UHGV virus genome: UHGV-0298370
DNA length: 19,287 nucleotides
Reading direction: 5' to 3' (one strand)
DNA from: a virus
Positions 1 through 19,287 of the stretch are shown here, piece by piece. How positions within the stretch are numbered: position 1 is the first letter of the stretch; every line of letters begins with the position of its first letter. The translations under genes were made by a program, and so were the position numbers. Below the pieces are notes generated by a model. The model was not told where the DNA came from. It made no database searches and was given only the letters and a program-made list of their open reading frames with translations.

Positions 1-237
1 CAAAACAGAGAAGAGCATCACCGGACGACGGGCTCATAACCCAATCCATCCGGGCGGCTGCCACCGCAGGTGTTCTTCTCTGTTTTGTGGAGAAACTAAC
101 CGCCCCTACGGGGGCATTTATGGAAATGTAATTGACTCAATACTGGTTGAAAATACTTAGCTGTTATGTGCCTGTCTTTTCACCACTTCAGGCTCGGTGG
201 TATCCTTTTAAGCCCGTATACATAAAAGGAAAATCAA

Positions 238-525
238 ATGACTTTTGATGAAAAAGAACTTGATAATGCAATTAATAAAATCATCGTAACGTCGCTCTTT
301 TCCTGTCTCAGCGACACTCAGCAAAAACAGTTCTACGAATCGGCTTTCAACATGATCGAGCGTTGTTGTTTCTGCGATGCCGACGAGTTACCTGAAAAAA
401 TCAGGAAACAGTTGGCTGATGCTCTTCGAGTGCGACTTTACGCGGTGAATTTATTCGTGGCTGGGATGACGGACGTGGTGTGGATGCCGGGCGACAATTA
501 TTATCTTCACAGGGGGATGCAATAA
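238..525 (+). CDS. hypothetical protein (95 aa), unknown function
   Basis: ATG at 238 preceded by AAGGA about 8 nt upstream; AT-rich 5' part; 3' part (420-525) overlaps an alternative open frame (tail-fibre-like cassette), so extent is uncertain. No recognisable family. Confidence 0.3.
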   Translation: MTFDEKELDNAINKIIVTSLFSCLSDTQQKQFYESAFNMIERCCFCDADELPEKIRKQLADALRVRLYAVNLFVAGMTDVVWMPGDNYYLHRGMQ

Positions 526-746
526 GAAATATTGAGGGATTCGCAGATGGCGGGATCGGTATGTCTTTTGATGCAATCAGAGGGGCTTTTTACGATGCAG
601 GAACACGATCAGCGAGAATGCCGAATAACACAACTACTATAGACAAAACCGATGACCTTGGATTCGACGCCTCTCGTGTCGTGCCAACAGCTAATGAAAA
701 CCGTCCACGTAACATCGCCTTTAATTATATTGTGAGGGCTGCATAA
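480..746 (+). CDS. putative orphan tail-fibre C-terminal cassette (frame open from 420, no ATG; GTG at 480); possibly a remnant
   Basis: Frame is open 420-746 after a TGA at 417-419 and ends in TAA overlapping the ATG of the following tail fibre assembly gene (TAATG at 744-748), the arrangement expected for a fibre tip followed by its chaperone. Function inferred from context only. Confidence 0.3.
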   Translation: MDAGRQLLSSQGDAIRNIEGFADGGIGMSFDAIRGAFYDAGTRSARMPNNTTTIDKTDDLGFDASRVVPTANENRPRNIAFNYIVRAA

Positions 747-1339
747 TGAAACCTGTTTTTGATGAAAATGGGCTGGCTACAGTGCCGGGTGATATGCGTT
801 GTTTTTATTATGATGCTGAAACATCTGAGTATACGGGCTGGTCTGATGAATATATTAATACTGGCGTAAGTATGCCCGCCTGTTCAACTGGTATTGACCC
901 TGGCGAAAACATTCCGGGAAAAGTGGCTGTATTTACAGGTAAGGGATGGAGCCATGAAGAGGACCATCGCAATGAGACTGTTTACTCAATCGAAAATGGC
1001 GCAGCTGTTACAGTGGATTATATCGGTGCCATCAAAAACGGTTATGTCACGCTTTCACCGTTAACGCCATATGATAAATGGGATGGTGAGAAATGGGTGA
1101 CAGATACTGAGGCACAACACGGTGCCGCAGTAGAAGCGGCAGAAGCACAGCGCCAGTCACTGATTGATGCAGCAATGGCTTCCATCAGTCTGATTCAGCT
1201 GAAATTACAGGCCGGGCGGAAGCTGACGCAGGCAGAAACCACCCGGCTTAACGCCGTGCTTGATTACATTGACGCGGTGACGGCAACAGATACGAGCACC
1301 GCTCCGGATGTCATCTGGCCTGGACTGCCGGAGGCGTAG
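746..1339 (+). CDS. tail fibre assembly protein (Tfa family), second copy convergent with gpG
   Basis: 197 aa; C-terminus ...LDYIDAVTATDTSTAPDVIWPGLPEA matches the conserved Tfa C-terminal motif and parallels the gpG-like C-terminus ...LDYLDALELVDTSSAPDIEWP on the opposite strand; GAGGG SD upstream. Confidence 0.75.
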   Translation: MKPVFDENGLATVPGDMRCFYYDAETSEYTGWSDEYINTGVSMPACSTGIDPGENIPGKVAVFTGKGWSHEEDHRNETVYSIENGAAVTVDYIGAIKNGYVTLSPLTPYDKWDGEKWVTDTEAQHGAAVEAAEAQRQSLIDAAMASISLIQLKLQAGRKLTQAETTRLNAVLDYIDAVTATDTSTAPDVIWPGLPEA

Positions 1340-1745
1340 GCCATTCAATATCTGGAGCACTGGAGGTATCAACCAGTTCCAGTGCGTCCAGATAATCCAG
1401 CCACAAATTATATTGCGCCAGTTCCTCACCTTTCAGACGACCAATAGCCGCTTTACCAGGCCATTGCTTGGTATTCATATATTCGTTGGACTGATTAATC
1501 AATTGCTGTTTTTTCAATTCGGCTGCGGCAATCTGTTCCTCATGTGTTGGTGGTGGAATTTCAGACCATGCAGGAAAACCATTTTCCCCAGCGATACGGA
1601 TTTTTCCTTTCGGCGGTAATCCGGAAAACTCAATATACACCTGCTCATCAACTTCAACAGCATCATCTGGCCATGAATTTACATTGATGTAGTCATCCTT
1701 AAGCGCAGGATTCACAAAAATATTTAAAGATGGACTAAAAAACAC
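1311..1745 (-). CDS. G: tail fibre assembly protein gpG-like
   Basis: 144 aa, GTG start at 1745 one nt after the H stop with AGGAGG SD; conserved Tfa C-terminal motif; position immediately downstream of H as in P2. Confidence 0.8.
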   Translation of the reverse strand: MFFSPSLNIFVNPALKDDYINVNSWPDDAVEVDEQVYIEFSGLPPKGKIRIAGENGFPAWSEIPPPTHEEQIAAAELKKQQLINQSNEYMNTKQWPGKAAIGRLKGEELAQYNLWLDYLDALELVDTSSAPDIEWPTPPAVQAR

Positions 1746-1746
1746 A

Positions 1747-3144
1747 TCACCCTCCTATAGCAACATAACAGCCCGATACAGGATTTGCGGCAGTCGCTAC
1801 GCTGGAAAAACCACGAAAGCCGCTTTTTGTGATTGCGGAGGCAGATAGTATTCCGGCACCCGAAGGTGTATGCCCCACGTGGCTGGCAACCATCACGTAG
1901 CACGCCGACGGAAAAGCGAAAGGGAAATTGTTTAAATATCCCGCATCATCCCCCAGACTTCCCCCAAACTGCCCCACTCCCCACTGGATAATAAGTGGTC
2001 TCCGAACGCCAGAAATAATTAATGGAATTGCTACATACCCATTCACCAACATAGCGCCGGTTGTTGCGCCAGCCAGAGCCAATTCCCCCAAACCAAGGTA
2101 TGTGAGAAGACCAGCTACATCCTTTCCACTCAAATTGGTAAGCGTATTGTCCAGCGGTTGTTTACCTGCCAGCGCATTAAGCATTGTCGTGGCAAAGTTC
2201 GGATCATTCCCCAGTGCCGCCGCCAGTTCGTTCAGTGTATCCAGTGCAGCAGGTGCAGAACCCACCATTCCTGCAATCGCCGATTTCACAAAAGCCGTAG
2301 TGGCAATCTGTGTATTGTTGACCGACTGCGCCGCCGTGGGGGCTGTTGGCGTTCCGGTGAGTGCCGGACTCGACAACGGTGCTTTTAGTGCCAGCGCATT
2401 GTTAATGGTGGTACTGAAATTCGGATCATTGTTAATGGCTGAGGCTATTTCTTTCAGCGTGTCCAGCGTGGCTGGCGCACCATTAATAAGGGCCGTCAGT
2501 GCCGCCTGTACAAACGCAGTGGTCGCAACCTGCGTGGTATTATTCCCCGCCGCTGGCGTTGGCGCTTTGGGGGTTCCGGTAAATGTCGGGCTGGCTTTTG
2601 GCGCGTACTGTGAATGCGGGTCCGGTGCGGCAAGATGTTTTGCCATCTGATCATCCGCGTACACCTTCAGCTCCAGTGCCTTGTCATCCACATACTTGCG
2701 GGTTGCCAGCACTACAGCAGGGTCGATTTTCAGGGTGATATTGTCCGTACTGCTGGTAATCAGCACCATGCGCACGGTCTGAGTGCGCCCGCTACCTTCA
2801 GCCAGTTGCGGCTTATAGCTTTCCGGGCAGTTGCCCACGGCAATCAATGCCCCGGACTCATCAAACAAGCCCACTTCACGTATCCACCAACCGCCCTCGT
2901 TTTCAGGGATCACCTGTTCGGCAATAATCTGGCTGCTGTTCTGCGGGTCGATATAAAGCATATTCAGCGCAGCCCGGCGTTTCTCATTTACCAGTGCCGT
3001 CTGCTTTGCGTCCGGCGTTGGCAATACTCCACCGCCATCGCCCACCGCCATATGGGTAATTTTTAGCGGCACACCGAGCGCGGCGGCGCTGGCAAGTTTC
3101 GCCGCGCCAATATCCGTCAGCAGGGTATAAAATTTTGTGCTCAT
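1747..3144 (-). CDS. H: tail fibre protein gpH
   Basis: 465 aa; N-terminus MSTKFYTLLTDIGAAKLA...MAVGDGGG...AVGNCPESYKPQLAEGSGR closely resembles P2 gpH N-terminal constant region; internal ATTAFV/NDPNF repeats typical of the family; ATG start, ATGA overlap with gpI. Confidence 0.9.
   Translation of the reverse strand: MSTKFYTLLTDIGAAKLASAAALGVPLKITHMAVGDGGGVLPTPDAKQTALVNEKRRAALNMLYIDPQNSSQIIAEQVIPENEGGWWIREVGLFDESGALIAVGNCPESYKPQLAEGSGRTQTVRMVLITSSTDNITLKIDPAVVLATRKYVDDKALELKVYADDQMAKHLAAPDPHSQYAPKASPTFTGTPKAPTPAAGNNTTQVATTAFVQAALTALINGAPATLDTLKEIASAINNDPNFSTTINNALALKAPLSSPALTGTPTAPTAAQSVNNTQIATTAFVKSAIAGMVGSAPAALDTLNELAAALGNDPNFATTMLNALAGKQPLDNTLTNLSGKDVAGLLTYLGLGELALAGATTGAMLVNGYVAIPLIISGVRRPLIIQWGVGQFGGSLGDDAGYLNNFPFAFPSACYVMVASHVGHTPSGAGILSASAITKSGFRGFSSVATAANPVSGCYVAIGG
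2152..2589. repeat. internal tandem duplication inside H (two ~73-codon units)
   Basis: Protein residues ~186-257 and ~258-331 repeat the pattern TGTP.APT.AA..NNTQ.ATTAFV....APA.LDTL.E.A.A..NDPNF.TT..NALA.K.PL; visible as repeated DNA blocks. Confidence 0.6.
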
Positions 3145-3746
3145 GGATTCACTCTCATTGTGTCAATAACATGGACCGCCCCGCCTTCATGCGCGGTGCC
3201 ACCGGAAATAATCGTTTCGTTGATATACGGATAGATCGTGATTTCTTCGCCAAGATAGCTGGCGGCTCCCACCCAATGCGGGCCGCTGGTCTGCAGATTG
3301 ATGGACATGCCGATCATGTGGCGGCTACATGGTTTGGCATCGCTTATCAGTCGCTCAAGTTCCAGATAGGTATCTTCAGTGATGCCCTGGTCCTGCACGC
3401 CGATATCCAGGCGAAACGTGCCCGGTGTTTCTCCGGTCTGCCACCACTCAATAATGCGGATCAGGAATCCGAACGGTTCCACCACCCGCCGCACGGCACT
3501 GGTGGTTCCTTTATGCTGATGAATATAAAAAGCATCCTTCACTACCTGGCGTTTGACGCTTTCTGTCCAGCCCTCGTCCCAGCGATCCACAGAGAACGCC
3601 CAGGCGAGATAAGGCAGGAAGCTGACCGGACAGGTAGCCGGATTCCACAAGTCACGCAGCGGCACCTGCAAATCAGAAATCCCGCTACAGGTTTGCGCAA
3701 GTCGGCGCTCCAGTGAAGTTGAACCCAGTGGCAGCAGACTATTCAT
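3141..3746 (-). CDS. I: baseplate assembly protein gpI
   Basis: 201 aa; ...LWNPATCP..LPYLAWAFSVDRWDE.W....KR.V..DA...H.HKGT..A.RRVVEP.G....I.EWW....PGTFRLDIGV...GITE..Y.E.ERLI.DAKP.SRH.IG closely matches P2 gpI; ATG start. Confidence 0.9.
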   Translation of the reverse strand: MNSLLPLGSTSLERRLAQTCSGISDLQVPLRDLWNPATCPVSFLPYLAWAFSVDRWDEGWTESVKRQVVKDAFYIHQHKGTTSAVRRVVEPFGFLIRIIEWWQTGETPGTFRLDIGVQDQGITEDTYLELERLISDAKPCSRHMIGMSINLQTSGPHWVGAASYLGEEITIYPYINETIISGGTAHEGGAVHVIDTMRVNP

Positions 3747-4647
3747 CCGTTCCTCCGTTGGTTACGCTCCACTGCGTACATGATGCCGCCTGTGTTTTGT
3801 TCAGGACCACATCCGCCAGCGGAGAAGCCAGTTCCACACGTTGAACACCCTCAACATGCAGAGCAGCAAAGATGGCGCTACGGCGAATATCCCGACCAAG
3901 CCTCGTCTGGCTGGCAATGTACTTCTGCAGACTGGCTTTTGCCGCTGCCATTACCGGCTCTGCTTCCGGTCCCGGATAGAGAAAAATGGTGGCTTCCACG
4001 CGATACGGGATGATTTCTGCACTGCGAACCGTAAGACGGTCAGCCACCGGGCGGACGTTCTCACTGTTCAGGGCTTTTTCCACCACGTCCAGCAGGTCTT
4101 TTTCTGCAGTTCCATCGCCTTCGCGGCTCAGGACAGTCAGCACCACCTCTGCAGGTGCCGGGCTGGTTGCACTGGCATCCGCCACCCGACCGTCGGCGCT
4201 TCGGGCATGAAATTCATAAGCTGCAGTTGGCCCCGCAACTGAAAGCCCCTCAAAGGCTGCAGGCACACGCAGGCGTAACGCTTCATCGCTTTCCATCACT
4301 GCTGCCACGGGCGGCACAGCGTCATTATCAGCAGGCGTCACCGTCAGGCGTTTCACGTTGTAGTTGGCAGCGATCTGGTCAAGATCGCCGCCCATCGCGT
4401 AAGCCACCATTACCGCCTGCGCGGCTTCATTAATGCGCTGGCGCAGAAGCAACTCACGGTAAGCGTTCTCCTGCAACAATTTGGTGACGGGTTCAGATTC
4501 CAGTTCCAGCGTGCGGATCACTGCTTCCTGCTCATCTTTCGGATGAAGCGCCACAAATTCTGCCTTGCGTTCGGCAAGCAGCGTCTCAAAGTCCGGCACA
4601 TCCACAATCTGCGGTGCAGGCAACTGCGAAAGGTCAATCACTGCCAT
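3739..4647 (-). CDS. J: baseplate assembly protein gpJ
   Basis: Start chosen at ATG (MAVIDLSQLPAPQIVDV...) with AGGAG SD 7 nt upstream, rather than the upstream in-frame codon of the ORF track; strong similarity to P2 gpJ throughout (…GRDIRRSAIFAALHVEGVQRVELASPLADVVLN…). Confidence 0.9.
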   Translation of the reverse strand: MAVIDLSQLPAPQIVDVPDFETLLAERKAEFVALHPKDEQEAVIRTLELESEPVTKLLQENAYRELLLRQRINEAAQAVMVAYAMGGDLDQIAANYNVKRLTVTPADNDAVPPVAAVMESDEALRLRVPAAFEGLSVAGPTAAYEFHARSADGRVADASATSPAPAEVVLTVLSREGDGTAEKDLLDVVEKALNSENVRPVADRLTVRSAEIIPYRVEATIFLYPGPEAEPVMAAAKASLQKYIASQTRLGRDIRRSAIFAALHVEGVQRVELASPLADVVLNKTQAASCTQWSVTNGGTDE

Positions 4648-4993
4648 TCTCTGCTCCTGTTGATACTGAAAGGGACACAGGCACACCGTTATTCCGCCGT
4701 CCGGTCAGCTCCACCACCATTGAACCGTCAAAATTGCTGTTAATAGTGATGGAATCCAGCGTCAGCCGTGGCTCCCAGCGACTCAGTGCAACATACACAG
4801 CCGACATGACCTGCAGGCGTAATGCCGGATTTTGTGGCTGATCTATCAGTGCAGACAGCAGGGAACCATATTCCCGGCGGGCAATACGGCTACCCTGCGG
4901 TGTCAGCAGAATGTCCCGCACCGACTGGCGCAGATGATCAATATCAGTAATGACTTTGCCGCTGGTATTGTTCATCCCGCTATAAAGCGTCAT
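4634..4993 (-). CDS. W: baseplate protein gpW (gp25-like)
   Basis: 119 aa; MTLYSGMN...ITDIDHLRQSVRDILLTPQGSRIARREYGSLL..LIDQPQNPALRLQ resembles P2 gpW; ATG start, overlaps J start. Confidence 0.9.
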   Translation of the reverse strand: MTLYSGMNNTSGKVITDIDHLRQSVRDILLTPQGSRIARREYGSLLSALIDQPQNPALRLQVMSAVYVALSRWEPRLTLDSITINSNFDGSMVVELTGRRNNGVPVSLSVSTGAENGSD

Positions 4994-5568
4994 ACCGGGC
5001 CTCCGGTTGTATCGCCGCCTTTCAGGACGCCAGTATGCTGATGCGCATCAACCACGATCCCGTTAGAACTCATCGCTCCGCCGCCCTGGGTAACGCCACC
5101 ATTGATCACCACTTCGCTGTTAATGCGCGTGCGGTCAGCCTCCAGTACAAACTCACTGGTTTTCATGGTGATGTTGTCAGCAGCCTCAATGACCATTGAT
5201 TTGATGCCCCTGACATACCAGCGCCCGGTGGCGGGTTCGTATTCAAACCAGCCACCGTCAGGATGTTCTGTCACGCAGGCATCCGCCGACGTCGACGGTG
5301 GTGCGAACTGATTCGAATAGACAGCGGGCAGCGCAAAGGCGGTTTCCAGATTGCCGCCCAGACTCAGCAGCACCACCTGCTCACCTTCCGATGGTCGCCA
5401 CCATGTACGGGCATTCCCGGCACGCAGCGTCAGCCAGCTGATCCAGTTGGTTTCAAGCTCGCCCGTTTTCACCCGGCAAAGCCAGTTTTCCCTGTCCACT
5501 TCGGTGACTACCCCTGTGCGGATCAGGTTGGTGATAAGGCGCATGATTTCGGTTAATTGTGCGTTCAT
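4990..5568 (-). CDS. V: baseplate spike/assembly protein gpV
   Basis: 192 aa; ...WLTLRAGNARTWWRPSEGEQVVLLSLGGNLETAFALPAVYS...GGAMSSNGIVVDAHQHTGV matches P2 gpV; ATG start; ATGA overlap with W. Confidence 0.9.
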   Translation of the reverse strand: MNAQLTEIMRLITNLIRTGVVTEVDRENWLCRVKTGELETNWISWLTLRAGNARTWWRPSEGEQVVLLSLGGNLETAFALPAVYSNQFAPPSTSADACVTEHPDGGWFEYEPATGRWYVRGIKSMVIEAADNITMKTSEFVLEADRTRINSEVVINGGVTQGGGAMSSNGIVVDAHQHTGVLKGGDTTGGPV

Positions 5569-5614
5569 AGGGAAAGGTTGCCATCAGGGGAAGAAAGGCG
5601 GCAGTGCTGCAACT

Positions 5615-5632
5615 TGTATCAGTGCTGATACA
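5615..5632. promoter_or_regulatory. Ogr/Delta-type late promoter activator box (TGT-N12-ACA), likely P_V
   Basis: Perfect palindromic TGTATCAGTGCTGATACA in the 68-bp S-V intergenic gap; P2-family late promoters carry TGT-N12-ACA upstream of the start site. Box centre is ~55 bp upstream of the V ATG. Confidence 0.55.
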
Positions 5633-5636
5633 AAGA

Positions 5637-6083
5637 TCACCCCGCCAGCCATTGCAGAATCATGTCGCGGGTCATTGCCTCAACATCATCATTTACACCC
5701 AGAAGGCGACGCTCTGCGTAACGCACCTCCGGTCCCTTACGACTGACGCGATCTCGCAGGCCGTAATGGTGAACGCGGGCAATGCGCTGCACCTTGCCTT
5801 CAAACTGCACGCTGGCAGAGTCGGTGCTGGCGGCAGTTTTCAGGTATTTTGTGGTGCGCAGCTTTGCAAACATCTGACGTTTGATACGGCCTTTTTTACT
5901 GCGTGCTGTTACCCGTCGCGGTTCATAGCTGCTGCCGTCAGGGTTGCGCTGCATCCTGATATTCTGCTGCTGTGTCCGGCGAAGTTCCTGCGCCAGCTGG
6001 CGCATCATGCGGCTTCTCGAGGCTGGTTCCAGATTCGCCAGCAAGGCACTCAGCCAGTCGTCCACCTTCTGCAGTTCAGCCAC
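5637..6083 (-). CDS. S: tail completion protein gpS
   Basis: 148 aa, GTG start overlapping R stop; ...QQNPDGSSYEPR...KKGRIKRQMFAKLRT.K.....AS.DSA...F.G.VQRIARVHHYGLRDRVS..GPEVRYAER.LLG resembles P2 gpS. Confidence 0.85.
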   Translation of the reverse strand: MAELQKVDDWLSALLANLEPASRSRMMRQLAQELRRTQQQNIRMQRNPDGSSYEPRRVTARSKKGRIKRQMFAKLRTTKYLKTAASTDSASVQFEGKVQRIARVHHYGLRDRVSRKGPEVRYAERRLLGVNDDVEAMTRDMILQWLAG

Positions 6084-6507
6084 GTTTCACCGTCCACATT
6101 TCTTCAGGTGCATCAGGTTCCGCTATAGCTTCAACGCTCGACACACTGCCGTCAGTGCTGACCAGCACACGTTCCGTCAGTTGCAGGTTCAGGCTGATAT
6201 CACAGACATCGTTGCGCAGAATATCCACCTCAAAGGTGAATAGCTTTTCCCGTAACGCCGGGTTATTGATGGCATCGGGCTGGTTATCCCTCAGCCACAG
6301 CAAAACCGGGGCCATCAGCAGATTCTGGTCGCCGCTGAAATCCTCAATCACCACGTTGAGGGTATAATGGTACTCCCATGACATGGAGCTGGCCCCCGTG
6401 GCAACCAGCGAACCGTTATCCACAAACAGATGCAGTTTGTCCGGGTTATTGCGGACATAAGGCACCGCTTTATTGAGGGCGTGGCGCAGGGATTGTGGTT
6501 TGTTCAC
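6076..6507 (-). CDS. R: tail completion protein gpR
   Basis: Start set at GTG (VNKPQSLRHALNKAV...) with AGGAG SD ~8 nt upstream, rather than the upstream TTG of the ORF track; P2 gpR-like (…NPDKLHLFVDNGS…). Confidence 0.8.
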   Translation of the reverse strand: MNKPQSLRHALNKAVPYVRNNPDKLHLFVDNGSLVATGASSMSWEYHYTLNVVIEDFSGDQNLLMAPVLLWLRDNQPDAINNPALREKLFTFEVDILRNDVCDISLNLQLTERVLVSTDGSVSSVEAIAEPDAPEEMWTVKRG

Positions 6508-6760
6508 TGTTTCGCTCCTGACACGCAATAATCATGTCCACTTTGTCTGCACAGACCGCCCAGGCGGCCTCCGTTTCATCCAGCAACGCATTCAGATCAC
6601 CGTTAGTGCGCGGTGCTGCCTGCTCCAGCCGACACGGCGTCACTCGCGGACAACCACTGACGGTAAGCTGCACCTCCGGTGAGTGCCGGACGTTCCCGCA
6701 GCCGGATAATGTCAGCAGGCAAAGGAGTATCAGCCCAGTGGCGTAAATCCTCGTTCTCAC
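6470..6760 (-). CDS. lysC: LysC, Rz1-like outer-membrane lipoprotein spanin
   Basis: GTG start with GAGGA SD; N-terminal signal plus lipobox LLTLSGC; begins inside lysB in a different frame and extends past it into the start of R, as lysC does in P2. Confidence 0.7.
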   Translation of the reverse strand: MRTRIYATGLILLCLLTLSGCGNVRHSPEVQLTVSGCPRVTPCRLEQAAPRTNGDLNALLDETEAAWAVCADKVDMIIACQERNSEQTTIPAPRPQ

Positions 6761-7031
6761 GTTTCAGTTCCTCGATCCGGCGTTGTCGTTGTCTCAGCTG
6801 TGCGCTGGTCTGTTCTGCTTCGGCATAGAGCCGCGCCTGCTCCCGGTTATTGGTTTCAGTCAGAATGGACAGGCTGATAAGCTGGCTGTTGCTCTTTGCC
6901 AGTGCCTGGCTTTTGCTCTGCAGCTCGTTTGCCTGCGTGCTGATGGTCTGGCTGGCATCAGCCAGCCGCCACGTCTGCCAGCCCAGCGCCGCCAGTAATA
7001 ACGCCAGCACAACCAGCAGCAACCGGTTCAT
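6603..7031 (-). CDS. lysB: LysB, Rz-like inner-membrane spanin
   Basis: 142 aa; N-terminal TMD (LLLVVLALLLAALGW) followed by long charged coiled-coil-like region; ATG start overlapping lysA stop (ATGA). Confidence 0.8.
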   Translation of the reverse strand: MNRLLLVVLALLLAALGWQTWRLADASQTISTQANELQSKSQALAKSNSQLISLSILTETNNREQARLYAEAEQTSAQLRQRQRRIEELKRENEDLRHWADTPLPADIIRLRERPALTGGAAYRQWLSASDAVSAGAGSTAH

Positions 7032-7405
7032 GCTGCTACCTGTTGCGCCATCTGATTACGGGTGATCCAGAAGGCAATAACGGTCAGTAGATAAAAGACC
7101 AGGGTAATAGCCCACCCCGTCCATGCGAGACTTACAACAATCAGCAATCGCATCACCCAACAGATAAATACGTTTTCTTTTCGGGTAATTGTCTTCAGCA
7201 AAGATGCCCTTAACTCCTGCCAGAGCGGGCCATTCTGAATTAACGCAGCCAGTGCTACCGGAATTACCGCCCATGTCAGCAAACAGGCTACCCAAACGCC
7301 GGACGCTGCCAGTACCGGAAAGATCCCCTGCGGATACACCATTGCTGCGATTAACAGCGCCATCCATAACATCAGAAACAGCCCGCTGATTAATTTCTTT
7401 TTCAT
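7028..7405 (-). CDS. lysA: LysA, lysis-timing membrane protein
   Basis: Start set at ATG (MKKKLISGLFLMLW...) with GGGAG SD; multi-TMD small protein in the P2 lysA position between K and lysB. Confidence 0.7.
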   Translation of the reverse strand: MKKKLISGLFLMLWMALLIAAMVYPQGIFPVLAASGVWVACLLTWAVIPVALAALIQNGPLWQELRASLLKTITRKENVFICWVMRLLIVVSLAWTGWAITLVFYLLTVIAFWITRNQMAQQVAA

Positions 7406-7406
7406 T

Positions 7407-7919
7407 TCAGTTTGCTCCCTGTAAACACCAGGCCATCTCCCGCGCACGGCGGTTATCCAGCCCCTGATTAAACACACCTTTTACATAAACCCAGCGCGGC
7501 AACTGTCGGCACGCATCCGCCCAGCGCCGCTGATTGAGCAATTTCACCAGCGTGGAACTACAGGCATTGCCCGTCCCCACGTTGAAGGCAAACGACACCG
7601 TAGCGTCATACACCTTCTGTGGTGGCTGTTGCTTCACACACCTTTCCAGTGCCCGCTCCACACGCAGCACGTTGGAGATCAGCCCTTCTGCTGCCTGTCG
7701 TTCCGTGATTGTTTTGCCGGGAATGACGCCCGATGTATTACCAATGCCGTCGGTCCAGACACCCGCGCTGCACTGATACGGCTGCAGACGACAGCCTTCG
7801 TAATCGGCAATCAGTTTCAGCCCCTCCACGGAGGTGTGAAGCTGCTGAAAACCCGGCAGCGTGGCAGCAATAGCCAGCACGGCCCCGACAAGGCAGCGTT
7901 TAACGATTGATGGATTCAT
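7407..7919 (-). CDS. K: endolysin gpK, P1 Lyz-type SAR lysozyme
   Basis: 170 aa; catalytic region ...DYEGCRLQPYQCSAGVWTDGIGNT... (Glu-8aa-Asp-5aa-Thr lysozyme triad pattern); N-terminal weakly hydrophobic Gly/Ala-rich segment RCLVGAVLAIAATLPGF with Cys9, plus Cys43 and Cys50 flanking the catalytic Glu41, the pattern of signal-anchor-release endolysins such as P1 Lyz. Confidence 0.9.
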   Translation of the reverse strand: MNPSIVKRCLVGAVLAIAATLPGFQQLHTSVEGLKLIADYEGCRLQPYQCSAGVWTDGIGNTSGVIPGKTITERQAAEGLISNVLRVERALERCVKQQPPQKVYDATVSFAFNVGTGNACSSTLVKLLNQRRWADACRQLPRWVYVKGVFNQGLDNRRAREMAWCLQGAN

Positions 7920-8115
7920 AGTCCTCCCGCGAGATCTGCCCGTCGCGCAGAAGCTGGTAGGCTTTGTGTTTGTAGTACCAGTTGATAGCCAGCATCAGCA
8001 CACCAATCATCAGGCCGCCCAGCGTTGAGGCATCCTTGATGGACAAATCGCCCAGCCAGGCCAGCACGACGGCGATGCAATACGTGATAAAGGCGCTGAT
8101 TCGCTCAAGCGTCAT
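7900..8115 (-). CDS. Y: holin gpY (short, two predicted TMDs; possibly pinholin-like)
   Basis: 71 aa, two hydrophobic segments (ISAFITYCIAVVLAWLG and LGGLMIGVLMLAINWYY) and charged C-terminus; located between X and K as P2 Y. Confidence 0.7.
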   Translation of the reverse strand: MTLERISAFITYCIAVVLAWLGDLSIKDASTLGGLMIGVLMLAINWYYKHKAYQLLRDGQISREDYESINR

Positions 8116-8118
8116 AAT

Positions 8119-8322
8119 TCAGTCCCATAGCTGGACGGTCTGCACGGTGGTGGTGGTCGGTATGTCCGGCAGCTCCACCTGCAGCCCGTGAGGTAAAAAG
8201 GGGCCGTATTCGGCAAGCCCCGGATTTGCCTTCAGTACCTGCTCCGTGACACCCTGCGTGCGCCCGTAATGACGCCAGCAAAGCGCGTCCACCGTGTCAT
8301 ACTGATACGCACGCACTTTCAT
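8119..8322 (-). CDS. X: tail protein gpX
   Basis: 67 aa, same length as P2 gpX; ...YGRTQGVTEQVLKANPGLAEYGPFLPHGLQVELPDI... resembles P2 X. Confidence 0.85.
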   Translation of the reverse strand: MKVRAYQYDTVDALCWRHYGRTQGVTEQVLKANPGLAEYGPFLPHGLQVELPDIPTTTTVQTVQLWD

Positions 8323-8786
8323 CAGATAAGCTCCACTGTGCAGTGCGGCGCATCCTGCACCCGGCTGATGGCCCAGCGGGCGTCACGCCACAAATCACCG
8401 CTGGCTTCCGCCAGTTCTTCGCCTCGCTTCACACCGGATGCCGTGGCGTCATAGTCCTGGTATCGTTCGTTGAGCATGGCGCGTGCCCAGCAGTAAACCG
8501 CGTTGAAATAGTGCTGAATGCGCTCACTTTTCCCGTCCAGCTGTTCCGCCGGAACCTCTGCCAGCGAGGCATACCCCAGCATCTGCTGGCGTCTGCGAAA
8601 CTCATACAGCTCTGCGTTGACCTCCGAAATTGCCGACAGGGCAACCTGCTTTAAACGCGGCTGCGTCACCGTGCCGTCAGTGCGCATGACACTGCGAAAC
8701 TCCGACAGGTCCACATCAGGCCAGAACGGCGTATTTCTGATGATTTCCGCCTGTTCCGGTGCCTGTTCTGGCGCAACAAACTTCAT
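8322..8786 (-). CDS. L: head completion/stabilisation protein gpL
   Basis: Start set at ATG (MKFVAPEQ...) with AGGAG SD ~9 nt upstream; an upstream GTG at 8849 is possible. ...IRNTPFWPDVDLSEF... and ...LWRDARWAISRVQDAPHCTV... resemble P2 gpL. Confidence 0.85.
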   Translation of the reverse strand: MKFVAPEQAPEQAEIIRNTPFWPDVDLSEFRSVMRTDGTVTQPRLKQVALSAISEVNAELYEFRRRQQMLGYASLAEVPAEQLDGKSERIQHYFNAVYCWARAMLNERYQDYDATASGVKRGEELAEASGDLWRDARWAISRVQDAPHCTVELI

Positions 8787-8881
8787 GCTGCTTTCTCCTG
8801 AAATAGAGGGCGGTGGACGGGGTTTTGATGAGGCTGTGCCTTTCGCCACCCCGTGCCGCCCGTGCGCGGGGGCACGTTCTG

Positions 8882-9532
8882 TCAGCGGCTGTCATTGCGC
8901 AGTCTGCGCTCCAGCTGCTGTTTGTCTTTTTTCACGCCACAGCGGGGATCGAGCTGTAACGCATGGTTGAGATGATTAAGGGCGGACGCCGGATTGCTTT
9001 CACTCAGGACAGCGCCAATCGCTTTATGCAGACGCGCCCGTGACTGGTCCGGCATATCCAGACCGTCTGTCAGCTCCAGCGTCTGCAGCAACAGATCGGC
9101 ATCAAAGCCGGTGGCGGCAAGCATTGCGCTCTGCGCGGCGTCTGCCATTTCCTCTGCCAGCACGGTCTGCACGTTGCGGTTACCCAGCGGCATCACCCAG
9201 CCATGACGCAGGGCATGACGCCCGATCTCCAGCGCTCCGGCATAATCTCCGGCATCAATGCGCCACAGCATCACGTACATCAGCACGTCATCCTGTTGAG
9301 CGCCTCCGGCAGCCAGGACACCCTCTGCCCAGGCGGCGTACTTCGGCAGCAGCTCCACCTTGATTTCCGCTTTTTTGACCGTGGACTGAACGCCCTTGAG
9401 ACGGCGGCGGTCTTCCGCCAGTTGCAGCAGCATCAGGTCATAGCCCGATGCGTGGCGAACACTGCCGCCCTCGCGGGCGGCCTGTTCAGCCTGAACGCGC
9501 AGGCGATGCTGCCGTGCGGGACTCAGGCTCAT
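8882..9532 (-). CDS. M: terminase endonuclease (small) subunit gpM
   Basis: 216 aa; MSLSPARQHRLRV...LLPKYAAWAEGVLAAGGAQQDDVLMYVMLWRIDAGDYAGALEIGRHAL... closely parallels P2 gpM. Confidence 0.9.
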   Translation of the reverse strand: MSLSPARQHRLRVQAEQAAREGGSVRHASGYDLMLLQLAEDRRRLKGVQSTVKKAEIKVELLPKYAAWAEGVLAAGGAQQDDVLMYVMLWRIDAGDYAGALEIGRHALRHGWVMPLGNRNVQTVLAEEMADAAQSAMLAATGFDADLLLQTLELTDGLDMPDQSRARLHKAIGAVLSESNPASALNHLNHALQLDPRCGVKKDKQQLERRLRNDSR

Positions 9533-9535
9533 GGA

Positions 9536-10594
9536 TTACGCTCCGGTTTCTGCTGCAGCGGCGCTGAAATCGCCAATCTGGATGTTTTCCACCAGTGCGG
9601 CGCAGCGGTAGTCCTCAACCACATAGGCTTCGTTAACGGATTCAAAATTTTCAATCCGGTCACGTTTCGGGTTGTCGATAACTGAACGGCGGCGGGTATC
9701 TTCCTGCCAGTAGATGGACAGGTTATCCAGACGGGTGATCAGCAGCGCATTCGGCGGGAAGAACGGCGCACGCACCGCCTGCAGGCCACCCATGCGTTTC
9801 TGACTGATGATCATATCGGCAGCCAGTTTTTCACTGTTTTCCTGCTCTTTGTTGACCAGTGGGAAATACTTGTCAGACAACAGTTCACGACCGCAAATCA
9901 CCACCAGATCGTCATCGTCCTGGTAGACCACGTCGATAAGCTCATTGACGGCATCCATCACCACGGCGTCCAGGTTGGCATATTCGCCACCTTTCCCGAC
10001 TTTCACCGCACCCGGTGTGGTTTCACCGCCCGTGGTGGTGCTGCCCATGACGTGATCCGGTGCATCTTCACGGATTTTCTGCAGCCAGCCTTTATTCACA
10101 TCCTGCAGCAGCGGGTTTTCGCTACGGTTTGAGGTTTTCGCACGCTTCACGCCGTTAAAGCCGATCATGATGCGGTCCAGTGCCTGACGTTTCACGATCG
10201 CGTCACGAATACGCACCTGGAAATCCTGAAACTTCGCCCACAGGTCCAGCTTCGCGTAGGTCAGCACCGTGTCAAAGTTGGTCTGCTCGCATTTGTATTC
10301 CACATCGACCATCAGCGTCGGATCGACAGGCTCACGCTCTTTTGCGGTGGTATCAGTGGTTCCGGCAATGGTGCTGCCAACACCCAGCCCCAGCAGCTGA
10401 CCAGACTGCTCGGTCACTGGCGTGACGTTAATCAGCGTCAGGAAAGCGGCGGATTGCTGGATCTGGTCTTCCAGCGTCTGCTGCACAGACGGCTCCACGG
10501 TGAACTTGCTGGACAGTTCTTCAACTGCCACACCGTTCAGACGCGCCAGCTGCTGCAGGTAAGCGTTAAAAGCAAAGCGGGTATTCTTCTTCAT
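9536..10594 (-). CDS. N: major capsid protein gpN
   Basis: 352 aa; MKKNTRFAFNAYLQQLARLNGV...KFTVEPSVQQTL...GFNGVKRAKTSNRSENPLLQDV...VISQKRMGGLQAV... near-collinear with P2 gpN. Confidence 0.95.
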   Translation of the reverse strand: MKKNTRFAFNAYLQQLARLNGVAVEELSSKFTVEPSVQQTLEDQIQQSAAFLTLINVTPVTEQSGQLLGLGVGSTIAGTTDTTAKEREPVDPTLMVDVEYKCEQTNFDTVLTYAKLDLWAKFQDFQVRIRDAIVKRQALDRIMIGFNGVKRAKTSNRSENPLLQDVNKGWLQKIREDAPDHVMGSTTTGGETTPGAVKVGKGGEYANLDAVVMDAVNELIDVVYQDDDDLVVICGRELLSDKYFPLVNKEQENSEKLAADMIISQKRMGGLQAVRAPFFPPNALLITRLDNLSIYWQEDTRRRSVIDNPKRDRIENFESVNEAYVVEDYRCAALVENIQIGDFSAAAAETGA

Positions 10595-10610
10595 CAGGTT
10601 TTGTGCTCCA

Positions 10611-11444
10611 TCAGCAATTGGTCAGAGTGTCAGCGGGGGCGTTACCGCCTGTTGCACGCTGGCGGTAGTCCTGGCGGCTGTCTTCATGACTCAGCTTATT
10701 CACCAGTTCGTTAAAGGCGGTCTGCTGTGCCTGCAGGGCAGTCTCCAGCTCAGACAGACGTTCTTCCTGCTCAGACAGGGATTTTTCGGTGCGTGCGCTC
10801 AGGTTCTGCTGCTCAGTGGCGACCAGCTCCACGGCCTTATGCACATCAGAGAACCGGGCGTCATCGGACTGCTCTTTTTTGGTGAACAGCGCCGTGACAC
10901 GGGCAAACAGGGACGGTTTGTCATCCTGGATTTCTTCCAGTTCGATCACCGTTTCCTCTGCAGCGGTAAAGAGATTGGCAGGATTCTGCTTGCGGTTTGC
11001 CAGCGGGTTATGGGCTGCACTGGCGCTGAATGTCAGCATTTCAGTGCCCAGACTGGCAGGGTCATCAGTGGCAGCCAGGCCGACCAGGTAGGCTTTGCCC
11101 GTATCAGCGAACTTCGGGCTGACTTCCATAGAGGTGAATAATTTCTGGCCTTTTTTCACCAGTTCCACCAGGGACTCCGTTGGCTCAACGTCGGCATACA
11201 GCGCCATCTTGCCTGCCAGCGGACCTTCCGTGATTTCTTCAGCAAACAGCGCCGTCACCTTGCCGTAGCGGTTAAAGGTGCTGTCCGGCAGATAAGACTT
11301 GATGTGCTCAAGGTTAATCAGCGCGGTATACACCGCCGGGTTGTAGCTGGCTGCCATCTGTTCCAGCCATTCACGCTGGATTTCGCGTCCGTCGGTGGTG
11401 GCACCTTCCACCCCGATGCGAAAACGCTTTGCTTTCACTGTCAT
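10611..11444 (-). CDS. O: capsid scaffolding protein gpO
   Basis: 277 aa; N-terminal protease-like region MTVKAKRFRIGVEGATTDGREI...YNPAVYTALINLEH and coiled-coil C-terminus, as P2 gpO; first gene of the leftward late operon. Confidence 0.9.
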   Translation of the reverse strand: MTVKAKRFRIGVEGATTDGREIQREWLEQMAASYNPAVYTALINLEHIKSYLPDSTFNRYGKVTALFAEEITEGPLAGKMALYADVEPTESLVELVKKGQKLFTSMEVSPKFADTGKAYLVGLAATDDPASLGTEMLTFSASAAHNPLANRKQNPANLFTAAEETVIELEEIQDDKPSLFARVTALFTKKEQSDDARFSDVHKAVELVATEQQNLSARTEKSLSEQEERLSELETALQAQQTAFNELVNKLSHEDSRQDYRQRATGGNAPADTLTNC

Positions 11445-11522
11445 GAGCCGTGCTCCGTTAGAAAAAACTTACTGGAGCCTTATGGTTGCGGTGATGGGGC
11501 CAGTGAAACAATGCGCGGTATT

Positions 11523-11540
11523 TGTACCGACAACCACACA
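11523..11540. promoter_or_regulatory. Ogr/Delta-type late promoter box (TGT-N12-ACA) in divergent O/P intergenic region
   Basis: TGTACCGACAACCACACA in the 142-bp gap between the divergent O and P starts; single perfect match found by eye. Confidence 0.5.
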
Positions 11541-11586
11541 AACCGCAGGCGGGGAAAGCCTTCATTCAAGGCTGTAGGTTTGTGCC

Positions 11587-13353
11587 ATGAACACCACACT
11601 GACACCCGCAGATCTCGATCCCCGTCGGCAGGCCATGCTGCTGTACTTTCAGGGATACCGCGTAGCCCGCATTGCTGAAATGCTGGGCGAGAAAGTTGCA
11701 ACCGTTCACAGCTGGAAAAAACGCGACAAGTGGGGTGACTATGGGCCGCTGGATCAGATGCAGCTCACCACCGCCGCACGCTACTGCCAGCTCATTATGA
11801 AGGAGCACAAAGAAGGGAAAGATTTCAAAGAAATTGACCTGCTGGCGCGCCAGTCGGAGCGCCACGCGCGGATCGGCAAGTTTAACAATGGCGGTAACGA
11901 AGCCGACTTAAACCCTAACGTCGCCAACCGCAACAAAGGCCCGCGCCGTCAGCCGGAAAAGAATGTTTTCACCGATGAACAGATTGAGAAGCTGGAAGAA
12001 ATTTTCCATTCCTCCATGTTCAACTACCAGCGCCACTGGTGGGAAGCCGGAAAAACCAACCGCATCCGCAACCTGCTGAAGTCACGCCAGATCGGCGCGA
12101 CCTTTTACTTTGCCCGTGAAGCCCTGATTGACGCCCTGCTTACCGGACGTAACCAGATTTTCCTTTCTGCCAGTAAGGCACAGGCTCACGTCTTTAAGCA
12201 GTACATCATAGACTTCGCCAAAGAAGTCGAGGTGGAGCTGAAAGGCGATCCGATGGTGCTTCCTAACGGAGCCACGCTTTACTTCCTCGGCACCAATGCC
12301 CGCACGGCCCAGAGTTATCACGGCAACCTGTATCTGGATGAATATTTCTGGATACCGAAATTCCAGGAGCTGCGCAAAGTGGCTTCCGGTATGGCTATTC
12401 ACAAAAAATGGCGACAAACCTATTTTTCCACGCCATCCAGCCTGACACACAGTGCTTATCCGTTCTGGTCCGGTGCGCTGTTCAACCGTGGGCGCAACAA
12501 GGCCGACAAGGTGGACATCGACCTGTCCCACAGCAATCTGGCCCCCGGCCTGCTGTGCGCAGACGGGCAATACCGCCAGATAGTCACCGTGGAAGATGCG
12601 GTGCGCGGCGGCTGTAACCTGTTCGACCTTGACCAGTTGCGCATGGAGTACAGCCCGGACGAATACCAGAACCTGCTGATGTGCGAGTTTGTGGACGATC
12701 TCGCGTCCGTGTTCCCGCTCAGCGAGCTGCAGGCGTGCATGGTGGACAGCTGGGAAGTCTGGACCGACTTTCATGCACTGGCTCTGCGCCCGTTTGGCTG
12801 GCGCGAAGTGTGGATCGGTTATGACCCGGCAAAAGGTACGCAAAACGGCGACAGCGCCGGATGCGTAGTGGTGGCACCGCCAGCCGTGCCTGGTGGTAAG
12901 TTCCGCATTCTTGAGCGTCACCAGTGGCGTGGGATGGACTTCCGCGCCCAGGCTGACGCCATCAAAAAACTGACCGAGCAGTACAACGTGACCTACATCG
13001 GCATCGACTCGACAGGTGTCGGCCACGGGGTTTACGAGAACGTGAAAGCGTTTTTTCCAGCCGTCCGGGAGTTTGTCTATAACCCCAATGTTAAAAACGC
13101 CCTGGTACTCAAGGCCTACGACATTATCAGCCACCGCCGTCTGGAGTTTGACGCCGGACACACCGACATAGCGCAGTCATTCATGGCAATCCGTCGCGCC
13201 ACCACCGCGAGCGGCAACCGCCCAACCTATGAAGCCAGCCGCAGCGAAGAAGCCAGCCACGCCGATCTGGCCTGGGCAACGATGCACGCACTGTTTAACG
13301 AACCGCTGCAGGGCGAATCCGCCAATACCAGCAATATTGTGGAGATTTTTTGA
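11587..13353 (+). CDS. P: terminase ATPase (large) subunit gpP
   Basis: 588 aa; N-terminus MNTTLTPADLDPRRQAMLLYFQGYRVARIAEMLGE... and body match P2 gpP; divergent from O as in P2. Confidence 0.95.
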   Translation: MNTTLTPADLDPRRQAMLLYFQGYRVARIAEMLGEKVATVHSWKKRDKWGDYGPLDQMQLTTAARYCQLIMKEHKEGKDFKEIDLLARQSERHARIGKFNNGGNEADLNPNVANRNKGPRRQPEKNVFTDEQIEKLEEIFHSSMFNYQRHWWEAGKTNRIRNLLKSRQIGATFYFAREALIDALLTGRNQIFLSASKAQAHVFKQYIIDFAKEVEVELKGDPMVLPNGATLYFLGTNARTAQSYHGNLYLDEYFWIPKFQELRKVASGMAIHKKWRQTYFSTPSSLTHSAYPFWSGALFNRGRNKADKVDIDLSHSNLAPGLLCADGQYRQIVTVEDAVRGGCNLFDLDQLRMEYSPDEYQNLLMCEFVDDLASVFPLSELQACMVDSWEVWTDFHALALRPFGWREVWIGYDPAKGTQNGDSAGCVVVAPPAVPGGKFRILERHQWRGMDFRAQADAIKKLTEQYNVTYIGIDSTGVGHGVYENVKAFFPAVREFVYNPNVKNALVLKAYDIISHRRLEFDAGHTDIAQSFMAIRRATTASGNRPTYEASRSEEASHADLAWATMHALFNEPLQGESANTSNIVEIF

Positions 13354-14060
13354 TGCCCCCAATCCCAACTAACCTCATGACTATCGCGGGACTTCCGGTG
13401 GATAGCTTTTTCTTTGCTTACCAGTATGAGTGGAACACTGGCCCAAAGAGTAGAAACCGTGTACTCACAAAAATGCGCCAGGCAGGCGCGGATTTCTTTT
13501 TTTCCTATGAAGCCCTGAACGATGCACTGCATACCGGGCGTAACCAGATTTTCCTCTGCTGCAGCACAGCATCTGCGCAGGCAATCAAAGCCTGTGTATC
13601 AGCATTCTTAAGCCAGGCCGCAGCTTATACGCACACTGGAAAAATAAAATCAGGCAAAAGTCATCTGGAGCTTCCGAATGGTGCAGTAATTTATTTTACC
13701 GACCTCAGCAGTCTCACCTCCGCACTCAGTGGAAATGTTTACGTGTCAGAGTATGCCTGGAGTGAATCACCGAGAAATATGATTGCCATCGCTAAAGGGA
13801 TTTCTATGCACGCACACTACCACGCCACCTACTACACCACTCCCAGCCCTAACCCAGAGGCACGGCAGGAATATAAAAAGCTATGCAGAAACAACAGCGT
13901 AACCAGCATGGTGTTCACCGCAGATGACGCAGCAGCATCTGGAGCAATGTTGTTTACTGATAACTGGCTGAACGATATGAAAAAAGAATTATCAGAAGAG
14001 GACTGGAAAATGCTGTTTATGTGCGAATGGCCTCTCGCTAGCAAGGAACTGGCAGAATGA
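13353..14060 (+). CDS. terminase-ATPase-like paralog (truncated, diverged copy of gpP central region)
   Basis: ATG at 13353 overlaps the P stop (TGATG) and its stop overlaps the Q start (ATGA). Protein aligns by eye to gpP residues ~140-400 (FAYQYEWNTGPKSRNR / FNYQRHWWEAGKTNRIR; EALNDALHTGRNQIFL / EALIDALLTGRNQIFL; GNVYVSEYAW / GNLYLDEYFW). A 24-nt stretch at 13532-13555 is 23/24 identical to 12141-12164 in P. Confidence 0.6.
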   Translation: MPPIPTNLMTIAGLPVDSFFFAYQYEWNTGPKSRNRVLTKMRQAGADFFFSYEALNDALHTGRNQIFLCCSTASAQAIKACVSAFLSQAAAYTHTGKIKSGKSHLELPNGAVIYFTDLSSLTSALSGNVYVSEYAWSESPRNMIAIAKGISMHAHYHATYYTTPSPNPEARQEYKKLCRNNSVTSMVFTADDAAASGAMLFTDNWLNDMKKELSEEDWKMLFMCEWPLASKELAE

Positions 14061-15085
14061 GCAAACGTAAAAACACCAAGCAGGTAACAGTTGATCACGA
14101 CACAAAACCAAGCAACGGCCCAACGGCTGAGGCTTTCAGCTTTGGTGATCCCATCCCCGTGCTGGACCGCCGCGAACTGCTGGACTATGTGGAATGCGTA
14201 CAGATGGATCGCTGGTATGAGCCGCCCGTCAGCTTTAATGGACTGGCGCGCACCTTCCGCGCCGCCGTGCATCACAGTTCCCCGATTGCAGTAAAGTGCA
14301 ACATTCTGACCAGTACCTATATCCCTCATCCGCTGCTTAGCCAGCAGGCTTTTTCGCGTTTTGTGCAGGACTATCTGGTATTTGGTAACGCCTACCTGGA
14401 GAAACGCACGAACCGCTTTGGTGAAGTTATCGCCCTTGAGCCAGCTTTGGCAAAATACACCCGACGCGGATTAGACCTGGATACCTACTGGTTTGTGCAA
14501 TACGGTATGACAGCCCAGCCGTATCAGTTCACGAAAGGCAGCATTTTTCATCTGATGGAACCGGACATCAACCAGGAGATCTACGGCCTGCCAGGTTATC
14601 TTTCTGCCATCCCGTCAGCCCTGCTCAACGAGTCCGCCACACTGTTCCGCCGTAAGTATTACATCAACGGCAGCCATGCAGGTTTCATCATGTACATGAC
14701 CGATGCCGCGCAGAACCAAGAAGATGTGAACAACCTCCGCAACGCAATGAAAAGCGCCAAAGGGCCAGGCAACTTCCGCAACCTGTTTATGTACTCTCCT
14801 AACGGCAAAAAGGACGGGCTTCAGATTATCCCGTTGTCAGAAGTCGCGGCGAAGGATGAGTTTCTGAATATCAAGAACGTGAGTCGGGACGACATGATGG
14901 CGGCACACCGTGTGCCGCCGCAAATGATGGGGATAATGCCTAATAATGTTGGGGGCTTTGGAGATGTAGAGAAGGCGAGTAAAGTATTTGTACGTAATGA
15001 ATTATTGCCATTGCAAAAAAGATTACAAGAAATAAACAATTTCATAGAAGAAGGTGTTATTGAATTCCAAGAATACCATTTCTAA
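14057..15085 (+). CDS. Q: portal protein gpQ
   Basis: 342 aa; ...EAFSFGDPIPVLDRRELLDYVECVQMDRWYEPPVSFNGLARTFRAAVHHSSPI...NESATLFRRKYYINGSHAGFIMY...NGKKDGLQIIPLSEVAAKDEF... matches P2 gpQ. Confidence 0.95.
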   Translation: MSKRKNTKQVTVDHDTKPSNGPTAEAFSFGDPIPVLDRRELLDYVECVQMDRWYEPPVSFNGLARTFRAAVHHSSPIAVKCNILTSTYIPHPLLSQQAFSRFVQDYLVFGNAYLEKRTNRFGEVIALEPALAKYTRRGLDLDTYWFVQYGMTAQPYQFTKGSIFHLMEPDINQEIYGLPGYLSAIPSALLNESATLFRRKYYINGSHAGFIMYMTDAAQNQEDVNNLRNAMKSAKGPGNFRNLFMYSPNGKKDGLQIIPLSEVAAKDEFLNIKNVSRDDMMAAHRVPPQMMGIMPNNVGGFGDVEKASKVFVRNELLPLQKRLQEINNFIEEGVIEFQEYHF

Positions 15086-15087
15086 TT

Positions 15088-15118
15088 AAAAAAAAGGGAG
15101 GCAACCTCCCTTTTTTTT
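15088..15118. terminator. bidirectional rho-independent terminator between convergent Q and cargo gene
   Basis: A8-GGGAGG-CAA-CCTCCC-T8: 6-bp GC stem, 3-nt loop, flanked by A-run and T-run so it reads as a terminator on both strands; overlaps the TAA of the minus-strand cargo gene. Confidence 0.75.
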
Positions 15119-16883
15119 AAACATTATCGTATAACTCTTGTATTTTCGTTGGATTTGCAAAAAATCTTGCCGGATAGGCATTCGGGTAATTATCTTCAAT
15201 GTACTCTTCAGCACGTTGAATTAATGCACTTAATTCTTCGGAAAGATTTTTTTCATCTGGAACAAGAATTTCTGAGCTATTATGTATCCCAGAAACGTTG
15301 CTCAATAGTACAGACGCATAGTATCTATTACCATGCGTAATAATTAAATGCTTGCGACTATGGGTCGTTTTATCTACTGATAGTAATGTTTTACCGATCA
15401 ACTTATCTATAACTCTAAAATGTAGAACAGTATTGATAAGTTTTAAACCACTTAATCTTGGATTGAAAATAGTTTTATATAGAGAGCCTTCAAAATTTTC
15501 AAAAAACCTACCGCGATTTGATTTTAGTGTCGATACAACCGTATTATTTTTACTTAAACATGCGAGTGCATTGAGCGCCTCATCCAAGTCAATGACTTTC
15601 GTATTTGTCTGTGAATGATCTTCATCTGTTCTTAGTAACTGATATTGATATCCTTCAAGCACTAACTCCCTTGCCAATCTATGTTGATCTGCCTGCTGCG
15701 ATGCAAAATCTCTTCCCAATACTCTATTTTGGAAATTGTTAGCTTTTGTAATTGCATTTGCAGTTAAATTATCAGTATCATCATCTATAACAATGAATCT
15801 AGCTGGCACTTTGAGTCTATATATGTTTTCACCAAGCGCATCTTTACATGCGCCAATACTACTGACTGTTTGTGCACCATTAATGACACTTACATCACGA
15901 AAATCAAAAATCCCTCTCTCTATATTAGGAGCTGCGTTTCGTCTATGAGGAACAACTTCCTTAACCAGTACAGTAATCCCATTATTATAAAACCAAAACA
16001 TATCAGGATTATCTATAGCTGTCTTTTTTATTTCCTCATTCACTTCTGTTTTACCAAGCATATTCCTTATGTTTTTTGTAAATAATCGAGCACCATGCTC
16101 TTCCCACCATTCTGCAACTTGATCACCACTAATAGCCCCGTAAAAAGCTTGATATGGTTCATTCAAAAATCCAAAACGCTCAATTTCAACCCTGTTAAGA
16201 TCAATTTGATTTCGAGAGCCATTCTGTAACCAATGCATCATATCTTCAGAGGATATTAAATGAACCTGAAATCCCCAGTTCTCTTTAGGCTCATCCTCAG
16301 GTGTAAAAGCTGCAGCGTTTAATTGATATTGCCATTCCCGCATATCATTTAATATTTCCTCTGCAGCACCTTTTTTACCTGTATGCGCCATCGCAAAGAT
16401 GAACTTGTATTCAAAACTACTTAAAGCCGCACTTATTTCCCCGCTTTTATTTTGCAATATGGAATCAAATAATTCGTATCTTTCACTTTGTAGCTTCTCA
16501 CAAGCATCCTTAAAACACATAAAATCGGCTCTTGTCCAAGTGCCGTTTCCCGATTGGTGAAATTTTGATTGAACAACAACAACGATTTTTTCGTTATGGT
16601 TGATTGCTATTCCATCTATACCACCATCTTCACTACTATCACATACAGACTCCCCTGCATACTTATCATCCACACATCCTAACTGATACATAGTGAATGC
16701 AGCTAAAGCCCTGCTAGCCATTTTTACATCATAGTCTGCTTGGCCTGGTGCACACTCTCTTTTATGGATGAATTCTTCATATCTCTTACGTAATACAGAT
16801 CCTAGCCTCTGAGCCATAACCTGTGCTGTCGCAGGTGCAGCAATAGCATTATCTTCAAGCCGAATATCAGTTACAAAAGCCAC
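15117..16883 (-). CDS. Mrr-type nuclease-domain protein with AIPR-like architecture (candidate abortive-infection/defence protein)
   Basis: Long AT-rich ORF; start uncertain (TTG 16940 without SD, GTG 16883 with GGAGGG SD, ATG 16817). N-terminal motif SEDGGIDGIAINHNEKIVVVVQSKFH resembles the Mrr catalytic PD-(D/E)xK core (D-G-G-I-D ... Q-x-K). Size and layout are reminiscent of AIPR-family proteins; not verified by HMM. Confidence 0.65.
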   Translation of the reverse strand: MAFVTDIRLEDNAIAAPATAQVMAQRLGSVLRKRYEEFIHKRECAPGQADYDVKMASRALAAFTMYQLGCVDDKYAGESVCDSSEDGGIDGIAINHNEKIVVVVQSKFHQSGNGTWTRADFMCFKDACEKLQSERYELFDSILQNKSGEISAALSSFEYKFIFAMAHTGKKGAAEEILNDMREWQYQLNAAAFTPEDEPKENWGFQVHLISSEDMMHWLQNGSRNQIDLNRVEIERFGFLNEPYQAFYGAISGDQVAEWWEEHGARLFTKNIRNMLGKTEVNEEIKKTAIDNPDMFWFYNNGITVLVKEVVPHRRNAAPNIERGIFDFRDVSVINGAQTVSSIGACKDALGENIYRLKVPARFIVIDDDTDNLTANAITKANNFQNRVLGRDFASQQADQHRLARELVLEGYQYQLLRTDEDHSQTNTKVIDLDEALNALACLSKNNTVVSTLKSNRGRFFENFEGSLYKTIFNPRLSGLKLINTVLHFRVIDKLIGKTLLSVDKTTHSRKHLIITHGNRYYASVLLSNVSGIHNSSEILVPDEKNLSEELSALIQRAEEYIEDNYPNAYPARFFANPTKIQELYDNV

Positions 16884-16985
16884 AGTCCCTCCATAAAGAC
16901 ATCTGGTACAACTCAATGCTGGGAATAGTGCACATTTCAATGAGATAAATCCACTAATAATCTAGGATTTATGAGTTAGCGCGCG

Positions 16986-17004
16986 CTCGTATCCCCGCCA
17001 CGCC
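16986..17004 (-). other. putative cos site (cohesive-end sequence) of the P2-like phage
   Basis: Minus-strand sequence GGCGTGGCGGGGATACGAG followed by CGCGCGC resembles the P2/186 cohesive-end sequence as I recall it (P2: GGCGAGGCGGGGAAAGCAC TGCGCGC); orientation is correct, with the 5' end pointing toward Q. Depends on my recollection of the P2 cos. Confidence 0.45.
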
Positions 17005-17053
17005 TGCCCGCTTTGTGTAGTGGTTTTCATGCAGGTGCCTGATCCACGCAAAA

Positions 17054-17073
17054 GCCCGCCAGTTCTGGCGGGC
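17054..17073 (-). terminator. probable rho-independent terminator downstream of the DUF2971-like gene
   Basis: GCCCGCCAG-TT-CTGGCGGGC hairpin; on the minus strand it is followed by TTTTGCG; lies ~70 bp past the stop of the minus-strand gene 17140-18258. Confidence 0.5.
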
Positions 17074-17139
17074 CTTAGCAAAAACGATCCTCAAACGGTC
17101 ATGCAAATTCAGGCAGCATAGGCATGCACTGTTGTTAGG

Positions 17140-18258
17140 TTAGTTCGTAATGCCAATTTCCTTCAAAACTTTAGCCATTTCCGTCTGACTTAACTTGTTC
17201 CTGAACAAAGGGAAATTTTTCATTTTTTCCGCTCGTTGCCCTTTTGAAATAGTAATCTTTCCTGATGCTGATAACTCAGAGTCAAAAAAATAACATATTG
17301 TTGAATTTGAATTCTCCATATTTGACTTGATACAATTCCATATGCTTTCTTTTTTCATTTCACACATTCTAGGACCAAAAATGATCCCTTTAACAACATT
17401 AGCATCATGATGAAAAATATGTCCAATATTTCGATTTACGCGTCTTTGAACATGCCGCTCACTCCCTATTCCTGCATTTGCCTCTGGAATAAACATTCGA
17501 TATTCAGCTTCATATCTCCAAAATCTATTTTTAGTTAAAAATAACTCTGCAACATTTGCGCTTGGGTCTAGAAGTGAAACCTCTTTAGCCTGATTACTAT
17601 ATTTTATTTGCTTAACTGGAAAATTAAATTTATCTGATGAAAATAAATTTTCTCTTAGCTTCATTCCAGGATGTGGCACGCCATTAATATTAAAATCCTG
17701 CGTTTCATAAATCACAACACAACCACTAAAGCCTGCAGCATAATGCGCCCACATCATACGATCTAACGCATTAGCTGAAAATGACACACTGAATACTGCA
17801 GGAACTATTTTCCTATACAACCTTTCTTTGATACTGTTCTCGCAAAGTGAGACCAAAAATTGGCGTGGTTCAGGAATATTCCCATAAATAGCGGAATTAA
17901 TCACATTGATAGGTAGTAAACCATCATTTATGATCTTACGTATCTCATCAACGTGTGAGTCAAACAGGCTATCTAATGACTCAATGCTACTTTTTATTTT
18001 TTTTCCTCTAAAAATACGATTCAATCCCTTATGTATCTTCAAATTACTCAAATCTAATATGTGACTCAAATTTTCATAGGATTTATCGCAAGGAGAACGC
18101 AATAAAATATCCCATAATTTCAATTTATTATCAAAACGATAATCTATATTGAGATCATTAGGATCATTCAATTGCGCAGGAGCGGAAAAATATAATTCAT
18201 TATAACGAATAGCTTTCTCGAAGAAGAAGTCCGGACGGTAATACTTGAAAAGATACAT
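17140..18258 (-). CDS. DUF2971-like protein (candidate defence-associated protein of unknown mechanism)
   Basis: 372 aa, AT-rich; N-terminus MYLFKYYRPDFFFEKAIRYNELYFSAPAQLNDPND matches the hallmark DUF2971 N-terminal pattern (KY..........LYFS.P..xNDPxD); ATG start; terminator-like hairpin downstream. Confidence 0.7.
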   Translation of the reverse strand: MYLFKYYRPDFFFEKAIRYNELYFSAPAQLNDPNDLNIDYRFDNKLKLWDILLRSPCDKSYENLSHILDLSNLKIHKGLNRIFRGKKIKSSIESLDSLFDSHVDEIRKIINDGLLPINVINSAIYGNIPEPRQFLVSLCENSIKERLYRKIVPAVFSVSFSANALDRMMWAHYAAGFSGCVVIYETQDFNINGVPHPGMKLRENLFSSDKFNFPVKQIKYSNQAKEVSLLDPSANVAELFLTKNRFWRYEAEYRMFIPEANAGIGSERHVQRRVNRNIGHIFHHDANVVKGIIFGPRMCEMKKESIWNCIKSNMENSNSTICYFFDSELSASGKITISKGQRAEKMKNFPLFRNKLSQTEMAKVLKEIGITN

Positions 18259-18712
18259 GACATTACCTATAACATTGCAATATTAACAACCGTATGAAAA
18301 CGGTTTGATTGTATTGATAATATCCTATTCTGCATATACCACAGTGTAAAGATTAATTTTAAATACCATATCCAACAGTAAATCATGTATCGACCGCCAG
18401 ATAAGAAGCTTTTGAAAAACTTGGACAATAATTAATCAAAAGGTAAGAGATACTCTTCAAATACATGACGTTGGCTTCCTCTTTCGTGATAACTATCAAG
18501 ACCAAGTCCATTAGATAATGGACATCAAATATTCCAAGTCAATCCAAGAACAATCATCATAAGCTCTTCCCATCCTGTATCCTCTATCTCACTCTTTTGG
18601 ACATTGAAAGAAGCCCCTCTGACCGGGAATGATTGTTTCCAGCGTTTGACCACGATATACAATATGATATTTGATGTCTTTTGATCAGATGGCTAACGCC
18701 TCGCACAGCTCG

Positions 18713-18852
18713 TTGTTCAACCTTGCTGACGCCAGAAGCAAGTTCAGACGCCAGCAACGTTTCTTAATGCAGCCAGCTGTCGTCTTCCCACACCTTCTGC
18801 ATAATTTTCATCACTTGTTTTCTTTCTTCGTCCAGTTGCAGTCCGGTCAGTT
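18713..18852. repeat. direct repeat copy A (140 bp, truncated 3' gene fragment)
   Basis: 140 bp with 2 mismatches to 19148-19287; contains a minus-strand frame ending ...LTGLQLDEERKQVMKIMQKVWEDDSWLH-stop (stop 18765-18767) that is closed by a stop ~38 codons upstream, so this copy is a fragment. Confidence 0.7.
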
Positions 18853-19147
18853 CAACACCATTAGAGCTACCTTTACGGGCTGCAAATTACCTTTTGGGAT
18901 TTGTGATAGATACGAAAATCCTATTAGATGCTTGTTAGACCGGAAGCGCCACTTCGAACGAAAAGTAATGGCCACTTATGCCGGTTTAAAAGCCTTAACC
19001 TTGTATAGTTATTTGAATATTTTCTTCATTAACACCAAAGTATAGGGCTAGCCCTGCTTTTGCCTCCTGAAGTGTTAACGGCTTAACTACATTTTCTTCT
19101 TCTTCTTCGTACTCATCACCCCCCATGACTAATGCCCCACTAAACTA

Positions 19148-19287
19148 GTTGTTCAACGTTGCTGACGTCAGAAGCAAGTTCAGACGCCAGCAACGTTTCT
19201 TAATGCAGCCAGCTGTCGTCTTCCCACACCTTCTGCATAATTTTCATCACTTGTTTTCTTTCTTCGTCCAGTTGCAGTCCGGTCAGT
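19148..19287. repeat. direct repeat copy B (140 bp, continues beyond window end)
   Basis: Matches 18713-18852; truncated by the window edge. Confidence 0.7.
19200..19287 (-). CDS. 3' end of a gene entering from beyond the window (C-terminus ...LTGLQLDEERKQVMKIMQKVWEDDSWLH)
   Basis: Open minus-strand frame running off the window edge, stop codon TAA at 19200-19202; identity unknown. Confidence 0.4.
   Translation of the reverse strand, partial: LTGLQLDEERKQVMKIMQKVWEDDSWLH

Follow-up and report, generated by a model that had tools for sequence, protein, structure and literature searches.

The segment spanning positions 438–2108 of the UHGV virus genome UHGV-0298370 is, with a probability that we place a little above even, a Pin-type (e14 P-region-type) invertible tail-fibre host-range segment of a P2-like prophage that is no longer able to invert. 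Throughout, "the window" refers to the whole stretch of DNA that was analyzed, 19,287 nucleotides in length. Invertible fibre segments are textbook cases, with the Mu G, P1 C and e14 P segments as the standard examples, and the mechanism of the switch is well established for the Din-family invertases Gin, Cin, Pin and Hin. In its intact form, the present system would rely on a serine invertase that recombines two inverted 26-bp sites, one located at the boundary between the constant and variable parts of the fibre protein H and the other at the 5′ end of a promoterless spare tip. Through inversion, the constant part of H would receive one or the other of two C-terminal tips, each with a Tfa chaperone of its own, and the fused tip–Tfa pair alone would be expressed, from the late operon. 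In the window, neither paired inverted 26-bp sites nor an adjacent serine invertase is found. The features of the locus are listed below.

1–142, no strand assigned: SfV-like DNA of the lambdoid early region, in an orientation opposite to that in every comparator; outside the switch and not P2
143–439, plus strand: SfV orf33-region DNA, found where the invertase, the second site and the 5′ portion of the spare tip would otherwise be
238–525, plus strand: chimeric ATG-initiated open reading frame of 95 amino acids, made of 67 codons of the SfV orf33-region frame and 28 out-of-frame tip codons
437–439, no strand assigned: deletion junction between SfV DNA and fibre tip, with a 3-bp TTT microhomology
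438–746, plus strand: truncated, presumably silent spare fibre-tip cassette; C-terminal 102 codons and stop
746–1339, plus strand: Tfa′, ATG-initiated frame of 197 amino acids; Pfam Caudo_TAP, E=2e-26; TfaE homologue and putative chaperone of the silent cassette
1311–1745, minus strand: G, 144 amino acids; Caudo_TAP, E=3e-35; TfaP homologue and putative chaperone of the expressed cassette
1747–3144, minus strand: H, P2-type tail fibre of 465 amino acids, downstream of V, W, J and I
1747–2095, minus strand: variable C-terminal part of H, the predicted expressed tip, 116 amino acids; Gp53-like_C (PF21882) over residues 384–464
2096–3144, minus strand: constant N-terminal part of H; Phage_tail_fib (PF12571), E=5e-65
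2083–2108, no strand assigned: Din/Pin-type 26-bp crossover site inside H, single survivor

The gene order V, W, J, I, H, G is that of annotated P2-like prophages, and G carries this annotation in two related prophages, L003 and L001. The single crossover site, TTCCCCCAAACCAAGGTATGTGAGAA, codes for the LGLGE motif of H and lies where the constant part of this protein gives way to the variable one, so that the constant N-terminus is joined there to one of two C-terminal tips, the second of which is truncated. Its sequence is the same as that of the H-side site in the complete P2-like prophage L006. The H-side site of L003, whose partner adjoins an invertase, departs from it by 1 nt. All 19,287 bases were scanned on both strands against seven observed crossover sites, and no second site was found in the window; the runner-up 26-mer has 9 mismatches out of 26, which is the chance level seen in shuffled sequence. 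The preliminary description of this DNA, which reported no crossover-site pair, was therefore right about the pair but missed the intact site at 2083–2108 in H, which lay outside the stretch it covered.

Each of the two tips is followed by its own Tfa chaperone, and the two cassettes are convergent. As described previously, a second tfa gene lies on the plus strand at 746–1339, and its 3′ end overlaps that of G by 29 bp (1311–1339); the products of both genes match Caudo_TAP. Upstream of Tfa′, an open frame runs from 420 to the TAA at 744–746, with no ATG and with a TAATG overlap at the Tfa′ start, again as first reported. Fibre homology within this frame begins at 437/438 and not at 420, and positions 420–436 are unrelated SfV-like DNA in another reading frame. 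The protein encoded by the spare-tip fragment is identical to residues 66–167 of the annotated L003 spare tip. The comparison with known fibre tips that had been proposed for this frame identifies its product as one: it matches StfE′ of E. coli K-12 (E=7e-22) and, in a PDB search, residues 201–303 of the entry 9cuy, "short tail fiber" (E=3.5e-15). Judged from these alignments, its similarity to fibre proteins is far above chance. Pfam searches with the tip fragment and with the 95-residue frame matched no family, a PDB search with Tfa′ matched nothing, and an Rfam search over 1–2200 found nothing. Promoter and terminator scans over the same 2200 positions gave match counts no higher than those in shuffled sequence. 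Established knowledge of such switches, together with the homology and site evidence, suggests that 438–746 would not be translatable as a fibre and that Tfa′, although intact, is probably silent or incidentally transcribed.

What the switch has lost becomes apparent from its intact relatives. The P2-like prophage of E. coli MFDS1019527 (L003) is 97.6% identical to the window over 437–5581, and L006, an ENA contig carrying a complete P2-like prophage, is 99.84% identical over 732–13144. An exact-protein look-up of H returned complete switches only, with L006 encoding the exact 465-residue protein. In both relatives the order is H, G, Tfa′, spare tip, invertase and the sheath gene FI; the spare tip has 167 or 164 amino acids, and the invertase has 188 amino acids with Resolvase and HTH_7 domains. 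The invertase gene is present in L003, L006 and SKA5. The inverted site pair of L003 consists of TTTTCATAAACGTTGGTTTGGGAGAA (4832–4857, at the 5′ end of the spare tip) and TTCCCCCAAACCAAGGTATGCGAGAA (6647–6672, inside H), and that of L006 of the sites at 11037–11062 and 12843–12868. The sequence of the partner crossover site on the invertase side is TTCTCCCAAACCAACGTTTATGAAAA. In every intact relative the spare-tip frame contains the second site, about 145–170 bp upstream of the counterpart of position 437; about 30 bp further on comes the start codon of the invertase. With an L003-to-window offset of 4564, the second site of L003 (4832–4857) would fall at window positions 268–293 and its invertase start (4776) at about 212, so both would lie within the window if the switch were intact.

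Homology to every switch-bearing relative starts instead at window position 437. The spare tip is cut at this point, and its first 65 codons are absent. With them have gone the crossover site, the start as annotated and, apart from about 6 residues, the Collar domain (PF07484, residues 24–71 of the 167-residue L003 spare tip). With its Collar domain lost, the spare tip would be non-functional even if it were fused to H. The missing 65 codons were not found in the window by tblastn (E>=1), and a tblastn search of the whole window with the 188-residue L003/L006 invertase gave a best E of 1.0, that is, no invertase. The earlier observation that the roughly 400 bp available upstream contain no invertase frame thus holds for the entire 19.3 kb. 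FI lies outside the window. Having a single site and lacking an invertase in cis, the segment is locked in the orientation that gives H the gp53-like tip, followed by G. Both genes are intact in this orientation and would presumably be expressed from the P2 late operon. Of the alternatives first offered for this locus, that of a frozen remnant agrees with the single site, the absent invertase and the truncated tip.

The DNA to the left of 437 has a different origin. The preliminary description also did not recognize that this flank is foreign to P2. Positions 143–439 are 100% identical to a prophage remnant adjacent to sbcB (L002, L007–L012) and to the intact SfV-like prophage L005 (4794–4498), and 99.7% identical to phage SfV between orf32 and orf33. 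Positions 1–142 are 100% identical to the reverse complement of L002 5653–5794 and to L005 5001–5142; in all comparators, including phage SfV, the equivalent of 1–142 is separated from the 143 side by 206–207 bp and runs the other way. The sbcB remnant, widespread in E. coli, is a heavily deleted SfV-like prophage with the order int ... yfdR, orf33′, tip′, Tfa, hypothetical gene (271 amino acids), dacD. It shares with the window the orf33′|tip′ junction, the 95-residue frame and the tip′–Tfa order, and 143–559 is 100% identical between the two; from 560 on its tip′–Tfa DNA diverges by about 5%, its homology ends at 1322 in unrelated DNA, and it is without G, H and a crossover site. The 437–439 junction is bounded by L005, which matches through 439, and by L001 and L003, which match from 437, and L002 is identical across it, so the junction in the window is nucleotide-identical to that in the remnant. 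The native form of the chimeric frame encodes 81 amino acids (L005 4454–4699), the last 14 of which are replaced in the window. For the exact 95-residue protein, public assemblies list 5177 index blocks; each context that was read is the sbcB remnant. Parts of a query made of 1–460 match in 2784 of 5426 complete E. coli genomes. The prophage L023 (strain 1217KP), which is intact and SfV-like, represents the undeleted ancestor type of the remnant, and its fibre and Tfa genes lie outside any invertible segment.

The segment to the right of 437 occurs in both orientations in other genomes. In an e14-like prophage of E. coli BE2-5 (L001), it is 99.88% identical to window 437–2096, with two mismatches, at 479 and 1323, and the match stops at the central AA (core) of the site at 2083–2108. 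There, the tip encoded by window 438–746 forms the C-terminus of an expressed fibre of 251 amino acids, while the gp53-like tip belongs to the silent cassette and adjoins a truncated recombinase pseudogene. Relative to the invertase-side half-site CGTTTATGAAAA, the L001 segment is in reverse orientation, so that the same segment stands in opposite orientations in L001 and in the window and L003. The inner half-sites (TTCYCCCAAACC) move with the segment, and the outer half-sites remain with their context. The interior of the segment is also found as stand-alone draft contigs of 1785 bp (L013) and 1176 bp (L014), and an exact-protein look-up of Tfa′ returned two tiny segment contigs only. Decayed copies of the switch are common, as illustrated by the recombinase pseudogene of L001 and by L004, in which the switch is scrambled.

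Two readings in which the locus would be functional can be weighed against these data. The invertase and the second site could lie just beyond the window start, as had been suggested, leaving the switch intact. The start of the window is merely about 440 bp upstream of the tip fragment, and Pin-family enzymes can act in trans, as PinQ does in inverting the e14 P segment (PMC12529663). However, every intact relative has its second site in the spare-tip frame with the invertase about 30 bp further on, and the expected positions (268–293 and 212) fall in 1–439, where the stretch that would hold them is deleted and SfV-like DNA is found instead. The tip has also lost its Collar domain, and with no second site in 19.3 kb a trans-acting Pin enzyme would be ineffective locally, since a single site leaves nothing to recombine with. 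We regard this reading as extremely improbable, and the suggestion that gave rise to it as not supported. It is also very unlikely that Tfa′ and the tip are cargo of the P2 Z/fun hotspot and form a self-expressed second fibre module that does not invert. P2 indeed carries Z/fun in the same interval, downstream of G, the Tfa′ frame is intact, and a promoter-like match and the orf33-derived frame lie upstream of it; yet the tip frame has no start codon, lacks its 65 N-terminal codons and has no constant shaft or baseplate-attachment part, promoter-like matches are no commoner than in shuffled sequence, and the DNA is 99.9% identical to segments that are bounded by crossover sites and flanked by invertases. 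In P2-like relatives the interval between G and FI is occupied by the switch itself. The earlier proposal of an alternative module at this position thus identified the location correctly, but what stands there is not an independently expressed fibre.

We therefore return to the reading of a locked switch and consider how its two halves came together. A shared deletion junction cannot have arisen twice, which makes the window a composite of the left side of the sbcB remnant and the silent cassette of a P2-like/e14-like switch. The likeliest history would be a homologous exchange between the silent cassette of the P2 prophage and the sbcB remnant, whose tip′–Tfa pair is about 95% identical to that cassette, with a crossover within 437–559. 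Such an exchange would have separated H, G and Tfa′ from the invertase and from the sheath-to-D tail genes. Against the L002 remnant, the window shows 0 mismatches over 143–559 and 46 over 560–1306; these counts place the putative exchange point within 437–559 and most likely within 480–559. At position 479, the only tip mismatch to both L001 and L003, the window has the base of the remnant. As proof of a crossover this position is weakened by the presence of the same 101-bp hybrid string in 5 metagenome contigs, in every case inside an untruncated tip.

On balance, we lean towards a real exchange that would have taken place in a cell rather than an artefact of assembly. An assembly chimera is possible, though less probable; the real genome would then contain an ordinary sbcB remnant and, at another locus, a P2-like prophage whose switch is complete and active. 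Remnant and switch are exactly identical over 80–123 bp, between 437 or 479 on one side and 560 on the other, a length at which short-read assemblers can mis-join. Drafts break around this module, with L012 ending inside the tip and L013 and L014 being stand-alone contigs, and E. coli BE2-5 carries all pieces at separate loci with 99.9–100% identity. The hybrid is also missing from the 5426 finished E. coli genomes: neither the remnant-to-P2 join nor the 142|143 junction was found elsewhere, either in these genomes or, by exact-pattern scans with the 142|143 junction and the hybrid string (420–570 or 470–570), in GTDB representatives, JGI metagenomes and IMG/VR. The reciprocal recombinant, for which an artificial query was built from invertase, site and 5′ tip joined to the remnant Tfa and right flank, was likewise absent from the 5426 genomes; its one long match was L023. 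Two properties of the sequence argue against a chimera. The 142|143 junction has no k-mer in common with the canonical arrangement, so a de Bruijn mis-join is impossible there, and this junction suggests that the locus was genuinely rearranged in the source strain. Moreover, the sequence crosses the H-side site without a break, which is expected if the population holds a single orientation. In both cases the DNA as it stands codes for a switch that is locked; were the assembly chimeric, the genome itself would probably carry a normal and complete switch.

A further way of obtaining a real hybrid appears improbable to us, namely the integration of a whole circular phage into the remnant or a chromosomal inversion between prophages, after which a Pin-type flip could involve an arc of at least 30 kb. 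If this were the case, the invertase and the partner site would have been retained on the opposite side of the prophage or chromosome, still in inverted orientation to the site in H, and PinE or PinQ acting in trans could flip this arc of at least 30 kb instead of the 1.8-kb cassette. No Din-like site was found at the 142|143 junction.

In the preferred reading of a switch locked by exchange with the remnant, the fibre specificity of the prophage would be fixed as that of the H/gp53-like tip. For annotation, the spare Tfa′ and tip fragment are to be described as remnants of a Pin-type switch and not as a second fibre, and the 95-residue frame as a deletion chimera; beyond correct annotation, the importance of the locus is small. 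If the join is real, the P2-like prophage no longer adjoins the tail genes from sheath to D, which probably renders it defective, and the locus offers a concrete case in which an incoming or resident phage recombined with a conserved prophage remnant. If it is an artefact, it illustrates that about 100 bp of identity between the fibre cassettes of different prophages can mis-join contigs.

Among known systems, the e14 P region of E. coli K-12 (stfP-tfaP / tfaE-stfE′-pinE) has the architecture seen in the window segment. The two share a constant fibre part, a GLGE-coding site, a tip with its Tfa, and a convergent Tfa with a promoterless tip, and tfaP and tfaE of e14 show the same 29-bp overlap of their 3′ ends as G and Tfa′. 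The products correspond as follows.

Tfa′ and K-12 TfaE: 63% identity
G and K-12 TfaP: 58% identity
Tip fragment and K-12 StfE′ residues 66–178: 45% identity, at the E value given above
Variable part of H and K-12 StfP residues 97–169: 40% identity
Invertase of the relatives and K-12 PinE: 87% identity

The resemblance to Mu G, P1 C and e14 P noted at the outset is thus borne out for e14 at 40–63% product identity. Unlike in e14, the constant part of the fibre here is a P2-type H (PF12571) and not an e14/Mu-type fibre, and the window is without the invertase, the second site and the 65 spare-tip codons. In the Mu G segment with Gin and the P1 C segment with Cin, both of the Din family, the exchange of fibre C-termini, each with its chaperone, is brought about by a serine invertase acting on inverted 26-bp sites. 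These represent the same class of mechanism in other phages and with other tips, a likeness that we draw from established knowledge. Closer in backbone are the invertible loci of P2-like prophages, Fels-2 Fin included. For the P2-like prophage fibre loci of E. coli E2348/69, phase variation by inversion has been demonstrated experimentally (Goldberg et al. 2014, PMC4272514). The loci of E2348/69, L003 and L006 have the same backbone and the same position between G and the sheath gene FI as the segment described here; they are complete, whereas the copy in the window is truncated and joined to non-P2 DNA. The window segment is a known kind of system in a decayed state, and its sole specific novelty is the putative hybrid junction with the sbcB remnant.

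The left end of the window, which is SfV-like lambdoid early-region DNA up to position 439, is rearranged, relative to all comparators, at a junction between positions 142 and 143. Window 1-142 lies in the orientation opposite to that found in all comparators, and in every case the comparator order is the reverse complement of 1-142, then 206-207 bp, then the sequence from position 143 onwards. The 206 bp absent from the window, together with a few flanking bases (5793-6016 in L002, a remnant of a deleted SfV-like prophage beside sbcB in E. coli), give a minus-strand match to STnc100, an sRNA family in Rfam. This match spans the full-length model with an E-value of 1e-7, and its score of 42.3 bits falls below the gathering score of 47. 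Of the STnc100-like sRNA, the window keeps no more than roughly the first 16 nt (143-158). A 13-nt imperfect hairpin surrounds the breakpoint, which falls in its loop. The junction had no match in any collection searched, comprising 5426 complete E. coli genomes, GTDB representatives, JGI metagenomes and IMG/VR.

A 95-aa ORF, a deletion chimera at window 238-525, is also present in the sbcB remnants L007-L012 and is exactly conserved across thousands of E. coli assemblies. In the sbcB remnant it is accompanied by an intact Tfa chaperone gene of 197 aa.

Two further features lie towards the other end of the window, around the terminase and portal genes.

Features around the P-Q operon and beyond it
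11587-13353, terminase gene P, 5' neighbour of the 236-aa ORF
13350-14060, plus strand, ORF of 236 aa with a TTG start, between P and Q
14057-15085, portal gene Q, 3' neighbour of the 236-aa ORF
15117-18258, minus strand, cargo genes past Q, at the P2 old/tin hotspot position

Residues 142-368 of P, its ATPase domain, share 31.5% identity with the 236-aa ORF, which also matches Pfam Terminase_6N (E=4e-16). The ORF looks like an additional terminase-ATPase-like gene of the operon. Among the cargo products, a 607-aa protein belongs to the abortive-infection AIPR family (PF10592, E=7e-35), while a second protein of 372 aa gives a borderline match to DUF2971. The same pair occurs in four complete E. 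coli genomes at 99.7% identity.

Related tail-fibre loci were also observed elsewhere. In metagenome contig OBUX01000547.1, one tip type is present twice in inverted orientation (7500-7812, plus strand; 9440-9752, minus strand), with about 1.6 kb between the copies and 97.8% identity to window 433-746; this contig may carry a switch with near-identical tips in its two cassettes. In the P2-like prophage of E. coli AR_0013 (2959-7820), the middle of the sheath gene directly adjoins the constant part of H. The two tip cassettes and the invertase, along with the sheath gene's 5' half, lie in inverted orientation as one block. This arrangement has the appearance of a large aberrant inversion that reaches from the H-side site to a point within FI and destroys both genes. 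Finally, the e14-like prophage of E. coli BE2-5 (5555-7849) contains a segment 99.9% identical to that of the window, in the opposite orientation and with both sites kept. The recombinase of this prophage is only a 123-bp pseudogene fragment, and the BE2-5 segment is therefore another locked copy. Elsewhere in the same genome, an sbcB remnant matches window 1-142 and 143-460 with 100% identity.

Follow-up and report, generated by a model that had tools for sequence, protein, structure and literature searches.

Invertible fibre cassettes of the Din family are represented by the G segment of Mu (with Gin), the C segment of P1 (with Cin) and the P segment of e14 (with Pin). The layout of an e14-like cassette is fibre variable part, assembly gene, assembly gene' and variable part'. 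Each carries two 26-bp crossover sites and a recombinase gene, and a functional Din-type cassette requires both sites in inverted orientation together with a serine invertase. Recombination between prophages at shared fibre cassettes is common. In phage P2, the gene fun(Z) is located between G and FI on the strand opposite to H and G, and its product comprises 528 aa. Lambdoid prophages of E. coli, Shigella, Yersinia, Klebsiella, Salmonella and Cronobacter contain small genes of the family PHROG 3311. Finally, the RefSeq entry WP_000141754.1 is a hypothetical protein of 95 aa from a cryptic E. coli prophage.

The window analysed here is a stretch of 19,287 nucleotides (UHGV virus genome UHGV-0298370). 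Profile searches of its genes identify the late region of a P2-like prophage. A P2-family capsid gene and the genes of baseplate J, Tail_P2_I, fibre H and assembly G are found on the minus strand, the gpP-type terminase and portal genes on the plus strand. Past the portal gene, the cargo site of the P2 old/tin type holds two likely defence genes. The first (15117–16940, minus strand) encodes an AIPR/AbiU-like protein (Pfam AIPR, E = 7e-35; PADLOC AbiU, E = 7e-25). The second (17140–18258, minus strand) is a PDC-S31 candidate (E = 3e-23) with a weak match to DUF2971.

Near the left end of the window, a small open reading frame (ORF) of 95 codons (238–525, plus strand) begins with ATG and ends with a TAA at 523–525. 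A Shine-Dalgarno-like AAGGA (226–230, plus strand) is positioned 7 nt before the ATG and is the same in Shigella phage SfV, in Escherichia phage SKA5 and in a prophage remnant between sbcB and dacD of E. coli. Judged from its alignments, the ORF is a chimera of codons 1–66 of a PHROG 3311 gene and out-of-frame fibre DNA. Rather than a new and intact cargo gene, it is very probably a fusion relic left by prophage decay and mosaicism. For annotation this is a warning: a frame of 95 codons with a clean ATG and a good ribosome-binding site may be the product of a deletion that linked the start of a genuine gene to unrelated sequence.

The PHROG 3311 family and its native sites

In a six-frame count, 49 ORFs of the window reach at least 90 aa, so the length of the small ORF by itself is within chance. 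Homology raises it above chance. Codons 1–67 match the PHROG 3311 profile with an E-value of 8.7e-46 (155 bits), and the ORF covers profile positions 1–67 of 81. Native homologues cover the profile nearly end to end (positions 1–74 to 1–81), including the conserved C-terminal end of helix 3, a coverage that the ORF does not reach. The part that corresponds to the family gene (codons 1–66, 238..435 on the plus strand) encodes the first two helices and the beginning of helix 3.

An exhaustive HMMER search yielded diverged homologues of 72–84 aa, which are 38–58% identical and aligned over residues 1–67. Profile searching added further members with the source names Yersinia, Salmonella, Klebsiella and Cronobacter (36–64% identity, 72–84 aa). 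Matches with more than 90% identity in the protein search are all from Escherichia. Residues 1–66 (ending in ALRVRL) are common to all homologues in this search, and the divergence afterwards tracks the downstream DNA. Codon alignments of seven members from different genera are dominated by changes at the third codon position (e.g. 22/10/43 differences at positions 1/2/3), with dN/dS of about 0.06–0.25 where dS is measurable. By these alignments, PHROG 3311 is a genuine coding family under purifying selection, which holds for the family and not for the window copy.

For the native protein of 81 aa, AlphaFold2 on the family alignment predicts three helices (residues 5–22, 26–46 and 53–75) with a mean pLDDT of 83. 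Comparison of this model with the PDB and BFVD by Foldseek gave no match at E ≤ 0.001 (best E about 0.7). Likewise, Pfam, NCBIfam and PADLOC searches with the ORF and the native homologues gave nothing over threshold. A sub-threshold match to Pfam HD_assoc (E = 0.018) was taken as chance.

In all native loci inspected, it is a single gene whose neighbours are on the other strand. One recurring site is beside a cI-type repressor gene (E. coli/Shigella, Yersinia and Klebsiella). The other is in the late region directly upstream of the holin gene, with Q on the other side where visible. PHROG 3311 is widespread in lambdoid prophages and, in terms of gene order, behaves like a moron or moron-like accessory gene. 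Judged by position and fold only, the native product is most likely an accessory protein that is expressed in the lysogen and binds a partner protein. Neither of these antisense sites is kept in the window, where the gene abuts the fibre DNA of a P2-like prophage. The right study target is the intact 81-aa gene beside cI in SfV-like phages and not the window copy.

Database records are inconsistent at the PHROG 3311 locus. The published SfV annotation and PGAP in an O157:H7 genome place an orf33-like ORF on the minus strand (L002 (SfV) 3258–3554), about 84 nt of which overlap the 3' end of the plus-strand PHROG 3311 gene. In the SKA5 record, the plus-strand gene is annotated instead. Literature searches for SfV orf33 and STnc100 found nothing about the small ORF.

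The 5' block, the junction at 436/437 and the fibre cassette

The ribosome-binding site and the first 66 codons are part of an SfV-like lambdoid immunity-region fragment (143..436, plus strand). This fragment is 99.7% identical to SfV (24960–25252) and the Escherichia phages SKA5 and vB_EcoM-720R4, where its counterpart belongs to the immunity region between the early-left genes and cI. It is 100% identical in many E. coli genomes, the sbcB–dacD remnant among them. The GC content is 29–37% at 201–350 compared with roughly 45–60% deeper in the window. A consensus scan detected a weak, terminator-like hairpin with a T-rich tail (182..210, plus strand) between the left junction and the ribosome-binding site; it is also present in the native context. 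Consensus scans of the window and three native loci found no sigma-70-like promoter upstream of the start.

A four-way alignment shows sharp borders at 142/143 and 436/437–439, and in a megablast search against phages the fibre-cassette homology begins at 437. Codons 67–95 and the stop codon (436..525, plus strand) are fibre DNA in the wrong frame and form an accidental tail, YAVNLFVAGMTDVVWMPGDNYYLHRGMQ, in place of SDQFSEMCSPNLDK, the end of the main native form of 81 aa. The frameshifted tail-collar proteins P0027, P0028 and P0036 end in the same peptide as the ORF, which identifies the tail as the +1 reading of fibre DNA. The C-terminal motif of the family, RL-S(D/E)(Q/R)(L/F)(A/S)E(L/M), is absent from the window copy. 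AlphaFold2 models the 95-aa chimera with a pLDDT of 65, and residues 78–81 and 83–95 are below 50. Partial function is possible, since helix 3 of the chimera is still modelled through residue 77, with low confidence. Many frameshifted or interrupted alleles of the gene were found. The junction at 436/437 was also considered as an inversion crossover site and rejected, as the real site is located 144–169 nt further upstream in the intact cassette.

The second plus-strand frame is open from 420, after a TGA at 417–419, and is homologous to tail-collar proteins from 437 onwards (EFIRGWDDGRGVD... / TLRGEFIRGWDDGRGVDAGR...). It represents the C-terminal 103 codons, truncated at the 5' end, of the variable segment of an alternative tail-collar fibre (437..746, plus strand), without start codon, crossover site and promoter. 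The same stretch is part of a 251-aa fibre gene in an e14-like locus (L012 6001–6310); the fragment is without the 5' 145 nt. PGAP annotates it as an incomplete pseudogene.

A second tail-fibre assembly gene follows in the silent half of the cassette (746..1339, plus strand; Pfam Caudo_TAP, E = 2.3e-26). The assembly gene in use, equivalent to P2 G, is on the minus strand (1311..1745; Caudo_TAP, E = 2.8e-35). It is adjoined by the P2-type fibre gene H (1747..3144, minus strand; N-terminal Pfam Phage_tail_fib, E = 5.4e-65, and Gp53-like_C), whose gp53-like variable C-terminus derives from the cassette. A Din-type (hix/gix-like) crossover site of 26 bp, TTCCCCCAAACCAAGGTATGTGAGAA, is located inside H at the border of the constant and variable parts (2083..2108). 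It is the sole match in a pattern search of both strands of the window with up to 8 mismatches. Positions 437–2108 are 99.6% identical to an e14/SfV-type invertible cassette of strain BE2-5, which has, besides the fibre gene, two assembly genes in convergent orientation, an alternative end of the gp53-like kind and the gene of a pin-type recombinase. The homology to the e14-like locus extends to 2108, within H.

The e14-like locus has two Din-type sites (L012 5832–5857 and 7647–7672), and the partner site of the intact cassette is 144–169 nt upstream of the fragment start at 437. No invertase sequence is present anywhere in the window. As one crossover site is left and an invertase is missing, the fibre switch is locked in a single orientation and the silent half is not invertible. 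A tblastn alignment of Pin to the minus strand at 366–434 (23 residues, 30% identity, E = 0.038 against 500 nt) is attributed to chance because the DNA there is SfV immunity-region sequence.

The descriptive points of the initial annotation are all correct, since the ORF, the AAGGA, the low GC content and the second frame were found again. ATG and ribosome-binding site are both in place, and the AT-rich 5' two-thirds, described as unlike the backbone, is lambdoid DNA foreign to the P2-like prophage. The two frames do coincide over 420–525. It had been added that only one of the two readings can be right there, but probably neither is in use, the fibre fragment being without its 5' 145 nt, crossover site, start and invertase. 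The homology and structure prediction proposed for checking gave the PHROG 3311 match for codons 1–66 and no fold match in the PDB or BFVD. Among the PHROG 3311 homologues, conservation of the frame extends to residues 1–66 and not to the tail, which is set by the downstream fibre DNA.

The left flank, the probable recombination interval and the proposed origin of the fusion

Positions 1..142 are a fragment of a lambdoid early region from just upstream of a yfdR-like gene, inverted with respect to SfV, SKA5 and the sbcB–dacD remnant. They are 100% identical to the reverse complement of the remnant (L001 4653–4794) and 97.9% identical to that of SKA5 (L003 2653–2794). In the remnant, the source stretch is 206 nt to the left of the equivalent of position 143, and the same relation is found in SfV and SKA5. 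As 1–142 matches the reverse complement at this distance, a stretch of 348 nt appears inverted in the window. This implies, as far as the alignments go, a small inversion (about 348 nt) or a more complex rearrangement upstream of the gene, with the breakpoint 95 nt before the ATG. Positions 1–142 are colinear with 143–436 in no complete E. coli genome. An invertible switch of 348 nt was considered and discarded: the window orientation occurs in no complete genome, and the ends carry no matching inverted repeats. A long imperfect hairpin with 24-nt arms (1–24 and 64–87; 83% complementary, 39-nt loop) spans positions 1–87 and is followed by a GC-rich hairpin at 101–116. The two hairpins are conserved features of lambdoid early-left DNA ahead of yfdR-like genes.

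Directly to the right of the junction, an STnc100/PasD-like prophage sRNA gene is represented by a 5' stub of 16 nt (143..158, minus strand). It corresponds to L003 3001–3016, and the rest of the gene does not adjoin it. In SKA5 the STnc100 match is full-length (L003 2794–3016, minus strand) and scores 45.2 bits compared with the Rfam gathering score of 47 (E = 3e-8). The gene ends there in an 11-bp GC hairpin with a T-run. In SfV-like phages it runs divergently from the native 81-aa gene. Background on STnc100/PasD is given in bioRxiv 10.64898/2026.05.13.724894. A search of the whole window with Rfam gave no family at gathering score.

WP_000141754.1 is the same 95-aa fusion, and its locus is the cryptic prophage remnant between sbcB and dacD, in which int, an xis-like HTH gene, yfdT, yfdR, the ORF, an incomplete fibre gene and an assembly gene follow one another. 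Of 5,426 complete E. coli genomes, 73 contain the fusion junction and 430 the native 3' end. In the assembly collection, 5,177 blocks list the exact 95-aa protein, and inspection of seven contexts showed the decayed sbcB–dacD prophage each time.

The region downstream of the junction changes its type. Compared with the e14-like cassette, positions 437–1322 have one mismatch, at 479. Compared with the sbcB–dacD remnant there are 46, all at or beyond 560. The switch from remnant-like to cassette-like sequence is thus placed at 480..559, an interval that spans the stop codon of the ORF. The simplest reading of this mismatch pattern is that homologous recombination through the shared cassette joined the block to the P2-like module. 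Shared invertible fibre cassettes would then serve as recombination bridges between unrelated prophages, here P2-like and SfV/e14-like ones.

The following course of events would explain the arrangement. An old deletion in a decaying SfV-like prophage may have joined the gene after codon 66 to the mid-variable part of a tail-collar fibre gene. The frame would be wrong at the join, and translation would run through 29 unrelated codons to a chance stop. The fused block would have persisted in E. coli in the cryptic prophage between sbcB and dacD. Recombination in the shared fibre/assembly-gene cassette at 480–559 would finally have set the block beside a P2-like fibre module. We infer this order, the deletion and then the recombination via the cassette. 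The window copy is presumably non-functional or at best crippled, because helix 3 is without its native end, the upstream DNA is rearranged 95 nt before the ATG and a recognisable promoter is absent. The intact ATG and Shine-Dalgarno sequence count against a relic. So does the 95-aa frame, which is identical in many genomes; this may be clonal inheritance, and use is still possible.

The sequence record may also be at fault. In an assembly chimera, two prophage loci of one genome would have been joined via the shared fibre repeat, and the ORF would belong only to the sbcB–dacD remnant. Such an error in the source record is possible because no other sequence searched shows the 142/143 junction or the overall arrangement: neither this junction nor a link between the ORF and the P2 gene H occurs in the 5,426 complete genomes, and an exact search showed the junction to be absent from genome, viral and metagenome collections as well. 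In addition, the type switch is inside an 80-nt stretch that is identical in both parents, and strain BE2-5 has both parental loci. We nevertheless consider an assembly chimera unlikely. Real recombination at fibre cassettes is frequent among prophages, and 80 nt of shared sequence is short for a repeat-collapse error. It would concern the context only and leave the identity of the ORF unaffected.

Cargo, fibre switch and comparison with known systems

The initial annotation had placed the ORF at the Z/fun hotspot of P2 and suggested a small accessory or anti-defence gene. The ORF is indeed located beyond G and the silent half of the cassette, on the fun(Z) side of the fibre genes. FI is outside the window, and positions 1–436 are all lambdoid; no P2 G–FI intergenic or pF promoter sequence is found among them. 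In the related P2-like prophage of strain N21, the silent half of the cassette is followed at this place by a pseudogene of an invertase and next by FI, the sheath gene. The hotspot assignment agrees with the side of the fibre genes. Arrival as an insertion into the hotspot is not supported: the 5' block matches E. coli copies and the immunity region of SfV-like phages, and the join is inside the shared fibre DNA at 480–559. The accessory gene is right about the origin of the 5' part in a genuine accessory family; an intact cargo gene is not present, as codons 1–66 only are kept up to the deletion junction at 436/437. The anti-defence suggestion found no match in PADLOC.

It is unlikely that the ORF is intact and works as a small accessory or anti-defence gene, expressed by the lysogen as cargo of the Z/fun hotspot of P2. 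The good ATG and AAGGA, the AT-rich and foreign 5' part, the position beyond G and the moron-like nature of the parent family (a lone antisense prophage gene) agree with such a gene, and the frame is intact in 73 complete genomes. However, the C-terminus conserved in the family is gone and replaced by out-of-frame fibre DNA, and the gene exists in many frameshifted or interrupted alleles. The upstream region offers no sigma-70-like promoter. No resemblance to Fun(Z) and no PADLOC, NCBIfam or informative Pfam match supports a cargo function. Moreover, the join to the P2 module is inside shared fibre sequence and not at a hotspot boundary, and related P2-like prophages have an invertase remnant at this place.

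It is quite unlikely that PHROG 3311 is a moron expressed in the lysogen for a particular task, for example superinfection exclusion, anti-defence or regulation of cI or of the neighbouring STnc100/PasD-like sRNA, and that the 95-aa fusion is still active through helices 1 and 2 and half of helix 3, while its fibre-derived tail is tolerated or has even been put to use. Hardly credible is a meaningful fibre frame (420–746) that provides an alternative C-terminus switchable into H by inversion and makes the small ORF an annotation artefact: 437–2108 is nearly identical to the e14-like cassette with its two crossover sites and pin-type recombinase gene, and one site is present in H (2083–2108), but the fragment starts 144–169 nt past the position of the partner site, the window holds no second site or invertase, the frame follows the stop at 417–419 without a proper start and is an incomplete pseudogene according to PGAP, and protein-level evidence independently supports the 5' part of the small ORF.

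The fusion relic can be compared with each of the described systems. The ORF and P2 fun(Z) agree in their side relative to the fibre genes, and both run opposite to H and G. The two products have no significant similarity (best one-to-one BLASTP E = 0.094 over 30 residues). The layout of the Din-family cassettes is matched by 437–2108, but the window has one site and no recombinase, compared with the two 26-bp sites and the recombinase gene of these cassettes.

The closest intact relatives are PHROG 3311 members such as those of SfV (an unannotated 81-aa plus-strand ORF at 25054–25296) and SKA5 (WQM42312.1). With the E. coli/Shigella members the window copy shares residues 1–66 (99–100% identity), the start codon, the ribosome-binding site, the upstream 95 nt, helices 1 and 2 and the start of helix 3. 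It differs from the family by the absence of profile positions 68–81, i.e. the end of helix 3 with ...S(D/E)(Q/R)(L/F)(A/S)E(L/M), where it has 29 unrelated residues. The neighbours are fibre genes in the window, compared with cI, or Q and holin, for the PHROG 3311 members. At the WP_000141754.1 locus, the upstream stretch of 348 nt is in the native orientation, which is not the case in the window. Downstream, a decayed stub of fibre and assembly genes followed by host genes contrasts with the complete P2-like fibre module of the window. Between these flanks, WP_000141754.1 is the same fusion with the same junction at 436/437, in a position matching 238–525 of the window, and the nucleotide sequences are 98.9% identical over 143–700.

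Follow-up and report, generated by a model that had tools for sequence, protein, structure and literature searches.

Which lysis route does a P2-like prophage follow when its holin and endolysin do not resemble those of P2? The question is raised by the window analysed here, the whole 19,287-nt stretch of virus genome UHGV-0298370, in which the lysis genes lie on the minus strand. These are the lysis genes of a P2-like prophage (Peduoviridae, Wadgaonvirus/Felsduovirus-type), and they occupy the same place in the late operon, between genes X and R, as the P2 cassette of Y, K, lysA, lysB and lysC. A preliminary description had placed a holin and an endolysin at positions 7407-8115, and the open reading frames of the minus strand have the gene contents it gave. 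According to our analysis, which gives this reading a probability of roughly 0.72, the Y/K pair of P2 has been replaced by a two-helix holin of the HP1 family and a P1 Lyz-type lysozyme with a signal-arrest-release (SAR) segment, and the two would work by the stepwise mechanism proposed below. The features discussed are these:

7900..8115, minus strand: holin Y, 71 aa, class II (ORF and hydropathy, PF16080, PHROG 20)
7407..7919, minus strand: SAR endolysin K, 170 aa, 18.6 kDa, a GH24/T4-type lysozyme of the P1 Lyz subclass (PF00959)
7848..7895, minus strand: predicted SAR segment of K, codons 9-24, CLVGAVLAIAATLPGF (hydropathy, conservation, model)
7752..7799, minus strand: active-site stretch of K, codons 41-56, EGCRLQPYQCSAGVWT (alignment with P1 Lyz)
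7028..7405, minus strand: LysA-like membrane protein, 125 aa, four transmembrane helices (PHROG 162, NCBIfam NF038378, hydropathy)
6603..7031, minus strand: LysB, inner-membrane spanin subunit (Rz equivalent), 142 aa, N-terminal transmembrane helix (TIGR03495, PHROG 89)
6470..6760, minus strand: LysC, outer-membrane lipoprotein spanin subunit (Rz1 equivalent) (NF038368, PF23793, lipobox)

The 3' end of Y overlaps the start of K by 20 nt, and in the junction sequence the Shine-Dalgarno motif of K, GGGAGGA, lies inside the 3' end of the holin gene, 3 nt before the ATG. LysA starts 1 nt past the K stop codon, the LysA stop and the LysB start share an ATGA, and LysC overlaps LysB in a different reading frame (6603-6760) and runs past it, as in P2. 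Read from the overlap, the 1-nt gap and the ATGA, the genes Y, K, LysA and LysB are translationally coupled within a long late operon. A scan of the coding strand for promoters and terminators found none above shuffled expectation, in keeping with a position inside a long operon, and an Rfam scan of the window returned no match. Plus-strand antisense ORFs across 7407-8115 were without any support and were dismissed. Databases also contain many 296-aa K-LysA fusions; a programmed frameshift was rejected as their origin because the shift codon varies between entries, as is expected of sequencing errors or pseudogenes.

The lysozyme domain of K matches Pfam PF00959 with E = 4.4e-40. Its motif, Glu41-Gly-Cys43-x6-Cys50-x5-Thr56, aligns residue for residue with Glu42, Cys44, Cys51 and Thr57 of P1 Lyz (1XJT, 1XJU), the prototype of those SAR endolysins that are switched on by disulfide isomerisation. 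The catalytic triad as defined in PMC3556154 is represented in K by Glu41, Cys50 and Thr56 with exact spacing, and Glu41 and Thr56 are invariant in an alignment of 46 sequences. Judged from these alignments, Glu41 is the catalytic glutamate, Cys43 the partner cysteine and Cys50 the residue at the catalytic Asp/Cys position, with Thr56 completing the triad. The best match of K among solved structures is 1XJT (E = 2e-26); R21 matches less well (E = 1e-17). K and P1 Lyz have in common the GH24 fold, the spacing of the motif, a segment cysteine in a Gly/Ala-rich N-terminus and a total of seven cysteines, at 35-37% identity in Foldseek alignments; an insertion of about 11 residues that follows the FNVG motif in P1 Lyz is missing in K. 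The gene maps also differ, since K directly adjoins its own holin gene within a P2-type late operon and P1 lyz is not known to be linked to lydA/lydB.

The string EGCRLQPYQC, which had been reported at K residues 41-50 together with Cys9, Glu41, Cys43 and Cys50, is indeed there. Two statements made about it in the preliminary description have to be corrected. Glu41 does not lie between Cys43 and Cys50, since both follow it in the sequence and position 40 is a tyrosine, and the term "caged" is a mislabel for a protein that reads Tyr-Glu-Gly-Cys and has Cys50 at the position of the catalytic Asp. Caging was reportedly described by Kuty et al. in 2010 as an arrangement in which the catalytic Glu has a cysteine before it and another after it and the second catalytic position is an Asp. 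For the subclass contrast we aligned K directly to Era103 gp49, HP1 Lys, RrrD and the Midge endolysin. Era103 gp49 reads DCEGCKRQAYKD. Like K, Era103 Lyz103 belongs to the SAR GH24 lysozymes and has one cysteine in the SAR segment and another two residues past the catalytic Glu; unlike K, it has the Cys-Glu-Gly-Cys and the catalytic Asp of the "disulfide-caged" type. The R21-like RrrD also differs from K, having a catalytic Asp and no cysteine at the three regulatory positions. HP1 Lys shares the P1-type cysteine pattern with K (Cys11, Glu47-Gly-Cys49...Cys56).

The N-terminal sequence of K is MNPSIVKRCLVGAVLAIAATLPGFQQL. Its sole hydrophobic segment, residues 9-24, follows Lys7-Arg8 and has Gly, Ala or Thr at 7 of its 16 positions. 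On a crude, position-independent scale its insertion energy is about +5.5, compared with -3.2 for the first helix of LysA. The Gly/Ala-rich, weakly hydrophobic N-terminal segment with Cys9 that had been proposed is thus present, as the only hydrophobic peak of the protein and with marginal insertion energy; basic residues followed by such a segment, as far as a crude hydropathy scale can define it, are the layout of the SAR subclass. The AlphaFold model of K (pLDDT 94.5) agrees with this. It fits best the full-length, active form of P1 Lyz (1XJT, TM-score 0.86) and much less well the SAR-less, inactive form (1XJU, 0.57), and its residues 11-26 form a helix placed with good confidence against the enzyme body, the full-length fold in which a released N-terminal segment rests on the body.

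In overall layout the same residues resemble a signal peptide, with Lys-Arg ahead of a short hydrophobic core and Ala16-Ile-Ala18 behind it. They could accordingly be read as a Sec signal peptide that is cleaved, leaving a mature periplasmic K that is inactivated in some other way and in which Cys9 has no role; prediction programs often mistake SAR domains for signal peptides, HP1 Lys being one example (PMC7312051). We regard this as very improbable. Among diverse homologues, those combining an N-terminal hydrophobic segment with EGC...C have the segment cysteine in 28 of 30 cases and those with a catalytic Asp in 0 of 3, and Cys9, Cys43 and Cys50 are all conserved in 98 of 99 close homologues of K. 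Such covariation and conservation would be unexpected in a peptide that is discarded, and the packing of residues 11-26 and the poorer fit of the SAR-less form point the same way. With a domain match of E = 4e-40 and the three-cysteine pattern in 98/99 homologues, chance is not an issue. The reading of K as a P1 Lyz-type SAR endolysin, put forward in the preliminary description, is well supported by the top structural match, the aligned Glu/Cys/Cys/Thr residues, the fit of the model, the covariation of the cysteines and the Cys137/Cys165 pair described below.

How the cysteines of K are used is a separate matter. A SAR segment with a free cysteine is found in K through Cys9, the predicted isomerising thiol judging from alignment and conservation. 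It does not coincide with the corresponding cysteine of P1 Lyz. P1 Cys13 is mid-helix; Cys9, directly after Lys-Arg, marks the cytoplasmic end of the segment and in the alignment is shifted by about six positions towards the N-terminus. Confidence in the model is lowest for residues 1-10, Cys9 included (mean pLDDT 60), and, given also the edge position, the reach of Cys9 to Cys43 is tentative. The seven cysteines leave one free thiol. A further pair, Cys137/Cys165, goes with the N-terminal hydrophobic segment: 21 of 22 homologues that have the segment also have the pair, as against 1 of 24 that lack it. This fits an exported, periplasmic, disulfide-bonded enzyme.

An alternative is that K is regulated only by tethering and refolding, as is phage 21 R, so that Cys50 is just catalytic and Cys43 a bystander. 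For an enzyme of this fold tethering can be sufficient regulation, as R21 and RrrD demonstrate, and the offset of Cys9 from the P1 Cys13 position would suit such a scheme. Moreover, among the 150 nearest cluster representatives, at least 20 homologues have EGC...C and no N-terminal segment or export signal. Consequently, the two cysteines of the domain are not by themselves diagnostic of disulfide regulation. The third cysteine, in the N-terminal segment, does covary with the domain pair, however, and the odd number of cysteines, as in P1 Lyz, as well as the closer match of K to P1 Lyz than to R21, also argue against regulation by tethering alone. We consider it improbable, although less so than a cleaved signal peptide, and favour a K whose activity is controlled through Cys9.

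Turning to the holin, Y has hydrophobic segments at residues 6-22 and about 29-47 and a charged C-terminal tail with five Lys/Arg, so that the 71 residues and two transmembrane segments attributed to it earlier are confirmed by hydropathy. Its placement in the pinholin size class, unlike P2 Y, also stands. P2 Y is a three-helix protein of 93 aa in a different Pfam family, PF04550, which Y does not match, and Y scores 36.7 bits against PF16080, the HP1 holin family (threshold 28.8), and 1.9e-26 against PHROG 20 holin. As controls, HP1 hol (84.6 against PF16080), P2 Y and EssD each matched their own family only; NCBIfam had no model matching any of the holins tested. The class II layout of the HP1 family is found in Y: about 70-80 aa, two helices, a charged C-terminus and an overlap with the downstream endolysin gene. 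Pairwise identity to the HP1 holin itself is about 21% (E = 0.02).

The prototypes for a pinholin with a SAR endolysin, S21/R21 of phage 21 and essD/rrrD of the E. coli prophage DLP12, likewise have a 71-aa two-helix holin upstream of a SAR GH24 lysozyme. Similarity of Y to this type is weak and at family level, 23.2 bits against Pfam PF04971 with a threshold of 26. The helix-2 motif Ser30-xxx-Gly34-xxx-Gly38 resembles Gly40-xxx-Ser44-xxx-Gly48 of the phage 21 family, both being small-xxx-small-xxx-small. The hallmarks of the S type, a weakly hydrophobic SAR-like helix 1 and a dual-start antiholin, are absent from Y. No dual-start motif was found in Y, which has a single start codon and CTT as the codon for Leu3, and the mean Kyte-Doolittle value of its first helix is 2.12, versus 0.56 for the phage 21-like EssD. 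With so hydrophobic a helix 1, Y probably does not follow the mechanism of phage 21, where this helix exits the membrane.

A functional precedent is offered by Haemophilus phage HP1, also of the Peduoviridae, whose hol and lys were reported to be a pinholin and a SAR endolysin (PMC7312051) and whose holin is also a PF16080 protein. In E. coli the HP1 holin was lethal but caused neither lysis nor leakage of beta-galactosidase, and phage release, which was azide-sensitive, required it. HP1 Lys was lytic by itself, and the results on the topology of the HP1 holin are unusual (PMC7312051). HP1 resembles the window in the overlap of hol and lys, in having no dual-start motif and in a LysB-like gene downstream. 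It differs in its sequences (the endolysins are 33-34% identical, with the holins as divergent as stated above), in the place of the cassette, after tail genes and not after gene X, in having no LysA, and in a less hydrophobic holin helix 1 (1.44).

Pairing with a SAR endolysin is no proof of a pinholin, because P1 Lyz works with a canonical holin; both P1 and fOg44 combine a canonical holin with a SAR or secreted endolysin (PMC6116005). Y might therefore be a canonical large-hole holin that triggers the SAR endolysin K by depolarisation, like P1 LydA with Lyz. This would agree with a helix 1 as hydrophobic as an ordinary membrane anchor, with the score below the phage 21 holin threshold and with the single start; the heptamer model published for KP12.peg.320, which is identical to Y, is of low confidence (pLDDT about 51; PMC9902359). 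Set against this are the score above the HP1-family threshold, with an HP1 holin that released no beta-galactosidase, and the small-residue motif kept in helix 2. Furthermore, a Y-type holin adjoins a SAR lysozyme in 80 of 80 close relatives and never a soluble endolysin; these relatives were pulled with gene X at 90% identity or more, and so the constant pairing describes close relatives and is not family-wide covariation. On balance we find a large-hole Y unlikely, though it is the strongest of the competing readings of the pair. Pinhole formation by Y is inferred by analogy, from the HP1 experiments and the constant pairing with SAR lysozymes.

The retention of LysA, LysB and LysC, also part of the preliminary description, holds as well, LysB and LysC being above curated cut-offs and LysA belonging to the same PHROG family as P2 LysA. 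LysB scores 174 bits against TIGR03495 phage_LysB (cut-off 92.75) and 5.6e-46 against PHROG 89. LysC scores 124 bits against NF038368 P2_Rz1 (cut-off 27) and 1.5e-15 against Pfam PF23793 LysC, and has the lipobox LSGC with Cys21, numbered from its GTG start. Together they have the make-up of a P2-type two-component spanin, with the model matches, the N-terminal helix, the lipobox and the out-of-frame overlap. Identity to the P2 proteins is 32% for LysB and 40% for LysC, and the overlap architecture of the spanin genes is alike. P2 K, in contrast, is a soluble, lambda R-like enzyme without a hydrophobic segment, and its match to the K of the window is not significant (E = 0.014 over 24 residues). 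As both Y and K are unlike their P2 namesakes, the holin and the endolysin have been exchanged as a pair, with the spanins left in place.

LysA is the variable member of the module. It matches PHROG 162 at 2.9e-43, as well as NCBIfam NF038378, and P2 LysA at 26% identity (E = 4e-7). It is missing from about 25 of 80 close relatives and occurs as two alleles only about 40% identical. According to the P2 database record, lysA is "nonessential; affects timing of lysis", and LysA is a putative antiholin or lysis-timing modulator. One could go further and imagine Y as a mechanistically distinct pinholin with helix 1 kept in the membrane, the four-helix LysA as its dedicated, dispensable antiholin, and lysis timing tuned by gain, loss or swap of lysA, a proposal that we hold to be doubtful.

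It is tempting to arrange these elements, which come from the sequence and from better-known relatives, into a stepwise mechanism. Homology and hydropathy suggest that the Sec system would export K and that its weakly hydrophobic N-terminus would tether it to the inner membrane. By analogy with P1 Lyz, a periplasmic Cys43-Cys50 disulfide would block the catalytic Cys50 of the tethered enzyme. Meanwhile Y would build up in the membrane and, as its family membership and the HP1 experiments suggest, form timed small lesions that collapse the membrane potential. Depolarisation would speed the release of the SAR segment, and the Cys9 thiol could then attack the Cys43-Cys50 disulfide, giving Cys9-Cys43 and freeing Cys50. 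The released segment would refold onto the enzyme body, with which the model resembling active P1 Lyz is consistent. K would then degrade the cell wall, the LysB/LysC spanin would disrupt the outer membrane, and LysA may act as an optional modulator of timing.

The gene pair is real, but it is common, already annotated and already described. The identical 709 bp are present in complete E. coli genomes, about 19% of which carry a match, and these matches are annotated "lysozyme | HP1 family phage holin", the RefSeq name of the identical holin being "HP1 family phage holin". The endolysin KP12.peg.319 of Klebsiella phage KP12 (PMC9902359) is 98% identical to K and its holin KP12.peg.320 100% identical to Y, as is the holin of phage Cartapus. 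The DNA at 6400-8400 is 98.4% identical to Escherichia phage 500465-1. Near-identical annotated cassettes, with no substantive difference, are also found in vB_EcoM-813R9, Salmonella phage RE-2010 and other phages of the Fels-2 group.

Many enterobacterial P2-like prophages thus appear to be on the SAR-endolysin route and not on the P2 route of a holin with a soluble endolysin. For annotation, we suggest HP1-family class II holin, putative pinholin, for Y, P1 Lyz-type SAR endolysin for K and putative antiholin for LysA. K is of practical interest as an enzyme, since its KP12 homologue has been purified and spot-tested (PMC9902359). Of milder interest are the triggering of an HP1-family holin with a strongly hydrophobic helix 1 and the role of the variable LysA, which the RE-2010 cassette does not carry. 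Escherichia phage Midge, annotated [quoted passage not shown], has a more distant allele of the module, with an endolysin 63% and a holin 29% identical to those of the window.

Read on the minus strand, the window is the late-gene region of a P2-like prophage. The preliminary description had placed a lysis cassette at 7407-8115, and these coordinates match exactly a 71-aa holin ORF (Y) and a 170-aa endolysin ORF (K), in the following gene order:

9536-10594, minus strand, capsid gene N
8882-9532, minus strand, M
8322-8849, minus strand, L
8119-8322, minus strand, X
7900-8115, minus strand, Y, holin, 71 aa
7407-7919, minus strand, K, endolysin, 170 aa
7028-7405, minus strand, LysA
6603-7031, minus strand, LysB
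6470-6760, minus strand, LysC, followed by R and S

The lysis genes are tightly coupled. The endolysin gene starts inside the final 20 nt of the holin gene, with GGGAGGA as ribosome-binding site, a single nucleotide lies between the endolysin stop and the LysA start, and an ATGA is common to the end of LysA and the start of LysB. No promoter- or terminator-like signals above shuffled expectation were found on the coding strand, nor any Rfam family in the window.

K is a GH24 lysozyme (PF00959, 4.4e-40) whose sole hydrophobic segment is its N-terminus, MNPSIVKR-CLVGAVLAIAATLPGF. Gly, Ala or Thr occupy 7 of the 16 residues of its core, and a crude scale gives it a marginal insertion energy. Among all solved structures, the top match to K is P1 Lyz (1XJT, deposited as its active full-length form; 2e-26), and Glu41, Cys43, Cys50 and Thr56 of K align with Glu42, Cys44, Cys51 and Thr57 of that enzyme. 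In P1 Lyz, a disulfide holds the Cys of the catalytic triad until activation (PMC3556154). The AlphaFold model of K (pLDDT 94.5; input alignment of 46 sequences) confidently places residues 11-26 as a helix; its best PDB match is again 1XJT (TM-score 0.86), the match to the inactive, SAR-less form 1XJU being far poorer (TM-score 0.57). Structure match, aligned residues and model fold, together with a Cys in the N-terminal segment, support the P1 Lyz-type signal-arrest-release (SAR) endolysin originally proposed.

All three cysteine positions (9, 43 and 50) are kept in 98 of the 99 close homologues with an intact N-terminus. In a wider sample of 150, the closest representatives of clusters built at 50% identity, 33 had an N-terminal hydrophobic segment, and 30 of these contained EGC...C. 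The segment Cys was present in 28 of the 30, both exceptions appearing N-terminally truncated, and in 0 of 3 homologues combining the segment with a catalytic Asp (Fisher p = 0.003, for the less similar subset and uncorrected for relatedness). Since at least 20 homologues without the segment contain EGC...C as well, the two domain cysteines alone are not diagnostic; the argument is carried by the third Cys, within the segment. Cys137 and Cys165 covary, occurring in 21/22 homologues with the segment versus 1/24 without it, a distribution that fits an enzyme folding in the oxidising periplasm. Cys94 and Cys120 are found together in 9/22 homologues with the segment. Both pairs are probably structural disulfides of a periplasmic enzyme. 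K has seven cysteines, as does P1 Lyz, and thus one thiol is unpaired.

The cysteine pattern had also been called caged, with Cys43 and Cys50 bracketing Glu41. The caging mechanism was reportedly described by Kuty et al. in 2010. We aligned K to Era103 gp49 (Lyz103), HP1 Lys, the R21-like RrrD and the Midge endolysin. Lyz103 carries D-C-E-G-C...Y-K-D, that is, a Cys on either side of Glu and a catalytic Asp. In contrast, K reads D-Y-E-G-C...Y-Q-C, with no Cys before Glu and a Cys at the catalytic position, while RrrD has neither arrangement. K consequently belongs to the P1 Lyz subclass, and Tyr before Glu and Cys in place of the catalytic Asp rule out the caged one; the bracketing of Glu41 has to be dropped as well.

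Y is, as first described, a short two-TMD holin, with hydrophobic helices at 6-22 and about 29-47 and a charged tail; no second start codon was found in it. It passed the Pfam threshold of the HP1 holin family (36.7 bits; threshold 28.8) and fell below that of the phage 21 holin family (23.2 bits; threshold 26), the controls HP1 hol, P2 Y and EssD each matching their own family only. A protein identical to Y is labelled "HP1 family phage holin" in RefSeq. Mean hydropathy of helix 1 is 2.12, versus 0.56 in the helix of the phage 21-like EssD that exits the membrane, and likeness to the phage 21 family is limited to helix 2 (Ser30-xxx-Gly34-xxx-Gly38). Y is best kept apart from the phage 21 pinholin. 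Canonical holins also serve SAR endolysins, in P1 and fOg44 (PMC6116005). Given this and the dissimilar helix 1, we only infer a pinhole-forming role for Y, from its family membership.

HP1 belongs to the P2-like family Peduoviridae, and its Lys has the P1-type cysteine pattern seen in K. In experiments on its hol/lys pair, the holin killed E. coli, caused neither lysis nor beta-galactosidase leakage and was needed for phage release, Lys alone sufficed for cell lysis, and azide blocked phage release, from which the authors concluded a pinholin and SAR endolysin pair (PMC7312051). What the analysis shows directly is how the genes are ordered and coupled, their domain identities, the residue pattern and the fold. 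By analogy with P1 Lyz, HP1 and P2, K would be exported, tethered and switched on through its disulfides, Y would depolarise the membrane, and LysA would modulate lysis timing.

As had been noted, LysA, LysB and LysC are all retained downstream of K. Identity to the P2 counterparts is 61% for X, 51% for R, 40% for LysC, 32% for LysB and 26% for LysA, whereas Y and K show no meaningful resemblance to their P2 namesakes, P2 Y being from a three-helix holin family and P2 K lacking a hydrophobic segment. The earlier contrast between Y and P2 Y therefore stands, and holin and endolysin have been exchanged as a pair within a conserved operon. Both types occur together in 80/80 viral contigs chosen by an X at least 90% identical (loci L008-L087). 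LysA is an insertion/deletion polymorphism: about 53 of these 80 relatives carry it and about 25 do not, including cassettes with holin and endolysin 98-100% identical to those of the window, and it has a second allele, only about 40% identical; Salmonella phage RE-2010 likewise lacks it. Such variation fits the P2 record, where lysA is nonessential and timing-related.

At the K/LysA junction (7405-7477, minus strand), public protein sets contain many 296-aa K-LysA fusion "proteins", with frameshifts at differing codons near the K end and one fusion on 30 contigs. Because the reading frame of LysA has no stop in the 24 codons before its ATG, any indel there gives a fusion call. Programmed frameshifting is disfavoured, sequencing errors or decayed prophages being most likely.

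The feature is already known, and the preliminary sequence reading was a good one. Several complete E. coli genomes contain the exact 709 bp at 100% identity, the cassette is matched in 1031 of 5426 complete genomes, and its DNA is matched by 58 phage records (best 98.4%, Escherichia phage 500465-1, Wadgaonvirus). The lysis genes of phage Midge are already annotated, as class II holin, SAR endolysin, putative antiholin, i-spanin and o-spanin. Klebsiella phage KP12 has an endolysin 98% and a holin 100% identical to those of the window; a 2023 paper described this endolysin as resembling P1 Lyz and having a conserved SAR domain within a P2-type cassette, and its authors purified and spot-tested the enzyme and sought a pinholin partner for it (PMC9902359).

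Elsewhere in the window, an ORF of about 235 aa (13353-14060, plus strand) separates the genes for the terminase large subunit (P, 11587-13353) and the portal (Q, 14057-15085), which presumably adjoin directly in the P2 map. It is a truncated paralogue of the terminase, reduced to the ATPase domain (PHROG 3746, 2.9e-84; Terminase_6N in Pfam, 3.7e-16), and shares 31.5% identity with residues 142-368 of P. Two cargo genes lie past the portal gene, encoding a 607-aa AIPR/AbiU-like abortive-infection protein (15117-16940, minus strand; PF10592, 7e-35; PADLOC AbiU, 7e-25; PHROG 1841) and a 372-aa DUF2971 protein (17140-18258, minus strand; PADLOC candidate system PDC-S31, 3e-23). Both are likely anti-phage defence genes; variable defence cargo has been reported at this end of P2-like phages. 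Two Caudo_TAP tail-fibre assembly genes in opposite orientation (746-1339, plus strand; 1311-1745, minus strand) adjoin the tail-fibre gene (1747-3144), a layout typical of an invertible or exchanged host-range module.

Follow-up and report, generated by a model that had tools for sequence, protein, structure and literature searches.

A free-standing terminase ATPase-domain paralogue, a probable member of the 186 W family, encoded between the terminase and portal genes of the virus genome UHGV-0298370

The open reading frame located between the gpP and gpQ genes of the virus genome UHGV-0298370 (13353–14060, plus strand, 235 aa), referred to here as X, is a homologue of the W family of phage 186, a kind of gene that has already been annotated and not a novelty of this prophage. 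For the window, i.e., the whole 19,287-nt stretch that was analysed, this identification of X as a W-family homologue is mainly an annotation point. The explanation that we tentatively regard as the best is that X, as a member of the 186 W family, would be an optional, co-translated accessory, namely, a nucleotide-binding mimic of the TerL ATPase domain that modulates packaging. Among P2/186-like phages, a minority have long kept a free-standing terminase ATPase domain in their packaging operon, and the 186 gene has stood in its GenBank record for decades, labelled merely “similar to Orf12.”

The late P-X-Q operon is opened by the gene for gpP, the large terminase subunit (588 aa, 11587–13353, plus strand), which carries an N-terminal HTH (Terminase_5), an ATPase (Terminase_6N) and a nuclease (Terminase_6C) domain, and its last gene encodes the portal protein gpQ (342 aa, 14057–15085, plus strand). 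The 235-codon frame with overlaps on both sides, described by an earlier sequence-only reading, was confirmed at 13353–14060. At the P/X junction (13341–13355, plus strand), the gpP stop codon TGA (13351–13353) and the X start codon ATG (13353–13355) share the overlap TGATG, preceded by the Shine-Dalgarno sequence GGAG (13341–13344) within the last gpP codons. At the X/Q junction (14043–14060, plus strand), an SD-like AAGGAA (14043–14048) lies in the last X codons, and the gpQ start ATG (14057–14059) and the X stop TGA (14058–14060) form the overlap ATGA. The GGAG box and the TGATG/TAATG overlap are kept in Escherichia coli, Klebsiella, Pantoea, Buttiauxella, 186 and PSP3; the ATGA overlap with its upstream purine-rich box is kept at all but one of the ten X/W-bearing loci compared, and the remaining locus, L025, carries a paralogue that may have been duplicated independently. 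Such conserved stop/start overlaps on both flanks indicate that X would be translationally coupled to its neighbours, so it is predicted to be made alongside the terminase and portal and in similar amounts. No X-specific promoter-like site was found in the sequence scan, terminator-like matches in the region were at chance level (8 found against 5.2 expected), and a terminator-like hairpin at 13474–13490 falls within the X coding sequence; the 186 record annotates the operon from promoter p12 to terminator tW. The layout of the region shows X as a gene predicted to be transcribed within the late P-Q operon.

The expectation that P and Q are normally adjacent held for the X-less relatives compared, in which the two genes are contiguous with the same TGATG junction. 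In these prophages, the sequence of the P/X junction acts as the gpQ start, and the natural X-less P/Q junction reads ...GGAGATTTTTTGATG-gpQ. Relative to X-less E. coli P2-like prophages, the variable cassette spans 13356–14131 (plus strand) and comprises X together with the first ~25 gpQ codons; likeness picks up again at ~14132 (AEAFSFGDP). X lies next to a recombination and defence hotspot, and the neighbouring AIPR/AbiU-like and PDC-S31-like genes match PADLOC models. Several other readings of the locus were considered and set aside. A −1 frameshift fusing P to X at the T-run by the gpP stop, where the X frame is open from TTG at 13350, was rejected because the T-run is not kept in other lineages and because the identical sequence precedes gpQ in X-less phages. 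Two antisense frames over X (13227–13532 and 13832–14329, minus strand) had no Pfam match and were taken as spurious, and no Rfam family was found across the window.

The claim that X corresponds only to the central part of gpP was upheld by BLASTP (32% identity over gpP residues 142–368, E 6e-31, 107 bits). Terminase_6N (E 3.7e-16) is the sole Pfam domain in X, against the three found in gpP, so both the first ~140 residues of gpP and its nuclease half are absent from X, as had also been claimed. PHROG 3746 matches X as well (2.9e-84). In the AF2 model of X (pLDDT 78), the best fold matches were the TerL ATPase domains of D6E, P74-26, T4 gp17, Sf6 and HK97, and the model shows a complete predicted RecA-type terminase ATPase fold. 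A profile search of the X family against PDB sequences gave no match, and solved terminases were linked to X by the fold search only; likewise, no NCBIfam or PADLOC model matched X, the PADLOC models covering defence and not anti-defence. The 24-nt stretch encoding TGRNQIFL (13532–13555, plus strand) is indeed identical to gpP positions 12141–12164 at 23 of 24 positions. As to base composition, the reported AT-richness of X (GC 47.9%, GC3 50.8%) is clear in comparison with P (56.5% and 69.6%) but only slight in comparison with Q (49.9% and 58.9%).

The active-site motifs of X are partly preserved and partly remodelled. The Q-motif-like F21-A-Y-Q24 (13413–13424; FNYQ in gpP) has F21 and Q24 invariant in 26 family members, and the C-motif-like T159-Y-Y-T-T-P-S165 (13827–13847) corresponds to TYFSTPS in gpP. 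The deviant Walker A, K40-M-R-Q-A-G-A-D47 (13470–13493), differs from KSRQIGAT of gpP by the replacement of Thr with Asp, with K40, R42, G45, A46 and D47 invariant in the subfamily alignment; this second active-site change was absent from the sequence-only reading. The change that it did describe, LYLDEY of gpP against VYVSEY in X, was verified by alignment: in the Walker B region Y130-V-S132-E133-Y-A-W136 (13740–13760; YLDEYFW in gpP), S132 stands in place of Asp, and the subfamily shows no variation at S132, E133, A135 or W136. In the loop before Walker B (S119–S126, the SLTSALS region, 13707–13730; all five motifs on the plus strand), the T-N-x-x-T-A-Q-S/G motif present in all full-length gpPs is incomplete in X, W and the other short paralogues aligned, and in the W/X lineage this loop is one residue shorter. 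Judged as a functional TerL, X departs from the Thr/Ser end of Walker A and the Walker B Asp and is devoid of the Terminase_6C RNase H-like nuclease and of the gpP-type Terminase_5 HTH; at the same time, it keeps the catalytic Glu (E133), the Q motif and the C motif. The description of X as “catalytically altered” stands as regards Walker B, but is too simple: the P-loop Lys/Arg and the catalytic Glu are invariant, as are both the Q and the C motif. The family-wide fixation of Thr-to-Asp together with Asp-to-Ser points to a site that is remodelled and constrained, not decayed, and this fixed pair offers a natural experiment on how P-loop ATPases coordinate metal.

Homologues of X with 33–91% identity occur in Escherichia, Salmonella, Citrobacter, Klebsiella, Pantoea, Yersinia and Buttiauxella, with the gene order P-X-Q in every context examined, which agrees with the proposed origin by an old event and not by a recent tandem copy. 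Among 5,426 E. coli genomes, the X type was found in 21, the 186-W type in 8 and gpP in 1,229; the X/W gene, present in ~2% of E. coli P2-like prophages, is not a standard component. That most relatives are devoid of X, that its dN/dS exceeds that of the neighbouring genes (0.2–0.43 against 0.01–0.06 for P, X evolving 5–40 times faster than P) and that a few records hold truncated or frameshifted copies might suggest a functionless remnant, left by a partial P duplication or by recombination between two P2-like phages. However, the frame is intact and the length conserved in at least 58 clusters down to 33–38% identity, the family (225–241 aa) has 30 invariant columns across 26 sequences down to 33% identity, clustered mainly in the motifs for nucleotide binding, dN/dS stays well under 1 and the putative translational coupling is kept on both flanks. 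The rates are those of a gene under purifying but relaxed selection, as estimated from the alignments, and the reading of X as a remnant, which retains hardly any credibility, is effectively refuted by the conservation data.

A much stricter role, in which W/X would be an obligatory core subunit, essential in the terminase holoenzyme of carrier phages as the genetic name “W” suggests, could account for retention in the same slot across genera, for the GenBank product name “W protein” and for the place of W among the letter-named 186 genes. Hocking and Egan are said to have described 186 W in 1982 as a classical conditional-lethal head gene. Nevertheless, gpM, gpN and gpO have the same protein accessions in an X-bearing and an X-less prophage, and the gpP encoded here is 99.8–100% identical to that of X-less and other X-bearing E. 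coli prophages, i.e., the proteins of X-bearing phages are those that work without X. Moreover, lethality of W amber mutations could be mere polarity on the translationally coupled portal gene, and the 186 GenBank record assigns the gene name “W” to both the ATPase-paralogue ORF and the portal ORF, an ambiguity that also weakens the explanation preferred here. Plaque-forming or inducible phages are known both with X/W (MLG42, YenM_201.16, 186 and PSP3) and without it (RSA1, Shewanella phages and Vibrio phages). An essential subunit is thus considered unlikely, and since the other head and packaging proteins are unchanged with or without X, an accessory is the more fitting description.

The role as accessory mimic that we prefer would proceed as follows. 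Nucleotide is probably bound by X, given that the catalytic Glu and the P-loop Lys/Arg are invariant together with both the Q and the C motif, and the remodelled metal site, with Asp for Thr in Walker A and Ser for Asp in Walker B, would make X a slow or regulatory NTPase and probably not a translocating one. By mimicking the TerL ATPase domain, X might dock on a gpP protomer or ring, or on the portal, and might then tune how the packaging motor assembles, fires or is released; X itself would neither bind TerS nor bind or cut DNA. Several observations speak against this scheme. There is no covariation between gpP and the occurrence of X, and no co-adaptation of gpP, gpM, gpN, gpO or gpQ with X was detected beyond the first ~25 Q codons travelling with the cassette. 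Compared with P and Q, the gene evolves much faster; it is patchy in its distribution and acts like a plug-in cassette by a recombination/defence hotspot, a pattern more usual for conflict genes than for assembly factors. The catalytic Glu is lost in several short paralogues, so NTP hydrolysis cannot be the common denominator of the family. Additionally, a related GAD-type clade is found in the early operon, directly after replication gene A and inside the A-Q accessory hotspot (the hotspot being the only region covered by Rousset 2022), and this location away from P/Q argues against an obligatory link to co-translation of the terminase and portal.

The same patchy, cassette-like distribution, the faster evolution than that of the flanking genes and the lack of partner co-adaptation would suit a counter-defence decoy, in which X mimics the TerL ATPase epitope and binds or titrates the Avs1–3/Upx sensors of the host without triggering them, its remodelled Mg2+/ATP site blocking productive ATP-bridged closure of the sensor. 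The TerL ATPase domain is a main target of bacterial pattern-recognition immunity, and the predicted fold of X also matches 8dgc, the Avs3-bound PhiV-1 terminase. For activation of EcAvs2 the ATPase domain is sufficient, and the sensor touches the ATP held by the terminase as well as the hydration shell of the Mg2+ (bioRxiv 10.64898/2026.04.30.721860); exactly these ligands are changed in X. The early-operon clade in the A-Q hotspot would suit a protein needed ahead of the terminase. However, the sole tested analogue, T4 vs.8, is reported to activate EcAvs2 upon co-expression instead of blocking it (bioRxiv 10.64898/2026.04.30.721860), 186 W-type members have canonical Walker motifs, and X, being made simultaneously with the trigger, would have no head start. 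A term search of anti-defence and Avs preprints gave no terminase-like anti-defence protein, and the missing PADLOC match is a further point against, in a collection of defence models. A decoy for host terminase sensors is accordingly rated less likely than the accessory role and, on its own terms, rather improbable. In a narrower form, only the GAD/SE-type W-family proteins would be immune decoys for Avs1–3 and Upx, failing in ATP-bridged activation because two Mg2+-ligand positions are remodelled (Thr to Asp; Asp to Ser/Pro/Gly/Ala), with the early-operon clade as the same weapon deployed before the terminase; to this version we attach a low probability, although, if true, it would be the first counter-defence by duplication of the phage's own “pattern” protein.

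Conflict with other mobile elements was considered as well. [quoted passage not shown] The missing nuclease domain and gpP-specific loop and the altered Walker B are features expected of a ring poison, and X-bearing and W-bearing prophages do reside together in one E. coli genome. Given the near identity of E. coli gpP in X-bearing and X-less phages, though, a competitor's terminase would look the same to X as its own, and its expression is predicted to be tied to the late operon, without a promoter of its own. Phage 186, a W carrier, is reported to support P4, which counts against interference. So does the reliance of P4 on the helper's own terminase for packaging (Rousset 2022). A weapon of this kind appears very improbable.

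The accessory mimic of the TerL ATPase domain thus being preferred, its relation to known systems can be considered. The novelty implied by the sequence-only reading did not survive: phage 186 (AAC34147.1 / NP_052250.1) holds in the same slot a gene annotated as “W protein; similar to Orf12,” PSP3 orf2 (NP_958057.1) in that slot is annotated as “similar to 186 W,” and PGAP routinely labels X-type genes “terminase large subunit domain-containing protein.” That reading had named a standard, already characterised gene of the P-Q operon as grounds for withdrawing its proposal; this applies in part, an annotated gene existing in 186 and PSP3 that is not standard among E. coli P2-like prophages. Literature searches, whose coverage did not extend to the primary 186 W papers, yielded no mechanistic characterisation of X or 186 W, and papers on Yersinia phages and P2-like diversity do not mention an X-type gene.

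The likeness to 186 W concerns both placement and architecture. Like W, which lies between the homologues of P (Orf12) and Q (Orf2), X occupies the P-Q slot in the same orientation, with stop and start codons that overlap those of its neighbours, and like W (248 aa) it corresponds to the ATPase domain only of the cognate gpP/Orf12, its 235 aa falling in the W-family range of ~225–255 aa. Both are without the gpP TN..TAQ loop and share the replacement “S-HCAAL-GNVY,” and further derived characters of W/X are a 1-aa loop deletion, T for L before K-x-RQ and C(E/D)W at the C end. At the same time, W is only 32% identical to X (E 7e-33), and its score of 107 bits equals that of X against gpP, so that by BLAST score X stands equally far from 186 W and from gpP; W has canonical KSRQIGAT and YLDEF where X has GAD and SE, and ~25–35 residues after the C motif are missing in X and present in W and gpP. 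The protein of Yersinia phage 201.16 is 46% identical to 186 W, 35% to X and 36% to its own gpP, and such intermediates, together with the shared derived characters, favour a common descent of X and W as far as sequence comparison goes. In the neighbour-joining tree, the short-form clade has a bootstrap of 14% and deep nodes are unsupported, so that the tree does not separate one origin from several, which counts against the single-family part of the preferred explanation; moreover, at least one short paralogue, P0134, has its nearest relative in its own gpP, which suggests that independent origins are possible.

With P2 gpP, X shares the operon, the Q motif, the P-loop K-x-R-Q-x-G-A, the catalytic Glu and the C motif, and it differs by the absence of the HTH N-domain, nuclease and TN..TAQ loop and by the two Walker replacements. 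The closest parallel outside this group, compared by description only, is T4 vs.8, an uncharacterised stand-alone protein homologous to the gp17 ATPase domain (bioRxiv 10.64898/2026.04.30.721860). Like X, vs.8 is a phage-encoded, free-standing paralogue of the phage's own TerL ATPase domain; unlike X, it belongs to another phage family and has intact Walker A and B, and the two are presumably independent duplications. With the TerL ATPase domain as an immune target and vs.8 as a second such paralogue, the X/W proteins offer a tractable test of pseudo-subunits of the motor against decoys of the sensor.

The window contains the genes for head formation and packaging of a P2/186-like prophage, with the capsid gene gpN (9536–10594) and the scaffold gene gpO (10611–11444) on the minus strand, and the terminase gene gpP (11587–13353), the 235-codon ORF X (13353–14060) and the portal gene gpQ (14057–15085) on the plus strand. 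X is overlapped on both sides, as the sequence-only reading had described, by TGATG with the gpP stop and by ATGA with the gpQ start, and Shine-Dalgarno boxes are located within the final codons of the upstream gene. The retention of these boxes and stop/start overlaps in nine of the ten compared loci that carry X or W, the protein of coliphage 186 in the same slot, indicates translational coupling. X belongs to the late operon; no promoter-like site specific to it was found, antisense ORFs at X gave no family matches, and no RNA family matched in Rfam. At the other end of the window, two Caudo_TAP tail-fibre assembly genes (746–1339, plus strand; 1311–1745, minus strand) face each other and adjoin the tail fibre gene (1747–3144, minus strand), an arrangement typical of segments that invert to change host range. 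Relative to its nearest E. coli match, the X-bearing prophage CH4794, the window diverges over its first ~2 kb and its final ~300 bases.

The proposal that X encodes a truncated, diverged copy of the terminase ATPase region proved right, and the observation is real. The X protein aligned with residues 142–368 of gpP (32% identity, E 6e-31) and matched only Pfam Terminase_6N (3.7e-16), whereas gpP comprises Terminase_5, Terminase_6N and Terminase_6C. When an AlphaFold model built from 26 homologues (mean pLDDT 78, pTM 0.79) was compared with solved structures in Foldseek, the best matches were ATPase domains of large terminases (E down to 1e-6, probability 1.00), those of D6E, P74-26, T4 gp17, Sf6, HK97 and the Avs3-bound PhiV-1 terminase. 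The ATPase fold is complete in the model, but X has neither the HTH nor the nuclease domain of gpP and lacks the TN..TAQ loop. The reported change of the gpP Walker B LYLDEY to VYVSEY was recovered, as was the 24-nt stretch (13532–13555) with 23 of 24 positions identical to gpP 12141–12164. The claimed AT-richness held against P (GC 47.9% vs 56.5%) but is only marginal against Q (49.9%).

Thirty columns were invariant among 26 X-family sequences, namely those in the Q-motif-like F21-x-x-Q24, the P-loop K40-x-R42-Q-x-G45-A46-D47, G62-R-x-Q65, G127-N-x-Y130-x-S132-E133-Y-A135-W136, the C-motif region T159...S165, and W226; full-length gpPs have K-S-R-Q-I-G-A-T and D-E at the corresponding sites. 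That X is a dead remnant is refuted by this conservation and deserves next to no weight. In a broader set of short paralogues, obtained by a profile search of 1.84 billion proteins, the Walker A and Walker B changes were coupled: where Walker A reads G-A-D, the Walker B Asp is replaced by S, P, G or A, and paralogues with Thr or Ser ending Walker A mostly retain D-E. The catalytic Glu was lost in a few lineages (DD in PSP3 W, L022 2435–3181; PN, DH, DN, DQ or QD in others), the Glu-less proteins also including P0063, P0094, P0134, P0144 and P0195, so ATP hydrolysis cannot be required across the wider group. Judging from these motifs, the active site of X is constrained but not canonical, with a remodelled metal site in which Asp47 may stand in for the Walker B Asp as metal ligand; nucleotide binding is likely and motor-type hydrolysis doubtful. 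On the same phage pairs, pairwise dN/dS was 0.20–0.43 for X, 0.00–0.06 for P and 0.05–0.12 for Q. Between the window (11587–15085) and the prophage of E. coli TUM2820 (locus L008), dS climbed steeply along the operon: P had 0.20, X 0.77 and Q 1.72. This points to recombination mosaicism near Q, with breakpoints near the P/X junction and much older alleles towards cos.

A tblastn search of phage genomes gave matches at the same relative position in coliphage 186, PSP3, Erwinia phage EtG and Escherichia phage Midge. The 186 record places a 248-aa "W protein; similar to Orf12" between Orf12 (the P2 P homologue) and Orf2 (the P2 Q homologue), in an operon annotated from the B-dependent promoter p12 to the terminator tW, and the PSP3 counterpart is annotated "similar to 186 W". 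The identity of 186 W is 37% with the Orf12 of the same phage and 32% with X (E 7e-33). The W and X types are bridged by the Yersinia phage 201.16 protein, which shares 46% identity with 186 W (208 bits), 36% with the gpP of that phage and 35% with X. Compared with 21 of 21 full-length gpPs, W and X share the loss of the invariant T-N-x-x-T-A-Q-S/G loop about ten residues ahead of Walker B (a 1-residue deletion with an "S-HCAAL-GNVY"-like substitute), Thr instead of Leu before K-x-R-Q, and C-terminal C-(E/D)-W instead of C-E-F. Because of the annotated counterpart, the bridge and these derived characters, X is assigned to the 186 W family as one of its diverged members. Two caveats apply: the neighbour-joining tree grouped all short paralogues with a bootstrap of only 14%, and at least one of them, P0134, was closest to its own gpP, so repeated partial duplications are possible. 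If the classical 186 W mutants lie in this ORF, X/W could be an obligatory subunit in the phages that carry it; we regard this as unlikely. The 186 record gives the gene name W to both the W and the portal ORFs, and a polar effect on the coupled portal gene could plausibly confound these mutants.

Among 5.8 billion proteins searched, X homologues fell into 58 clusters, almost all of 225–241 aa and at least 38% identical to X, from Escherichia, Salmonella, Citrobacter, Klebsiella, Leclercia, Phytobacter, Pantoea, Yersinia and Buttiauxella. All contexts inspected were P-X-Q with overlapping stop and start codons, in Yersinia phages vB_YpM_MLG42 and vB_YenM_201.16, in Pantoea, Buttiauxella and Klebsiella prophages and in several E. 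coli prophages. In a deleted prophage remnant of E. coli JS316 (L003 5297–7763), X and Q are intact, and the 3′ part of gpP, annotated as a partial 'oxidoreductase', has become fused next to a truncated tape-measure gene. In Escherichia phage 500465-1 (NC_049342; L002 6001–7758), X (177 aa called) and the portal (two pieces) are both interrupted, which suggests frameshift errors in the sequencing, or a phage entry that is really a degraded prophage.

X is an optional, plug-in gene. Among 5,426 complete E. coli genomes, megablast, which would miss more divergent alleles, detected gpP in 1,229, X-type genes in 21 and 186-W-type genes in eight, and only ~21 of 485 phage records with a gpP-like match showed a second such place. 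Both types occurred together in one strain, ARL09/232 (NZ_CP049967.1), in two P2/186-like prophages at ~1300566 and ~4269738. P adjoins Q directly in phages of Ralstonia, Shewanella and Vibrio, as it does in an E. coli prophage without X. Similarity between the window and the X-less prophage of strain ECONIH5 extends through the shared TTTTTTGATG and restarts at ~14132, which delimits a cassette of X plus the first ~25 Q codons; the original Q start site has been taken over by X, which supplies Q with a new one. The portal segment 14057–14131 is not the same in E. coli prophages with and without X and moves with the cassette. Apart from the distant L025 locus, every phage examined that carries X or W has a gpQ beginning MSK(R/P/H)K. 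The gpM, gpN and gpO accessions are the same in CH4794 and ECONIH5, and gpP is 99.8% identical, so the partners are not co-adapted to X. The identity of gpP between phages with and without X also disfavours X as an interference weapon, which we regard as very improbable.

A distant G-A-D clade (P0084, P0093, P0110), whose members match X-type paralogues with better scores than they match the gpPs of the same prophages, is not in the P-Q slot. In the two long contigs examined, from other P2-like prophages, its genes (L023 4001–4750; L027 5001–5738; Walker A G-A-D, Walker B S/P-E-W) come immediately after gene A, for the replication endonuclease, in the early operon. They thus lie within the A-Q accessory region, and nothing separates P from Q there. 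This location implies that co-translation with terminase and portal is not the whole story of function.

Our preferred, still tentative, reading is that X is an accessory modulator: it would bind nucleotide, mimic the TerL ATPase domain and dock on gpP or the portal, thereby tuning motor assembly, firing or release. A decoy role against host terminase sensors is rather improbable: the ATPase domain by itself suffices to trigger EcAvs2, which touches the ATP bound to the terminase and the Mg2+ shell, but the T4 analogue vs.8 activates EcAvs2 and does not block it (bioRxiv 10.64898/2026.04.30.721860). Confirmation of the decoy reading would sharply raise the interest of X. Just downstream of Q lie an AIPR-family/AbiU-like gene (15117–16940, minus strand; Pfam AIPR 7e-35, PADLOC AbiU 7e-25; GC 36.7%) and a DUF2971/PDC-S31-like gene (17140–18258, minus strand; GC 33.5%), both very AT-rich against ~56% GC in the head genes; Rousset 2022 describes the region past Q as the A-Q defence hotspot of P2-like phages.

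X is a new diverged member of an annotated, functionally uncharacterised family and not a new kind of element. Four features may be novel, no mention of them having been found in the accessible literature: the joint fixation of Thr-to-Asp and Asp-to-Ser, the absence of the loop specific to gpP, the make-up of the cassette and the relatives in the early operon. The parent family is the gpP-type TerL, whose defining nuclease, HTH, Walker A Thr and Walker B Asp are absent from X. T4 vs.8 is a functional analogue, likened to X by description alone. The closest known relative is 186 W/PSP3 orf2, with the same slot and architecture, but its Walker motifs differ from those of X and the segment after the C-motif is shorter in X.

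Follow-up and report, generated by a model that had tools for sequence, protein, structure and literature searches.

Results

Organization of the locus

The DNA analysed here (the window) is a stretch of 19,287 nucleotides which sequence comparison identifies as an E. coli prophage of the P2 type (Peduoviridae, Elveevirus-like). It most closely matched E. coli chromosomes, at 99.6-99.8% identity over Q and the junction described below, and further close matches were found among Peduoviridae phages of Klebsiella and Escherichia. The locus sits between the portal gene gpQ and the replication endonuclease gene gpA of this prophage and, in the integrated state, Q faces the packaging site cos. The window and locus L003, to which it is 99.9% identical, both have the gene order P-Q-cargo-cos-cargo-DinI-like-(A). 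The features of the locus are the following:

11587-13353, plus strand: terminase large subunit P, 588 aa, a core gene 5' of Q (open reading frame; RefSeq annotation of L003; GC3 0.70)
13350-14060, plus strand: extra terminase-domain ORF, 236 aa, between P and Q
14057-15085, plus strand: portal Q, 342 aa (open reading frame)
14057-14977, plus strand: Q body, codons 1-307, assorting with the core genes of the phage (Pfam Phage_portal, phrog_68; GC3 0.64)
14933-14965, plus strand: patch of AT-ending codons in the Q body, conserved in all relatives
14971-14983, centred on 14977/14978, plus strand: recombination junction inside Q, after ...GDVEKA
14978-15085, plus strand: Q tail, 35 codons and the stop codon, encoding SKVFVRNELLPLQKRLQEINNFIEEGVIEFQEYHF (GC3 0.20), in the left-arm cassette
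15086-15120, both strands: bidirectional intrinsic terminator, detected by folding, part of the cassette
15117-16883, minus strand: cargo gene, predicted AIPR/AbiU-like abortive-infection protein, 588 aa from the ATG (GC 0.37)
16884-16978, minus strand: AT-rich leader of the cargo gene, cos-proximal end of the cassette
16979-17004, minus strand: left genome end, 19-nt cohesive end plus CGCGCGC, the invariant anchor that bounds the cassette
17005-17130, no strand: rest of the conserved GC-rich cos region, on the side of the right genome end, conserved whatever the cargo
17140-18258, minus strand: DUF2971 gene, right-arm cargo (Pfam 3e-4, borderline)
beyond 18258: DinI-like sequences

Domain matches predict an anti-phage role (AIPR/AbiU-like) for the product of the left cargo gene: it matched AIPR in Pfam (7e-35) and AbiU in PADLOC (7e-25), and it is annotated in RefSeq as 'AIPR family protein'. 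The DUF2971 protein of the right arm (GC 0.34) matched the candidate defence family PDC-S31 in PADLOC (3e-23).

The ORF at 13350-14060 corresponds to the N-terminal ATPase domain of a large terminase without the rest of the protein (Pfam Terminase_6N, 4e-16; phrog_3746, 2.5e-84), and a PADLOC search gave no match for it. Short stretches of this ORF are 73-77% identical in nucleotides to part of P, and its GC3 of 0.51 is under that of its neighbours. It is present in L001, L003 and L007 and missing from the other relatives and from P2, and the Q bodies that accompany it differ by 6-10% from those of phages that lack it. We can only guess at its function, which might be that of a terminase decoy or a role in packaging or in interference with satellites.

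At the other end of the window, a direct repeat (18689-18851 and 19125-19287) has two copies that are 94% identical and 436 bp apart. The copy at 18689-18851 is the truncated 3' half of a DinI-like (Tum-like) gene, while the one at 19125-19287 runs past the end of the window. The intervening DNA includes a 224-bp insert that contains a 43-aa ORF (18995-19126, minus strand), and L003 has no such insert. This arrangement suggests that cargo additions on the right arm also carry a 3' piece of a flanking core gene.

Composition of the 3' end of Q

The initial annotation of this DNA had described a switch to AT-rich codons near the end of Q, and the results of our composition analysis bore this out. 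A maximum-likelihood change-point on the GC3 of Q fell at 14933-14980: GC3 decreased from 0.65 in the first 294 codons to 0.24 in the last 49, and total GC from 0.53 to 0.32. The GC3 of the last 35 codons (14978-15082) was 0.20, compared with 0.25-0.26 for the AIPR gene next door. None of 3,693 windows of 35 codons each, taken from the other 19 phage genes of the window, reached the GC3 of the Q tail (minimum 0.29, mean 0.63, standard deviation 0.10; z of the tail -4.5). The peptide ...VFVRNELLPLQKRLQEINNF... is encoded at the end of Q, as had been stated. The protein does end earlier than that of P2, with 342 rather than 344 residues and a tail of 35 rather than 40 codons, but this difference is trivial, since relatives have tails of 35 to 47 codons. 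The Q tail of P2 is GC-normal, with a GC3 of 0.72 for the tail and 0.66 for the body, and P2 has no cargo left of cos, where 186 bp with a GC of 0.62 separate cos from Q.

Position of the junction inside Q

A recombination junction within Q had been proposed from 14930 onward. It does lie inside Q, but the alignment of related Q genes placed the breakpoint at about 14977 (14971-14983), some 16 codons further downstream, and so did the diversity among 48 cassettes, the change-points and the comparison of pairs. When seven Q 3' ends followed by seven different cargos were aligned, positions 14900-14976, including ATA CCT AAT AAT GTT, were common to all of them, and the sequences parted company directly after GAGAAGGC at position 14976. 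Among representatives of 48 cassettes, third-position diversity through codon 14975 was 0.1-0.35 and amino acids scarcely varied (diversity about 0), while from codon 14978 third-position diversity was about 0.6-0.75 and amino-acid changes were present. A modest rise, to 0.3-0.35 versus 0.1-0.2, was seen in the last 120 nt or so before this step. Pairwise change-points between cassettes peaked at 14964-14981. We also compared 14 pairs having Q bodies at least 98.5% identical and different cassettes; dense divergence started at 14971-14983 in 11 of these pairs and at 14863-14875 in the other three. The onset in those three lies about 100 nt nearer the 5' end of Q, so the position of the junction is not strictly constant.

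The patch of AT-ending codons at 14933-14965 reads ATA CCT AAT AAT GTT ... TTT ... GAT, and the fraction of GC-ending codons (GC3) among the 48 representatives was 0.00-0.25 at codons 14933, 14939, 14942, 14945, 14948, 14957 and 14963. These codons are kept in all relatives whatever the cargo, which puts them outside the swapped segment. The seven-sequence alignment had also given rise to the idea of a special recombination anchor at 14918-14976. This idea was dropped, because the third-position diversity of that stretch (0.22-0.35 among the 48 representatives) is no lower than that of the other parts of the Q body.

Linkage of the Q tail to the cargo

We compared the window with L002 (strain GPEC389), which carries the same AIPR gene without the extra ORF and with a different right-arm cargo. 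The Q bodies were 90-94% identical, with a last mismatch at 14917, while the segment 14918-16978, which comprises the Q tail, the terminator, the AIPR gene and its leader, was about 99.5% identical. Within it, identity was 99.1% for the Q tail (14976-15085), 99.3-100% for the AIPR gene and 100% for the leader up to 16978, and the terminator had three mismatches. In the cos region (16979-17130), identity was 83%. Identity therefore shifts abruptly at both edges of the module, from about 99.5% inside to 90-94% and 83% outside. The same AIPR cassette was thus found both with and without the extra TerL-domain ORF. In 5,426 complete E. coli genomes, the 3' end of the AIPR gene was found 12 times, each time together with the Q tail of the window.

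This linkage extends to the other cargos. For the 81 loci with a recognisable cos, tails were clustered at a nucleotide identity of at least 90%, and cargos, taken from the Q stop codon to cos, at a nucleotide identity of at least 85% and a coverage of at least 70%. The 48 tail clusters mapped one-to-one on 48 cargo clusters (ARI 1.0). The median identity of Q bodies was 0.937 for pairs having the same tail and 0.932 for pairs having different tails; Q bodies were less than 95% identical in 36 of the 57 same-tail pairs, and 10 different-tail pairs, with different cargos, shared Q bodies at least 99% identical. Since body identity is alike in both kinds of pairs and one tail can be found under divergent bodies, the association is not due to clonal copies. 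These results uphold the earlier proposal that the 3' end of Q travelled with the cargo. The cargos of the related loci are functionally unrelated, and include AIPR, reverse transcriptase, DUF4145, DUF262, helicases and ATPases. Conserved sequence able to support crossovers lies on both flanks of the module: the Q body, which is about 93% identical over about 900 nt, and the cos region described below.

Co-divergence of the tail with the AIPR gene was not apparent among more distant AIPR genes: the tails that adjoin AIPR homologues 77% identical to that of the window were 58-64% identical in nucleotides to the window tail, like random tails. In a distant P2-like phage (L096, an IMG/VR contig, 2125-5635), about 680 bp separate such a 77% identical homologue from the end of Q, which is GC-normal there, and Q is 47% identical; this arrangement indicates that the cargo can also sit outside the tail-linked architecture. 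Two further AIPR homologues, in L091 and L095, had no Q within 3.5 kb.

The terminator between Q and the cargo gene

The terminator at 15086-15120 has the perfectly symmetrical structure A8-GGGAGG-CAA-CCTCCC-T8 and is shared between the P-Q operon and the AIPR gene that converges on it. It abuts the stop codon of Q, fills the 31-nt gap between Q and the AIPR gene, and overlaps the last 4 nt of the latter. Its predicted folding energy is -19.9 kcal/mol on both strands, with z scores of -6.6 and -4.8. A scan with a consensus terminator missed the Q terminator, because its A and T runs pair with each other, while folding shows the hairpin clearly. As the terminator lies within the cassette, the P-Q operon appears to receive its terminator from whichever cassette it is joined to.

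The cos edge and the right arm

The 19-nt cohesive end, GGCGTGGCGGGGATACGAG, runs from 17004 to 16986 on the minus strand. It was placed by its match to the P2/186 cos pattern and by comparison with the annotated cosL of P2. The cassette stops at 16978, 7 nt from the cohesive end. Across 47 cassettes, the cohesive end and the next 6-7 nt (CGCGCGC) form 25 invariant nucleotides, and diversity leaps to saturation (about 0.7) from position +26, which corresponds to position 16978 of the window. All 47 left cassettes thus start at 25-26 nt from the end of the genome, and the segment 14978-16978 is the left-terminal 2 kb, approximately, of the mature linear phage genome. Around the invariant 25-nt core, the cos region of about 150 bp was 83-92% identical in all relatives, irrespective of their cargo, and its GC of 0.47-0.49 is flanked by two regions of about 0.35. 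Left and right cassettes were almost unassociated (ARI 0.06; the largest right-arm cluster, of 20 loci, may represent the state without right-arm cargo). The cos site splits the gpA-gpQ hotspot into two almost independently assorting cassettes.

Composition of Q tails among relatives

We then examined 159 distinct tail types from viral and genome contigs, which are phylogenetically non-independent. Their mean GC3 was 0.44, compared with 0.66 for the Q bodies, and tail GC3 was below that of its own gene body in 140 of the 159 types, over bodies whose GC3 spans 0.36 to 0.81. The GC3 of the tail was unrelated to that of its own body (rho 0.02) and was correlated with the GC of the next 1 kb downstream (rho 0.56, p 2e-14), a stretch that takes in cos and right-arm DNA where the left arm is short; the correlation was 0.59 when bodies with a GC3 of at least 0.6 were considered. 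In a first, smaller sample of 48 types, the correlation with cargo GC was a non-significant 0.17 (p 0.24) for tail GC3 and 0.42 (p 0.003) for total tail GC. The amino acids followed the same trend: rho with downstream GC was -0.58 for the FYMINK residues and +0.59 for the GARP residues of the tail peptide, and tail GC at codon positions 1 and 2 was correlated with GC3 (rho 0.73). The GC3 of the window tail was the fourth lowest of the 159 and lower than that of every tail seen in a low-GC host.

The scaffold residues of the tail (V-F-V-R-N-E-L, P-L-Q, N, W, I, F, Y) were almost invariant among the 48 representatives, and the tail helix is encoded at a GC3 ranging from 0.17 to 0.8 among relatives. 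In a 2026 preprint on the cryo-EM structure of P2, residues 27-340 of gpQ are ordered, no crown domain is present and the tail is left undescribed. The tail is functional, as its near-invariant scaffold and the modelling of P2 gpQ to residue 340 show. A single-sequence AlphaFold model of Q, with a pLDDT of 32, was unusable, although it hints at a possible helix at residues 304-331, and a PDB search by sequence with Q found no relative.

Search for a low-GC donor

We scanned metagenome and viral contigs and E. coli genomes for an exact 41-mer of the tail, and no low-GC donor was found. The 41-mer occurred in 12 complete E. coli genomes, three IMG/VR contigs and four metagenome contigs, only with Q bodies of the E. 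coli type, whose GC3 was 0.63-0.64 where they were intact; the four metagenome and three viral contigs all carried the same AIPR cassette. A scan of viral contigs for AIPR gave no low-GC donor either. A tail-peptide scan with one genome per species yielded 80 loci, from Haemophilus (body GC3 0.36-0.40) to Marinobacterium (0.81), and no close tail in low-GC hosts. The signature PLQKR was found in 100 of the 159 tail types, in Enterobacteriaceae and Erwiniaceae, and the window tail has it; tails of low-GC clades have PLQER in Haemophilus and PLQSK in Xenorhabdus, Photorhabdus, Providencia and Arsenophonus.

Among the metagenome contigs, L259 and L260 had the same AIPR cassette and a deletion that joins P (window position 12523) to Q (window position 14559), and are presumably defective prophages that kept the defence cargo. 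An ungapped comparison had made them look like divergent Q bodies, an assignment that was rejected since they are P-Q deletion derivatives.

Discussion

The last 35 codons of Q are probably AT-rich because they are part of a swappable defence cassette lying between Q and cos, and not of the remaining gene. Sequence comparison indicates that the segment 14978-16978, with the Q tail, the terminator, the AIPR/AbiU gene and its leader, is one exchangeable module that moves as a unit between P2-like phages, that the Q tail goes with the cargo rather than with the Q body, and that both edges are common to dozens of different cassettes. The sequence patterns suggest how such an exchange might proceed. 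P2-like genomes residing in the same cell would recombine homologously, with a crossover in the Q body, which is about 93% identical. The tails would be too diverged for crossovers, so that everything from the crossover to the genome end would be inherited together. The other limit would come from cos, either through cutting by the terminase, in which case one crossover would suffice, or through a second crossover in the cos region of about 150 bp. A tail locked for a long time to its cargo would have reached synonymous saturation relative to other tails and would have come to match the AT-rich cargo in composition, even in its choice of amino acids, and it would have kept its helix-forming scaffold residues (VFVRNEL-PLQK--(EINxW)--I-F--Y) while diverging. 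Tight linkage to long-lived, diverse cassettes would account for saturated tails beside a shallow Q body and for the slight rise in diversity before the step.

The initial annotation had attributed the AT-rich codons to a portal 3' end from a lower-GC relative. If the cargo and the Q 3' end had been imported together from the P2-like phage of a lower-GC host, AT-richness would be the composition of the donor, and the tail GC3 of 0.20 does resemble that of the cargo. P2-like phages of low GC do exist, such as those of Haemophilus, with a body GC3 of 0.36-0.40 and a tail GC3 of 0.32-0.43, and the differences among tails are as large as those between bacterial families (third-position diversity 0.6-0.75). 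However, our scans gave no low-GC Q body with the window tail, which was seen only on bodies of the E. coli type, carries PLQKR rather than the PLQER or PLQSK of low-GC clades, and has a lower GC3 than any tail of a low-GC host. Moreover, tails are AT-rich in 140 of 159 types and follow their cargo, so that dozens of separate low-GC donors would be called for. Such an import is therefore unlikely, and the proposal of a lower-GC relative was not supported. It is most improbable that the cargo was inserted 3' of an intact Q and that the tail drifted AT-rich in place, or was kept so by a local constraint such as a need for termination or for weakly structured mRNA at the end of the gene. The terminator does abut the stop codon, and Q can itself conserve AT-ending codons, as the patch at 14933-14965 shows. 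However, 99% identical tails are found on Q bodies 6-10% apart, identical Q bodies have tails more than 35% different, and the tails of P2 and other phages without AT-rich cargo are GC-normal; the comparison with L002, the association in 81 loci and the pairs with near-identical bodies refute an origin without transfer of the tail.

The portal C-terminus might also be matched to its cargo, the pair being kept together by selection and not by mere linkage, for example if the defence gene did not sense the portal of its own phage or if the tail allowed evasion of defences that sense portals. Some defence proteins (of the Avs4 type) do sense portal proteins, the tail-cargo association is perfectly one-to-one, and the variable positions of the tail alter amino acids while scaffold positions are fixed. 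We nevertheless find such a coupling very unlikely: a common dependence of functionally unrelated cargos on 35 portal residues is improbable, adjacency and the lack of homology for crossovers fully explain the linkage, and the amino-acid usage of the tail follows base composition, as predicted by mutation pressure rather than by adaptation. For the AT-richness of the hotspot as such, the candidate causes are mutation biased towards AT in rare cassettes that undergo little recombination or selection, a selection related to silencing, and a distant origin. Returning to the exchangeable module, we tentatively propose, as a possibility with the odds against it, that the cassette permanently includes the last 35-47 codons of the essential portal gene, that cassettes behave like long-lived balanced alleles whose deep divergence is shared by the linked tail, and that the codons and amino acids of the tail drifted AT-rich in place since unique cassettes escape the homologous recombination (and any repair or selection biased towards GC) by which core genes stay GC-rich.

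The window is an instance of a hotspot that is already published. Between gpA and gpQ of P2-like phages, next to cos, Rousset 2022 (PMC9122126) describes, in its accessible text, variable and mostly defence-related cargo, and speculates on an exchange involving the cos end and one homologous exchange. The place and the phenomenon are the same here, with variable cargo by cos between Q and A, and gene content varied among near-identical prophages (48 cargo types in 81 loci). The accessible part of NAR 2026 (PMC13586616) reports a linkage between core and cargo near zero at this hotspot. The putative crossover in Q and limit at cos agree with that speculation and with that near-zero linkage. In the accessible text of these hotspot papers, the limits are given as whole genes (gpQ and gpA), whereas the boundary found here is inside Q; that text has no Q-internal junction, one-to-one relation of tails to cargos or split at cos, and earlier priority is possible. 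The boundary inside Q thus appears to be an unreported detail and not a new kind of system. The hotspot of P4 satellites likewise has, in the accessible text of Rousset 2022, variable defence cargo adjoining a shared cos core, in another element and with other flanking genes, and the accessible part of NAR 2026 states that cargo is seldom exchanged between P2 and P4.

Mosaic junctions of lambdoid phages (Baker 1991; the Hendrix/Juhala picture) show abrupt changes of similarity, recombination in conserved flanks and junctions that are sometimes inside genes, at places where the protein can tolerate them. The present locus differs in that dozens of modules use one intragenic junction and that their other end is the physical end of the genome. 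An earlier account of the P2 tin/old locus as a hotspot was reportedly given by Odegrip in 2006. The E. coli gnd gene is said, after Nelson and Selander in 1994, to hitch-hike beside the O-antigen (rfb) cluster. As with gnd and rfb, part of a conserved gene is co-transferred with a diversified AT-rich cassette, and the excess diversity decays with distance; unlike the effect on gnd, which is a gradient over the whole gene, that on Q is a sharp step.

These results place the edges of cargo swaps at nucleotide resolution, at codon 307 of Q and 7 nt from the cohesive end, and a single crossover in Q together with cutting at cos would be enough for a swap. The Q tail, of about 105 nt, is a one-to-one barcode of the left-arm cargo. 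The portal C-termini of P2-like phages are chimeric and compositionally foreign, which makes Q unfit as a uniform core marker. The gpA-gpQ locus is better analysed as two cassettes, one on either side of cos, and this separation explains part of the reported combinatorial diversity (1,650 arrangements). Should the tentative proposal made above be true, the supposedly 'single' gpA-gpQ hotspot would consist of two terminal cassettes that are parted by cos and assort independently. The Q tail offers a test case for AT-rich defence islands, as the same helix is encoded at a GC3 set only by its neighbour (0.17 to 0.8). If the tail did drift in place, the AT-richness of defence islands would be due to their population-genetic regime and not to a foreign origin, and the Q tail would be a natural experiment in this process.

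Follow-up and report, generated by a model that had tools for sequence, protein, structure and literature searches.

Two exchangeable cargo slots flank cos in a 186-like Escherichia coli prophage and hold AIPR/AbiU-family and DUF2971 candidate anti-phage genes

Anatomy of the cos-proximal locus

The window analysed here, the whole 19,287-nt stretch of virus genome UHGV-0298370, covers the late region of an E. coli prophage of the 186-like type (P2 family) and reaches the accessory hotspot between the portal gene Q and the replication gene A. A complete 186-like prophage in NZ_CP049967 is 99.4% identical to it over 16.8 kb and carries int, cI, cII, fil, A, DinI, Q, P and tail genes; gene A, past the window end, is present in that prophage. 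Beyond portal Q (14057-15085; Pfam Phage_portal) stand two large minus-strand genes, one on either side of cos. Both open reading frames had been recognised in the original prediction, the second with its exact bounds; the first starts at 16883, not at 16940 as then proposed. The features, with coordinates and strand, are as follows.

14941-15085, plus: 3' end of portal Q, last ~45 codons, AT-rich
15086-15120, both strands: bidirectional intrinsic terminator with 100% complementary 16-nt arms, a 3-nt loop and A8/T8 flanks
15117-16883, minus: AIPR/AbiU-family gene (gene 1), 588 aa, identical to WP_021542068.1 in the closest genome
16884-16978, minus: AIPR leader, AT-rich and cassette-specific
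16979-17131, no strand: conserved GC-rich cos block (backbone), 153 bp
16986-17004, minus: 19-nt cohesive end GGCGTGGCGGGGATACGAG
17048-17079, minus: GC-rich hairpin followed by UUUUG, with an 11-bp GC stem (-27.6 kcal/mol in context)
17140-18258, minus: DUF2971/PDC-S31 gene (gene 2), 372 aa, WP_021542067.1
18259-18688, minus: AT-rich upstream region of the DUF2971 cassette (GC 0.349), with a 5'UTR hairpin at 18288-18305
18322-18350, minus: DUF2971 promoter TTTACA-17-TAGGAT, from promoter scans
18689-18900, minus: truncated DinI-like fragment, C-terminal ~30 codons, with a downstream hairpin at 18719-18761
18901-19144, no strand: recombination scar, not in the four closest genomes
19125-19287, minus: second DinI 3' end and hairpin copy (a 163-nt direct repeat, 94% identical), leaving the window

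The late-gene backbone (2200-14940) has a GC content of 0.558, and its 400-nt windows have a mean of 0.559, a standard deviation of 0.031 and a minimum of 0.463. By comparison, the AIPR gene stands at 0.365 and the DUF2971 gene at 0.335, with the cos block between them at 0.582. Third-position GC is 0.255 and 0.287 in the two genes versus 0.59-0.70 in the terminase, portal and capsid genes. The predicted switch to AT-rich DNA is borne out in both overall and third-position GC, and at about six standard deviations it is not chance. Its border had been placed past the Q terminator and has to be moved: AT-rich DNA starts at about 14941, inside the portal gene, whose last 145 nt have a GC content of 0.31 versus 0.53 in the rest of Q. 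The terminator that follows (-19.9 kcal/mol on each strand; z -7.9 and -5.0) is common to portal Q on the plus strand and the AIPR gene on the minus strand, and the hairpins at this position differ among other left-slot cassettes. An Rfam scan of 14800-19287 gave a sub-threshold match on the terminator alone.

The two genes are separated by the GC-rich spacer of ~150 bp in which a cos-like sequence and a terminator hairpin had been predicted, and both are found there. The block aligns with the right end of phage 186 and has homologues in 1430 of 5426 complete E. coli genomes. The cohesive end GGCGTGGCGGGGATACGAG (reverse complement of 16986-17004) shares 15 of 19 bases with the annotated 186 cos (bases 1-19 of NC_001317), the first 13 exactly, and lies at the same position relative to its flanks as in 186, while next to it ...AAAGCGGGCA aligns to the physical right end of that phage. 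By these alignments the cos-like sequence is a real cos. The hairpin 3' of DUF2971, in turn, belongs to the block flanking cos, for which all these phages, 186 among them, have homologous DNA. It is a conserved inverted repeat of the cos arm, aligns with the 186 inverted repeat GCGTCGCCAGAGCTGGCGCGGC and likely terminates DUF2971 transcription as well as any read-through from upstream.

Families and predicted activities of the two genes

Gene 1 starts at GTG 16883 behind a Shine-Dalgarno sequence (GGAGGG) in the leader, in agreement with PGAP; most of its best-scoring homologues are 588-609 aa long, and residues 1-22 are conserved. On these grounds the TTG at 16940 was rejected as the start. 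The protein combines an N-terminal PD-(D/E)xK (D..QxK) nuclease domain of the Mrr/MspJI-type fold, a restriction-endonuclease-like domain with predicted catalytic residues (D90, Q105 and K107), with a C-terminal AIPR domain. It matches Pfam AIPR (PF10592) at 7e-35 (121.5 bits against a cut-off of 25; profile positions 1-305 of 308) and the AbiU profile of PADLOC at E 7.4e-25 (positions 45-512 of 537). The protein is widely conserved, with an identity of 52% or more in each of the 38 homologues aligned, among them proteins from Vibrio, Pseudomonas and cyanobacteria. Homologues also stand alone, in an integrase island of Vibrio and on the chromosome of a Pseudomonas. Membership in the MZA system was rejected, as the NCBIfam MzaE score is 58 bits against a cut-off of 1050 and no mzaABCD genes are nearby.

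The founding AIPR protein is AbiU (AbiUi) of Lactococcus lactis, which lowers plaquing by 10^-1 to 10^-2 and delays phage transcription. Gene 1 is a distant homologue detected by profile search only, and differs in its Gram-negative prophage setting and in having no AbiUii partner. Closer to home is the AIPR of a P4 satellite (pFR77, from E. coli E1167), which is 33% identical to gene 1 over 400 aa, shares its D..QxK, HTG, NNGIT and NGAQT motifs, and has the same cos junction, a 19-nt cohesive end plus GCGCG followed by cargo read away from cos. The pFR77 gene, however, is on a satellite and gene 1 on a helper phage. The satellite protein is the sole AIPR from these hotspots to have been assayed, against eight phages, and appears in Table S2B of Rousset 2022 among the 'additional tested systems', not in the validated list.

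In the mechanism proposed for gene 1, a single polypeptide would use its C-terminal AIPR domain to sense or regulate and its N-terminal Mrr/MspJI-type D..QxK nuclease to cut nucleic acid, resulting either in an AbiU-like block of phage gene expression or in restriction of foreign DNA. A rival reading is that gene 1 does not act by abortive infection and is a modification-dependent (type IV-like) restriction nuclease that itself cuts modified phage DNA on entry, with the AIPR domain serving as a reader of DNA or its modifications like the SRA-like domains of MspJI and AspBHI. This is possible but less likely than not: neither an SRA-like domain nor any other known reader of modified bases was detected, and the weak protection and delayed transcription of lactococcal AbiU fit classical restriction poorly. 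The AIPR family profile had no match among PDB sequences. Foldseek found none for the AIPR model in the PDB at E<0.2, so that no fold can be assigned to the C-terminal domain.

Gene 2 matches the PADLOC family PDC-S31 at E 3.1e-23 and Pfam DUF2971 marginally (22.4 bits, cut-off 22). Its structural model is nearest to the DarT and Tpt1 ADP-ribosyltransferases and has the corresponding predicted fold with conserved catalytic motifs (ExE; E250/E252). No similarity to a DarT from a neighbouring slot was found by hhalign with the DUF2971 family (probability 0.2%), and the family profile had no match among PDB sequences. Membership in DarTG was rejected, there being no DarT sequence similarity and no adjacent macro-domain ORF or DarG; gene 2 also differs in its large extra helical and C-terminal regions. 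A literature search for PDC-S31 returned no papers. The nearest characterised counterpart is Aristaios, a Lactococcus plasmid DUF2971 protein of 316 aa (versus 372 aa here), likewise a single gene with an ADP-ribosyltransferase fold, which causes abortive infection and interferes with phage transcription. A tblastn search of 72,556 PLSDB plasmids with gene 2 gave two weak matches and none in Lactococcus at E<0.01.

Several genomic observations suggest that DUF2971 works as a single gene. Isolated homologues occur in five unrelated contexts, among them a lambdoid prophage accessory island, a P4-like element, an ICE and a Pseudomonas chromosome. Of these contexts, the P4-like element and the ICE keep its promoter in front of homologues that are 63% identical, and the promoter is the only part of the upstream region conserved in homologous contexts. 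As for candidate antitoxins, the small ORFs that lie in the spacer and 5' of DUF2971 have no Pfam matches and are not conserved. Gene 2 may encode an ADP-ribosyltransferase of the DarT/Tpt1 structural type, which would depend on NAD+ and modify nucleic acid of the phage (or host), in parallel with the interference of Aristaios with phage transcription. Since there is no separate antitoxin, the large helical insert and the C-terminal domain of the enzyme itself would restrain its activity.

Two slots exchanged around cos

The interval from Q to A, beside cos, is a hypervariable defence hotspot of P2/186 phages (old/tin; Rousset 2022, Odegrip 2006, Vassallo 2022), with 1,650 gene arrangements in the gpA-gpQ hotspot of P2-like prophages (Rousset 2022, PMC9122126). 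Table S5A of that survey already lists both exact proteins, WP_021542068 and WP_021542067, and AbiU is reported from both P2 and P4 (2026 preprint). The survey and the flanking genes thus agree with the original placement of the cargo in a recognised hotspot, and the locus is a typical filling of it and no new kind of system. Across 17 related loci there are at least nine left-slot and at least ten right-slot contents. The prediction that cargo lies on both sides of cos also holds, as cos is genuine and genes are present left and right; this is the norm and not a peculiarity of the window (six of nine sampled prophages). In reference P2 and 186 the left slot is empty. An extra Terminase_6N ORF between P and Q was considered as further cargo and rejected, since it belongs to the backbone and phage 186 has it too.

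Whereas the published accounts compared here treat gpA-gpQ as one hotspot, here it resolves into two slots exchanged independently on either side of the ~150-bp cos block: a left one from the portal gene to cos, now holding AIPR, and a right one from cos to DinI/tum, now holding DUF2971. In contrast to the published description, the left cassette comes with a portal C-terminus and a terminator of its own. Across the six loci compared, the C-terminal ~35 residues of the portal co-vary with the type of cargo (AIPR, a 557-aa hypothetical protein or DprA). The AT-rich portal 3' end is the left homology arm of this cassette, the other junction between leader and backbone lies 7 nt past the cohesive end, and the DinI-like fragment is the right arm of the right slot. 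The slots would be replaced separately by homologous recombination, with the portal 3' end, the cos block and the DinI 3' end as arms. At the right border, the scar stems from another right-slot cassette, of which 245 bp (18877-19121) are left in inverted orientation. The remnant matches the 3' end of WP_000246368 at 100% identity; in the other P2-like prophages that carry this gene, the sequence faces the other way with respect to DinI.

That the two genes are independent units follows from their having different neighbours across cos at 97.7-100% nucleotide identity. The AIPR allele (at least 99.5% nucleotide identity) occurs in 12 genomes, opposite DUF2971, ComF plus a hypothetical protein, DarT plus a macro-domain protein, or HNH plus AAA; DUF2971 occurs in 27 genomes, opposite AIPR, the 557-aa hypothetical protein or DprA. 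The notion of two single-gene units was therefore sound, while that of a terminator for each needs amending, as the AIPR terminator is common to the portal gene and the DUF2971 hairpin is a shared cos-block element. A single system split by cos, for instance a sensor/nuclease and an effector active only together, could account for the shared strand of the two genes and for their co-occurrence in four complete genomes where ~0.2 would be expected if 12 and 27 carriers were distributed independently over the 1430 prophage-bearing genomes. Those four, however, hold essentially one prophage (99.6-99.7% identical) and may well have a common origin. A hairpin terminator and the cos block stand between the genes, each of which has unrelated partners elsewhere and homologues standing alone in non-phage contexts. 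The split system is highly improbable and was rejected on the shuffling of partners.

Promoter scans found no sigma-70-like promoter in the 95 bp between cos and the AIPR start codon, a search for a conserved upstream element gave none, and no TGT-N12-ACA (Ogr-type late promoter) was seen upstream by eye. On the other side of cos, orf97 of phage 186 lies in the same slot and on the same strand as DUF2971, within the LexA-controlled p95/tum operon, downstream of the DinI/tum gene and a leaky hairpin; its expression from a plasmid blocks 186 infection. It is 732 bp long versus 1119 bp for DUF2971, which additionally has its own conserved promoter. In the sister prophage a perfect LexA box precedes the DinI operon, and this operon, the DUF2971 unit and AIPR are all on one strand. 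It is conceivable, though unlikely, that AIPR has no promoter of its own and is transcribed only across sealed cos, from the DUF2971 unit and the LexA-controlled DinI operon, making the cassettes a cos-spanning, DNA-damage-responsive unit. Only phage DNA that is circular or integrated could contain such a unit, which the linear virion genome would always lack, and the cos-to-portal direction of all 13 left-slot cargos examined would suit a general rule of cos-spanning transcription.

Roles of the cargo and significance

The original prediction named both genes as candidate defence genes, and its proposed PADLOC check upholds this (AbiU for gene 1, PDC-S31 for gene 2), as does the Pfam AIPR match. 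The reading as a whole, in which two exchangeable slots each hold a stand-alone gene expressed from the prophage to protect the lysogen by the mechanisms outlined above, is probable. An anti-phage role is most likely for both AIPR and DUF2971. The layout of the locus, the families and folds of the two proteins, the exchange of modules and the nature of cos are shown here, whereas the defence phenotype, the substrates and the way the proteins are activated are inferred. Anti-phage activity is known for the distant Lactococcus relatives AbiU and Aristaios.

Alternatively, neither gene would be primarily anti-phage: DUF2971 could serve as a toxin or an effector, with AIPR as a restriction-like selfish module, and both could act in prophage addiction or on plasmid or host targets. 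Non-defence cargo such as partition systems and cytolethal distending toxin does occur in the hotspot (Rousset 2022, PMC9122126), some DUF2971 proteins are proposed secreted effectors (~18% are predicted effectors in a Legionella survey), and the P4 AIPR was not among the validated systems of Rousset 2022. Yet a negative outcome on so small a phage panel is weak evidence, the DUF2971 protein has no secretion signal, both families have an anti-phage precedent in Lactococcus, and the slot-mates are mostly recognised defence genes (DarTG, TIR, SieB, DprA/PRTase, HNH+AAA). Roles outside defence are improbable, and protection of the lysogen is the preferred reading.

Taken together, the region is one more instance of the P2/186 defence hotspot, an island that a reader working from sequence found through its composition and cos context. 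What is added here is the left cassette's own portal C-terminus and bidirectional terminator, DUF2971's own promoter, and an AIPR gene with no recognisable one. The practical value lies in two compact candidate genes with predicted catalytic residues: a widely conserved nuclease of the AIPR family, whose AbiU was described more than 20 years ago, and an antitoxin-less DarT-like DUF2971 enzyme. The fine structure of the slots may also aid the automatic delimitation of cassettes. The two slots, the replacement portal C-terminus and the cos junction identical to that of P4 may help to explain how defence genes are swapped so quickly in these phages.

Composition and gene content around cos

Positions 2083-18900 of the window are 99.4% identical to a complete prophage of E. 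coli ARL09/232, which carries an integrase, CI, CII, Fil, replication endonuclease A, a DinI-like gene and P2-type capsid and tail genes. This gene set identifies the window prophage as 186-like and as belonging to the P2 family. The backbone of late genes (2200-14940) has a GC content of 0.558 (in 400-nt windows, mean 0.559, sd 0.031, minimum 0.463), whereas the two cargo genes flanking cos reach only 0.365 and 0.335, with an intervening spacer of 0.582. Third-position GC is likewise lower, at 0.255 and 0.287 compared to 0.59-0.70 in the terminase, portal and capsid genes. The composition switch predicted between backbone and cargo is thus large and true, although the AT-rich DNA sets in at about 14941, within the portal gene (GC 0.31 over its final 145 nt), and not past the Q terminator as originally proposed. 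The main features are as follows.

15086-15120, perfect bidirectional terminator, common to the portal gene and gene 1
15117-16883 (-), gene 1, AIPR/AbiU family
16979-17131, GC-rich cos block, with the cohesive end at 16986-17004
17140-18258 (-), gene 2, DUF2971
18350-18322, gene 2 promoter TTTACA-17-TAGGAT, conserved ahead of homologues with 63% identity, one in a P4-like element and one in an ICE

Both large minus-strand ORFs were found in AT-rich DNA as anticipated, with one start moved. For gene 1, TTG 16940 was dropped for GTG 16883, which is preceded by GGAGGG and yields a product of 588 aa; most of the best-scoring homologues are 588-609 aa long with residues 1-22 conserved, and PGAP places the start at the same GTG. 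A terminator of its own had been proposed for each gene, which for gene 1 has to be amended to the hairpin shared with the portal gene. The T8 run of this terminator is perfect in the window and reads TTTAGTTT in the five other AIPR cassettes compared (sister prophage L001 of NZ_CP049967 and related loci L004-L006), a minor allelic variation by which the stem is longer in the window.

The cos-like sequence is a genuine cos, since it matches the ends of phage 186. The 19-nt GGCGTGGCGGGGATACGAG, the reverse complement of 16986-17004, shares 15 of its 19 bases with the annotated 186 cohesive end, including all of the first 13, and the adjoining ...CACAAAGCGGGCA aligns to the 186 genome at its right physical end. 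By analogy with 186, gene 1 would start about 100 bp from the left end of the virion DNA and gene 2 would end 136 bp from the right end. Homologues of the cos block occur in 1430 of 5426 complete E. coli genomes.

Elsewhere in the prophage, an additional 236-aa ORF at 13350-14060 (+) lies between terminase P and portal Q, overlapping each by 4 nt. It consists solely of a terminase large-subunit N-terminal (ATPase) domain, is shared with phage 186 (1215-1961) and L001, and is missing from most sister prophages (L004, L006-L008, L021 and others). Two opposed tail-fibre assembly genes (Caudo_TAP) adjoin the tail-fibre gene (746-1339 (+), 1311-1745 (-) and 1747-3144 (-)). The first 2082 nt do not align to the otherwise 99.4%-identical L001, where a recombinase gene stands, and the region resembles a host-range segment open to inversion or exchange.

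Two slots and independent cassettes

Junction comparison resolves the hotspot into two slots with the cos block between them. Cargo in the left slot, from portal Q to cos, begins just 7 nt past the cohesive end (cos + CGCGCGC, then cargo) and reaches into the portal gene. The final ~35 portal codons and the terminator vary with the type of left cargo, so a replacement portal C-terminus comes with each left cassette. The right slot starts inside the cos block and stops at the DinI-like gene's 3' end. The hairpin at 17048-17079 belongs to this block, which is homologous in all compared phages, 186 included, and the exact cos-block allele of the window tracks the DUF2971 cassette (26 records with a cos block at least 99% identical; DUF2971 in 27 genomes). 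In phage 186 itself the left slot is empty and orf97 occupies the right slot; gene 2 has the position and strand of orf97. P4 satellites share the cos/cargo junction of the left slot (19-nt cohesive end, GCGCG(C), AT-rich cargo; window 16979-17004 compared with the P4 sequences of Rousset 2022, Table S2), and AIPR genes of 33% identity stand at this junction in P4 and in these P2-like prophages.

Cargo on both sides of cos, as the original prediction described, is the rule: of nine prophages sampled along the ranked cos matches, eight had cargo in the left slot, seven in the right and six in both. Left-slot cargo runs from cos toward the portal in all 13 distinct loci (compared among L001, L004-L009, L017, L021-L027 and L029), convergent with the late P-Q operon, and right-slot cargo takes either orientation.

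The proposal of two independent single-gene units is borne out, because partners vary across cos, homologues of each gene occur in isolation and the DUF2971 gene has its own conserved promoter. The AIPR allele, present at ≥99.5% nucleotide identity in 12 complete genomes, faces DUF2971 (4 genomes), a ComF-family gene with a hypothetical (4), DarT with a macro gene (1), or HNH with an AAA ATPase (L006, plus two genomes by the same match pattern). An AIPR allele of 73% identity sits in the same slot beside a DUF6236 gene. The DUF2971 gene in its 27 genomes is partnered by AIPR, a 557-aa hypothetical or DprA. Isolated AIPR homologues were found in a Pseudomonas chromosome and a Vibrio integrase island, and isolated DUF2971 homologues in a lambdoid prophage accessory island, a P4-like element, an ICE and a Pseudomonas chromosome. 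No sigma-70-like promoter was found in the 95 bp from cos to the gene 1 start, nor any conserved promoter upstream of AIPR homologues.

The right end of the window (18689-19287) bears a recombination scar, a ~390-bp structure that none of the four closest genomes has. Two copies of the DinI 3' end and its hairpin are present (163 nt, 94% identical), the first DinI copy being cut short by an in-frame stop. Between the copies is a 245-bp inverted remnant of another right-slot cassette, matching the 3' end of WP_000246368 at 100% identity in seven of the eight other genomes that have it. Just past the right end of the window, at 20341-20356 of L001, a TTTACA-17-TATACT promoter is overlapped by a perfect LexA box, CTGTAAATATAAACAG. 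This promoter corresponds to p95, the SOS promoter of phage 186, and heads an operon in which a 62-aa ORF is joined by the DinI-like gene. Because the DinI hairpin is without a U-tract and both DUF2971 and AIPR lie downstream on the same strand, SOS-driven read-through into DUF2971, and across cos into AIPR, is conceivable.

Predicted proteins and possible modes of action

Both proteins, put forward as defence candidates, are recognised by PADLOC, gene 1 as AbiU (7e-25, almost full length) and gene 2 as PDC-S31 (3e-23). Gene 1 also matches Pfam AIPR (121 bits, cut-off 25) and PHROG 1841 (7e-173); its score against MzaE is far under the model cut-off. Its 38 aligned homologues, Vibrio, Pseudomonas and cyanobacterial proteins among them, are all at least 52% identical and share more than 100 invariant positions, including D82/D86/D90...Q105-S-K107, HTGK 167-170, NNG 300-302 and NGAQT 335-339. 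In the P2-like prophage locus L029, the left slot contains a third AIPR-family gene (1958-3655, 565 aa) that is more distant; blastn with gene 1 does not detect it, and an IS1 separates it from cos. The Pfam DUF2971 match of gene 2 is marginal. Its 58 homologues, of ~370 aa, are found in Gammaproteobacteria, with invariant residues that include R8, S157, S159, H172, Y173 and Y249-E250-x-E252-x-R254. Gene 2 has no sequence-level similarity to DarT, and no macro-domain or other partner ORF accompanies it.

A defence role for both genes is inferred from family membership, location and accompanying genes. For the AIPR protein, a self-contained sensor-nuclease is favoured, in which the invariant D..QxK site (D90, Q105 and K107) would be the effector and the C-terminal AIPR domain (residues 268-588) the regulator or reader. 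The AbiU phenotype suggests that such a protein could act by abortive infection, and the MspJI/AspBHI-like nuclease hints at a type IV-like restriction enzyme. For DUF2971, NAD+-dependent ADP-ribosylation of nucleic acid is favoured, since nucleic acids are the targets of both nearest fold matches, DarT and Tpt1, and Aristaios hampers phage transcription; E250/E252 and S157/S159 are its predicted active-site residues. As an antitoxin is absent, the enzyme may be autoinhibited through its large helical insert (residues 46-150) and C-terminal domain.

Place within a known hotspot

The locus, predicted to be a recognised cos-proximal defence hotspot, is the gpA-gpQ hotspot defined by Rousset et al. 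2022 (PMC9122126), with 1,650 arrangements in 18,150 loci. WP_021542068 and WP_021542067 are both catalogued in its Table S5A, in several arrangements. Vassallo et al. 2022 confirmed the hotspot and its quick swapping, as did a 2026 preprint, which places AbiU in P2 as well as P4. A P4 AIPR, 33% identical to gene 1 with the same motifs, was cloned by Rousset et al. 2022 and is listed solely under 'additional tested systems' rather than with the validated ones. A literature search turned up experiments neither on this AIPR subfamily nor on enterobacterial DUF2971 proteins.

Taken together, the finding is true and its original interpretation correct, and the locus is a well-known hotspot filled in a typical way that has been catalogued before. 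Its remaining value lies in two compact candidate genes with clear predicted catalytic residues and in a sharper view of the cassette boundaries.

Follow-up and report, generated by a model that had tools for sequence, protein, structure and literature searches.

What does the large reading frame beside the cos site of this virus genome encode, and is its presence there exceptional? The sequence under study (UHGV virus genome UHGV-0298370; 19,287 nucleotides, hereafter the window) belongs to a P2-like E. coli prophage. A preliminary description, made from the letters alone, proposed a large protein with an Mrr-type nuclease motif and the layout of AIPR-family proteins. It judged a single-protein abortive-infection module at this site to be an unusual phage-borne defence. 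We find this interpretation largely right and partly supported: the frame, its family and its position stand, and the finer family label, the domain count and the claim of rarity do not.

The gene and its translation signal are located as follows.

15117..16883, minus strand: AIPR/AbiU-family gene, 588 aa from a GTG start, identical to WP_021542068.1; stop codon at 15117..15119
16887..16892, minus strand: Shine-Dalgarno sequence GGAGGG for GTG 16883, read directly from the sequence, 3 nt upstream of the start

The long frame exists as reported: a mechanical ORF call extends it over 15117..16940 (minus strand), which gives 607 aa from TTG. Its start had been described as ambiguous between TTG 16940, GTG 16883 and ATG 16817. 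The GTG with its Shine-Dalgarno sequence was correctly picked out, and the ambiguity can be lifted. All of 20 orthologues (52-87% identical, from Klebsiella, Aeromonas, Pectobacterium, Yersinia, Vibrio, Pseudomonas, cyanobacteria and other groups) start at the position of GTG 16883, with MAFV, MALV or MPIV. In the same 20 proteins the 20 residues after the start are kept at the protein level, including ‘EDNAxAAxATA’; conservation of residues 1-22 of the 588-aa protein is confined to the close subfamily. The RefSeq/PGAP entry (WP_021542068.1, 588 aa, named ‘AIPR family protein’; locus 99.9-100% identical) also begins there. Since orthologue N-termini, the GGAGGG 3 nt upstream and the PGAP start agree, these sequence comparisons resolve the start as GTG 16883 and the product as 588 aa instead of the 607-aa TTG form; TTG 16940 and ATG 16817 were dropped. 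A promoter-like TTGTAA-17 nt-GATAAT is located within the gene at 16848..16876 (minus strand), between GTG 16883 and the in-frame ATG 16817, and a product expressed from it could lack the first 22 residues. Promoter-like sites were no more frequent in the scan than in shuffled sequence and this one may be a chance occurrence. The AT-rich coding noted earlier is evident, with a GC content of 0.31-0.42 across 15001-18500 against 0.51-0.63 in the phage structural genes.

The family assignment is clear. Pfam AIPR (PF10592) matches with 121.5 bits against a gathering cut-off of 25 (E=7e-35, profile positions 1-305 of 308), as proposed, and it is also matched by 85 of 85 aligned relatives. PADLOC AbiU (PDLC02357) covers most of the length (E=7.4e-25, 86 bits; residues 96-582 in the 607-aa numbering against profile positions 45-512 of 537) and PHROG 1841 matches with E=8e-173. 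AIPR corresponds to COG1479 (Makarova 2013). Two other labels were considered and rejected. The MzaE profiles (NCBIfam NF041935, E=5.5e-16; PADLOC, E=1.5e-13) find a relative in this protein, the NCBIfam match being to the core alone (residues 267-415, 607-aa numbering). Identity with MzaE is dismissed by a score of 58 bits against an equivalog cut-off of 1050 and by the neighbours, which are the portal gene and cos, with no MzaA-D nearby. A HEPN reading, which derives from the PHROG label ‘Abi alpha-like’ and from a suggestion in a 2012 paper (PMC3506569), has no profile or fold support and the arginine of the candidate Rx6H is not conserved.

An exhaustive HMMER search retrieved 4026 related clusters at 50% identity (E<=0.001). 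The best 150 of these 4026 are mostly ~560 aa long and align almost end to end, which makes this the usual domain layout of a very large family. PDB sequence searches with the protein and with a 108-sequence profile returned nothing meaningful, no solved AIPR structure was found, and a literature search found no biochemical study of any AIPR protein.

We then consider the surroundings of the gene, in which three further features matter.

16986..17004, minus strand: cos-type 19-mer GGCGTGGCGGGGATACGAG of the P2/186 type, read from the sequence; it marks the cassette boundary
~17050..17075, minus strand: GC-rich hairpin GCCCGCCAGAACTGGCGGGC with TTTT after it, situated between cos and the DUF2971 stop and within the 156-bp block shared by P2-like phages
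17140..18258, minus strand: DUF2971 single-gene cassette, 372 aa, low GC (Pfam DUF2971 22.4 bits against 22, marginal; PADLOC candidate system PDC-S31, E=3e-23; PHROG 1762)

The AIPR gene occupies the interval between portal gene Q (14057..15085) and cos. The two genes converge, with 31 bp from the portal stop to the AIPR stop. On the other side the cos 19-mer lies ~100 bp upstream of the gene start, which agrees with the earlier placement beside cos, and is embedded in a 156-bp block (16975..17130) that is 90-92% identical in P2-like phages. The cohesive ends of P2 and 186 begin with the same GGCG(A/T)GGCGGGG. These distances to the portal stop and to cos leave no room for a partner gene.

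Four complete genomes, NZ_CP049967.1 among them, contain prophages that match positions 15000-18400 at 99.9% identity. The gene order in NZ_CP049967.1 is capsid, terminase, portal, AIPR, DUF2971, DinI-like and gpA replication endonuclease, and further on cI and an integrase next to rcdA. This same prophage has a DUF4041-domain gene (26383..28059 of locus L001, outside the window) between its cI repressor and integrase genes, and the site resembles a further cargo slot occupied by a defence-like gene. An extra terminase-like ORF is found at 13350..14060 (plus strand, 236 aa). It is squeezed between the normal P2-type terminase gene (11587..13353) and the portal gene and shares a few bases with each. 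It comprises only the ATPase domain of a terminase large subunit (Pfam Terminase_6N, E=4e-16). The ORF is present in 21 of 5426 complete E. coli genomes, always in the same position. Its relatives occur in Yersinia phage MLG42 (74% amino acid identity) and Escherichia phage 500465-1 (68%), and its identity to the usual P2-family terminases is just ~35%. A role as decoy or packaging modulator is conceivable.

The gpA-cos-gpQ interval is a described defence hotspot of P2-like phages, with 1,650 gene arrangements that include old and tin, and with 169 systems besides these two (Rousset 2022, PMC9122126). WP_021542068 itself is listed in Table S5A of that study with varying neighbours, e.g. ‘hypothetical + KAP_NTPase + AIPR + DinI’; there it is a catalogue entry only. 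The one AIPR protein cloned by the same authors (pFR77) comes from the P4 hotspot, belongs to a distant DDNGIDAI...IVQSKW subfamily and is ~30% identical to the protein studied here. It is absent from the seven systems found protective in a panel of eight coliphages (Rousset 2022, PMC9122126).

The present gene behaves as cargo of this hotspot: it lies between gpQ and gpA, adjoins cos and belongs to a segment whose content varies among related prophages. DUF2971 is missing in 8 of the 12 E. coli genomes with this AIPR allele, and other genomes carry DUF2971 without AIPR. In strain E423 an identical AIPR protein is retained in a decayed prophage, where DarT and a macro-domain gene (a DarTG-type pair) replace DUF2971 across cos. 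A KAP NTPase takes this place in genomes of the hotspot survey (Rousset 2022, PMC9122126). The cassette across cos is thus interchangeable. The hairpin after the DUF2971 stop is, judging by its sequence, probably a terminator between the two cassettes; a terminator scan did not report it, as its T-run has only four T. A functional link between AIPR and DUF2971 was considered and set aside, for the two genes stand on opposite sides of cos, the hairpin and TTTT follow the DUF2971 stop, and each gene is found without the other.

The gene is also found to stand alone elsewhere. Homologues are solitary in Pseudomonas and Vibrio chromosomes. On NZ_CP101377.1, a 5.6-kb mobilisable Salmonella plasmid, a 37% identical AIPR protein (3141..4901) is the largest annotated gene, beside mob genes and toxin-antitoxin genes including a RelE/ParE toxin gene; near-identical 5.6-kb plasmids are present in Klebsiella. 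A single AIPR gene seems to be self-sufficient and tolerated, because it can be the largest gene of a small mobilisable plasmid. P2-like Salmonella and Klebsiella phages and one Aggregatibacter phage carry other AIPR genes. The single-protein nature claimed at the outset is therefore borne out by the lack of a partner gene and by the solitary homologues, and the module stands alone.

Could such a gene serve the mobile element itself, as an addiction or selfish module that stabilises prophage or plasmid, or as a phage nuclease for the phage's own life cycle near cos? Its position right beside cos and the packaging genes, its retention in a decayed prophage and the carriage of a homologue on small mobilisable plasmids would fit. 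Distribution speaks otherwise: of 5426 complete E. coli genomes, only 12 have the allele, whereas ~1250 match the 3.4-kb query in its portal/cos flanks, and the gene is thus dispensable for the phage. No antitoxin-like partner accompanies it, the same family resides at non-mobile chromosomal sites, and the slot swaps with established defence systems (the DarTG-type pair and those of Rousset 2022, PMC9122126). We regard this explanation as highly improbable.

We favour, with a probability of roughly 0.6, a stand-alone anti-phage protein of the AIPR/AbiU family, horizontally acquired as cargo in the cos-proximal hotspot of a P2-like E. coli prophage. A single-protein nuclease module beside cos is to be expected here, since the site is a published P2 defence hotspot in which this very protein is catalogued. 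The gene is already known, the finding is ordinary, and the term ‘unusual’ has to be withdrawn.

How might the protein act? Four parts can be distinguished in the 588-aa chain.

16650..16883, minus strand: N-terminal helical segment, residues 1-78 (AlphaFold2 helices 20-38, 51-69 and 73-78)
16218..16649, minus strand: PD-(D/E)xK (restriction-endonuclease-fold) domain, residues ~79-222, predicted active site D82, D86, D90 and Q105-x-K107
16557..16634, minus strand: motif quoted in the preliminary description, SEDGGIDGIAINHNEKIVVVVQSKFH, residues 84-109, inside the preceding domain
15624..16208, minus strand: AIPR core, weakly ParB/sulfiredoxin-like, residues ~226-420
15120..15617, minus strand: C-terminal all-helical domain, residues ~423-588

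The Mrr-like motif is present as quoted and its key residues are strongly conserved. Among 131 sequences that represent 50%-identity clusters and reach down to 27% identity, D82, D86, G88 and D90 (588-aa numbering) are kept in 100%, K107 in 99% and Q105 in 97%. No other positions in the first 225 residues reach this level in the same sample, and by this alignment measure the motif is far beyond chance. In an AlphaFold2 model (mean pLDDT 85.8, 108-sequence alignment), D90 stands where strand 91-95 begins, Q105-x-K107 belongs to strand 100-107, and helices precede and follow. This predicted order of strands and helices is the canonical PD-(D/E)xK arrangement. The modelled domain has the restriction-endonuclease-like α/β core fold, and the conserved D...(D/E/Q)xK residues are predicted to sit on adjacent strands. 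The best matches of the domain include the modification-dependent enzymes AspBHI and MspJI, and its motif EDGGIDGIAINHNEKIVVVVQSKFH resembles GDGGIDGVISLDKLGLEKVYVQAKRW of EcoKMrr. The D...QxK variant is used by Mrr, MspJI and AspBHI.

Is the domain then a member of the Mrr family proper? The expected hit to Pfam Mrr_cat (PF04471) did not materialise: the full protein scores 12.5 bits and the isolated N-terminus 14.1-14.6 bits against a cut-off of 21, and the sub-threshold match (E=0.04-0.17) is limited to profile positions 27-59. Only 4 of 85 relatives reach E<=1, and EcoKMrr itself scores 135 bits. A profile-profile alignment (hhalign) of the AIPR N-terminus with the EcoKMrr family yields a probability of 33.6% (P=4e-4) across 40 columns with the motif at their centre, compared with 1.1% for a control with the C-terminal half; as the EcoKMrr profile is shallow (Neff ~2, relatives at least 70% identical only), we take this alignment as only suggestive. 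Filing the domain under Mrr_cat was rejected because the Pfam scores stay below threshold for the full protein, the isolated N-terminus and the 85 relatives. It is a PD-(D/E)xK domain with an Mrr-like active-site signature, and its likeness to Mrr lies at the level of the motif instead of the family.

A conserved fold of this kind might also be used for DNA binding only, in which case the protein would be a non-catalytic regulator or accessory factor like DndB. This idea draws on several facts. The N-terminal region of DndB, a negative regulator of phosphorothioation, has been placed in the AbiU1/AIPR family, AIPR genes are frequently found within restriction-modification operons, and a glutamine stands here in place of the usual acidic residue of (D/E)xK. 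The cloned P4-borne AIPR has no reported phenotype, which would also be in keeping with a regulator. On the other hand, the predicted catalytic residues are all kept in at least 97% of the 131 diverged representatives, which is the pattern of an active site, and QxK supports catalysis in Mrr, MspJI and AspBHI. There is moreover no restriction-modification or dnd operon at this locus to regulate, and the homologues are solitary. A DndB-like role is accordingly very improbable in our view.

Beyond the nuclease domain, the preliminary description had treated the remaining ~450 residues as one domain. They are better divided into a core, weakly ParB/sulfiredoxin-like, and a separate helical domain, and a separate model of residues 226-588 reached a pLDDT of 93.3. 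The ParB/sulfiredoxin fold is the published assignment for AIPR; the corresponding match of the core is weak in this protein. Invariant positions in the core are N271-x-R273, N300-N301-G302, N335-G-A-Q-T339 and N383-x-Q385-N386. The C-terminal helical domain (~423-588) gave generic matches only, with conserved Y469, R490, H517-x-N519-R520 and F575, and a Foldseek search of the C-terminal half against the PDB produced no match at E<=0.001. Pfam detected no DUF262, DUF1524 or SRA-like domain. The architecture therefore consists of a helical N-terminus, a PD-(D/E)xK fold with invariant D-x3-D-x-G-x-D...Q-x-K, the AIPR core and a helical C-terminal domain. In DUF262 and DndB the motif DGQ(Q/H)R, DGQQR in DUF262, carries an arginine. 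Nucleotide binding by the AIPR core is uncertain on sequence grounds because NGAQT stands where DUF262 and DndB have this Arg.

The main rival to our reading concerns the mode of action. In this scenario the protein would work as a modification-dependent restriction enzyme of a Type IV-like kind and not as an abortive-infection protein. Modified phage DNA would be recognised by the ParB-fold and helical half, NTP being optional, and cleaved directly by the Mrr-like domain; the cell would survive, as with GmrSD, BrxU and SspE but with another nuclease. AspBHI and MspJI among the best nuclease-domain matches, together with the fit of the motif to EcoKMrr, lend it some appeal, although similarity of a catalytic fold is uninformative about target recognition. 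The absence of an adjacent methyltransferase or immunity gene would suit an enzyme that is harmless to unmodified host DNA, and so would the toleration of a homologue as the largest annotated gene of a small plasmid. Against these points stand the weak ParB-like match, the missing Pfam evidence for a DUF262, DUF1524 or SRA-like domain, and the P4-borne AIPR, which was not among the seven protective systems in the panel of eight coliphages (Rousset 2022, PMC9122126). Furthermore, lactococcal AbiU is described as abortive or transcription-delaying, and acts against phages not known to have modified DNA (PMC13064643). We consider this mode improbable; the DndB-like regulator and the addiction module are lesser rivals.

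For the favoured anti-phage protein the following course of events can be proposed. In the lysogen the AIPR protein would be made from its own promoter. The ParB/sulfiredoxin-like core and the C-terminal domain may act as a sensor or switch that responds to incoming phage DNA or to a phage product, possibly with a nucleotide cofactor, by analogy with other ParB-fold enzymes. Sensing would license the Mrr-like nuclease at the N-terminus to cleave DNA. The superinfecting phage would then be stopped from replicating and from being transcribed; direct restriction would achieve this, or abortive infection should the cleavage be indiscriminate. In lactococci, AbiU delays phage transcription and reduces plating 10- to 100-fold (review PMC13064643). 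We infer an infection-triggered or modification-dependent DNA nuclease. Points against this best explanation include the absence of the cloned P4-borne AIPR from the seven protective systems, the missed Mrr_cat cut-off and the missing Arg in NGAQT.

A broader proposal may be put forward tentatively, and we hold it to be doubtful. AIPR proteins with this N-terminus may be widespread single-chain, switch-controlled DNA nucleases, in which the ParB/sulfiredoxin module (possibly nucleotide-gated) and the helical C-terminus license the Mrr-like domain, and the prophage copy may restrict directly and not by suicide. If true, such AIPR nucleases would parallel GmrSD, BrxU and SspE functionally, built from a different nuclease in reverse order.

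The finding itself adds little, as the protein is annotated in RefSeq and catalogued in the P2 hotspot, and a nuclease-like domain in AbiU has been noted before. Its remaining value lies in the mechanism of the whole AIPR family, with ~4000 clusters at 50% identity and a sole reported phenotype that is weak. The E. coli allele offers a convenient entry point: a single gene in a tractable host, with a clear start codon and the candidate catalytic residues D82, D86, D90, Q105 and K107.

Lastly, we relate the protein to known systems. Among its closest described counterparts is AbiU (AbiUi/AbiU1) of Lactococcus lactis, for which a restriction-endonuclease-like domain had already been pointed out; the similarity is at the profile level. 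AbiU is carried by a lactococcal plasmid whereas the present gene belongs to a P2-like prophage of another host, and the AbiUii/HEPN partner gene has no equivalent here. With MzaE of the MZA/MADS system the AIPR core is shared, and the core alone aligns.

In comparison with the catalytic domains of EcoKMrr, MspJI, AspBHI, LlaBIII and Avs4, this protein remains below the Pfam thresholds of both Mrr_cat and Mrr_cat_2. It differs from Mrr-type nucleases in two extra invariant upstream aspartates, D82 and D86, and it has no Mrr_N or SRA-like reader domain, being fused to an AIPR core instead. GmrSD, BrxU and SspE combine a DUF262 ParB-fold NTPase with a DUF1524 HNH nuclease. Here the domain order is reversed and the nuclease is of the PD-(D/E)xK type, with no Pfam match to DUF262 or DUF1524. 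For the P2 hotspot both site and protein agree: the gene sits in the same gpQ-gpA interval abutting cos, under the identical accession WP_021542068.

Follow-up and report, generated by a model that had tools for sequence, protein, structure and literature searches.

A Putative cos Site of the P2/186 Type Between Two Cargo Genes of an Escherichia coli Prophage

Comparison of a 19,287-nucleotide stretch of viral DNA (UHGV-0298370, hereafter the window) with P2-like phages revealed a 151-bp conserved module on the minus strand, 16979 to 17129, that is very probably the functional cos site of an apparently complete E. coli prophage of the 186/Fels-2 type (Peduoviridae). In sequence and orientation, and in lying between the replication/accessory end and portal gene Q, it agrees with P2/186-family cos sites, and homologs of gpP and gpM are encoded in the same element as the predicted cohesive end. 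The literature already contains the site, the variant form of its sequence and the neighbouring cargo slot, and the finding is correct and ordinary.

Sequence of the Predicted Cohesive End

Direct reading of the window placed the 19-mer GGCGTGGCGGGGATACGAG on the minus strand from 17004 to 16986, preceded by GCGGGCA (17011 to 17005) and followed by CGCGCGC (16985 to 16979). In its wider context, AAAGCGGGCA lies 5' of the 19-mer and TAACTCAT follows CGCGCGC on the 3' side. The original prediction that the minus strand reads this 19-mer followed by CGCGCGC is thus borne out. We take 16986 to 17004 (minus strand) as the predicted 19-nt cohesive end, a 5' overhang that matches the ends of 186 and P2, equals the annotated cos of phage SEN8 and is found in ~45 IMG/VR loci. 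Positions 16979 to 17011 of the same strand form a cosN-like cleavage region, GCGGGCA^(19-mer)^CGCGCGC, with a predicted nick at each border of the 19-mer. We infer the nick positions from the termini of the P2 and 186 records, and cleavage at these exact positions, together with packaging activity, from homology.

The P2 record (AF063097) opens with GGCGAGGCGGGGAAAGCAC TGCGCGC and the 186 record (U32222) with GGCGTGGCGGGGAAAGCAT TGCGCGC, and both annotate positions 1–19 as the cohesive end, so the likeness to these ends that had been put forward is correct. The P4 record, too, is bounded by annotated cohesive ends. The 19-mer of the window agrees with 186 at 15/19 positions and with P2 and P4 at 14/19 each, and its first 13 bases equal those of 186 exactly. 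An alignment with the P2 and 186 cos regions, suggested as a check when the site was proposed, disclosed homology over a 55-bp core, with identities of 43/55 (186), 41/55 (P2), 44/55 (P4) and 54/55 (SEN8); over the whole 151-bp module, the window matches SEN8 at 133/151 positions. Shared with P2 and 186 are a 19-nt G+C-rich 5' cohesive end that opens with GGCG(T/A)GGCGGGGA and lies between AAGCGGGCR and YGCGCGC, the 55-bp core with TGCAT boxes upstream of it, and a location between the accessory/replication end and the portal gene, reading toward the portal. In contrast, the final six bases of the overhang are TACGAG in the window and AAGCAT or AAGCAC in the two phages. Relative to Q, the site is oriented as its counterparts in P2 and 186 are, as had been claimed; however, it is not the 5' end that lies toward Q but the 3' end, since the 19-mer reads 5' to 3' toward Q.

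The record of Salmonella phage SEN8 (NC_047753, Felsduovirus) opens with GGCGTGGCGGGGATACGAGCGCGCGC, 26 bp that are identical in the window, and its positions 1–19 are annotated as 'putative cos site'. This record represents DNA from phage particles, and one BLAST match ends exactly at the end of the record, which is the base preceding GGCG. SEN8 was isolated as a temperate, plaque-forming phage, and its announcement names the exact 19-mer as cos by way of annotation (PMC5427200). A full-text literature search for GGCGTGGCGGGG returned that announcement as the sole match to the exact 19-mer, and no experimental determination of the ends was found; the remaining matches were to related 19-mers or unrelated topics. 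The identical 26-mer also occurs in Klebsiella phage Kp4845-2 and in E. coli p10A and E423, the SEN8 form of cos being that of Fels-2/RE-2010-type and Klebsiella prophages as well. Like the window, SEN8 carries cargo between cos and portal (2.2 kb, two genes), but its cargo is a hypothetical protein and an HNH endonuclease in place of an AIPR-family gene, and its host is Salmonella instead of E. coli.

Architecture and Extent of the Conserved Module

When the ends of P2, 186, P4 and SEN8 are joined and aligned with the window, a common plan of the module emerges, and an alignment of 122 sequences agrees with it. Toward Q, the plan begins with three TGCAT boxes at about -124, -111 and -101, followed by a spacer with a GCCAG..CTGGCG palindrome (present in most members, absent from P2), then by an ATGCA..TGCAT pair at -35/-29, and finally by AAAACC..AAGCGGGCR, the 19-mer and YGCGCGC. 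The distance from TGCAT(-29) to GCGCGC is exactly 55 bp (29 bp + 19 bp + 7 bp), and this stretch, TGCATGAAAACC..AAAGCGGGCA plus the 19-mer and CGCGCGC, occupies 16979 to 17033 on the minus strand of the window. Its counterpart in the literature is the '55-bp core' that PMC5694545, PMC3931495 and PMC9594776 quote from Ziermann & Calendar 1990.

Among the 122 unique modules, TGCAT starts at -124 in 69, at -111 in 75, at -101 in 64 and at -29 in 119, whereas the entire window holds only 15 and 27 occurrences on its two strands. The boxes are putative recognition repeats for terminase, presumably for its small subunit. In the window they lie on the minus strand at 17124 to 17128 (-124), 17111 to 17115 (-111), 17101 to 17105 (-101) and 17029 to 17033 (-29), where the last one opens the 55-bp core. 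The -111 box is degenerate (TGCCT), with C at 17112 where >90% of the relatives have A; likewise, the upstream ATGCA box beside the -29 box has G at 17039 where >90% have T. These are the only differences from the ≥90% consensus (2/100 columns), both fall in TGCA(T) boxes, and deviations of this size lie within what the other loci show. Should the boxes be contacted by terminase, the substitutions at 17112 and 17039 could reduce packaging efficiency.

The flanks of the 19-mer are quasi-symmetric: one strand has GCGGGCA up to a predicted nick, and the opposite strand has GCGCGCG up to the second predicted nick. Both flanks are invariant or nearly so across the family. Such near-mirror flanks fit two symmetric nicks, and paired nicks of this kind would account for the exactly 7 conserved bp on the Q side. 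Folding of the 19-mer region disclosed no structure beyond that of shuffled controls (z = -0.01), which argues that cosN is not a hairpin element. A G+C-rich hairpin is predicted further upstream, at 17050 to 17076 on the minus strand (GGCCCGCCAG-aa-CTGGCGGGC, then TTTT; -24.5 kcal/mol, z = -4.3), and it resembles a terminator that would act on transcripts entering from the neighbouring DUF2971 gene. A scan for consensus terminators missed this hairpin as well as the terminator between the portal and AIPR genes described below; folding detected both. The spacer palindrome, GCCAG-NN-CTGGCG, is kept in 186 and most relatives and altered in P4 (GCCATTCCCGGCG). It may serve to bind a protein or to terminate transcription; a T run on its 3' side was seen only in the Fels-2-type group.

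The arrangement recalls the cos of lambda (cosQ-cosN-cosB), where a nicking site with partial two-fold symmetry also stands beside repeated short boxes, presumably binding sites of the small terminase subunit. The two do not resemble each other in sequence, the overhang is 12 nt in lambda and 19 nt here, and unlike in lambda, the conserved flank in the family of the window is almost wholly one-sided. P2 matures monomeric circles, not concatemers.

To delimit the module, IMG/VR was scanned with GGCGWGGCGGGGA-N7-GCGCGC, which returned 120 loci, ~45 of them with the exact 19-mer of the window. In 36 unique loci with this 19-mer, column identity is ~0.8–1.0 from -125 to +26 (17129 to 16979 in the window), where columns 0 to +25 are set by the search pattern and the upstream 125 bp are free, and it falls to 0.3–0.5 directly outside on both sides. 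A BLAST search of 50,697 phage records gave 84–89 that match the cos region at 88–92% identity, with E-values down to 9e-56 and hosts including Klebsiella, Yersinia, Salmonella and Escherichia. These matches are restricted to about 16966/16979–17130, with edges at 16966–16979 and 17127–17130. Column identity and the ends of the BLAST matches together define the 151-bp module (16979 to 17129, minus strand) with variable cargo on either side. In the 36 loci, the conserved flank thus measures 125 bp on the side away from Q and only 7 bp on the Q side.

Prophage Context and Alternative Readings of the Site

The genes around the site follow the order DinI / DUF2971, cos, AIPR, portal, terminase, as in 186. 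The large terminase, a homolog of P2 gpP and the expected cos-cutting enzyme, is encoded at 11587 to 13353 on the plus strand (Terminase_6N, Terminase_6C, Terminase_5). Its presumed partner in cos recognition, a gpM homolog that RefSeq names 'terminase endonuclease subunit', lies at 8882 to 9532 on the minus strand, as mapped from the annotation, and a scaffold protein gene lies between the two (10611–11444, minus strand). An additional ORF of 236 aa sits between P and Q (13350–14060, plus strand) and carries a terminase N-domain (Pfam Terminase_6N, 3.7e-16). The similarity is to the ATPase domain at the N terminus of the large terminase, with a weak DNA match to the terminase gene (13356–14122). 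The same ORF is present in 186, where it is annotated as 'W protein similar to Orf12', and in locus L079; it is absent in p10A, Kp4845-2, SEN8 and loci L023, L026 and L111, in which P and Q abut.

The 3.4 kb around the site (15000–18400) are 99.9% identical to four complete E. coli chromosomes. In the 99.9% identical genome NZ_CP049967, the 43 kb covered include integrase, CI, CII, replication endonuclease, DinI, portal, both terminase subunits, capsid, lysis and tail genes, up to the start of the tape-measure gene. The sole pseudogene in this stretch is a frameshifted 'phage tail protein' beside a recombinase gene. Judged over these 43 kb, the prophage, only part of which lies in the window, looks complete. 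Two further features of this region were observed. A 163-nt direct repeat (18689–18851 and 19125–19287, 94% identical, 436 bp apart, the second copy reaching the end of the window) lies in the DinI-like/small-ORF region between the replication gene and the DUF2971 cargo. Outside the window, a DUF4041 gene is located between the integrase and CI genes of NZ_CP049967 (11343–13019 of locus L131); integrase-adjacent defence hotspots in P2 are listed in PMC13586616.

An alternative to a functional site is a relic, that is, a homologous cos in a defective prophage or one weakened so that it no longer supports cutting and packaging. The two substitutions in otherwise highly conserved TGCA(T) boxes would suit a relic, as would E423, in which the same AIPR cassette sits in a clearly degraded prophage with truncated portal and tail genes. 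However, the module remains at consensus in 98/100 conserved columns, which is within the range of other loci, and the NZ_CP049967 prophage looks complete. Moreover, the same variant module (99.5–99.9% identical) occurs in prophages with other cos-Q cargo (p10A; L111 at 98%), and its presence beside different cargo argues for recent mobility. We therefore consider a relic unlikely.

Far less probable still is a cos that belongs to a P4-like satellite integrated beside phage genes and not to the prophage itself. P4-type satellites do have the same 55-bp core with a cargo hotspot right after GCGCGC, and several IMG/VR loci with the search pattern show no portal in the sequence covered. Nevertheless, the site in the window lies between the prophage's own replication/DinI region and its portal/terminase genes, in the order of 186, and P4 genes (alpha primase, sid, delta, psu) are absent; the satellite reading was rejected on this gene context. 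The idea of a chance G+C-rich match unrelated to cos, to which the mere 15/19 agreement with 186 might lend itself, is refuted to the point of being negligible by the 13-mer GGCGWGGCGGGGA (≤1 mismatch), found once in the window against 0.05 expected, by homology of the flanking 150 bp to the cos regions of 89 phage records, by the 26-mer identical to that of SEN8, and by the 36-locus conservation profile.

Cargo on Both Sides of the Module

The 19-mer of the probable cos stands 1900 bp from the portal stop codon, in agreement with the ~1.9 kb of cargo, the Mrr/AIPR-like gene, that had been predicted between cos and Q. The corresponding distance is 176 bp in 186 and 167 bp in P2, counted from the 19-mer (1–19) to the Q stop (187), and not the 'about 130 bp' first assumed for P2. 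The interval holds a single gene, of the AIPR family and AbiU-like, at 15117 to 16883 on the minus strand (Pfam AIPR, 7e-35; PADLOC AbiU, 6e-25; RefSeq annotation), which encodes 588 aa from the GTG start chosen by RefSeq, the longest ORF extending to 16940. This gene points away from cos and is convergent with the portal gene, a homolog of P2 Q and 186 W at 14057 to 15085 on the plus strand. Between the two, folding revealed a perfect bidirectional intrinsic terminator, A8-GGGAGG-CAA-CCTCCC-T8, at 15086 to 15120 (-19.9 kcal/mol on either strand; z = -6.9 and -5.5).

Portal homology to relatives with other cargo stops 45–67 bp short of the stop codon (about 15018–15085 in the window), and the final codons vary by locus. 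This endpoint suggests that the last portal codons travel with the cassette, so the C-terminal tail of the portal seems to be exchanged jointly with the cargo.

Occupation of the cos-Q interval is common. Among the 27 loci with the same 19-mer in which the portal was found, 23 contain about 0.5–3.4 kb (568–3390 bp) and only 4 show the short 186-like distance of 170–192 bp, giving an overall span of 170 to 3390 bp. At P2-type sites the distance is mostly 176 bp, and four have 2.0–3.2 kb. Almost every locus has a different sequence directly after GCGCGC.

On the other side of the module, a DUF2971/PDC-S31-like gene (3e-23) occupies 17140 to 18258 on the minus strand and would form the right end of the virion chromosome. 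The two cassettes assort separately. The window combines DUF2971 and AIPR on the two sides of cos, E423 has the same AIPR cassette opposite a DarT/macro neighbour, and p10A and L111 have the DUF2971 cassette opposite other cargo; the DUF2971 cassette therefore swaps independently of the AIPR cassette. Unrelated cassettes are thus found at the same place between conserved flanks in related phages, and by this comparison the 1.9 kb that separate cos from Q are genuine cargo.

Accessory genes on either side of cos are a known and common arrangement in this phage family. Retrons Ec67 and Ec86 were described as cargo between cos and Q of 186-related prophages by Dodd & Egan 1996 (Virology 219:115), as cited in PMC5694545 and PMC7826664, and ctx in phiCTX (Nakayama 1999) is likewise cargo of the cos-portal slot, as cited in PMC5694545. 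As these citing papers present the Ec67/Ec86 prophages, at the level of the slot, foreign DNA there replaces the short stretch from cos to the end of the portal operon, the same slot as in the window, with a retron in place of an AIPR/AbiU-like gene. The gpA-gpQ region as a whole is a defence hotspot of P2-like phages (Rousset et al. 2022, PMC9122126), confirmed on thousands of elements (PMC13586616). The AIPR and DUF2971 genes fall inside this region of variable, largely defence-related genes between replication gene A and portal Q.

Because terminase recognition sequences flank cos, the original prediction raised the concern that cargo inserted here might affect them. The cargo lies outside every conserved part. 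P4 is packaged by the P2 terminase and has the core cos in common with P2 (PMC9122126), yet in the alignment the two share nothing past GCGCGC on the Q side, and the cargo hotspot of P4 itself begins right after GCGCGC. Since Q-side conservation ends at 7 bp in the 36 loci, with none past +26, and P4 diverges from P2 at the same point, the cargo interrupts no conserved part of cos, and disruption of terminase recognition by the insertion was rejected. Together with the 2.2 kb carried at this place by the plaque-forming SEN8, these observations suggest that the insertion point is permissive.

By homology with P2 and 186, terminase (the gpP and gpM homologs) would act after replication and would recognise ~125 bp on the non-Q side, a stretch with four to five TGCAT boxes at set positions and the initial 29 bp of the core. 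A pair of nicks spaced by 19 nt, each immediately 3' of a GCG(G/C)GCR half-site, would then yield a linear chromosome with GGCGTGGCGGGGATACGAG as 5' overhangs. In the virion DNA, the AIPR/AbiU-like gene would come to lie at the very left end and the DUF2971 gene at the very right. The cargo genes occupy two slots that adjoin the cos module and can be exchanged separately, of which the one on the Q side begins 7 bp past the overhang and runs into the last codons of the portal gene.

The hotspot papers treat the A-Q region as one, whereas the window shows two independently reassorting slots with the 151-bp module between them. Tentatively, then, the gpA-gpQ 'hotspot' might be read as two independently assorting slots split by the cos module, which is perhaps a homology anchor for cassette exchange; we regard this as possible rather than established. 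Each slot has already been described separately and only the synthesis would be new; that A-Q is split in two by a sharply bounded module is not spelled out in the hotspot papers and is a modest refinement. If this reading is true, the edges of the module (125 bp/7 bp) would mark the full cis requirement of Peduoviridae terminases, cassettes of the left slot would bring their own terminator and replace the last 15–22 portal codons, and cargo genes would lie at the very ends of the chromosome that is injected.

For this phage group the comparison yields a practical rule: on the portal side, all sequence past the 7 bp that follow the overhang is free for cargo, and on the opposite side ~125 bp are conserved. 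This is useful for delimiting defence cassettes and for designing P2/P4-type cosmids. The rule merely restates the implications of the P2/P4 work, of Dodd & Egan 1996 and of the hotspot papers, and past correct annotation the finding matters little. For the prophage itself, a cos at 16986–17004 would fix the ends of the virion chromosome, and its placement would make the AIPR/AbiU-like and DUF2971 genes phage-borne cargo carried in the particle.

What the first reader, a model, noticed from the sequence alone, without database searches (positions are those of the whole stretch)
17140..18258. DUF2971-like protein as stand-alone cargo on the far side of cos
The N-terminus MYLFKYYRPDFFFEKAIRYNELYFSAPAQLNDPND reproduces the signature that I recognise as the DUF2971 family, which has no established biochemical function. 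The gene sits where P2 carries old, has its own terminator, and is preceded by ~400 bp of AT-rich non-coding DNA (18259-18670) that is likely to hold its promoter and could carry regulatory elements. I do not know whether a DUF2971 single-gene system at this locus has been functionally described.
Basis: partly seen in the sequence, partly recalled or inferred. Interest (0 to 1): 0.7.

Follow-up and report, generated by a model that had tools for sequence, protein, structure and literature searches.

The report
Single-gene ADP-ribosyltransferase-like defence candidate in P2 prophage
A P2-type prophage carries, next to its DNA-packaging site, a lone imported gene from the DUF2971 family. Its predicted fold is that of an ADP-ribosyl-transferase toxin, and it is most likely an anti-phage "suicide" gene of a kind already catalogued but not tested in E. 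coli.

Summary
The ORF is real: 17140-18258, minus strand, 372 aa, under purifying selection, and identical to RefSeq WP_021542067 ("DUF2971 domain-containing protein"). The Pfam DUF2971 score is marginal (22.4 vs 22 bits) and covers only aa 169-255. The PADLOC candidate-defence model PDC-S31 matches aa 3-312 (3e-23), and all 39 aligned sequences (the query plus 38 relatives) hit both models.

The gene lies in a 1.56-kb, 34% GC insert (17131-18691) in the known gpA-cos-gpQ hotspot of P2-like phages. It sits on the old/tin side of cos (16986-17004) but points the opposite way to old. Partners across cos vary (AIPR, PIN, kinase+HIRAN), and relatives sit alone in an ICE and a lambdoid prophage, so it acts alone.

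Two details need correcting. The terminator belongs to the phage backbone. About 260 bp of the "non-coding" leader is a decayed 86-aa phage ORF.

A distant family member, Aristaios, is a validated lactococcal abortive-infection gene. Verdict: a new member of a known kind, of moderate-to-low interest.

The parts
17140..18258 (-). DUF2971 / PDC-S31 family gene, 372 aa, predicted ADP-ribosyltransferase fold. Conserved core segments are aa 1-43, 151-185 and 241-300. Variable parts are the helical insert aa 44-150, the beta-hairpin insert aa 186-240 and the C-terminal part aa 301-372 (helix 300-315, beta-meander and terminal helix).
17131..18691 (-). Low-GC (34%) insert relative to cargo-less P2-like phages (L005, L006), where it replaces about 5 bp between the DinI 3' flank and the terminator/cos block.
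18322..18350 (-). Sigma-70-like promoter TTTACA-17-TAGGAT. The -35 hexamer and most of the -10 are invariant in cassettes whose proteins are only about 70% identical, while the flanking DNA is not conserved.
18259..18431 (-). True 5' leader of the gene (promoter, about 57-nt predicted 5' UTR, AGGT Shine-Dalgarno-like element). The inverted repeat at 18288-18305 is not conserved.
18432..18690 (-). Decayed remnant of an 86-aa phage ORF (start codon lost, in-frame stops). It is intact in L015 5576-5836 and as gp46 of phage Cartapus. L002 carries a 113-bp deletion inside it (18443-18555).
17050..17074 (-). Intrinsic terminator (GGCCCGCCAG-AA-CTGGCGGGC plus TTTT). It is part of the conserved phage backbone and is shared with phages that lack this gene.
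16986..17004 (-). cos cohesive-end sequence GGCGTGGCGGGGATACGAG (P2: GGCGAGGCGGGGAAAGCAC).
15117..16883 (-). Context only: AIPR / AbiU-like gene on the portal side of cos. It is an independently assorting second cargo gene.
18764..18900 (-). Context only: 3' fragment of the DinI gene, which forms the upstream conserved flank of the cargo slot.

Best explanation
The gene is a self-contained moron in the cos-proximal defence hotspot of a P2-like prophage, expressed from its own promoter. Its product is an ADP-ribosyltransferase-fold enzyme. The most likely mechanism is as follows. It stays inactive in the lysogen. When a superinfecting phage is sensed, it uses NAD+ to ADP-ribosylate an essential macromolecule. 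That target is either nucleic acid, as with the nearest folds DarT and Tpt1, or a protein arginine, as the ExE motif would suggest. Modification stops phage (and cell) gene expression or replication, giving abortive-infection-type immunity. The variable helical insert (aa 44-150) and the C-terminal part (aa 301-372) are proposed to sense the phage or to auto-inhibit the enzyme, because no antitoxin gene accompanies it.

Shown here: gene integrity and purifying selection, family membership, ART fold, conserved acidic motif, hotspot location, and independence from neighbours.

Inferred, not shown: NAD+ use, the target, the trigger, and the anti-phage phenotype.

For: Active-site-like pattern across relatives down to 18% identity: K/R at position 5 on strand 1, invariant S159 with S/T161, and invariant W247, E250, E252 and R254.

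Defence association: PADLOC PDC-S31 hit at 3e-23, and all 39 aligned sequences hit it. The PDC models come from genes embedded in BREX, DISARM and type I RM loci.

Location: the gene lies between gpA/DinI and cos in the P2 hotspot described by Rousset et al.. The exact accession WP_021542067 is listed in their table.

Mobility as a single gene: different partners across cos, and monocistronic copies in an ICE, another island and a lambdoid prophage.

Gene integrity and expression: purifying selection and a conserved promoter.

Literature: DUF2971 is assigned to ARTs (PMC12522546). The DUF2971 protein Aristaios is a single-gene Abi-like system that affects phage transcription (PMC11381338 and PMC13064643).
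Confidence: 0.55

Rival explanations
1. It uses the same fold and the same defence role, but acts as an NAD+ glycohydrolase. It would deplete NAD+ on infection and would not modify a specific macromolecule.
Against: The best structural matches are transferases acting on nucleic acids or proteins. An invariant ExE plus R254 is typical of transferases. Aristaios is reported to affect phage transcription specifically.
Confidence: 0.15
2. It is a phage-benefit enzyme used in the prophage's own lytic cycle, modifying host proteins in the manner of T4 Alt/ModA/ModB, and is not a defence gene.
For: It is co-oriented with the early operon (gpA, DinI), with no strong terminator between DinI and the gene, so read-through on induction is plausible.
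Against: It is dispensable: closely related phages lack it, and no record in the phage collection carries a close homologue. The same gene sits in an ICE and other non-P2 elements. It has its own conserved promoter. It matches a defence-island-derived model.
Confidence: 0.1
3. It is the toxin half of an addiction or toxin-antitoxin module whose small upstream partner has decayed. It would now be silent, or serve only to stabilise the prophage.
For: A remnant of an 86-aa ORF lies directly upstream and is intact next to the 70%-identical orthologues in L015. DarT-like toxins normally need antitoxins.
Against: The 86-aa ORF occurs in 36 phage records that have no DUF2971 gene, including non-P2 phages. 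It is therefore an independent phage gene. The copies in L007, L009 and L013 have no such neighbour. The DUF2971 gene stays under purifying selection where the small ORF is dead.
Confidence: 0.07
4. It is a lysogenic-conversion virulence effector that is exported to act on eukaryotic cells.
For: PMC12522546 predicts about 18% of DUF2971 proteins to be effectors, and one family member is a Legionella putative effector.
Against: No secretion-associated genes lie in the locus. The subfamily is found in environmental and plant-associated enterics and pseudomonads inside phage and ICE cargo sites.
Confidence: 0.03

Closest known systems
Aristaios (Lactococcus plasmid pUCCL641_199, 316 aa; Grafakou et al. 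2024, PMC11381338)
   Different: It comes from a Gram-positive plasmid and not an enterobacterial P2 prophage. The window subfamily has its own helical insert and C-terminal module, shared by only 22 of 6146 family representatives at E<=1e-30.
PADLOC phage defence candidate PDC-S31
   Same: The HMM matches over aa 3-312 at E 3e-23, and the arrangement is single-gene.
   Different: PDC systems are untested predictions from 'guilt by embedding' in BREX, DISARM and RM loci. Here the context is a prophage hotspot.
DarT of DarTG toxin-antitoxin systems (PF14487; PDB 7yk3, 7omv, 8baq)
   Different: There is no detectable sequence or profile similarity. The acidic motif is ExE where DarT has QAE. Motif I is K/R where DarT has His. 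Large inserts are present. There is no DarG macrodomain antitoxin.
P2 old / tin lysogenic-conversion genes
   Same: They occupy the same hotspot between gpA and cos on the right-end side of cos, and are non-essential, low-GC exclusion cargo.
   Different: The proteins are unrelated (Old is an ATPase plus TOPRIM). Their orientation is opposite: old/tin are transcribed away from cos from a promoter near cosR, while this gene is transcribed toward cos and stops at the backbone terminator.

Membership tests
Pfam DUF2971 (PF11185) | Score at or above the curated gathering threshold | tested here: met
   22.4 bits against a cutoff of 22, aa 169-255, full model 1-89. This is borderline for the query, but all 39 aligned sequences match, best 4e-12. 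RefSeq names it a DUF2971 domain-containing protein.
PADLOC PDC-S31 (candidate single-gene defence) | Match to the PDC-S31 HMMs as a single gene | tested here: met
   PDLC04990 E 3.1e-23 over aa 3-312, and three further PDC-S31 models. 39 of 39 aligned sequences match. No co-varying neighbour was found.
Aristaios | Direct sequence relatedness to the Aristaios protein | not tested
   The sequence is not held in the tools. No supplement is held for the paper, and tblastn of the plasmid collection found no lactococcal hit.
Aristaios | Anti-phage abortive-infection phenotype as a single gene | not testable with these tools
   Needs plaque and lysis-curve assays.
ADP-ribosyltransferase superfamily | ART split beta-sheet fold | tested here: met
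ADP-ribosyltransferase superfamily | Conserved catalytic Glu (motif III) and NAD+-site motifs I and II | tested here: inconclusive
   E250-x-E252 is invariant, S159 is invariant, and position 5 is K/R. Placement in the NAD+ pocket was not verified by superposition. The published assignment differs (modified H-Y-E).
ADP-ribosyltransferase superfamily | NAD+-dependent ADP-ribose transfer | not testable with these tools
   Needs a biochemical assay.
DarT / DarTG | Sequence membership in PF14487 (DUF4433) | tested here: not met
   No Pfam DarT hit in any of the 39 aligned sequences. hhalign of A3 against a 28-sequence DarT alignment gave Prob 0.09%.
DarT / DarTG | Adjacent DarG macrodomain antitoxin | tested here: not met
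   The insert holds one intact gene only. The neighbours are DinI and AIPR.
P2-like cos-proximal defence hotspot (Rousset et al. 2022) | Variable cargo between gpA and gpQ adjacent to cos | tested here: met
   The order is gpA - DinI - [gene] - cos - [AIPR] - gpQ. Other cargo occupies the same slots in L002, L005, L012, L014 and Cartapus. The accession is listed in their hotspot table.

The most novel reading that the evidence does not exclude
The protein is an antitoxin-less, self-regulated ADP-ribosyltransferase. Its fold is closest to DarT and Tpt1, but its active site reads (K/R)...SxS...ExE. On phage sensing through its variable helical insert, it would ADP-ribosylate nucleic acid or the transcription machinery. 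That would make it a new biochemical class of single-protein immune effector, and would give the first mechanism for the roughly 6000-cluster DUF2971 family.
Probability: 0.25. Interest if true: 0.55.

Novelty: new member of a known kind. Interest (0 to 1): 0.3.

Why it matters
DUF2971 is a very large family: 6146 clusters at 50% identity matched the profile. It has only one validated anti-phage member and no demonstrated chemistry. An E. coli/P2 representative with a defined promoter, defined insert boundaries and candidate catalytic residues (K5, S159, E250, E252) offers a tractable system. It could be used to test whether these proteins are NAD+-dependent ADP-ribosyltransferases, what they modify, and how a toxin of this fold is kept silent without an antitoxin. 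The locus also shows cargo slots on both sides of cos being swapped independently. Otherwise the finding fits the published picture of the P2 defence hotspot.

Tried and rejected
- Foldseek of the model against the PDB and BFVD gave no hit at E<=0.001. The afdb_sample library was unavailable.
- A profile search of PDB sequences with A1 gave only chance hits.
- hhalign of the DUF2971 alignment (A3) against a DarT alignment (A4) was not significant. Its only aligned stretch was SFS..PMMWAHY against FAPRSPMLYAI, so DarT family membership is rejected.
- tblastn against the plasmid and phage collections gave one weak hit each. No close homologue was found in any record of the phage collection searched.
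- An Rfam scan of the whole window found no RNA family.
- The inverted repeat at 18288-18305 between promoter and start codon was considered as an operator or 5' UTR hairpin. It is rejected because it is disrupted in the 98%-identical L002 copy and absent in L012 and L014.
- The upstream 86-aa ORF was considered as an antitoxin or partner. It is rejected because it is decayed here and widespread in phages that lack DUF2971.
- The AIPR gene was considered as a functional partner across cos. It is rejected because it is replaced by unrelated genes next to near-identical DUF2971 copies.
- The gene's 'own terminator' is rejected. The hairpin is backbone sequence present in cargo-less phages.
- A literature search for 'PDC-S31' found no paper.

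Full report
OBSERVATION. The window is a P2-type prophage read in reverse to the standard P2 map. Capsid, lysis and tail genes are on the minus strand. Terminase gpP (11587-13353) and portal gpQ (14057-15085) are on the plus strand. Aligning the P2 right end to the window places the 19-nt cohesive end at 16986-17004: GGCGTGGCGGGGATACGAG against P2's GGCGAGGCGGGGAAAGCAC. The gene is therefore on the old/tin side of cos. A 588-aa AIPR/AbiU-like gene (15117-16883) lies on the portal side. GC is 33.5% for the gene and 55.7% for the backbone.

IS IT A REAL GENE? Yes. It is identical over its length to a RefSeq CDS (WP_021542067) found in 27 of 5426 complete E. coli genomes. It has 58 full-length homologues down to 30% identity. 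dN/dS is 0.18 against a 98%-identical copy and 0.07-0.16 against more distant orthologues.

FAMILY. Pfam DUF2971 matches at 22.4 bits against a cutoff of 22, over aa 169-255 only. It is nevertheless the best conserved block of the wider family: N31 and D32 are invariant, and E21 and F24 nearly so. PADLOC model PDC-S31 covers aa 3-312 at E 3e-23. All 39 sequences of a broad alignment (identity to the query 18-41%) match both DUF2971 and PDC-S31. A profile search of 1.84 billion cluster representatives finds 6146 relatives at E<=1e-3 but only 22 at E<=1e-30. Most distant matches stop near residue 315 and often skip residues ~50-130.

ANATOMY OF THE LOCUS. I compared the window with P2-like phages that have no cargo here (vB_EcoM-813R9, L005; p13P477T-2, L006). 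Window 16974-17130 and 18692-18900 are backbone, and 17131-18691 (1561 bp) replaces about 5 bp. Only 9 bp separate the stop codon from backbone. The strong hairpin GGCCCGCCAG-AA-CTGGCGGGC plus TTTT at 17050-17074 lies inside backbone. Phage Cartapus also has it, after a different cargo gene. It is therefore the phage's right-end terminator and not the gene's own.

Upstream, an alignment with cassettes whose proteins are about 70% identical (L012 Citrobacter, L014, L015) shows that 18432-18690 corresponds to an 86-aa ORF. That ORF is intact in L015 and in Cartapus gp46. In the window it has lost its start codon and carries stops, and L002 has a 113-bp deletion inside it. The small ORF occurs in 36 phage records, none of which has a DUF2971 gene, so it is an independent phage gene and not a partner.

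The real leader is about 173 bp (18259-18431). Its sigma-70-like promoter, TTTACA-17-TAGGAT (18350-18322), is the one block that stays conserved across the diverged cassettes. The small inverted repeat at 18288-18305 is not conserved. P2 old/tin are transcribed away from cos from starts at 33424-33426. This gene is transcribed toward cos, in the same direction as gpA and DinI.

STAND-ALONE? Near-identical copies sit opposite different genes across cos: AIPR (L001, and the window) and a PIN_12 protein (L002). Orthologues at 69-71% identity occupy the same slot opposite a HipA-like kinase plus HIRAN pair. More distant relatives are single genes flanked by divergent or convergent neighbours. They sit in an ICE (L013), another integrative element (L009) and a lambdoid prophage island next to EMARD/DUF7380, GIY-YIG and HNH genes (L007). 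No macrodomain or other candidate antitoxin is present.

Across the broad family the invariant residues are N31, D32, S159, W170, Y173, G179, Y220, K243, W247, E250, E252, R254 and G295. Position 5 is always K or R, and position 161 is S or T. By position in the predicted secondary structure, this reads as (K/R) on strand 1, S-x-S/T on the strand before the MWAHY helix, and E-x-E at the start of a late strand. That is the R-S-E type of ART signature. A published survey instead describes DUF2971 as a modified H-Y-E family with a conserved Tyr and an ExE (PMC12522546). I could not superpose coordinates, so the residue assignment remains an inference.

WHAT IS KNOWN. Rousset et al. 2022 defined the gpA-gpQ, cos-adjacent region of P2-like phages as a defence hotspot, with 1650 arrangements in 18150 loci. 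Their supplementary table lists 'hypothetical + DinI + DUF2971 + hypothetical' with this exact accession. DUF2971 is not among the systems they report testing in that section. PADLOC's PDC systems are untested candidates found embedded in BREX, DISARM and RM loci. Aristaios, a 316-aa DUF2971 protein from a lactococcal plasmid, is a validated single-gene Abi-like system with an ART-like predicted fold. It is reported to interfere with phage transcription, and its trigger and chemistry are unknown. DUF2971 has been assigned to the ART superfamily bioinformatically, close to DarT and AbiGi.

MECHANISM. The best-supported reading is a prophage-expressed, single-protein immune effector of ART fold. 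On infection it would use NAD+ to modify nucleic acid (nearest folds DarT and Tpt1) or a protein arginine (ExE motif, and the transcription phenotype of Aristaios), aborting the infection. The variable insert and C-terminal part would provide sensing or auto-inhibition in place of an antitoxin. Everything after 'ART fold' in that reading is inferred. The rivals are NAD+ depletion, a lytic-cycle host-takeover enzyme, a degenerate toxin-antitoxin or addiction module, and a secreted effector. They are listed with their evidence in the Rival explanations section.

VERDICT. It is a new member of a known kind, in a known hotspot, already catalogued but untested. Interest is moderate-to-low, and would rise if the chemistry of this antitoxin-less ART-fold family were worked out using this tractable E. 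coli copy.

Noticed in passing
window 13350-14060 (+): An extra 236-aa ORF is wedged between terminase gpP and portal gpQ, with a local GC dip. It matches Pfam Terminase_6N (ATPase domain only, 3.7e-16) but is only 32% identical to the resident gpP. It is absent in L002 and L005, where P and Q abut. It looks like a free-standing, divergent terminase ATPase domain of unknown role, possibly a packaging-interference or decoy gene.
   Followed up: partly
window 18689-18851 and 19125-19287, with 18901-19124 between: The DinI 3' end plus its downstream flank is present twice (163 nt, 94% identical). The two copies bracket a unique 224-bp segment with a 43-aa acidic ORF (18995-19126, minus strand; no Pfam hit). 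No complete E. coli genome has this arrangement. It looks like a recombination scar from stacked cargo exchange at the hotspot boundary.
   Followed up: partly
window 18719-18761 and 19155-19197: A long, near-perfect inverted repeat (19-nt arms, 5-nt loop, no T-run) lies immediately after the DinI stop codon. It is highly conserved across P2-like phages and sits about 30 bp from the point where cargo begins. It may be a protein-binding or recombination-boundary element.
   Followed up: no
window 18432-18690 (-): A decayed remnant of an 86-aa ORF that is intact in L015 and as Cartapus gp46. Homologues occur in 36 phage records, including SSU5-like plasmid-phages and lambdoid Salmonella phages. 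It has no Pfam family and its function is unknown.
   Followed up: yes
window 15117-16883 (-); L002 4659-5720; L012 7518-9163; L005 1774-2925: The slot between cos and the portal gene is a second, independently swapping cargo site. It holds AIPR/AbiU-like here, a PIN_12 protein in L002, a HipA-like kinase plus HIRAN pair in L012 and L014, and a Hypoth_Ymh protein in L005.
   Followed up: partly
L007 5807-11471: A 40%-identical DUF2971 homologue sits in a lambdoid prophage island, between the replication genes and antiterminator Q. Its neighbours are a 617-aa DUF7380/EMARD_N protein, a GIY-YIG protein and an HNH_2 protein. This is a probable defence island in a different phage family.
   Followed up: no
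window 746-1339 (+) and 1311-1745 (-): Two tail-fibre assembly (Caudo_TAP) ORFs lie in opposite orientation and overlap at their ends. In the matching E. coli genome a recombinase gene lies next to them. This is consistent with an invertible host-range segment.
   Followed up: no

Follow-up and report, generated by a model that had tools for sequence, protein, structure and literature searches.

The cos-proximal hotspots of P2 and P4 are a major reservoir of anti-phage systems. The P2 hotspot is located between gpA and gpQ, beside cos; the mechanism by which its content is exchanged was left speculative (Rousset et al. 2022, PMC9122126). Small remnants of recombination have been noted in P2-like hotspot loci (NAR 2026, PMC13586616), and the texts of PMC9122126 and PMC13586616 do not mention dinI, microhomology or a duplicated backbone end. 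The locus described here is part of a 19,287-nt stretch of DNA (UHGV-0298370, hereafter the window) that represents a P2/186-like Escherichia coli prophage. It resembles the P2 cos-proximal hotspot (the old/tin locus) in that it extends from the replication/dinI genes to the portal gene around a cos-like site, and in that its variable cargo has matches to defence models (AbiU-like AIPR, PDC-S31, PDC-M03). It differs from the published hotspot in that one exchange scar has been mapped with single-base precision and in that two slots, one on each side of cos, swap independently.

Microhomology-mediated template switching (FoSTeS/MMBIR) and alternative end-joining with filler DNA are known classes of rearrangement, and phage mosaicism is reportedly generated by homologous or relaxed homologous recombination in conserved flanks. 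The scar is similar to products of FoSTeS/MMBIR or alternative end-joining in having a direct duplication that encloses an inverted segment from ~300 nt away, overlaps of 1-2 nt and an imperfect re-priming match; here a strong stem-loop additionally lies 34 nt before the first switch. In contrast to FoSTeS/MMBIR, this case is known from one product alone, and the later homologous crossover belongs to neither mechanism. The scar also resembles phage mosaicism, with an allele switch between two parental lineages (X, the E. coli A41 type, and Y, the ARL09/232 and MSB1_9D type) inside a 119-nt stretch of the dinI tail, whereas homologous exchange alone leaves neither a duplicate nor an inverted filler. 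We consider it probable that the repeat is a real, non-functional, chimeric recombination scar at the dinI-side edge of the hotspot in a two-lineage hybrid, formed by a homologous crossover together with an illegitimate rearrangement.

The best relatives of the window are the prophages 1008S13, MSB1_9D, CH4794 and ARL09/232, which are 99.4-99.9% identical over 88-90% of its length. The gene order in ARL09/232 is terminase, an extra Terminase_6N ORF, portal, AIPR, DUF2971, a DinI-like gene, a 62-aa ORF and the replication endonuclease gpA. In the closest relatives dinI, the 62-aa ORF and gpA follow one another directly; gpA is outside the window. The portal gene (14057-15085) is on one side of the hotspot and the dinI tail (19200-19287) is on the other. 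Two cargo genes, both on the minus strand, lie between them. The first encodes an AIPR-family protein (15117-16883; Pfam) in the slot between cos and portal, and matches the PADLOC AbiU model (6e-25). The second encodes a DUF2971 protein (17140-18258; Pfam) in the slot between dinI and cos, and matches the PADLOC model PDC-S31 (3e-23), PDC models being candidate families. A cos-like region (16966-17130) separates the two slots. The P2 cos sequence is absent from the window at up to 3 mismatches; a looser scan identified the core of this region, GGCGTGGCGGGGATACGAG, on the minus strand at 17004-16986, which matches the phage 186 cos sequence at 15 of 19 positions. This 165-bp region is conserved in Fels-2 and in Klebsiella, Yersinia and E. 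coli P2-like phages. The AIPR and DUF2971 slots have been swapped independently among relatives, with breakpoints at ~16975-17130. Since the cos-like site lies between the two cargo genes, AIPR (AbiU-like) and DUF2971 (PDC-S31-like) would be at opposite ends of the linear virion genome if the putative cos is used.

In the phages 500465-1 and Kp4845-2 the dinI gene abuts the cos region directly. The DUF2971 cargo module therefore comprises 17131-18691 on the minus strand, that is, the DUF2971 gene and its upstream region, and the edge of the island falls in the proximal copy of the repeat described below. Backbone gives way to variable cargo at ~18691/18692, inside that copy. An earlier reading of the window from its sequence only had proposed the repeat as a probable island boundary, and the repeat does sit exactly at the backbone/cargo transition, the empty site being that of the phages with dinI next to cos.

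A repeat search of the window identified two direct repeats of 163 nt at 18689-18851 and 19125-19287 (94% identity, 10 mismatches), which aligned to each other by BLAST with E = 1.65e-69. They constitute one direct-repeat family, with two copies at a start-to-start distance of 436. Base-by-base comparison located the mismatches at 18692, 18697, 18701, 18703, 18705, 18706, 18708, 18711, 18722 and 18732. Eight of the ten fall in 18692-18711, the remaining two are 18722 and 18732, and the 119 nt from 18733 to 18851 have no difference between the copies. The sequence-only reading had described a 140-bp repeat with 2 mismatches and a spacing of ~435 bp, which is exact for 18712-18851. It had also stated that a longer tandem array or a known repetitive element would count against it. 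There is no third copy in the window, TRF reported no tandem array (its only report is a (TTC)5 run), and neither the stem-loop nor the region had an Rfam match at E <= 1. In comparisons with intact dinI genes the proximal dinI fragment extends to 18878, so the full repeat is probably ~188-190 nt long, and the distal copy is cut by the end of the window, as had been noted.

Each copy contains the last 28 codons and stop of a DinI-like gene on the minus strand, a stem-loop of 15-19 bp and ~30 nt of backbone. This bears out the earlier description of a gene end of ~28 codons and a hairpin per copy, although the hairpin is longer than the CTTGCT/AGCAAG core that was first seen. The translations of both copies end identically in LTGLQLDEERKQVMKIMQKVWEDDSWLH and a stop (18764-18766 and 19200-19202). 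The distal copy (19125-19287, minus strand) consists of a motif (19125-19154), a stem-loop (19155-19197) and the DinI-like 3' end, and has the A41 or X-type allele. In the proximal copy the backbone tail downstream of dinI (18689-18763, minus strand), made up of the conserved motif (18689-18718) and a stem-loop (18719-18761), has the ARL09 or Y-type allele. It is preceded by a truncated DinI-like 3' fragment (18764-18878, minus strand) which, aligned to intact dinI from ARL09/232 (locus L001, 7765-7998) and from A41, comprises 37 codons and a stop. With no start codon of its own and with in-frame stops on its upstream side, beyond the junction, this fragment is dead, as the sequence-only reading had also recognised.

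Assignment to the DinI family was made with the intact homologue from A41 (77 aa), whose DNA is 100% identical to the distal copy over the part present. It matches PF06183 over its full length (E = 7e-23, 81 bits, cutoff 24.2), and it also matches phrog_189, 'RecA filament binding protein DinI'. The window itself holds the C-terminal 28 codons (distal) or 37 codons (proximal, dead) of the family, and the 28 in-window residues are identical to the intact homologue. As the window ends inside the distal copy, an intact dinI beyond its end and an X-type early region are only inferred. The DinI family (PF06183) has a relative in the Tum antirepressor of phage 186. In the loci L001, L002 and L004 a conserved 62-aa ORF (phrog_698) directly precedes the DinI-like gene, beyond the position at which the window ends, and the 77-aa protein covers positions 71-148 of the 151-position phrog_189 profile. 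The 62-aa ORF and the DinI-like gene may together correspond to a longer Tum-like protein of phage 186 that has been split in two.

The stem-loops at 18719-18761 and 19155-19197 have predicted folding energies of -30.5 and -29.5 kcal/mol (z = -3.9 for the distal one). The stem is G+C-rich, as in an intrinsic terminator. On the dinI-sense strand there is no U-tract directly 3' of the stem, where the sequence is GGUUGAACAACGAG, and the stem-loop after dinI was not listed by a terminator consensus scan. For these two reasons we regard the element as a conserved stem-loop rather than a proven terminator. Among 27 distinct alleles (loci L011-L090, dinI stop +5 to +47) six of the ten stem pairs covary. 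Compensatory changes span four or more sequence types, and the G-U pairs point to the dinI-sense strand as the RNA. The compensatory changes and the strand of the G-U pairs imply a role of the stem-loop at the RNA level. The stem-loop is followed by GTTGAACAACGAG..GAGGCGTTAG, and cargo diverges beyond this motif; at 18689-18718 it is present as the reverse complement, GTTGAACAACGAG..GAGGCGTTAGCC. This conserved element may stabilise an RNA 3' end, act as a Rho-dependent signal or bind a protein.

When aligned by local BLAST to two reference loci, the region resolved into three blocks. The first (18301-18878) matches ARL09/232-type loci and includes cargo flank, motif, stem-loop and the 37 dinI codons. 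The second is a filler (18877-19121, minus strand) that is 100% identical over 245 nt to L002 6001-6245 and to L003, both of A41 type. The third (19121-19287) consists of dinI and 79 nt downstream of it, and its 167 nt are 100% identical to L002 5931-5765. The filler is an inverted remnant of the gene for a 176-aa protein (hyp176, WP_000246368.1, phrog_37247): 18995-19121 corresponds to its last 42 codons and stop and 18877-18994 to 118 nt of 3' flank. In A41, hyp176 occupies the dinI-cos slot, the one taken up by DUF2971 here, and the filler has the opposite strand to the A41 arrangement relative to dinI. All five hyp176-type loci (L002, L003, L011-L013) have hyp176 convergent with dinI. The protein had no Pfam, PADLOC or meaningful PDB match; its sole match, phrog_37247, is a family of unknown function. 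In the A41-type hotspot (L002 6119-8857, and L003) hyp176 in the dinI-cos slot is accompanied, across cos, by a HipA_C-like kinase and a HIRAN protein, which constitute the PADLOC candidate system PDC-M03A/B. Of 5,426 complete E. coli genomes, just 8 carry this combination of cargo.

Direct repeats on either side of a 273-bp insert might be taken for a mobile element (an IS, a MITE or an integron-like cassette) with a long target duplication, or for site-specific recombination at the stem-loop, whose imperfectly palindromic sequence differs from one cargo type to another, somewhat like attC. However, the insert derives from a known gene nearby, there are no inverted repeats at the filler ends, and a repeat of at least 163 nt is far too long for a target-site duplication. 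Furthermore, neither junction is in the stem-loop, no Rfam or repeat-family match was obtained, and no recombinase was identified among the cargo genes annotated here. The points at which cargo types diverge are also scattered, and one stem-loop allele occurs with 21 cargo types (see below). We give this explanation almost no weight.

The two junctions of the filler have very small overlaps. At the first (J1, 18877-18900) identity to dinI extends to 18878 and identity to the filler begins at 18877, an overlap of 2 nt (GG). J1 is followed by an imperfect patch in which 15 of 17 positions match (AATTACC / TTTGGGAT). Among local alignments of the two parental regions this patch ranks first, with a score of 22 against 16.8 +/- 2.2 for shuffles, but as extended homology it is not significant. 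We rejected a degenerate inverted dinI relic at the position of J1 in A41, the homology being insignificant. The second junction (J2, 19119-19124) is in a C6 run, where the filler ends at 19121 and the A41 sequence downstream of dinI starts at 19121, giving a 1-nt overlap; 69 nt of A41 (L002 5932-6000) are missing there. In the A41-type parent the source of the filler lies 70-314 nt from the first breakpoint. Both breakpoints thus have micro- rather than extended homology, and the inverted insert was templated nearby and is flanked by the duplicated dinI tail, which are features of template switching.

A simpler history might be a tandem duplication, in which an ancestor already had J2, with the hyp176 3' fragment co-oriented after the dinI stem-loop, and an unequal crossover at the J1 patch was followed by acquisition of Y cargo. 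Direct repeats 436 bp apart would be expected from such a duplication, one junction per step suffices, and J1 coincides with the place where the partner sequences match best locally. On the other hand, a 36-mer spanning J2 had 0 matches in three contig collections (genome_contigs, viral_contigs and metagenome_contigs), so a J2-bearing ancestor was not found there, and in all five hyp176-type loci the gene is convergent with dinI, with a 69-nt spacer. An earlier illegitimate inversion would still be required, which makes this history no more economical, and we consider it improbable.

Comparison with the parental lineages indicates where each part of the locus came from. The proximal copy and everything leftward of it (DUF2971/PDC-S31, the cos-like site, AIPR/AbiU-like and portal) match the ARL09/232 type. 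The segment 18301-18876 matches ARL09/232 and all DUF2971-type loci, in which a single dinI is at the equal distance of 505 bp, and 18601-18853 is 100% identical to all DUF2971-type loci. The proximal copy has ARL09-type alleles at 18722, 18732 and 18689-18711, while A at 18860 and A at 18875 are A41-type alleles. Base 18854 (A) is private, being in neither parent. This change of allele type within the proximal copy places a homologous crossover in the ~119-nt stretch that is identical between the copies (18733 to ~18853). As there are only two diagnostic sites on the X side, and as another locus, L017, combines a Y-type hairpin with A at 18860, the evidence for this crossover is no more than suggestive. 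The prophage therefore appears from its sequence matches to be a hybrid of lineages X and Y. Lineage Y would have been the source of the late genes, portal, AIPR, cos-like region, DUF2971 and the backbone tail to ~18853, and lineage X the source of the intact dinI and presumably of the early genes beyond the window.

A plausible series of events can be proposed. DNA synthesis or repair on an X genome would have proceeded across dinI and its stem-loop as far as the position 79 nt beyond the stop. A first switch, with the 1-nt overlap of J2, would then have moved synthesis to the opposite strand 314 nt further on, from where 245 nt of the 3' end of hyp176 would have been copied backwards. A second switch (J1) into dinI at about codon 40, with the nascent end at the 15/17 patch that ends in 2 exact nt, would have duplicated the dinI tail. 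Finally, a homologous crossover with a Y genome in the ~119-nt identical stretch would have attached the Y cargo; this crossover may have been part of the same break-induced replication event, possibly its start, or may have occurred later. The product would be the same if two phage copies with different breaks had been connected by microhomology end-joining and the 245-bp filler had been captured in the process. Template switching and end-joining with filler capture are indistinguishable from sequence alone, and we infer a mechanism of one or the other kind from the inverted filler and the small overlaps. The order and number of events are beyond checking because the layout is a singleton, without intermediate or sibling.

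This history bears on the claim of the sequence-only reading that the repeat is the scar of a cargo exchange by recombination within a conserved flanking gene. That part of the claim is supported by a DinI-like backbone gene (PF06183), by copies from two lineages and by the scrap of A41-type cargo between them. The claim needs amendment in that an equal homologous crossover leaves no duplication: an illegitimate event is also needed because of the inverted 245-bp filler and the two junctions with overlaps of 1-2 nt. Nor is a duplicated 3' end an expected signature of exchange, as had been proposed, since a second dinI tail is present at 0 of the 88 other dinI loci and in no complete E. coli genome.

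The layout was found only in the window. None of the 5,426 complete E. coli genomes spans at least 80% of 18500-19287 (the best match, of the single-dinI type, covers 69%), the phage records searched lack the duplicated-dinI layout, and a look-up of DUF2971 returned single-dinI layouts only. The DUF2971 module is beside a single dinI in all seven places read, and the filler occurs only within hyp176, in 8 genomes. An arrangement that is unique across all collections searched raises the concern of an assembly or sequencing artefact, for example if the source strain had both an X-type and a Y-type prophage and a contig chimera arose across the shared dinI tail. There are up to 4 matching places per E. 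coli genome, the end of the window falls within the repeat, a frequent stopping point of short-read contigs, and the switch from Y-like to X-like sequence is in a 119-nt identical stretch, where an assembly graph could cross. However, a graph chimera would follow the dinI of X, whereas the window jumps at 18877/18878 and at 19121 with overlaps of 2 and 1 nt, and neither jump has identity of k-mer length. Long-read chimeras are expected as fold-backs (a sequence followed by its own reverse complement), and the structure here is not of that form. The private base at 18854 also fits neither parent. We therefore think an artefact unlikely.

J2 creates a 43-codon ORF (18995-19126, minus strand; MGGDEYEEEEENVVKPLTLQEAKAGLALYFGVNEENIQITIQG) whose ATG is from A41-type sequence downstream of dinI and is in frame with the acidic run and C-terminal 42 residues of hyp176. 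The duplication might be useful if stem-loops in series insulate DUF2971 from dinI read-through, or if this ORF is expressed. The stem-loop is indeed conserved, with compensatory changes and dinI-sense G-U pairs, and the chimeric ORF is open and has an ATG. Against this, a singleton shows no sign of selection, the ORF has no clear ribosome-binding site, and a single stem-loop is present in the seven DUF2971-type places and in each of the four best whole-window relatives. The exact products of the junction-spanning ORFs (43, 124, 123, 118 and 42 aa), the 43-codon product included, are absent from the protein collection. A useful duplication is thus very unlikely. The second stem-loop and the chimeric ORF are by-products; we found no evidence of a present function of the scar, and nothing in it needs one.

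Hotspot content varies among near-identical prophages: the 89 dinI loci compared carry 43 different types of cargo. A single nucleotide allele of dinI was seen beside 12 of these types, and a single allele of the stem-loop beside 21. Population structure confounds the comparison of per-site dinI polymorphism with cargo type, as does the restriction to loci with >= 99% DinI identity, and this comparison is used here only qualitatively. In the 43 cargo types divergence sets in at the stop codon or further on, near +40-60 or +220, the last cluster being read as loci with an empty right slot in which divergence begins after cos. This pattern fits repeated exchange by recombination in or around the dinI tail and is at odds with crossover at one specific site. 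We rejected site-specific cassette exchange at the stem-loop on the scatter of divergence points and the 21 cargo types of one stem-loop allele. It is conceivable, though we doubt it, that the stem-loop and motif actively drive cargo turnover in P2-like hotspots. The stem-loop, as a replication obstacle or single-strand structure, would then provoke template switching or breaks beside cos, and the window would be a rare mis-resolved intermediate; if so, the exchange mechanism of phage defence hotspots would become experimentally tractable.

The hotspot and the presence of recombination remnants in it were already known; what is added here is a resolved case that names the dinI-tail homology and an illegitimate component. 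It is a base-resolved example in which the dinI-side exchange appears to have used the last ~120 nt of dinI as homology, and in which illegitimate, microhomology-type events at the same spot can leave pieces of the previous occupant behind. Because none of the 88 other loci is alike, the scar is one anecdote of ordinary biology rather than a rule, and its value is as a pointer to a systematic k-mer search or a co-induction experiment.

Further features of the window were observed away from the dinI side. Positions 1-2083, annotated with tail or tail-collar fibre genes, include a second mosaic boundary at the left end, where the relatives that are 99.4-99.9% identical elsewhere stop matching at ~1058 or 2083. 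Between the large terminase gene (11587-13353) and the portal gene there is a 236-aa ORF (13350-14060, plus strand) with a Terminase_6N (ATPase N-terminal) domain alone (E = 3.7e-16). It is present in ARL09/232, L004, L006, L008 and L010 and absent from L005, L007 and L009, in which terminase abuts portal. It may be a moron, for example a truncated terminase copy acting as a decoy, or may be related to packaging or satellites. Between the convergent stops of portal and AIPR, the 31 bp at 15086-15117 form a symmetrical A8-GGGAGG-CAA-CCTCCC-T8 hairpin which, although unlisted by the consensus scan, resembles a bidirectional intrinsic terminator.
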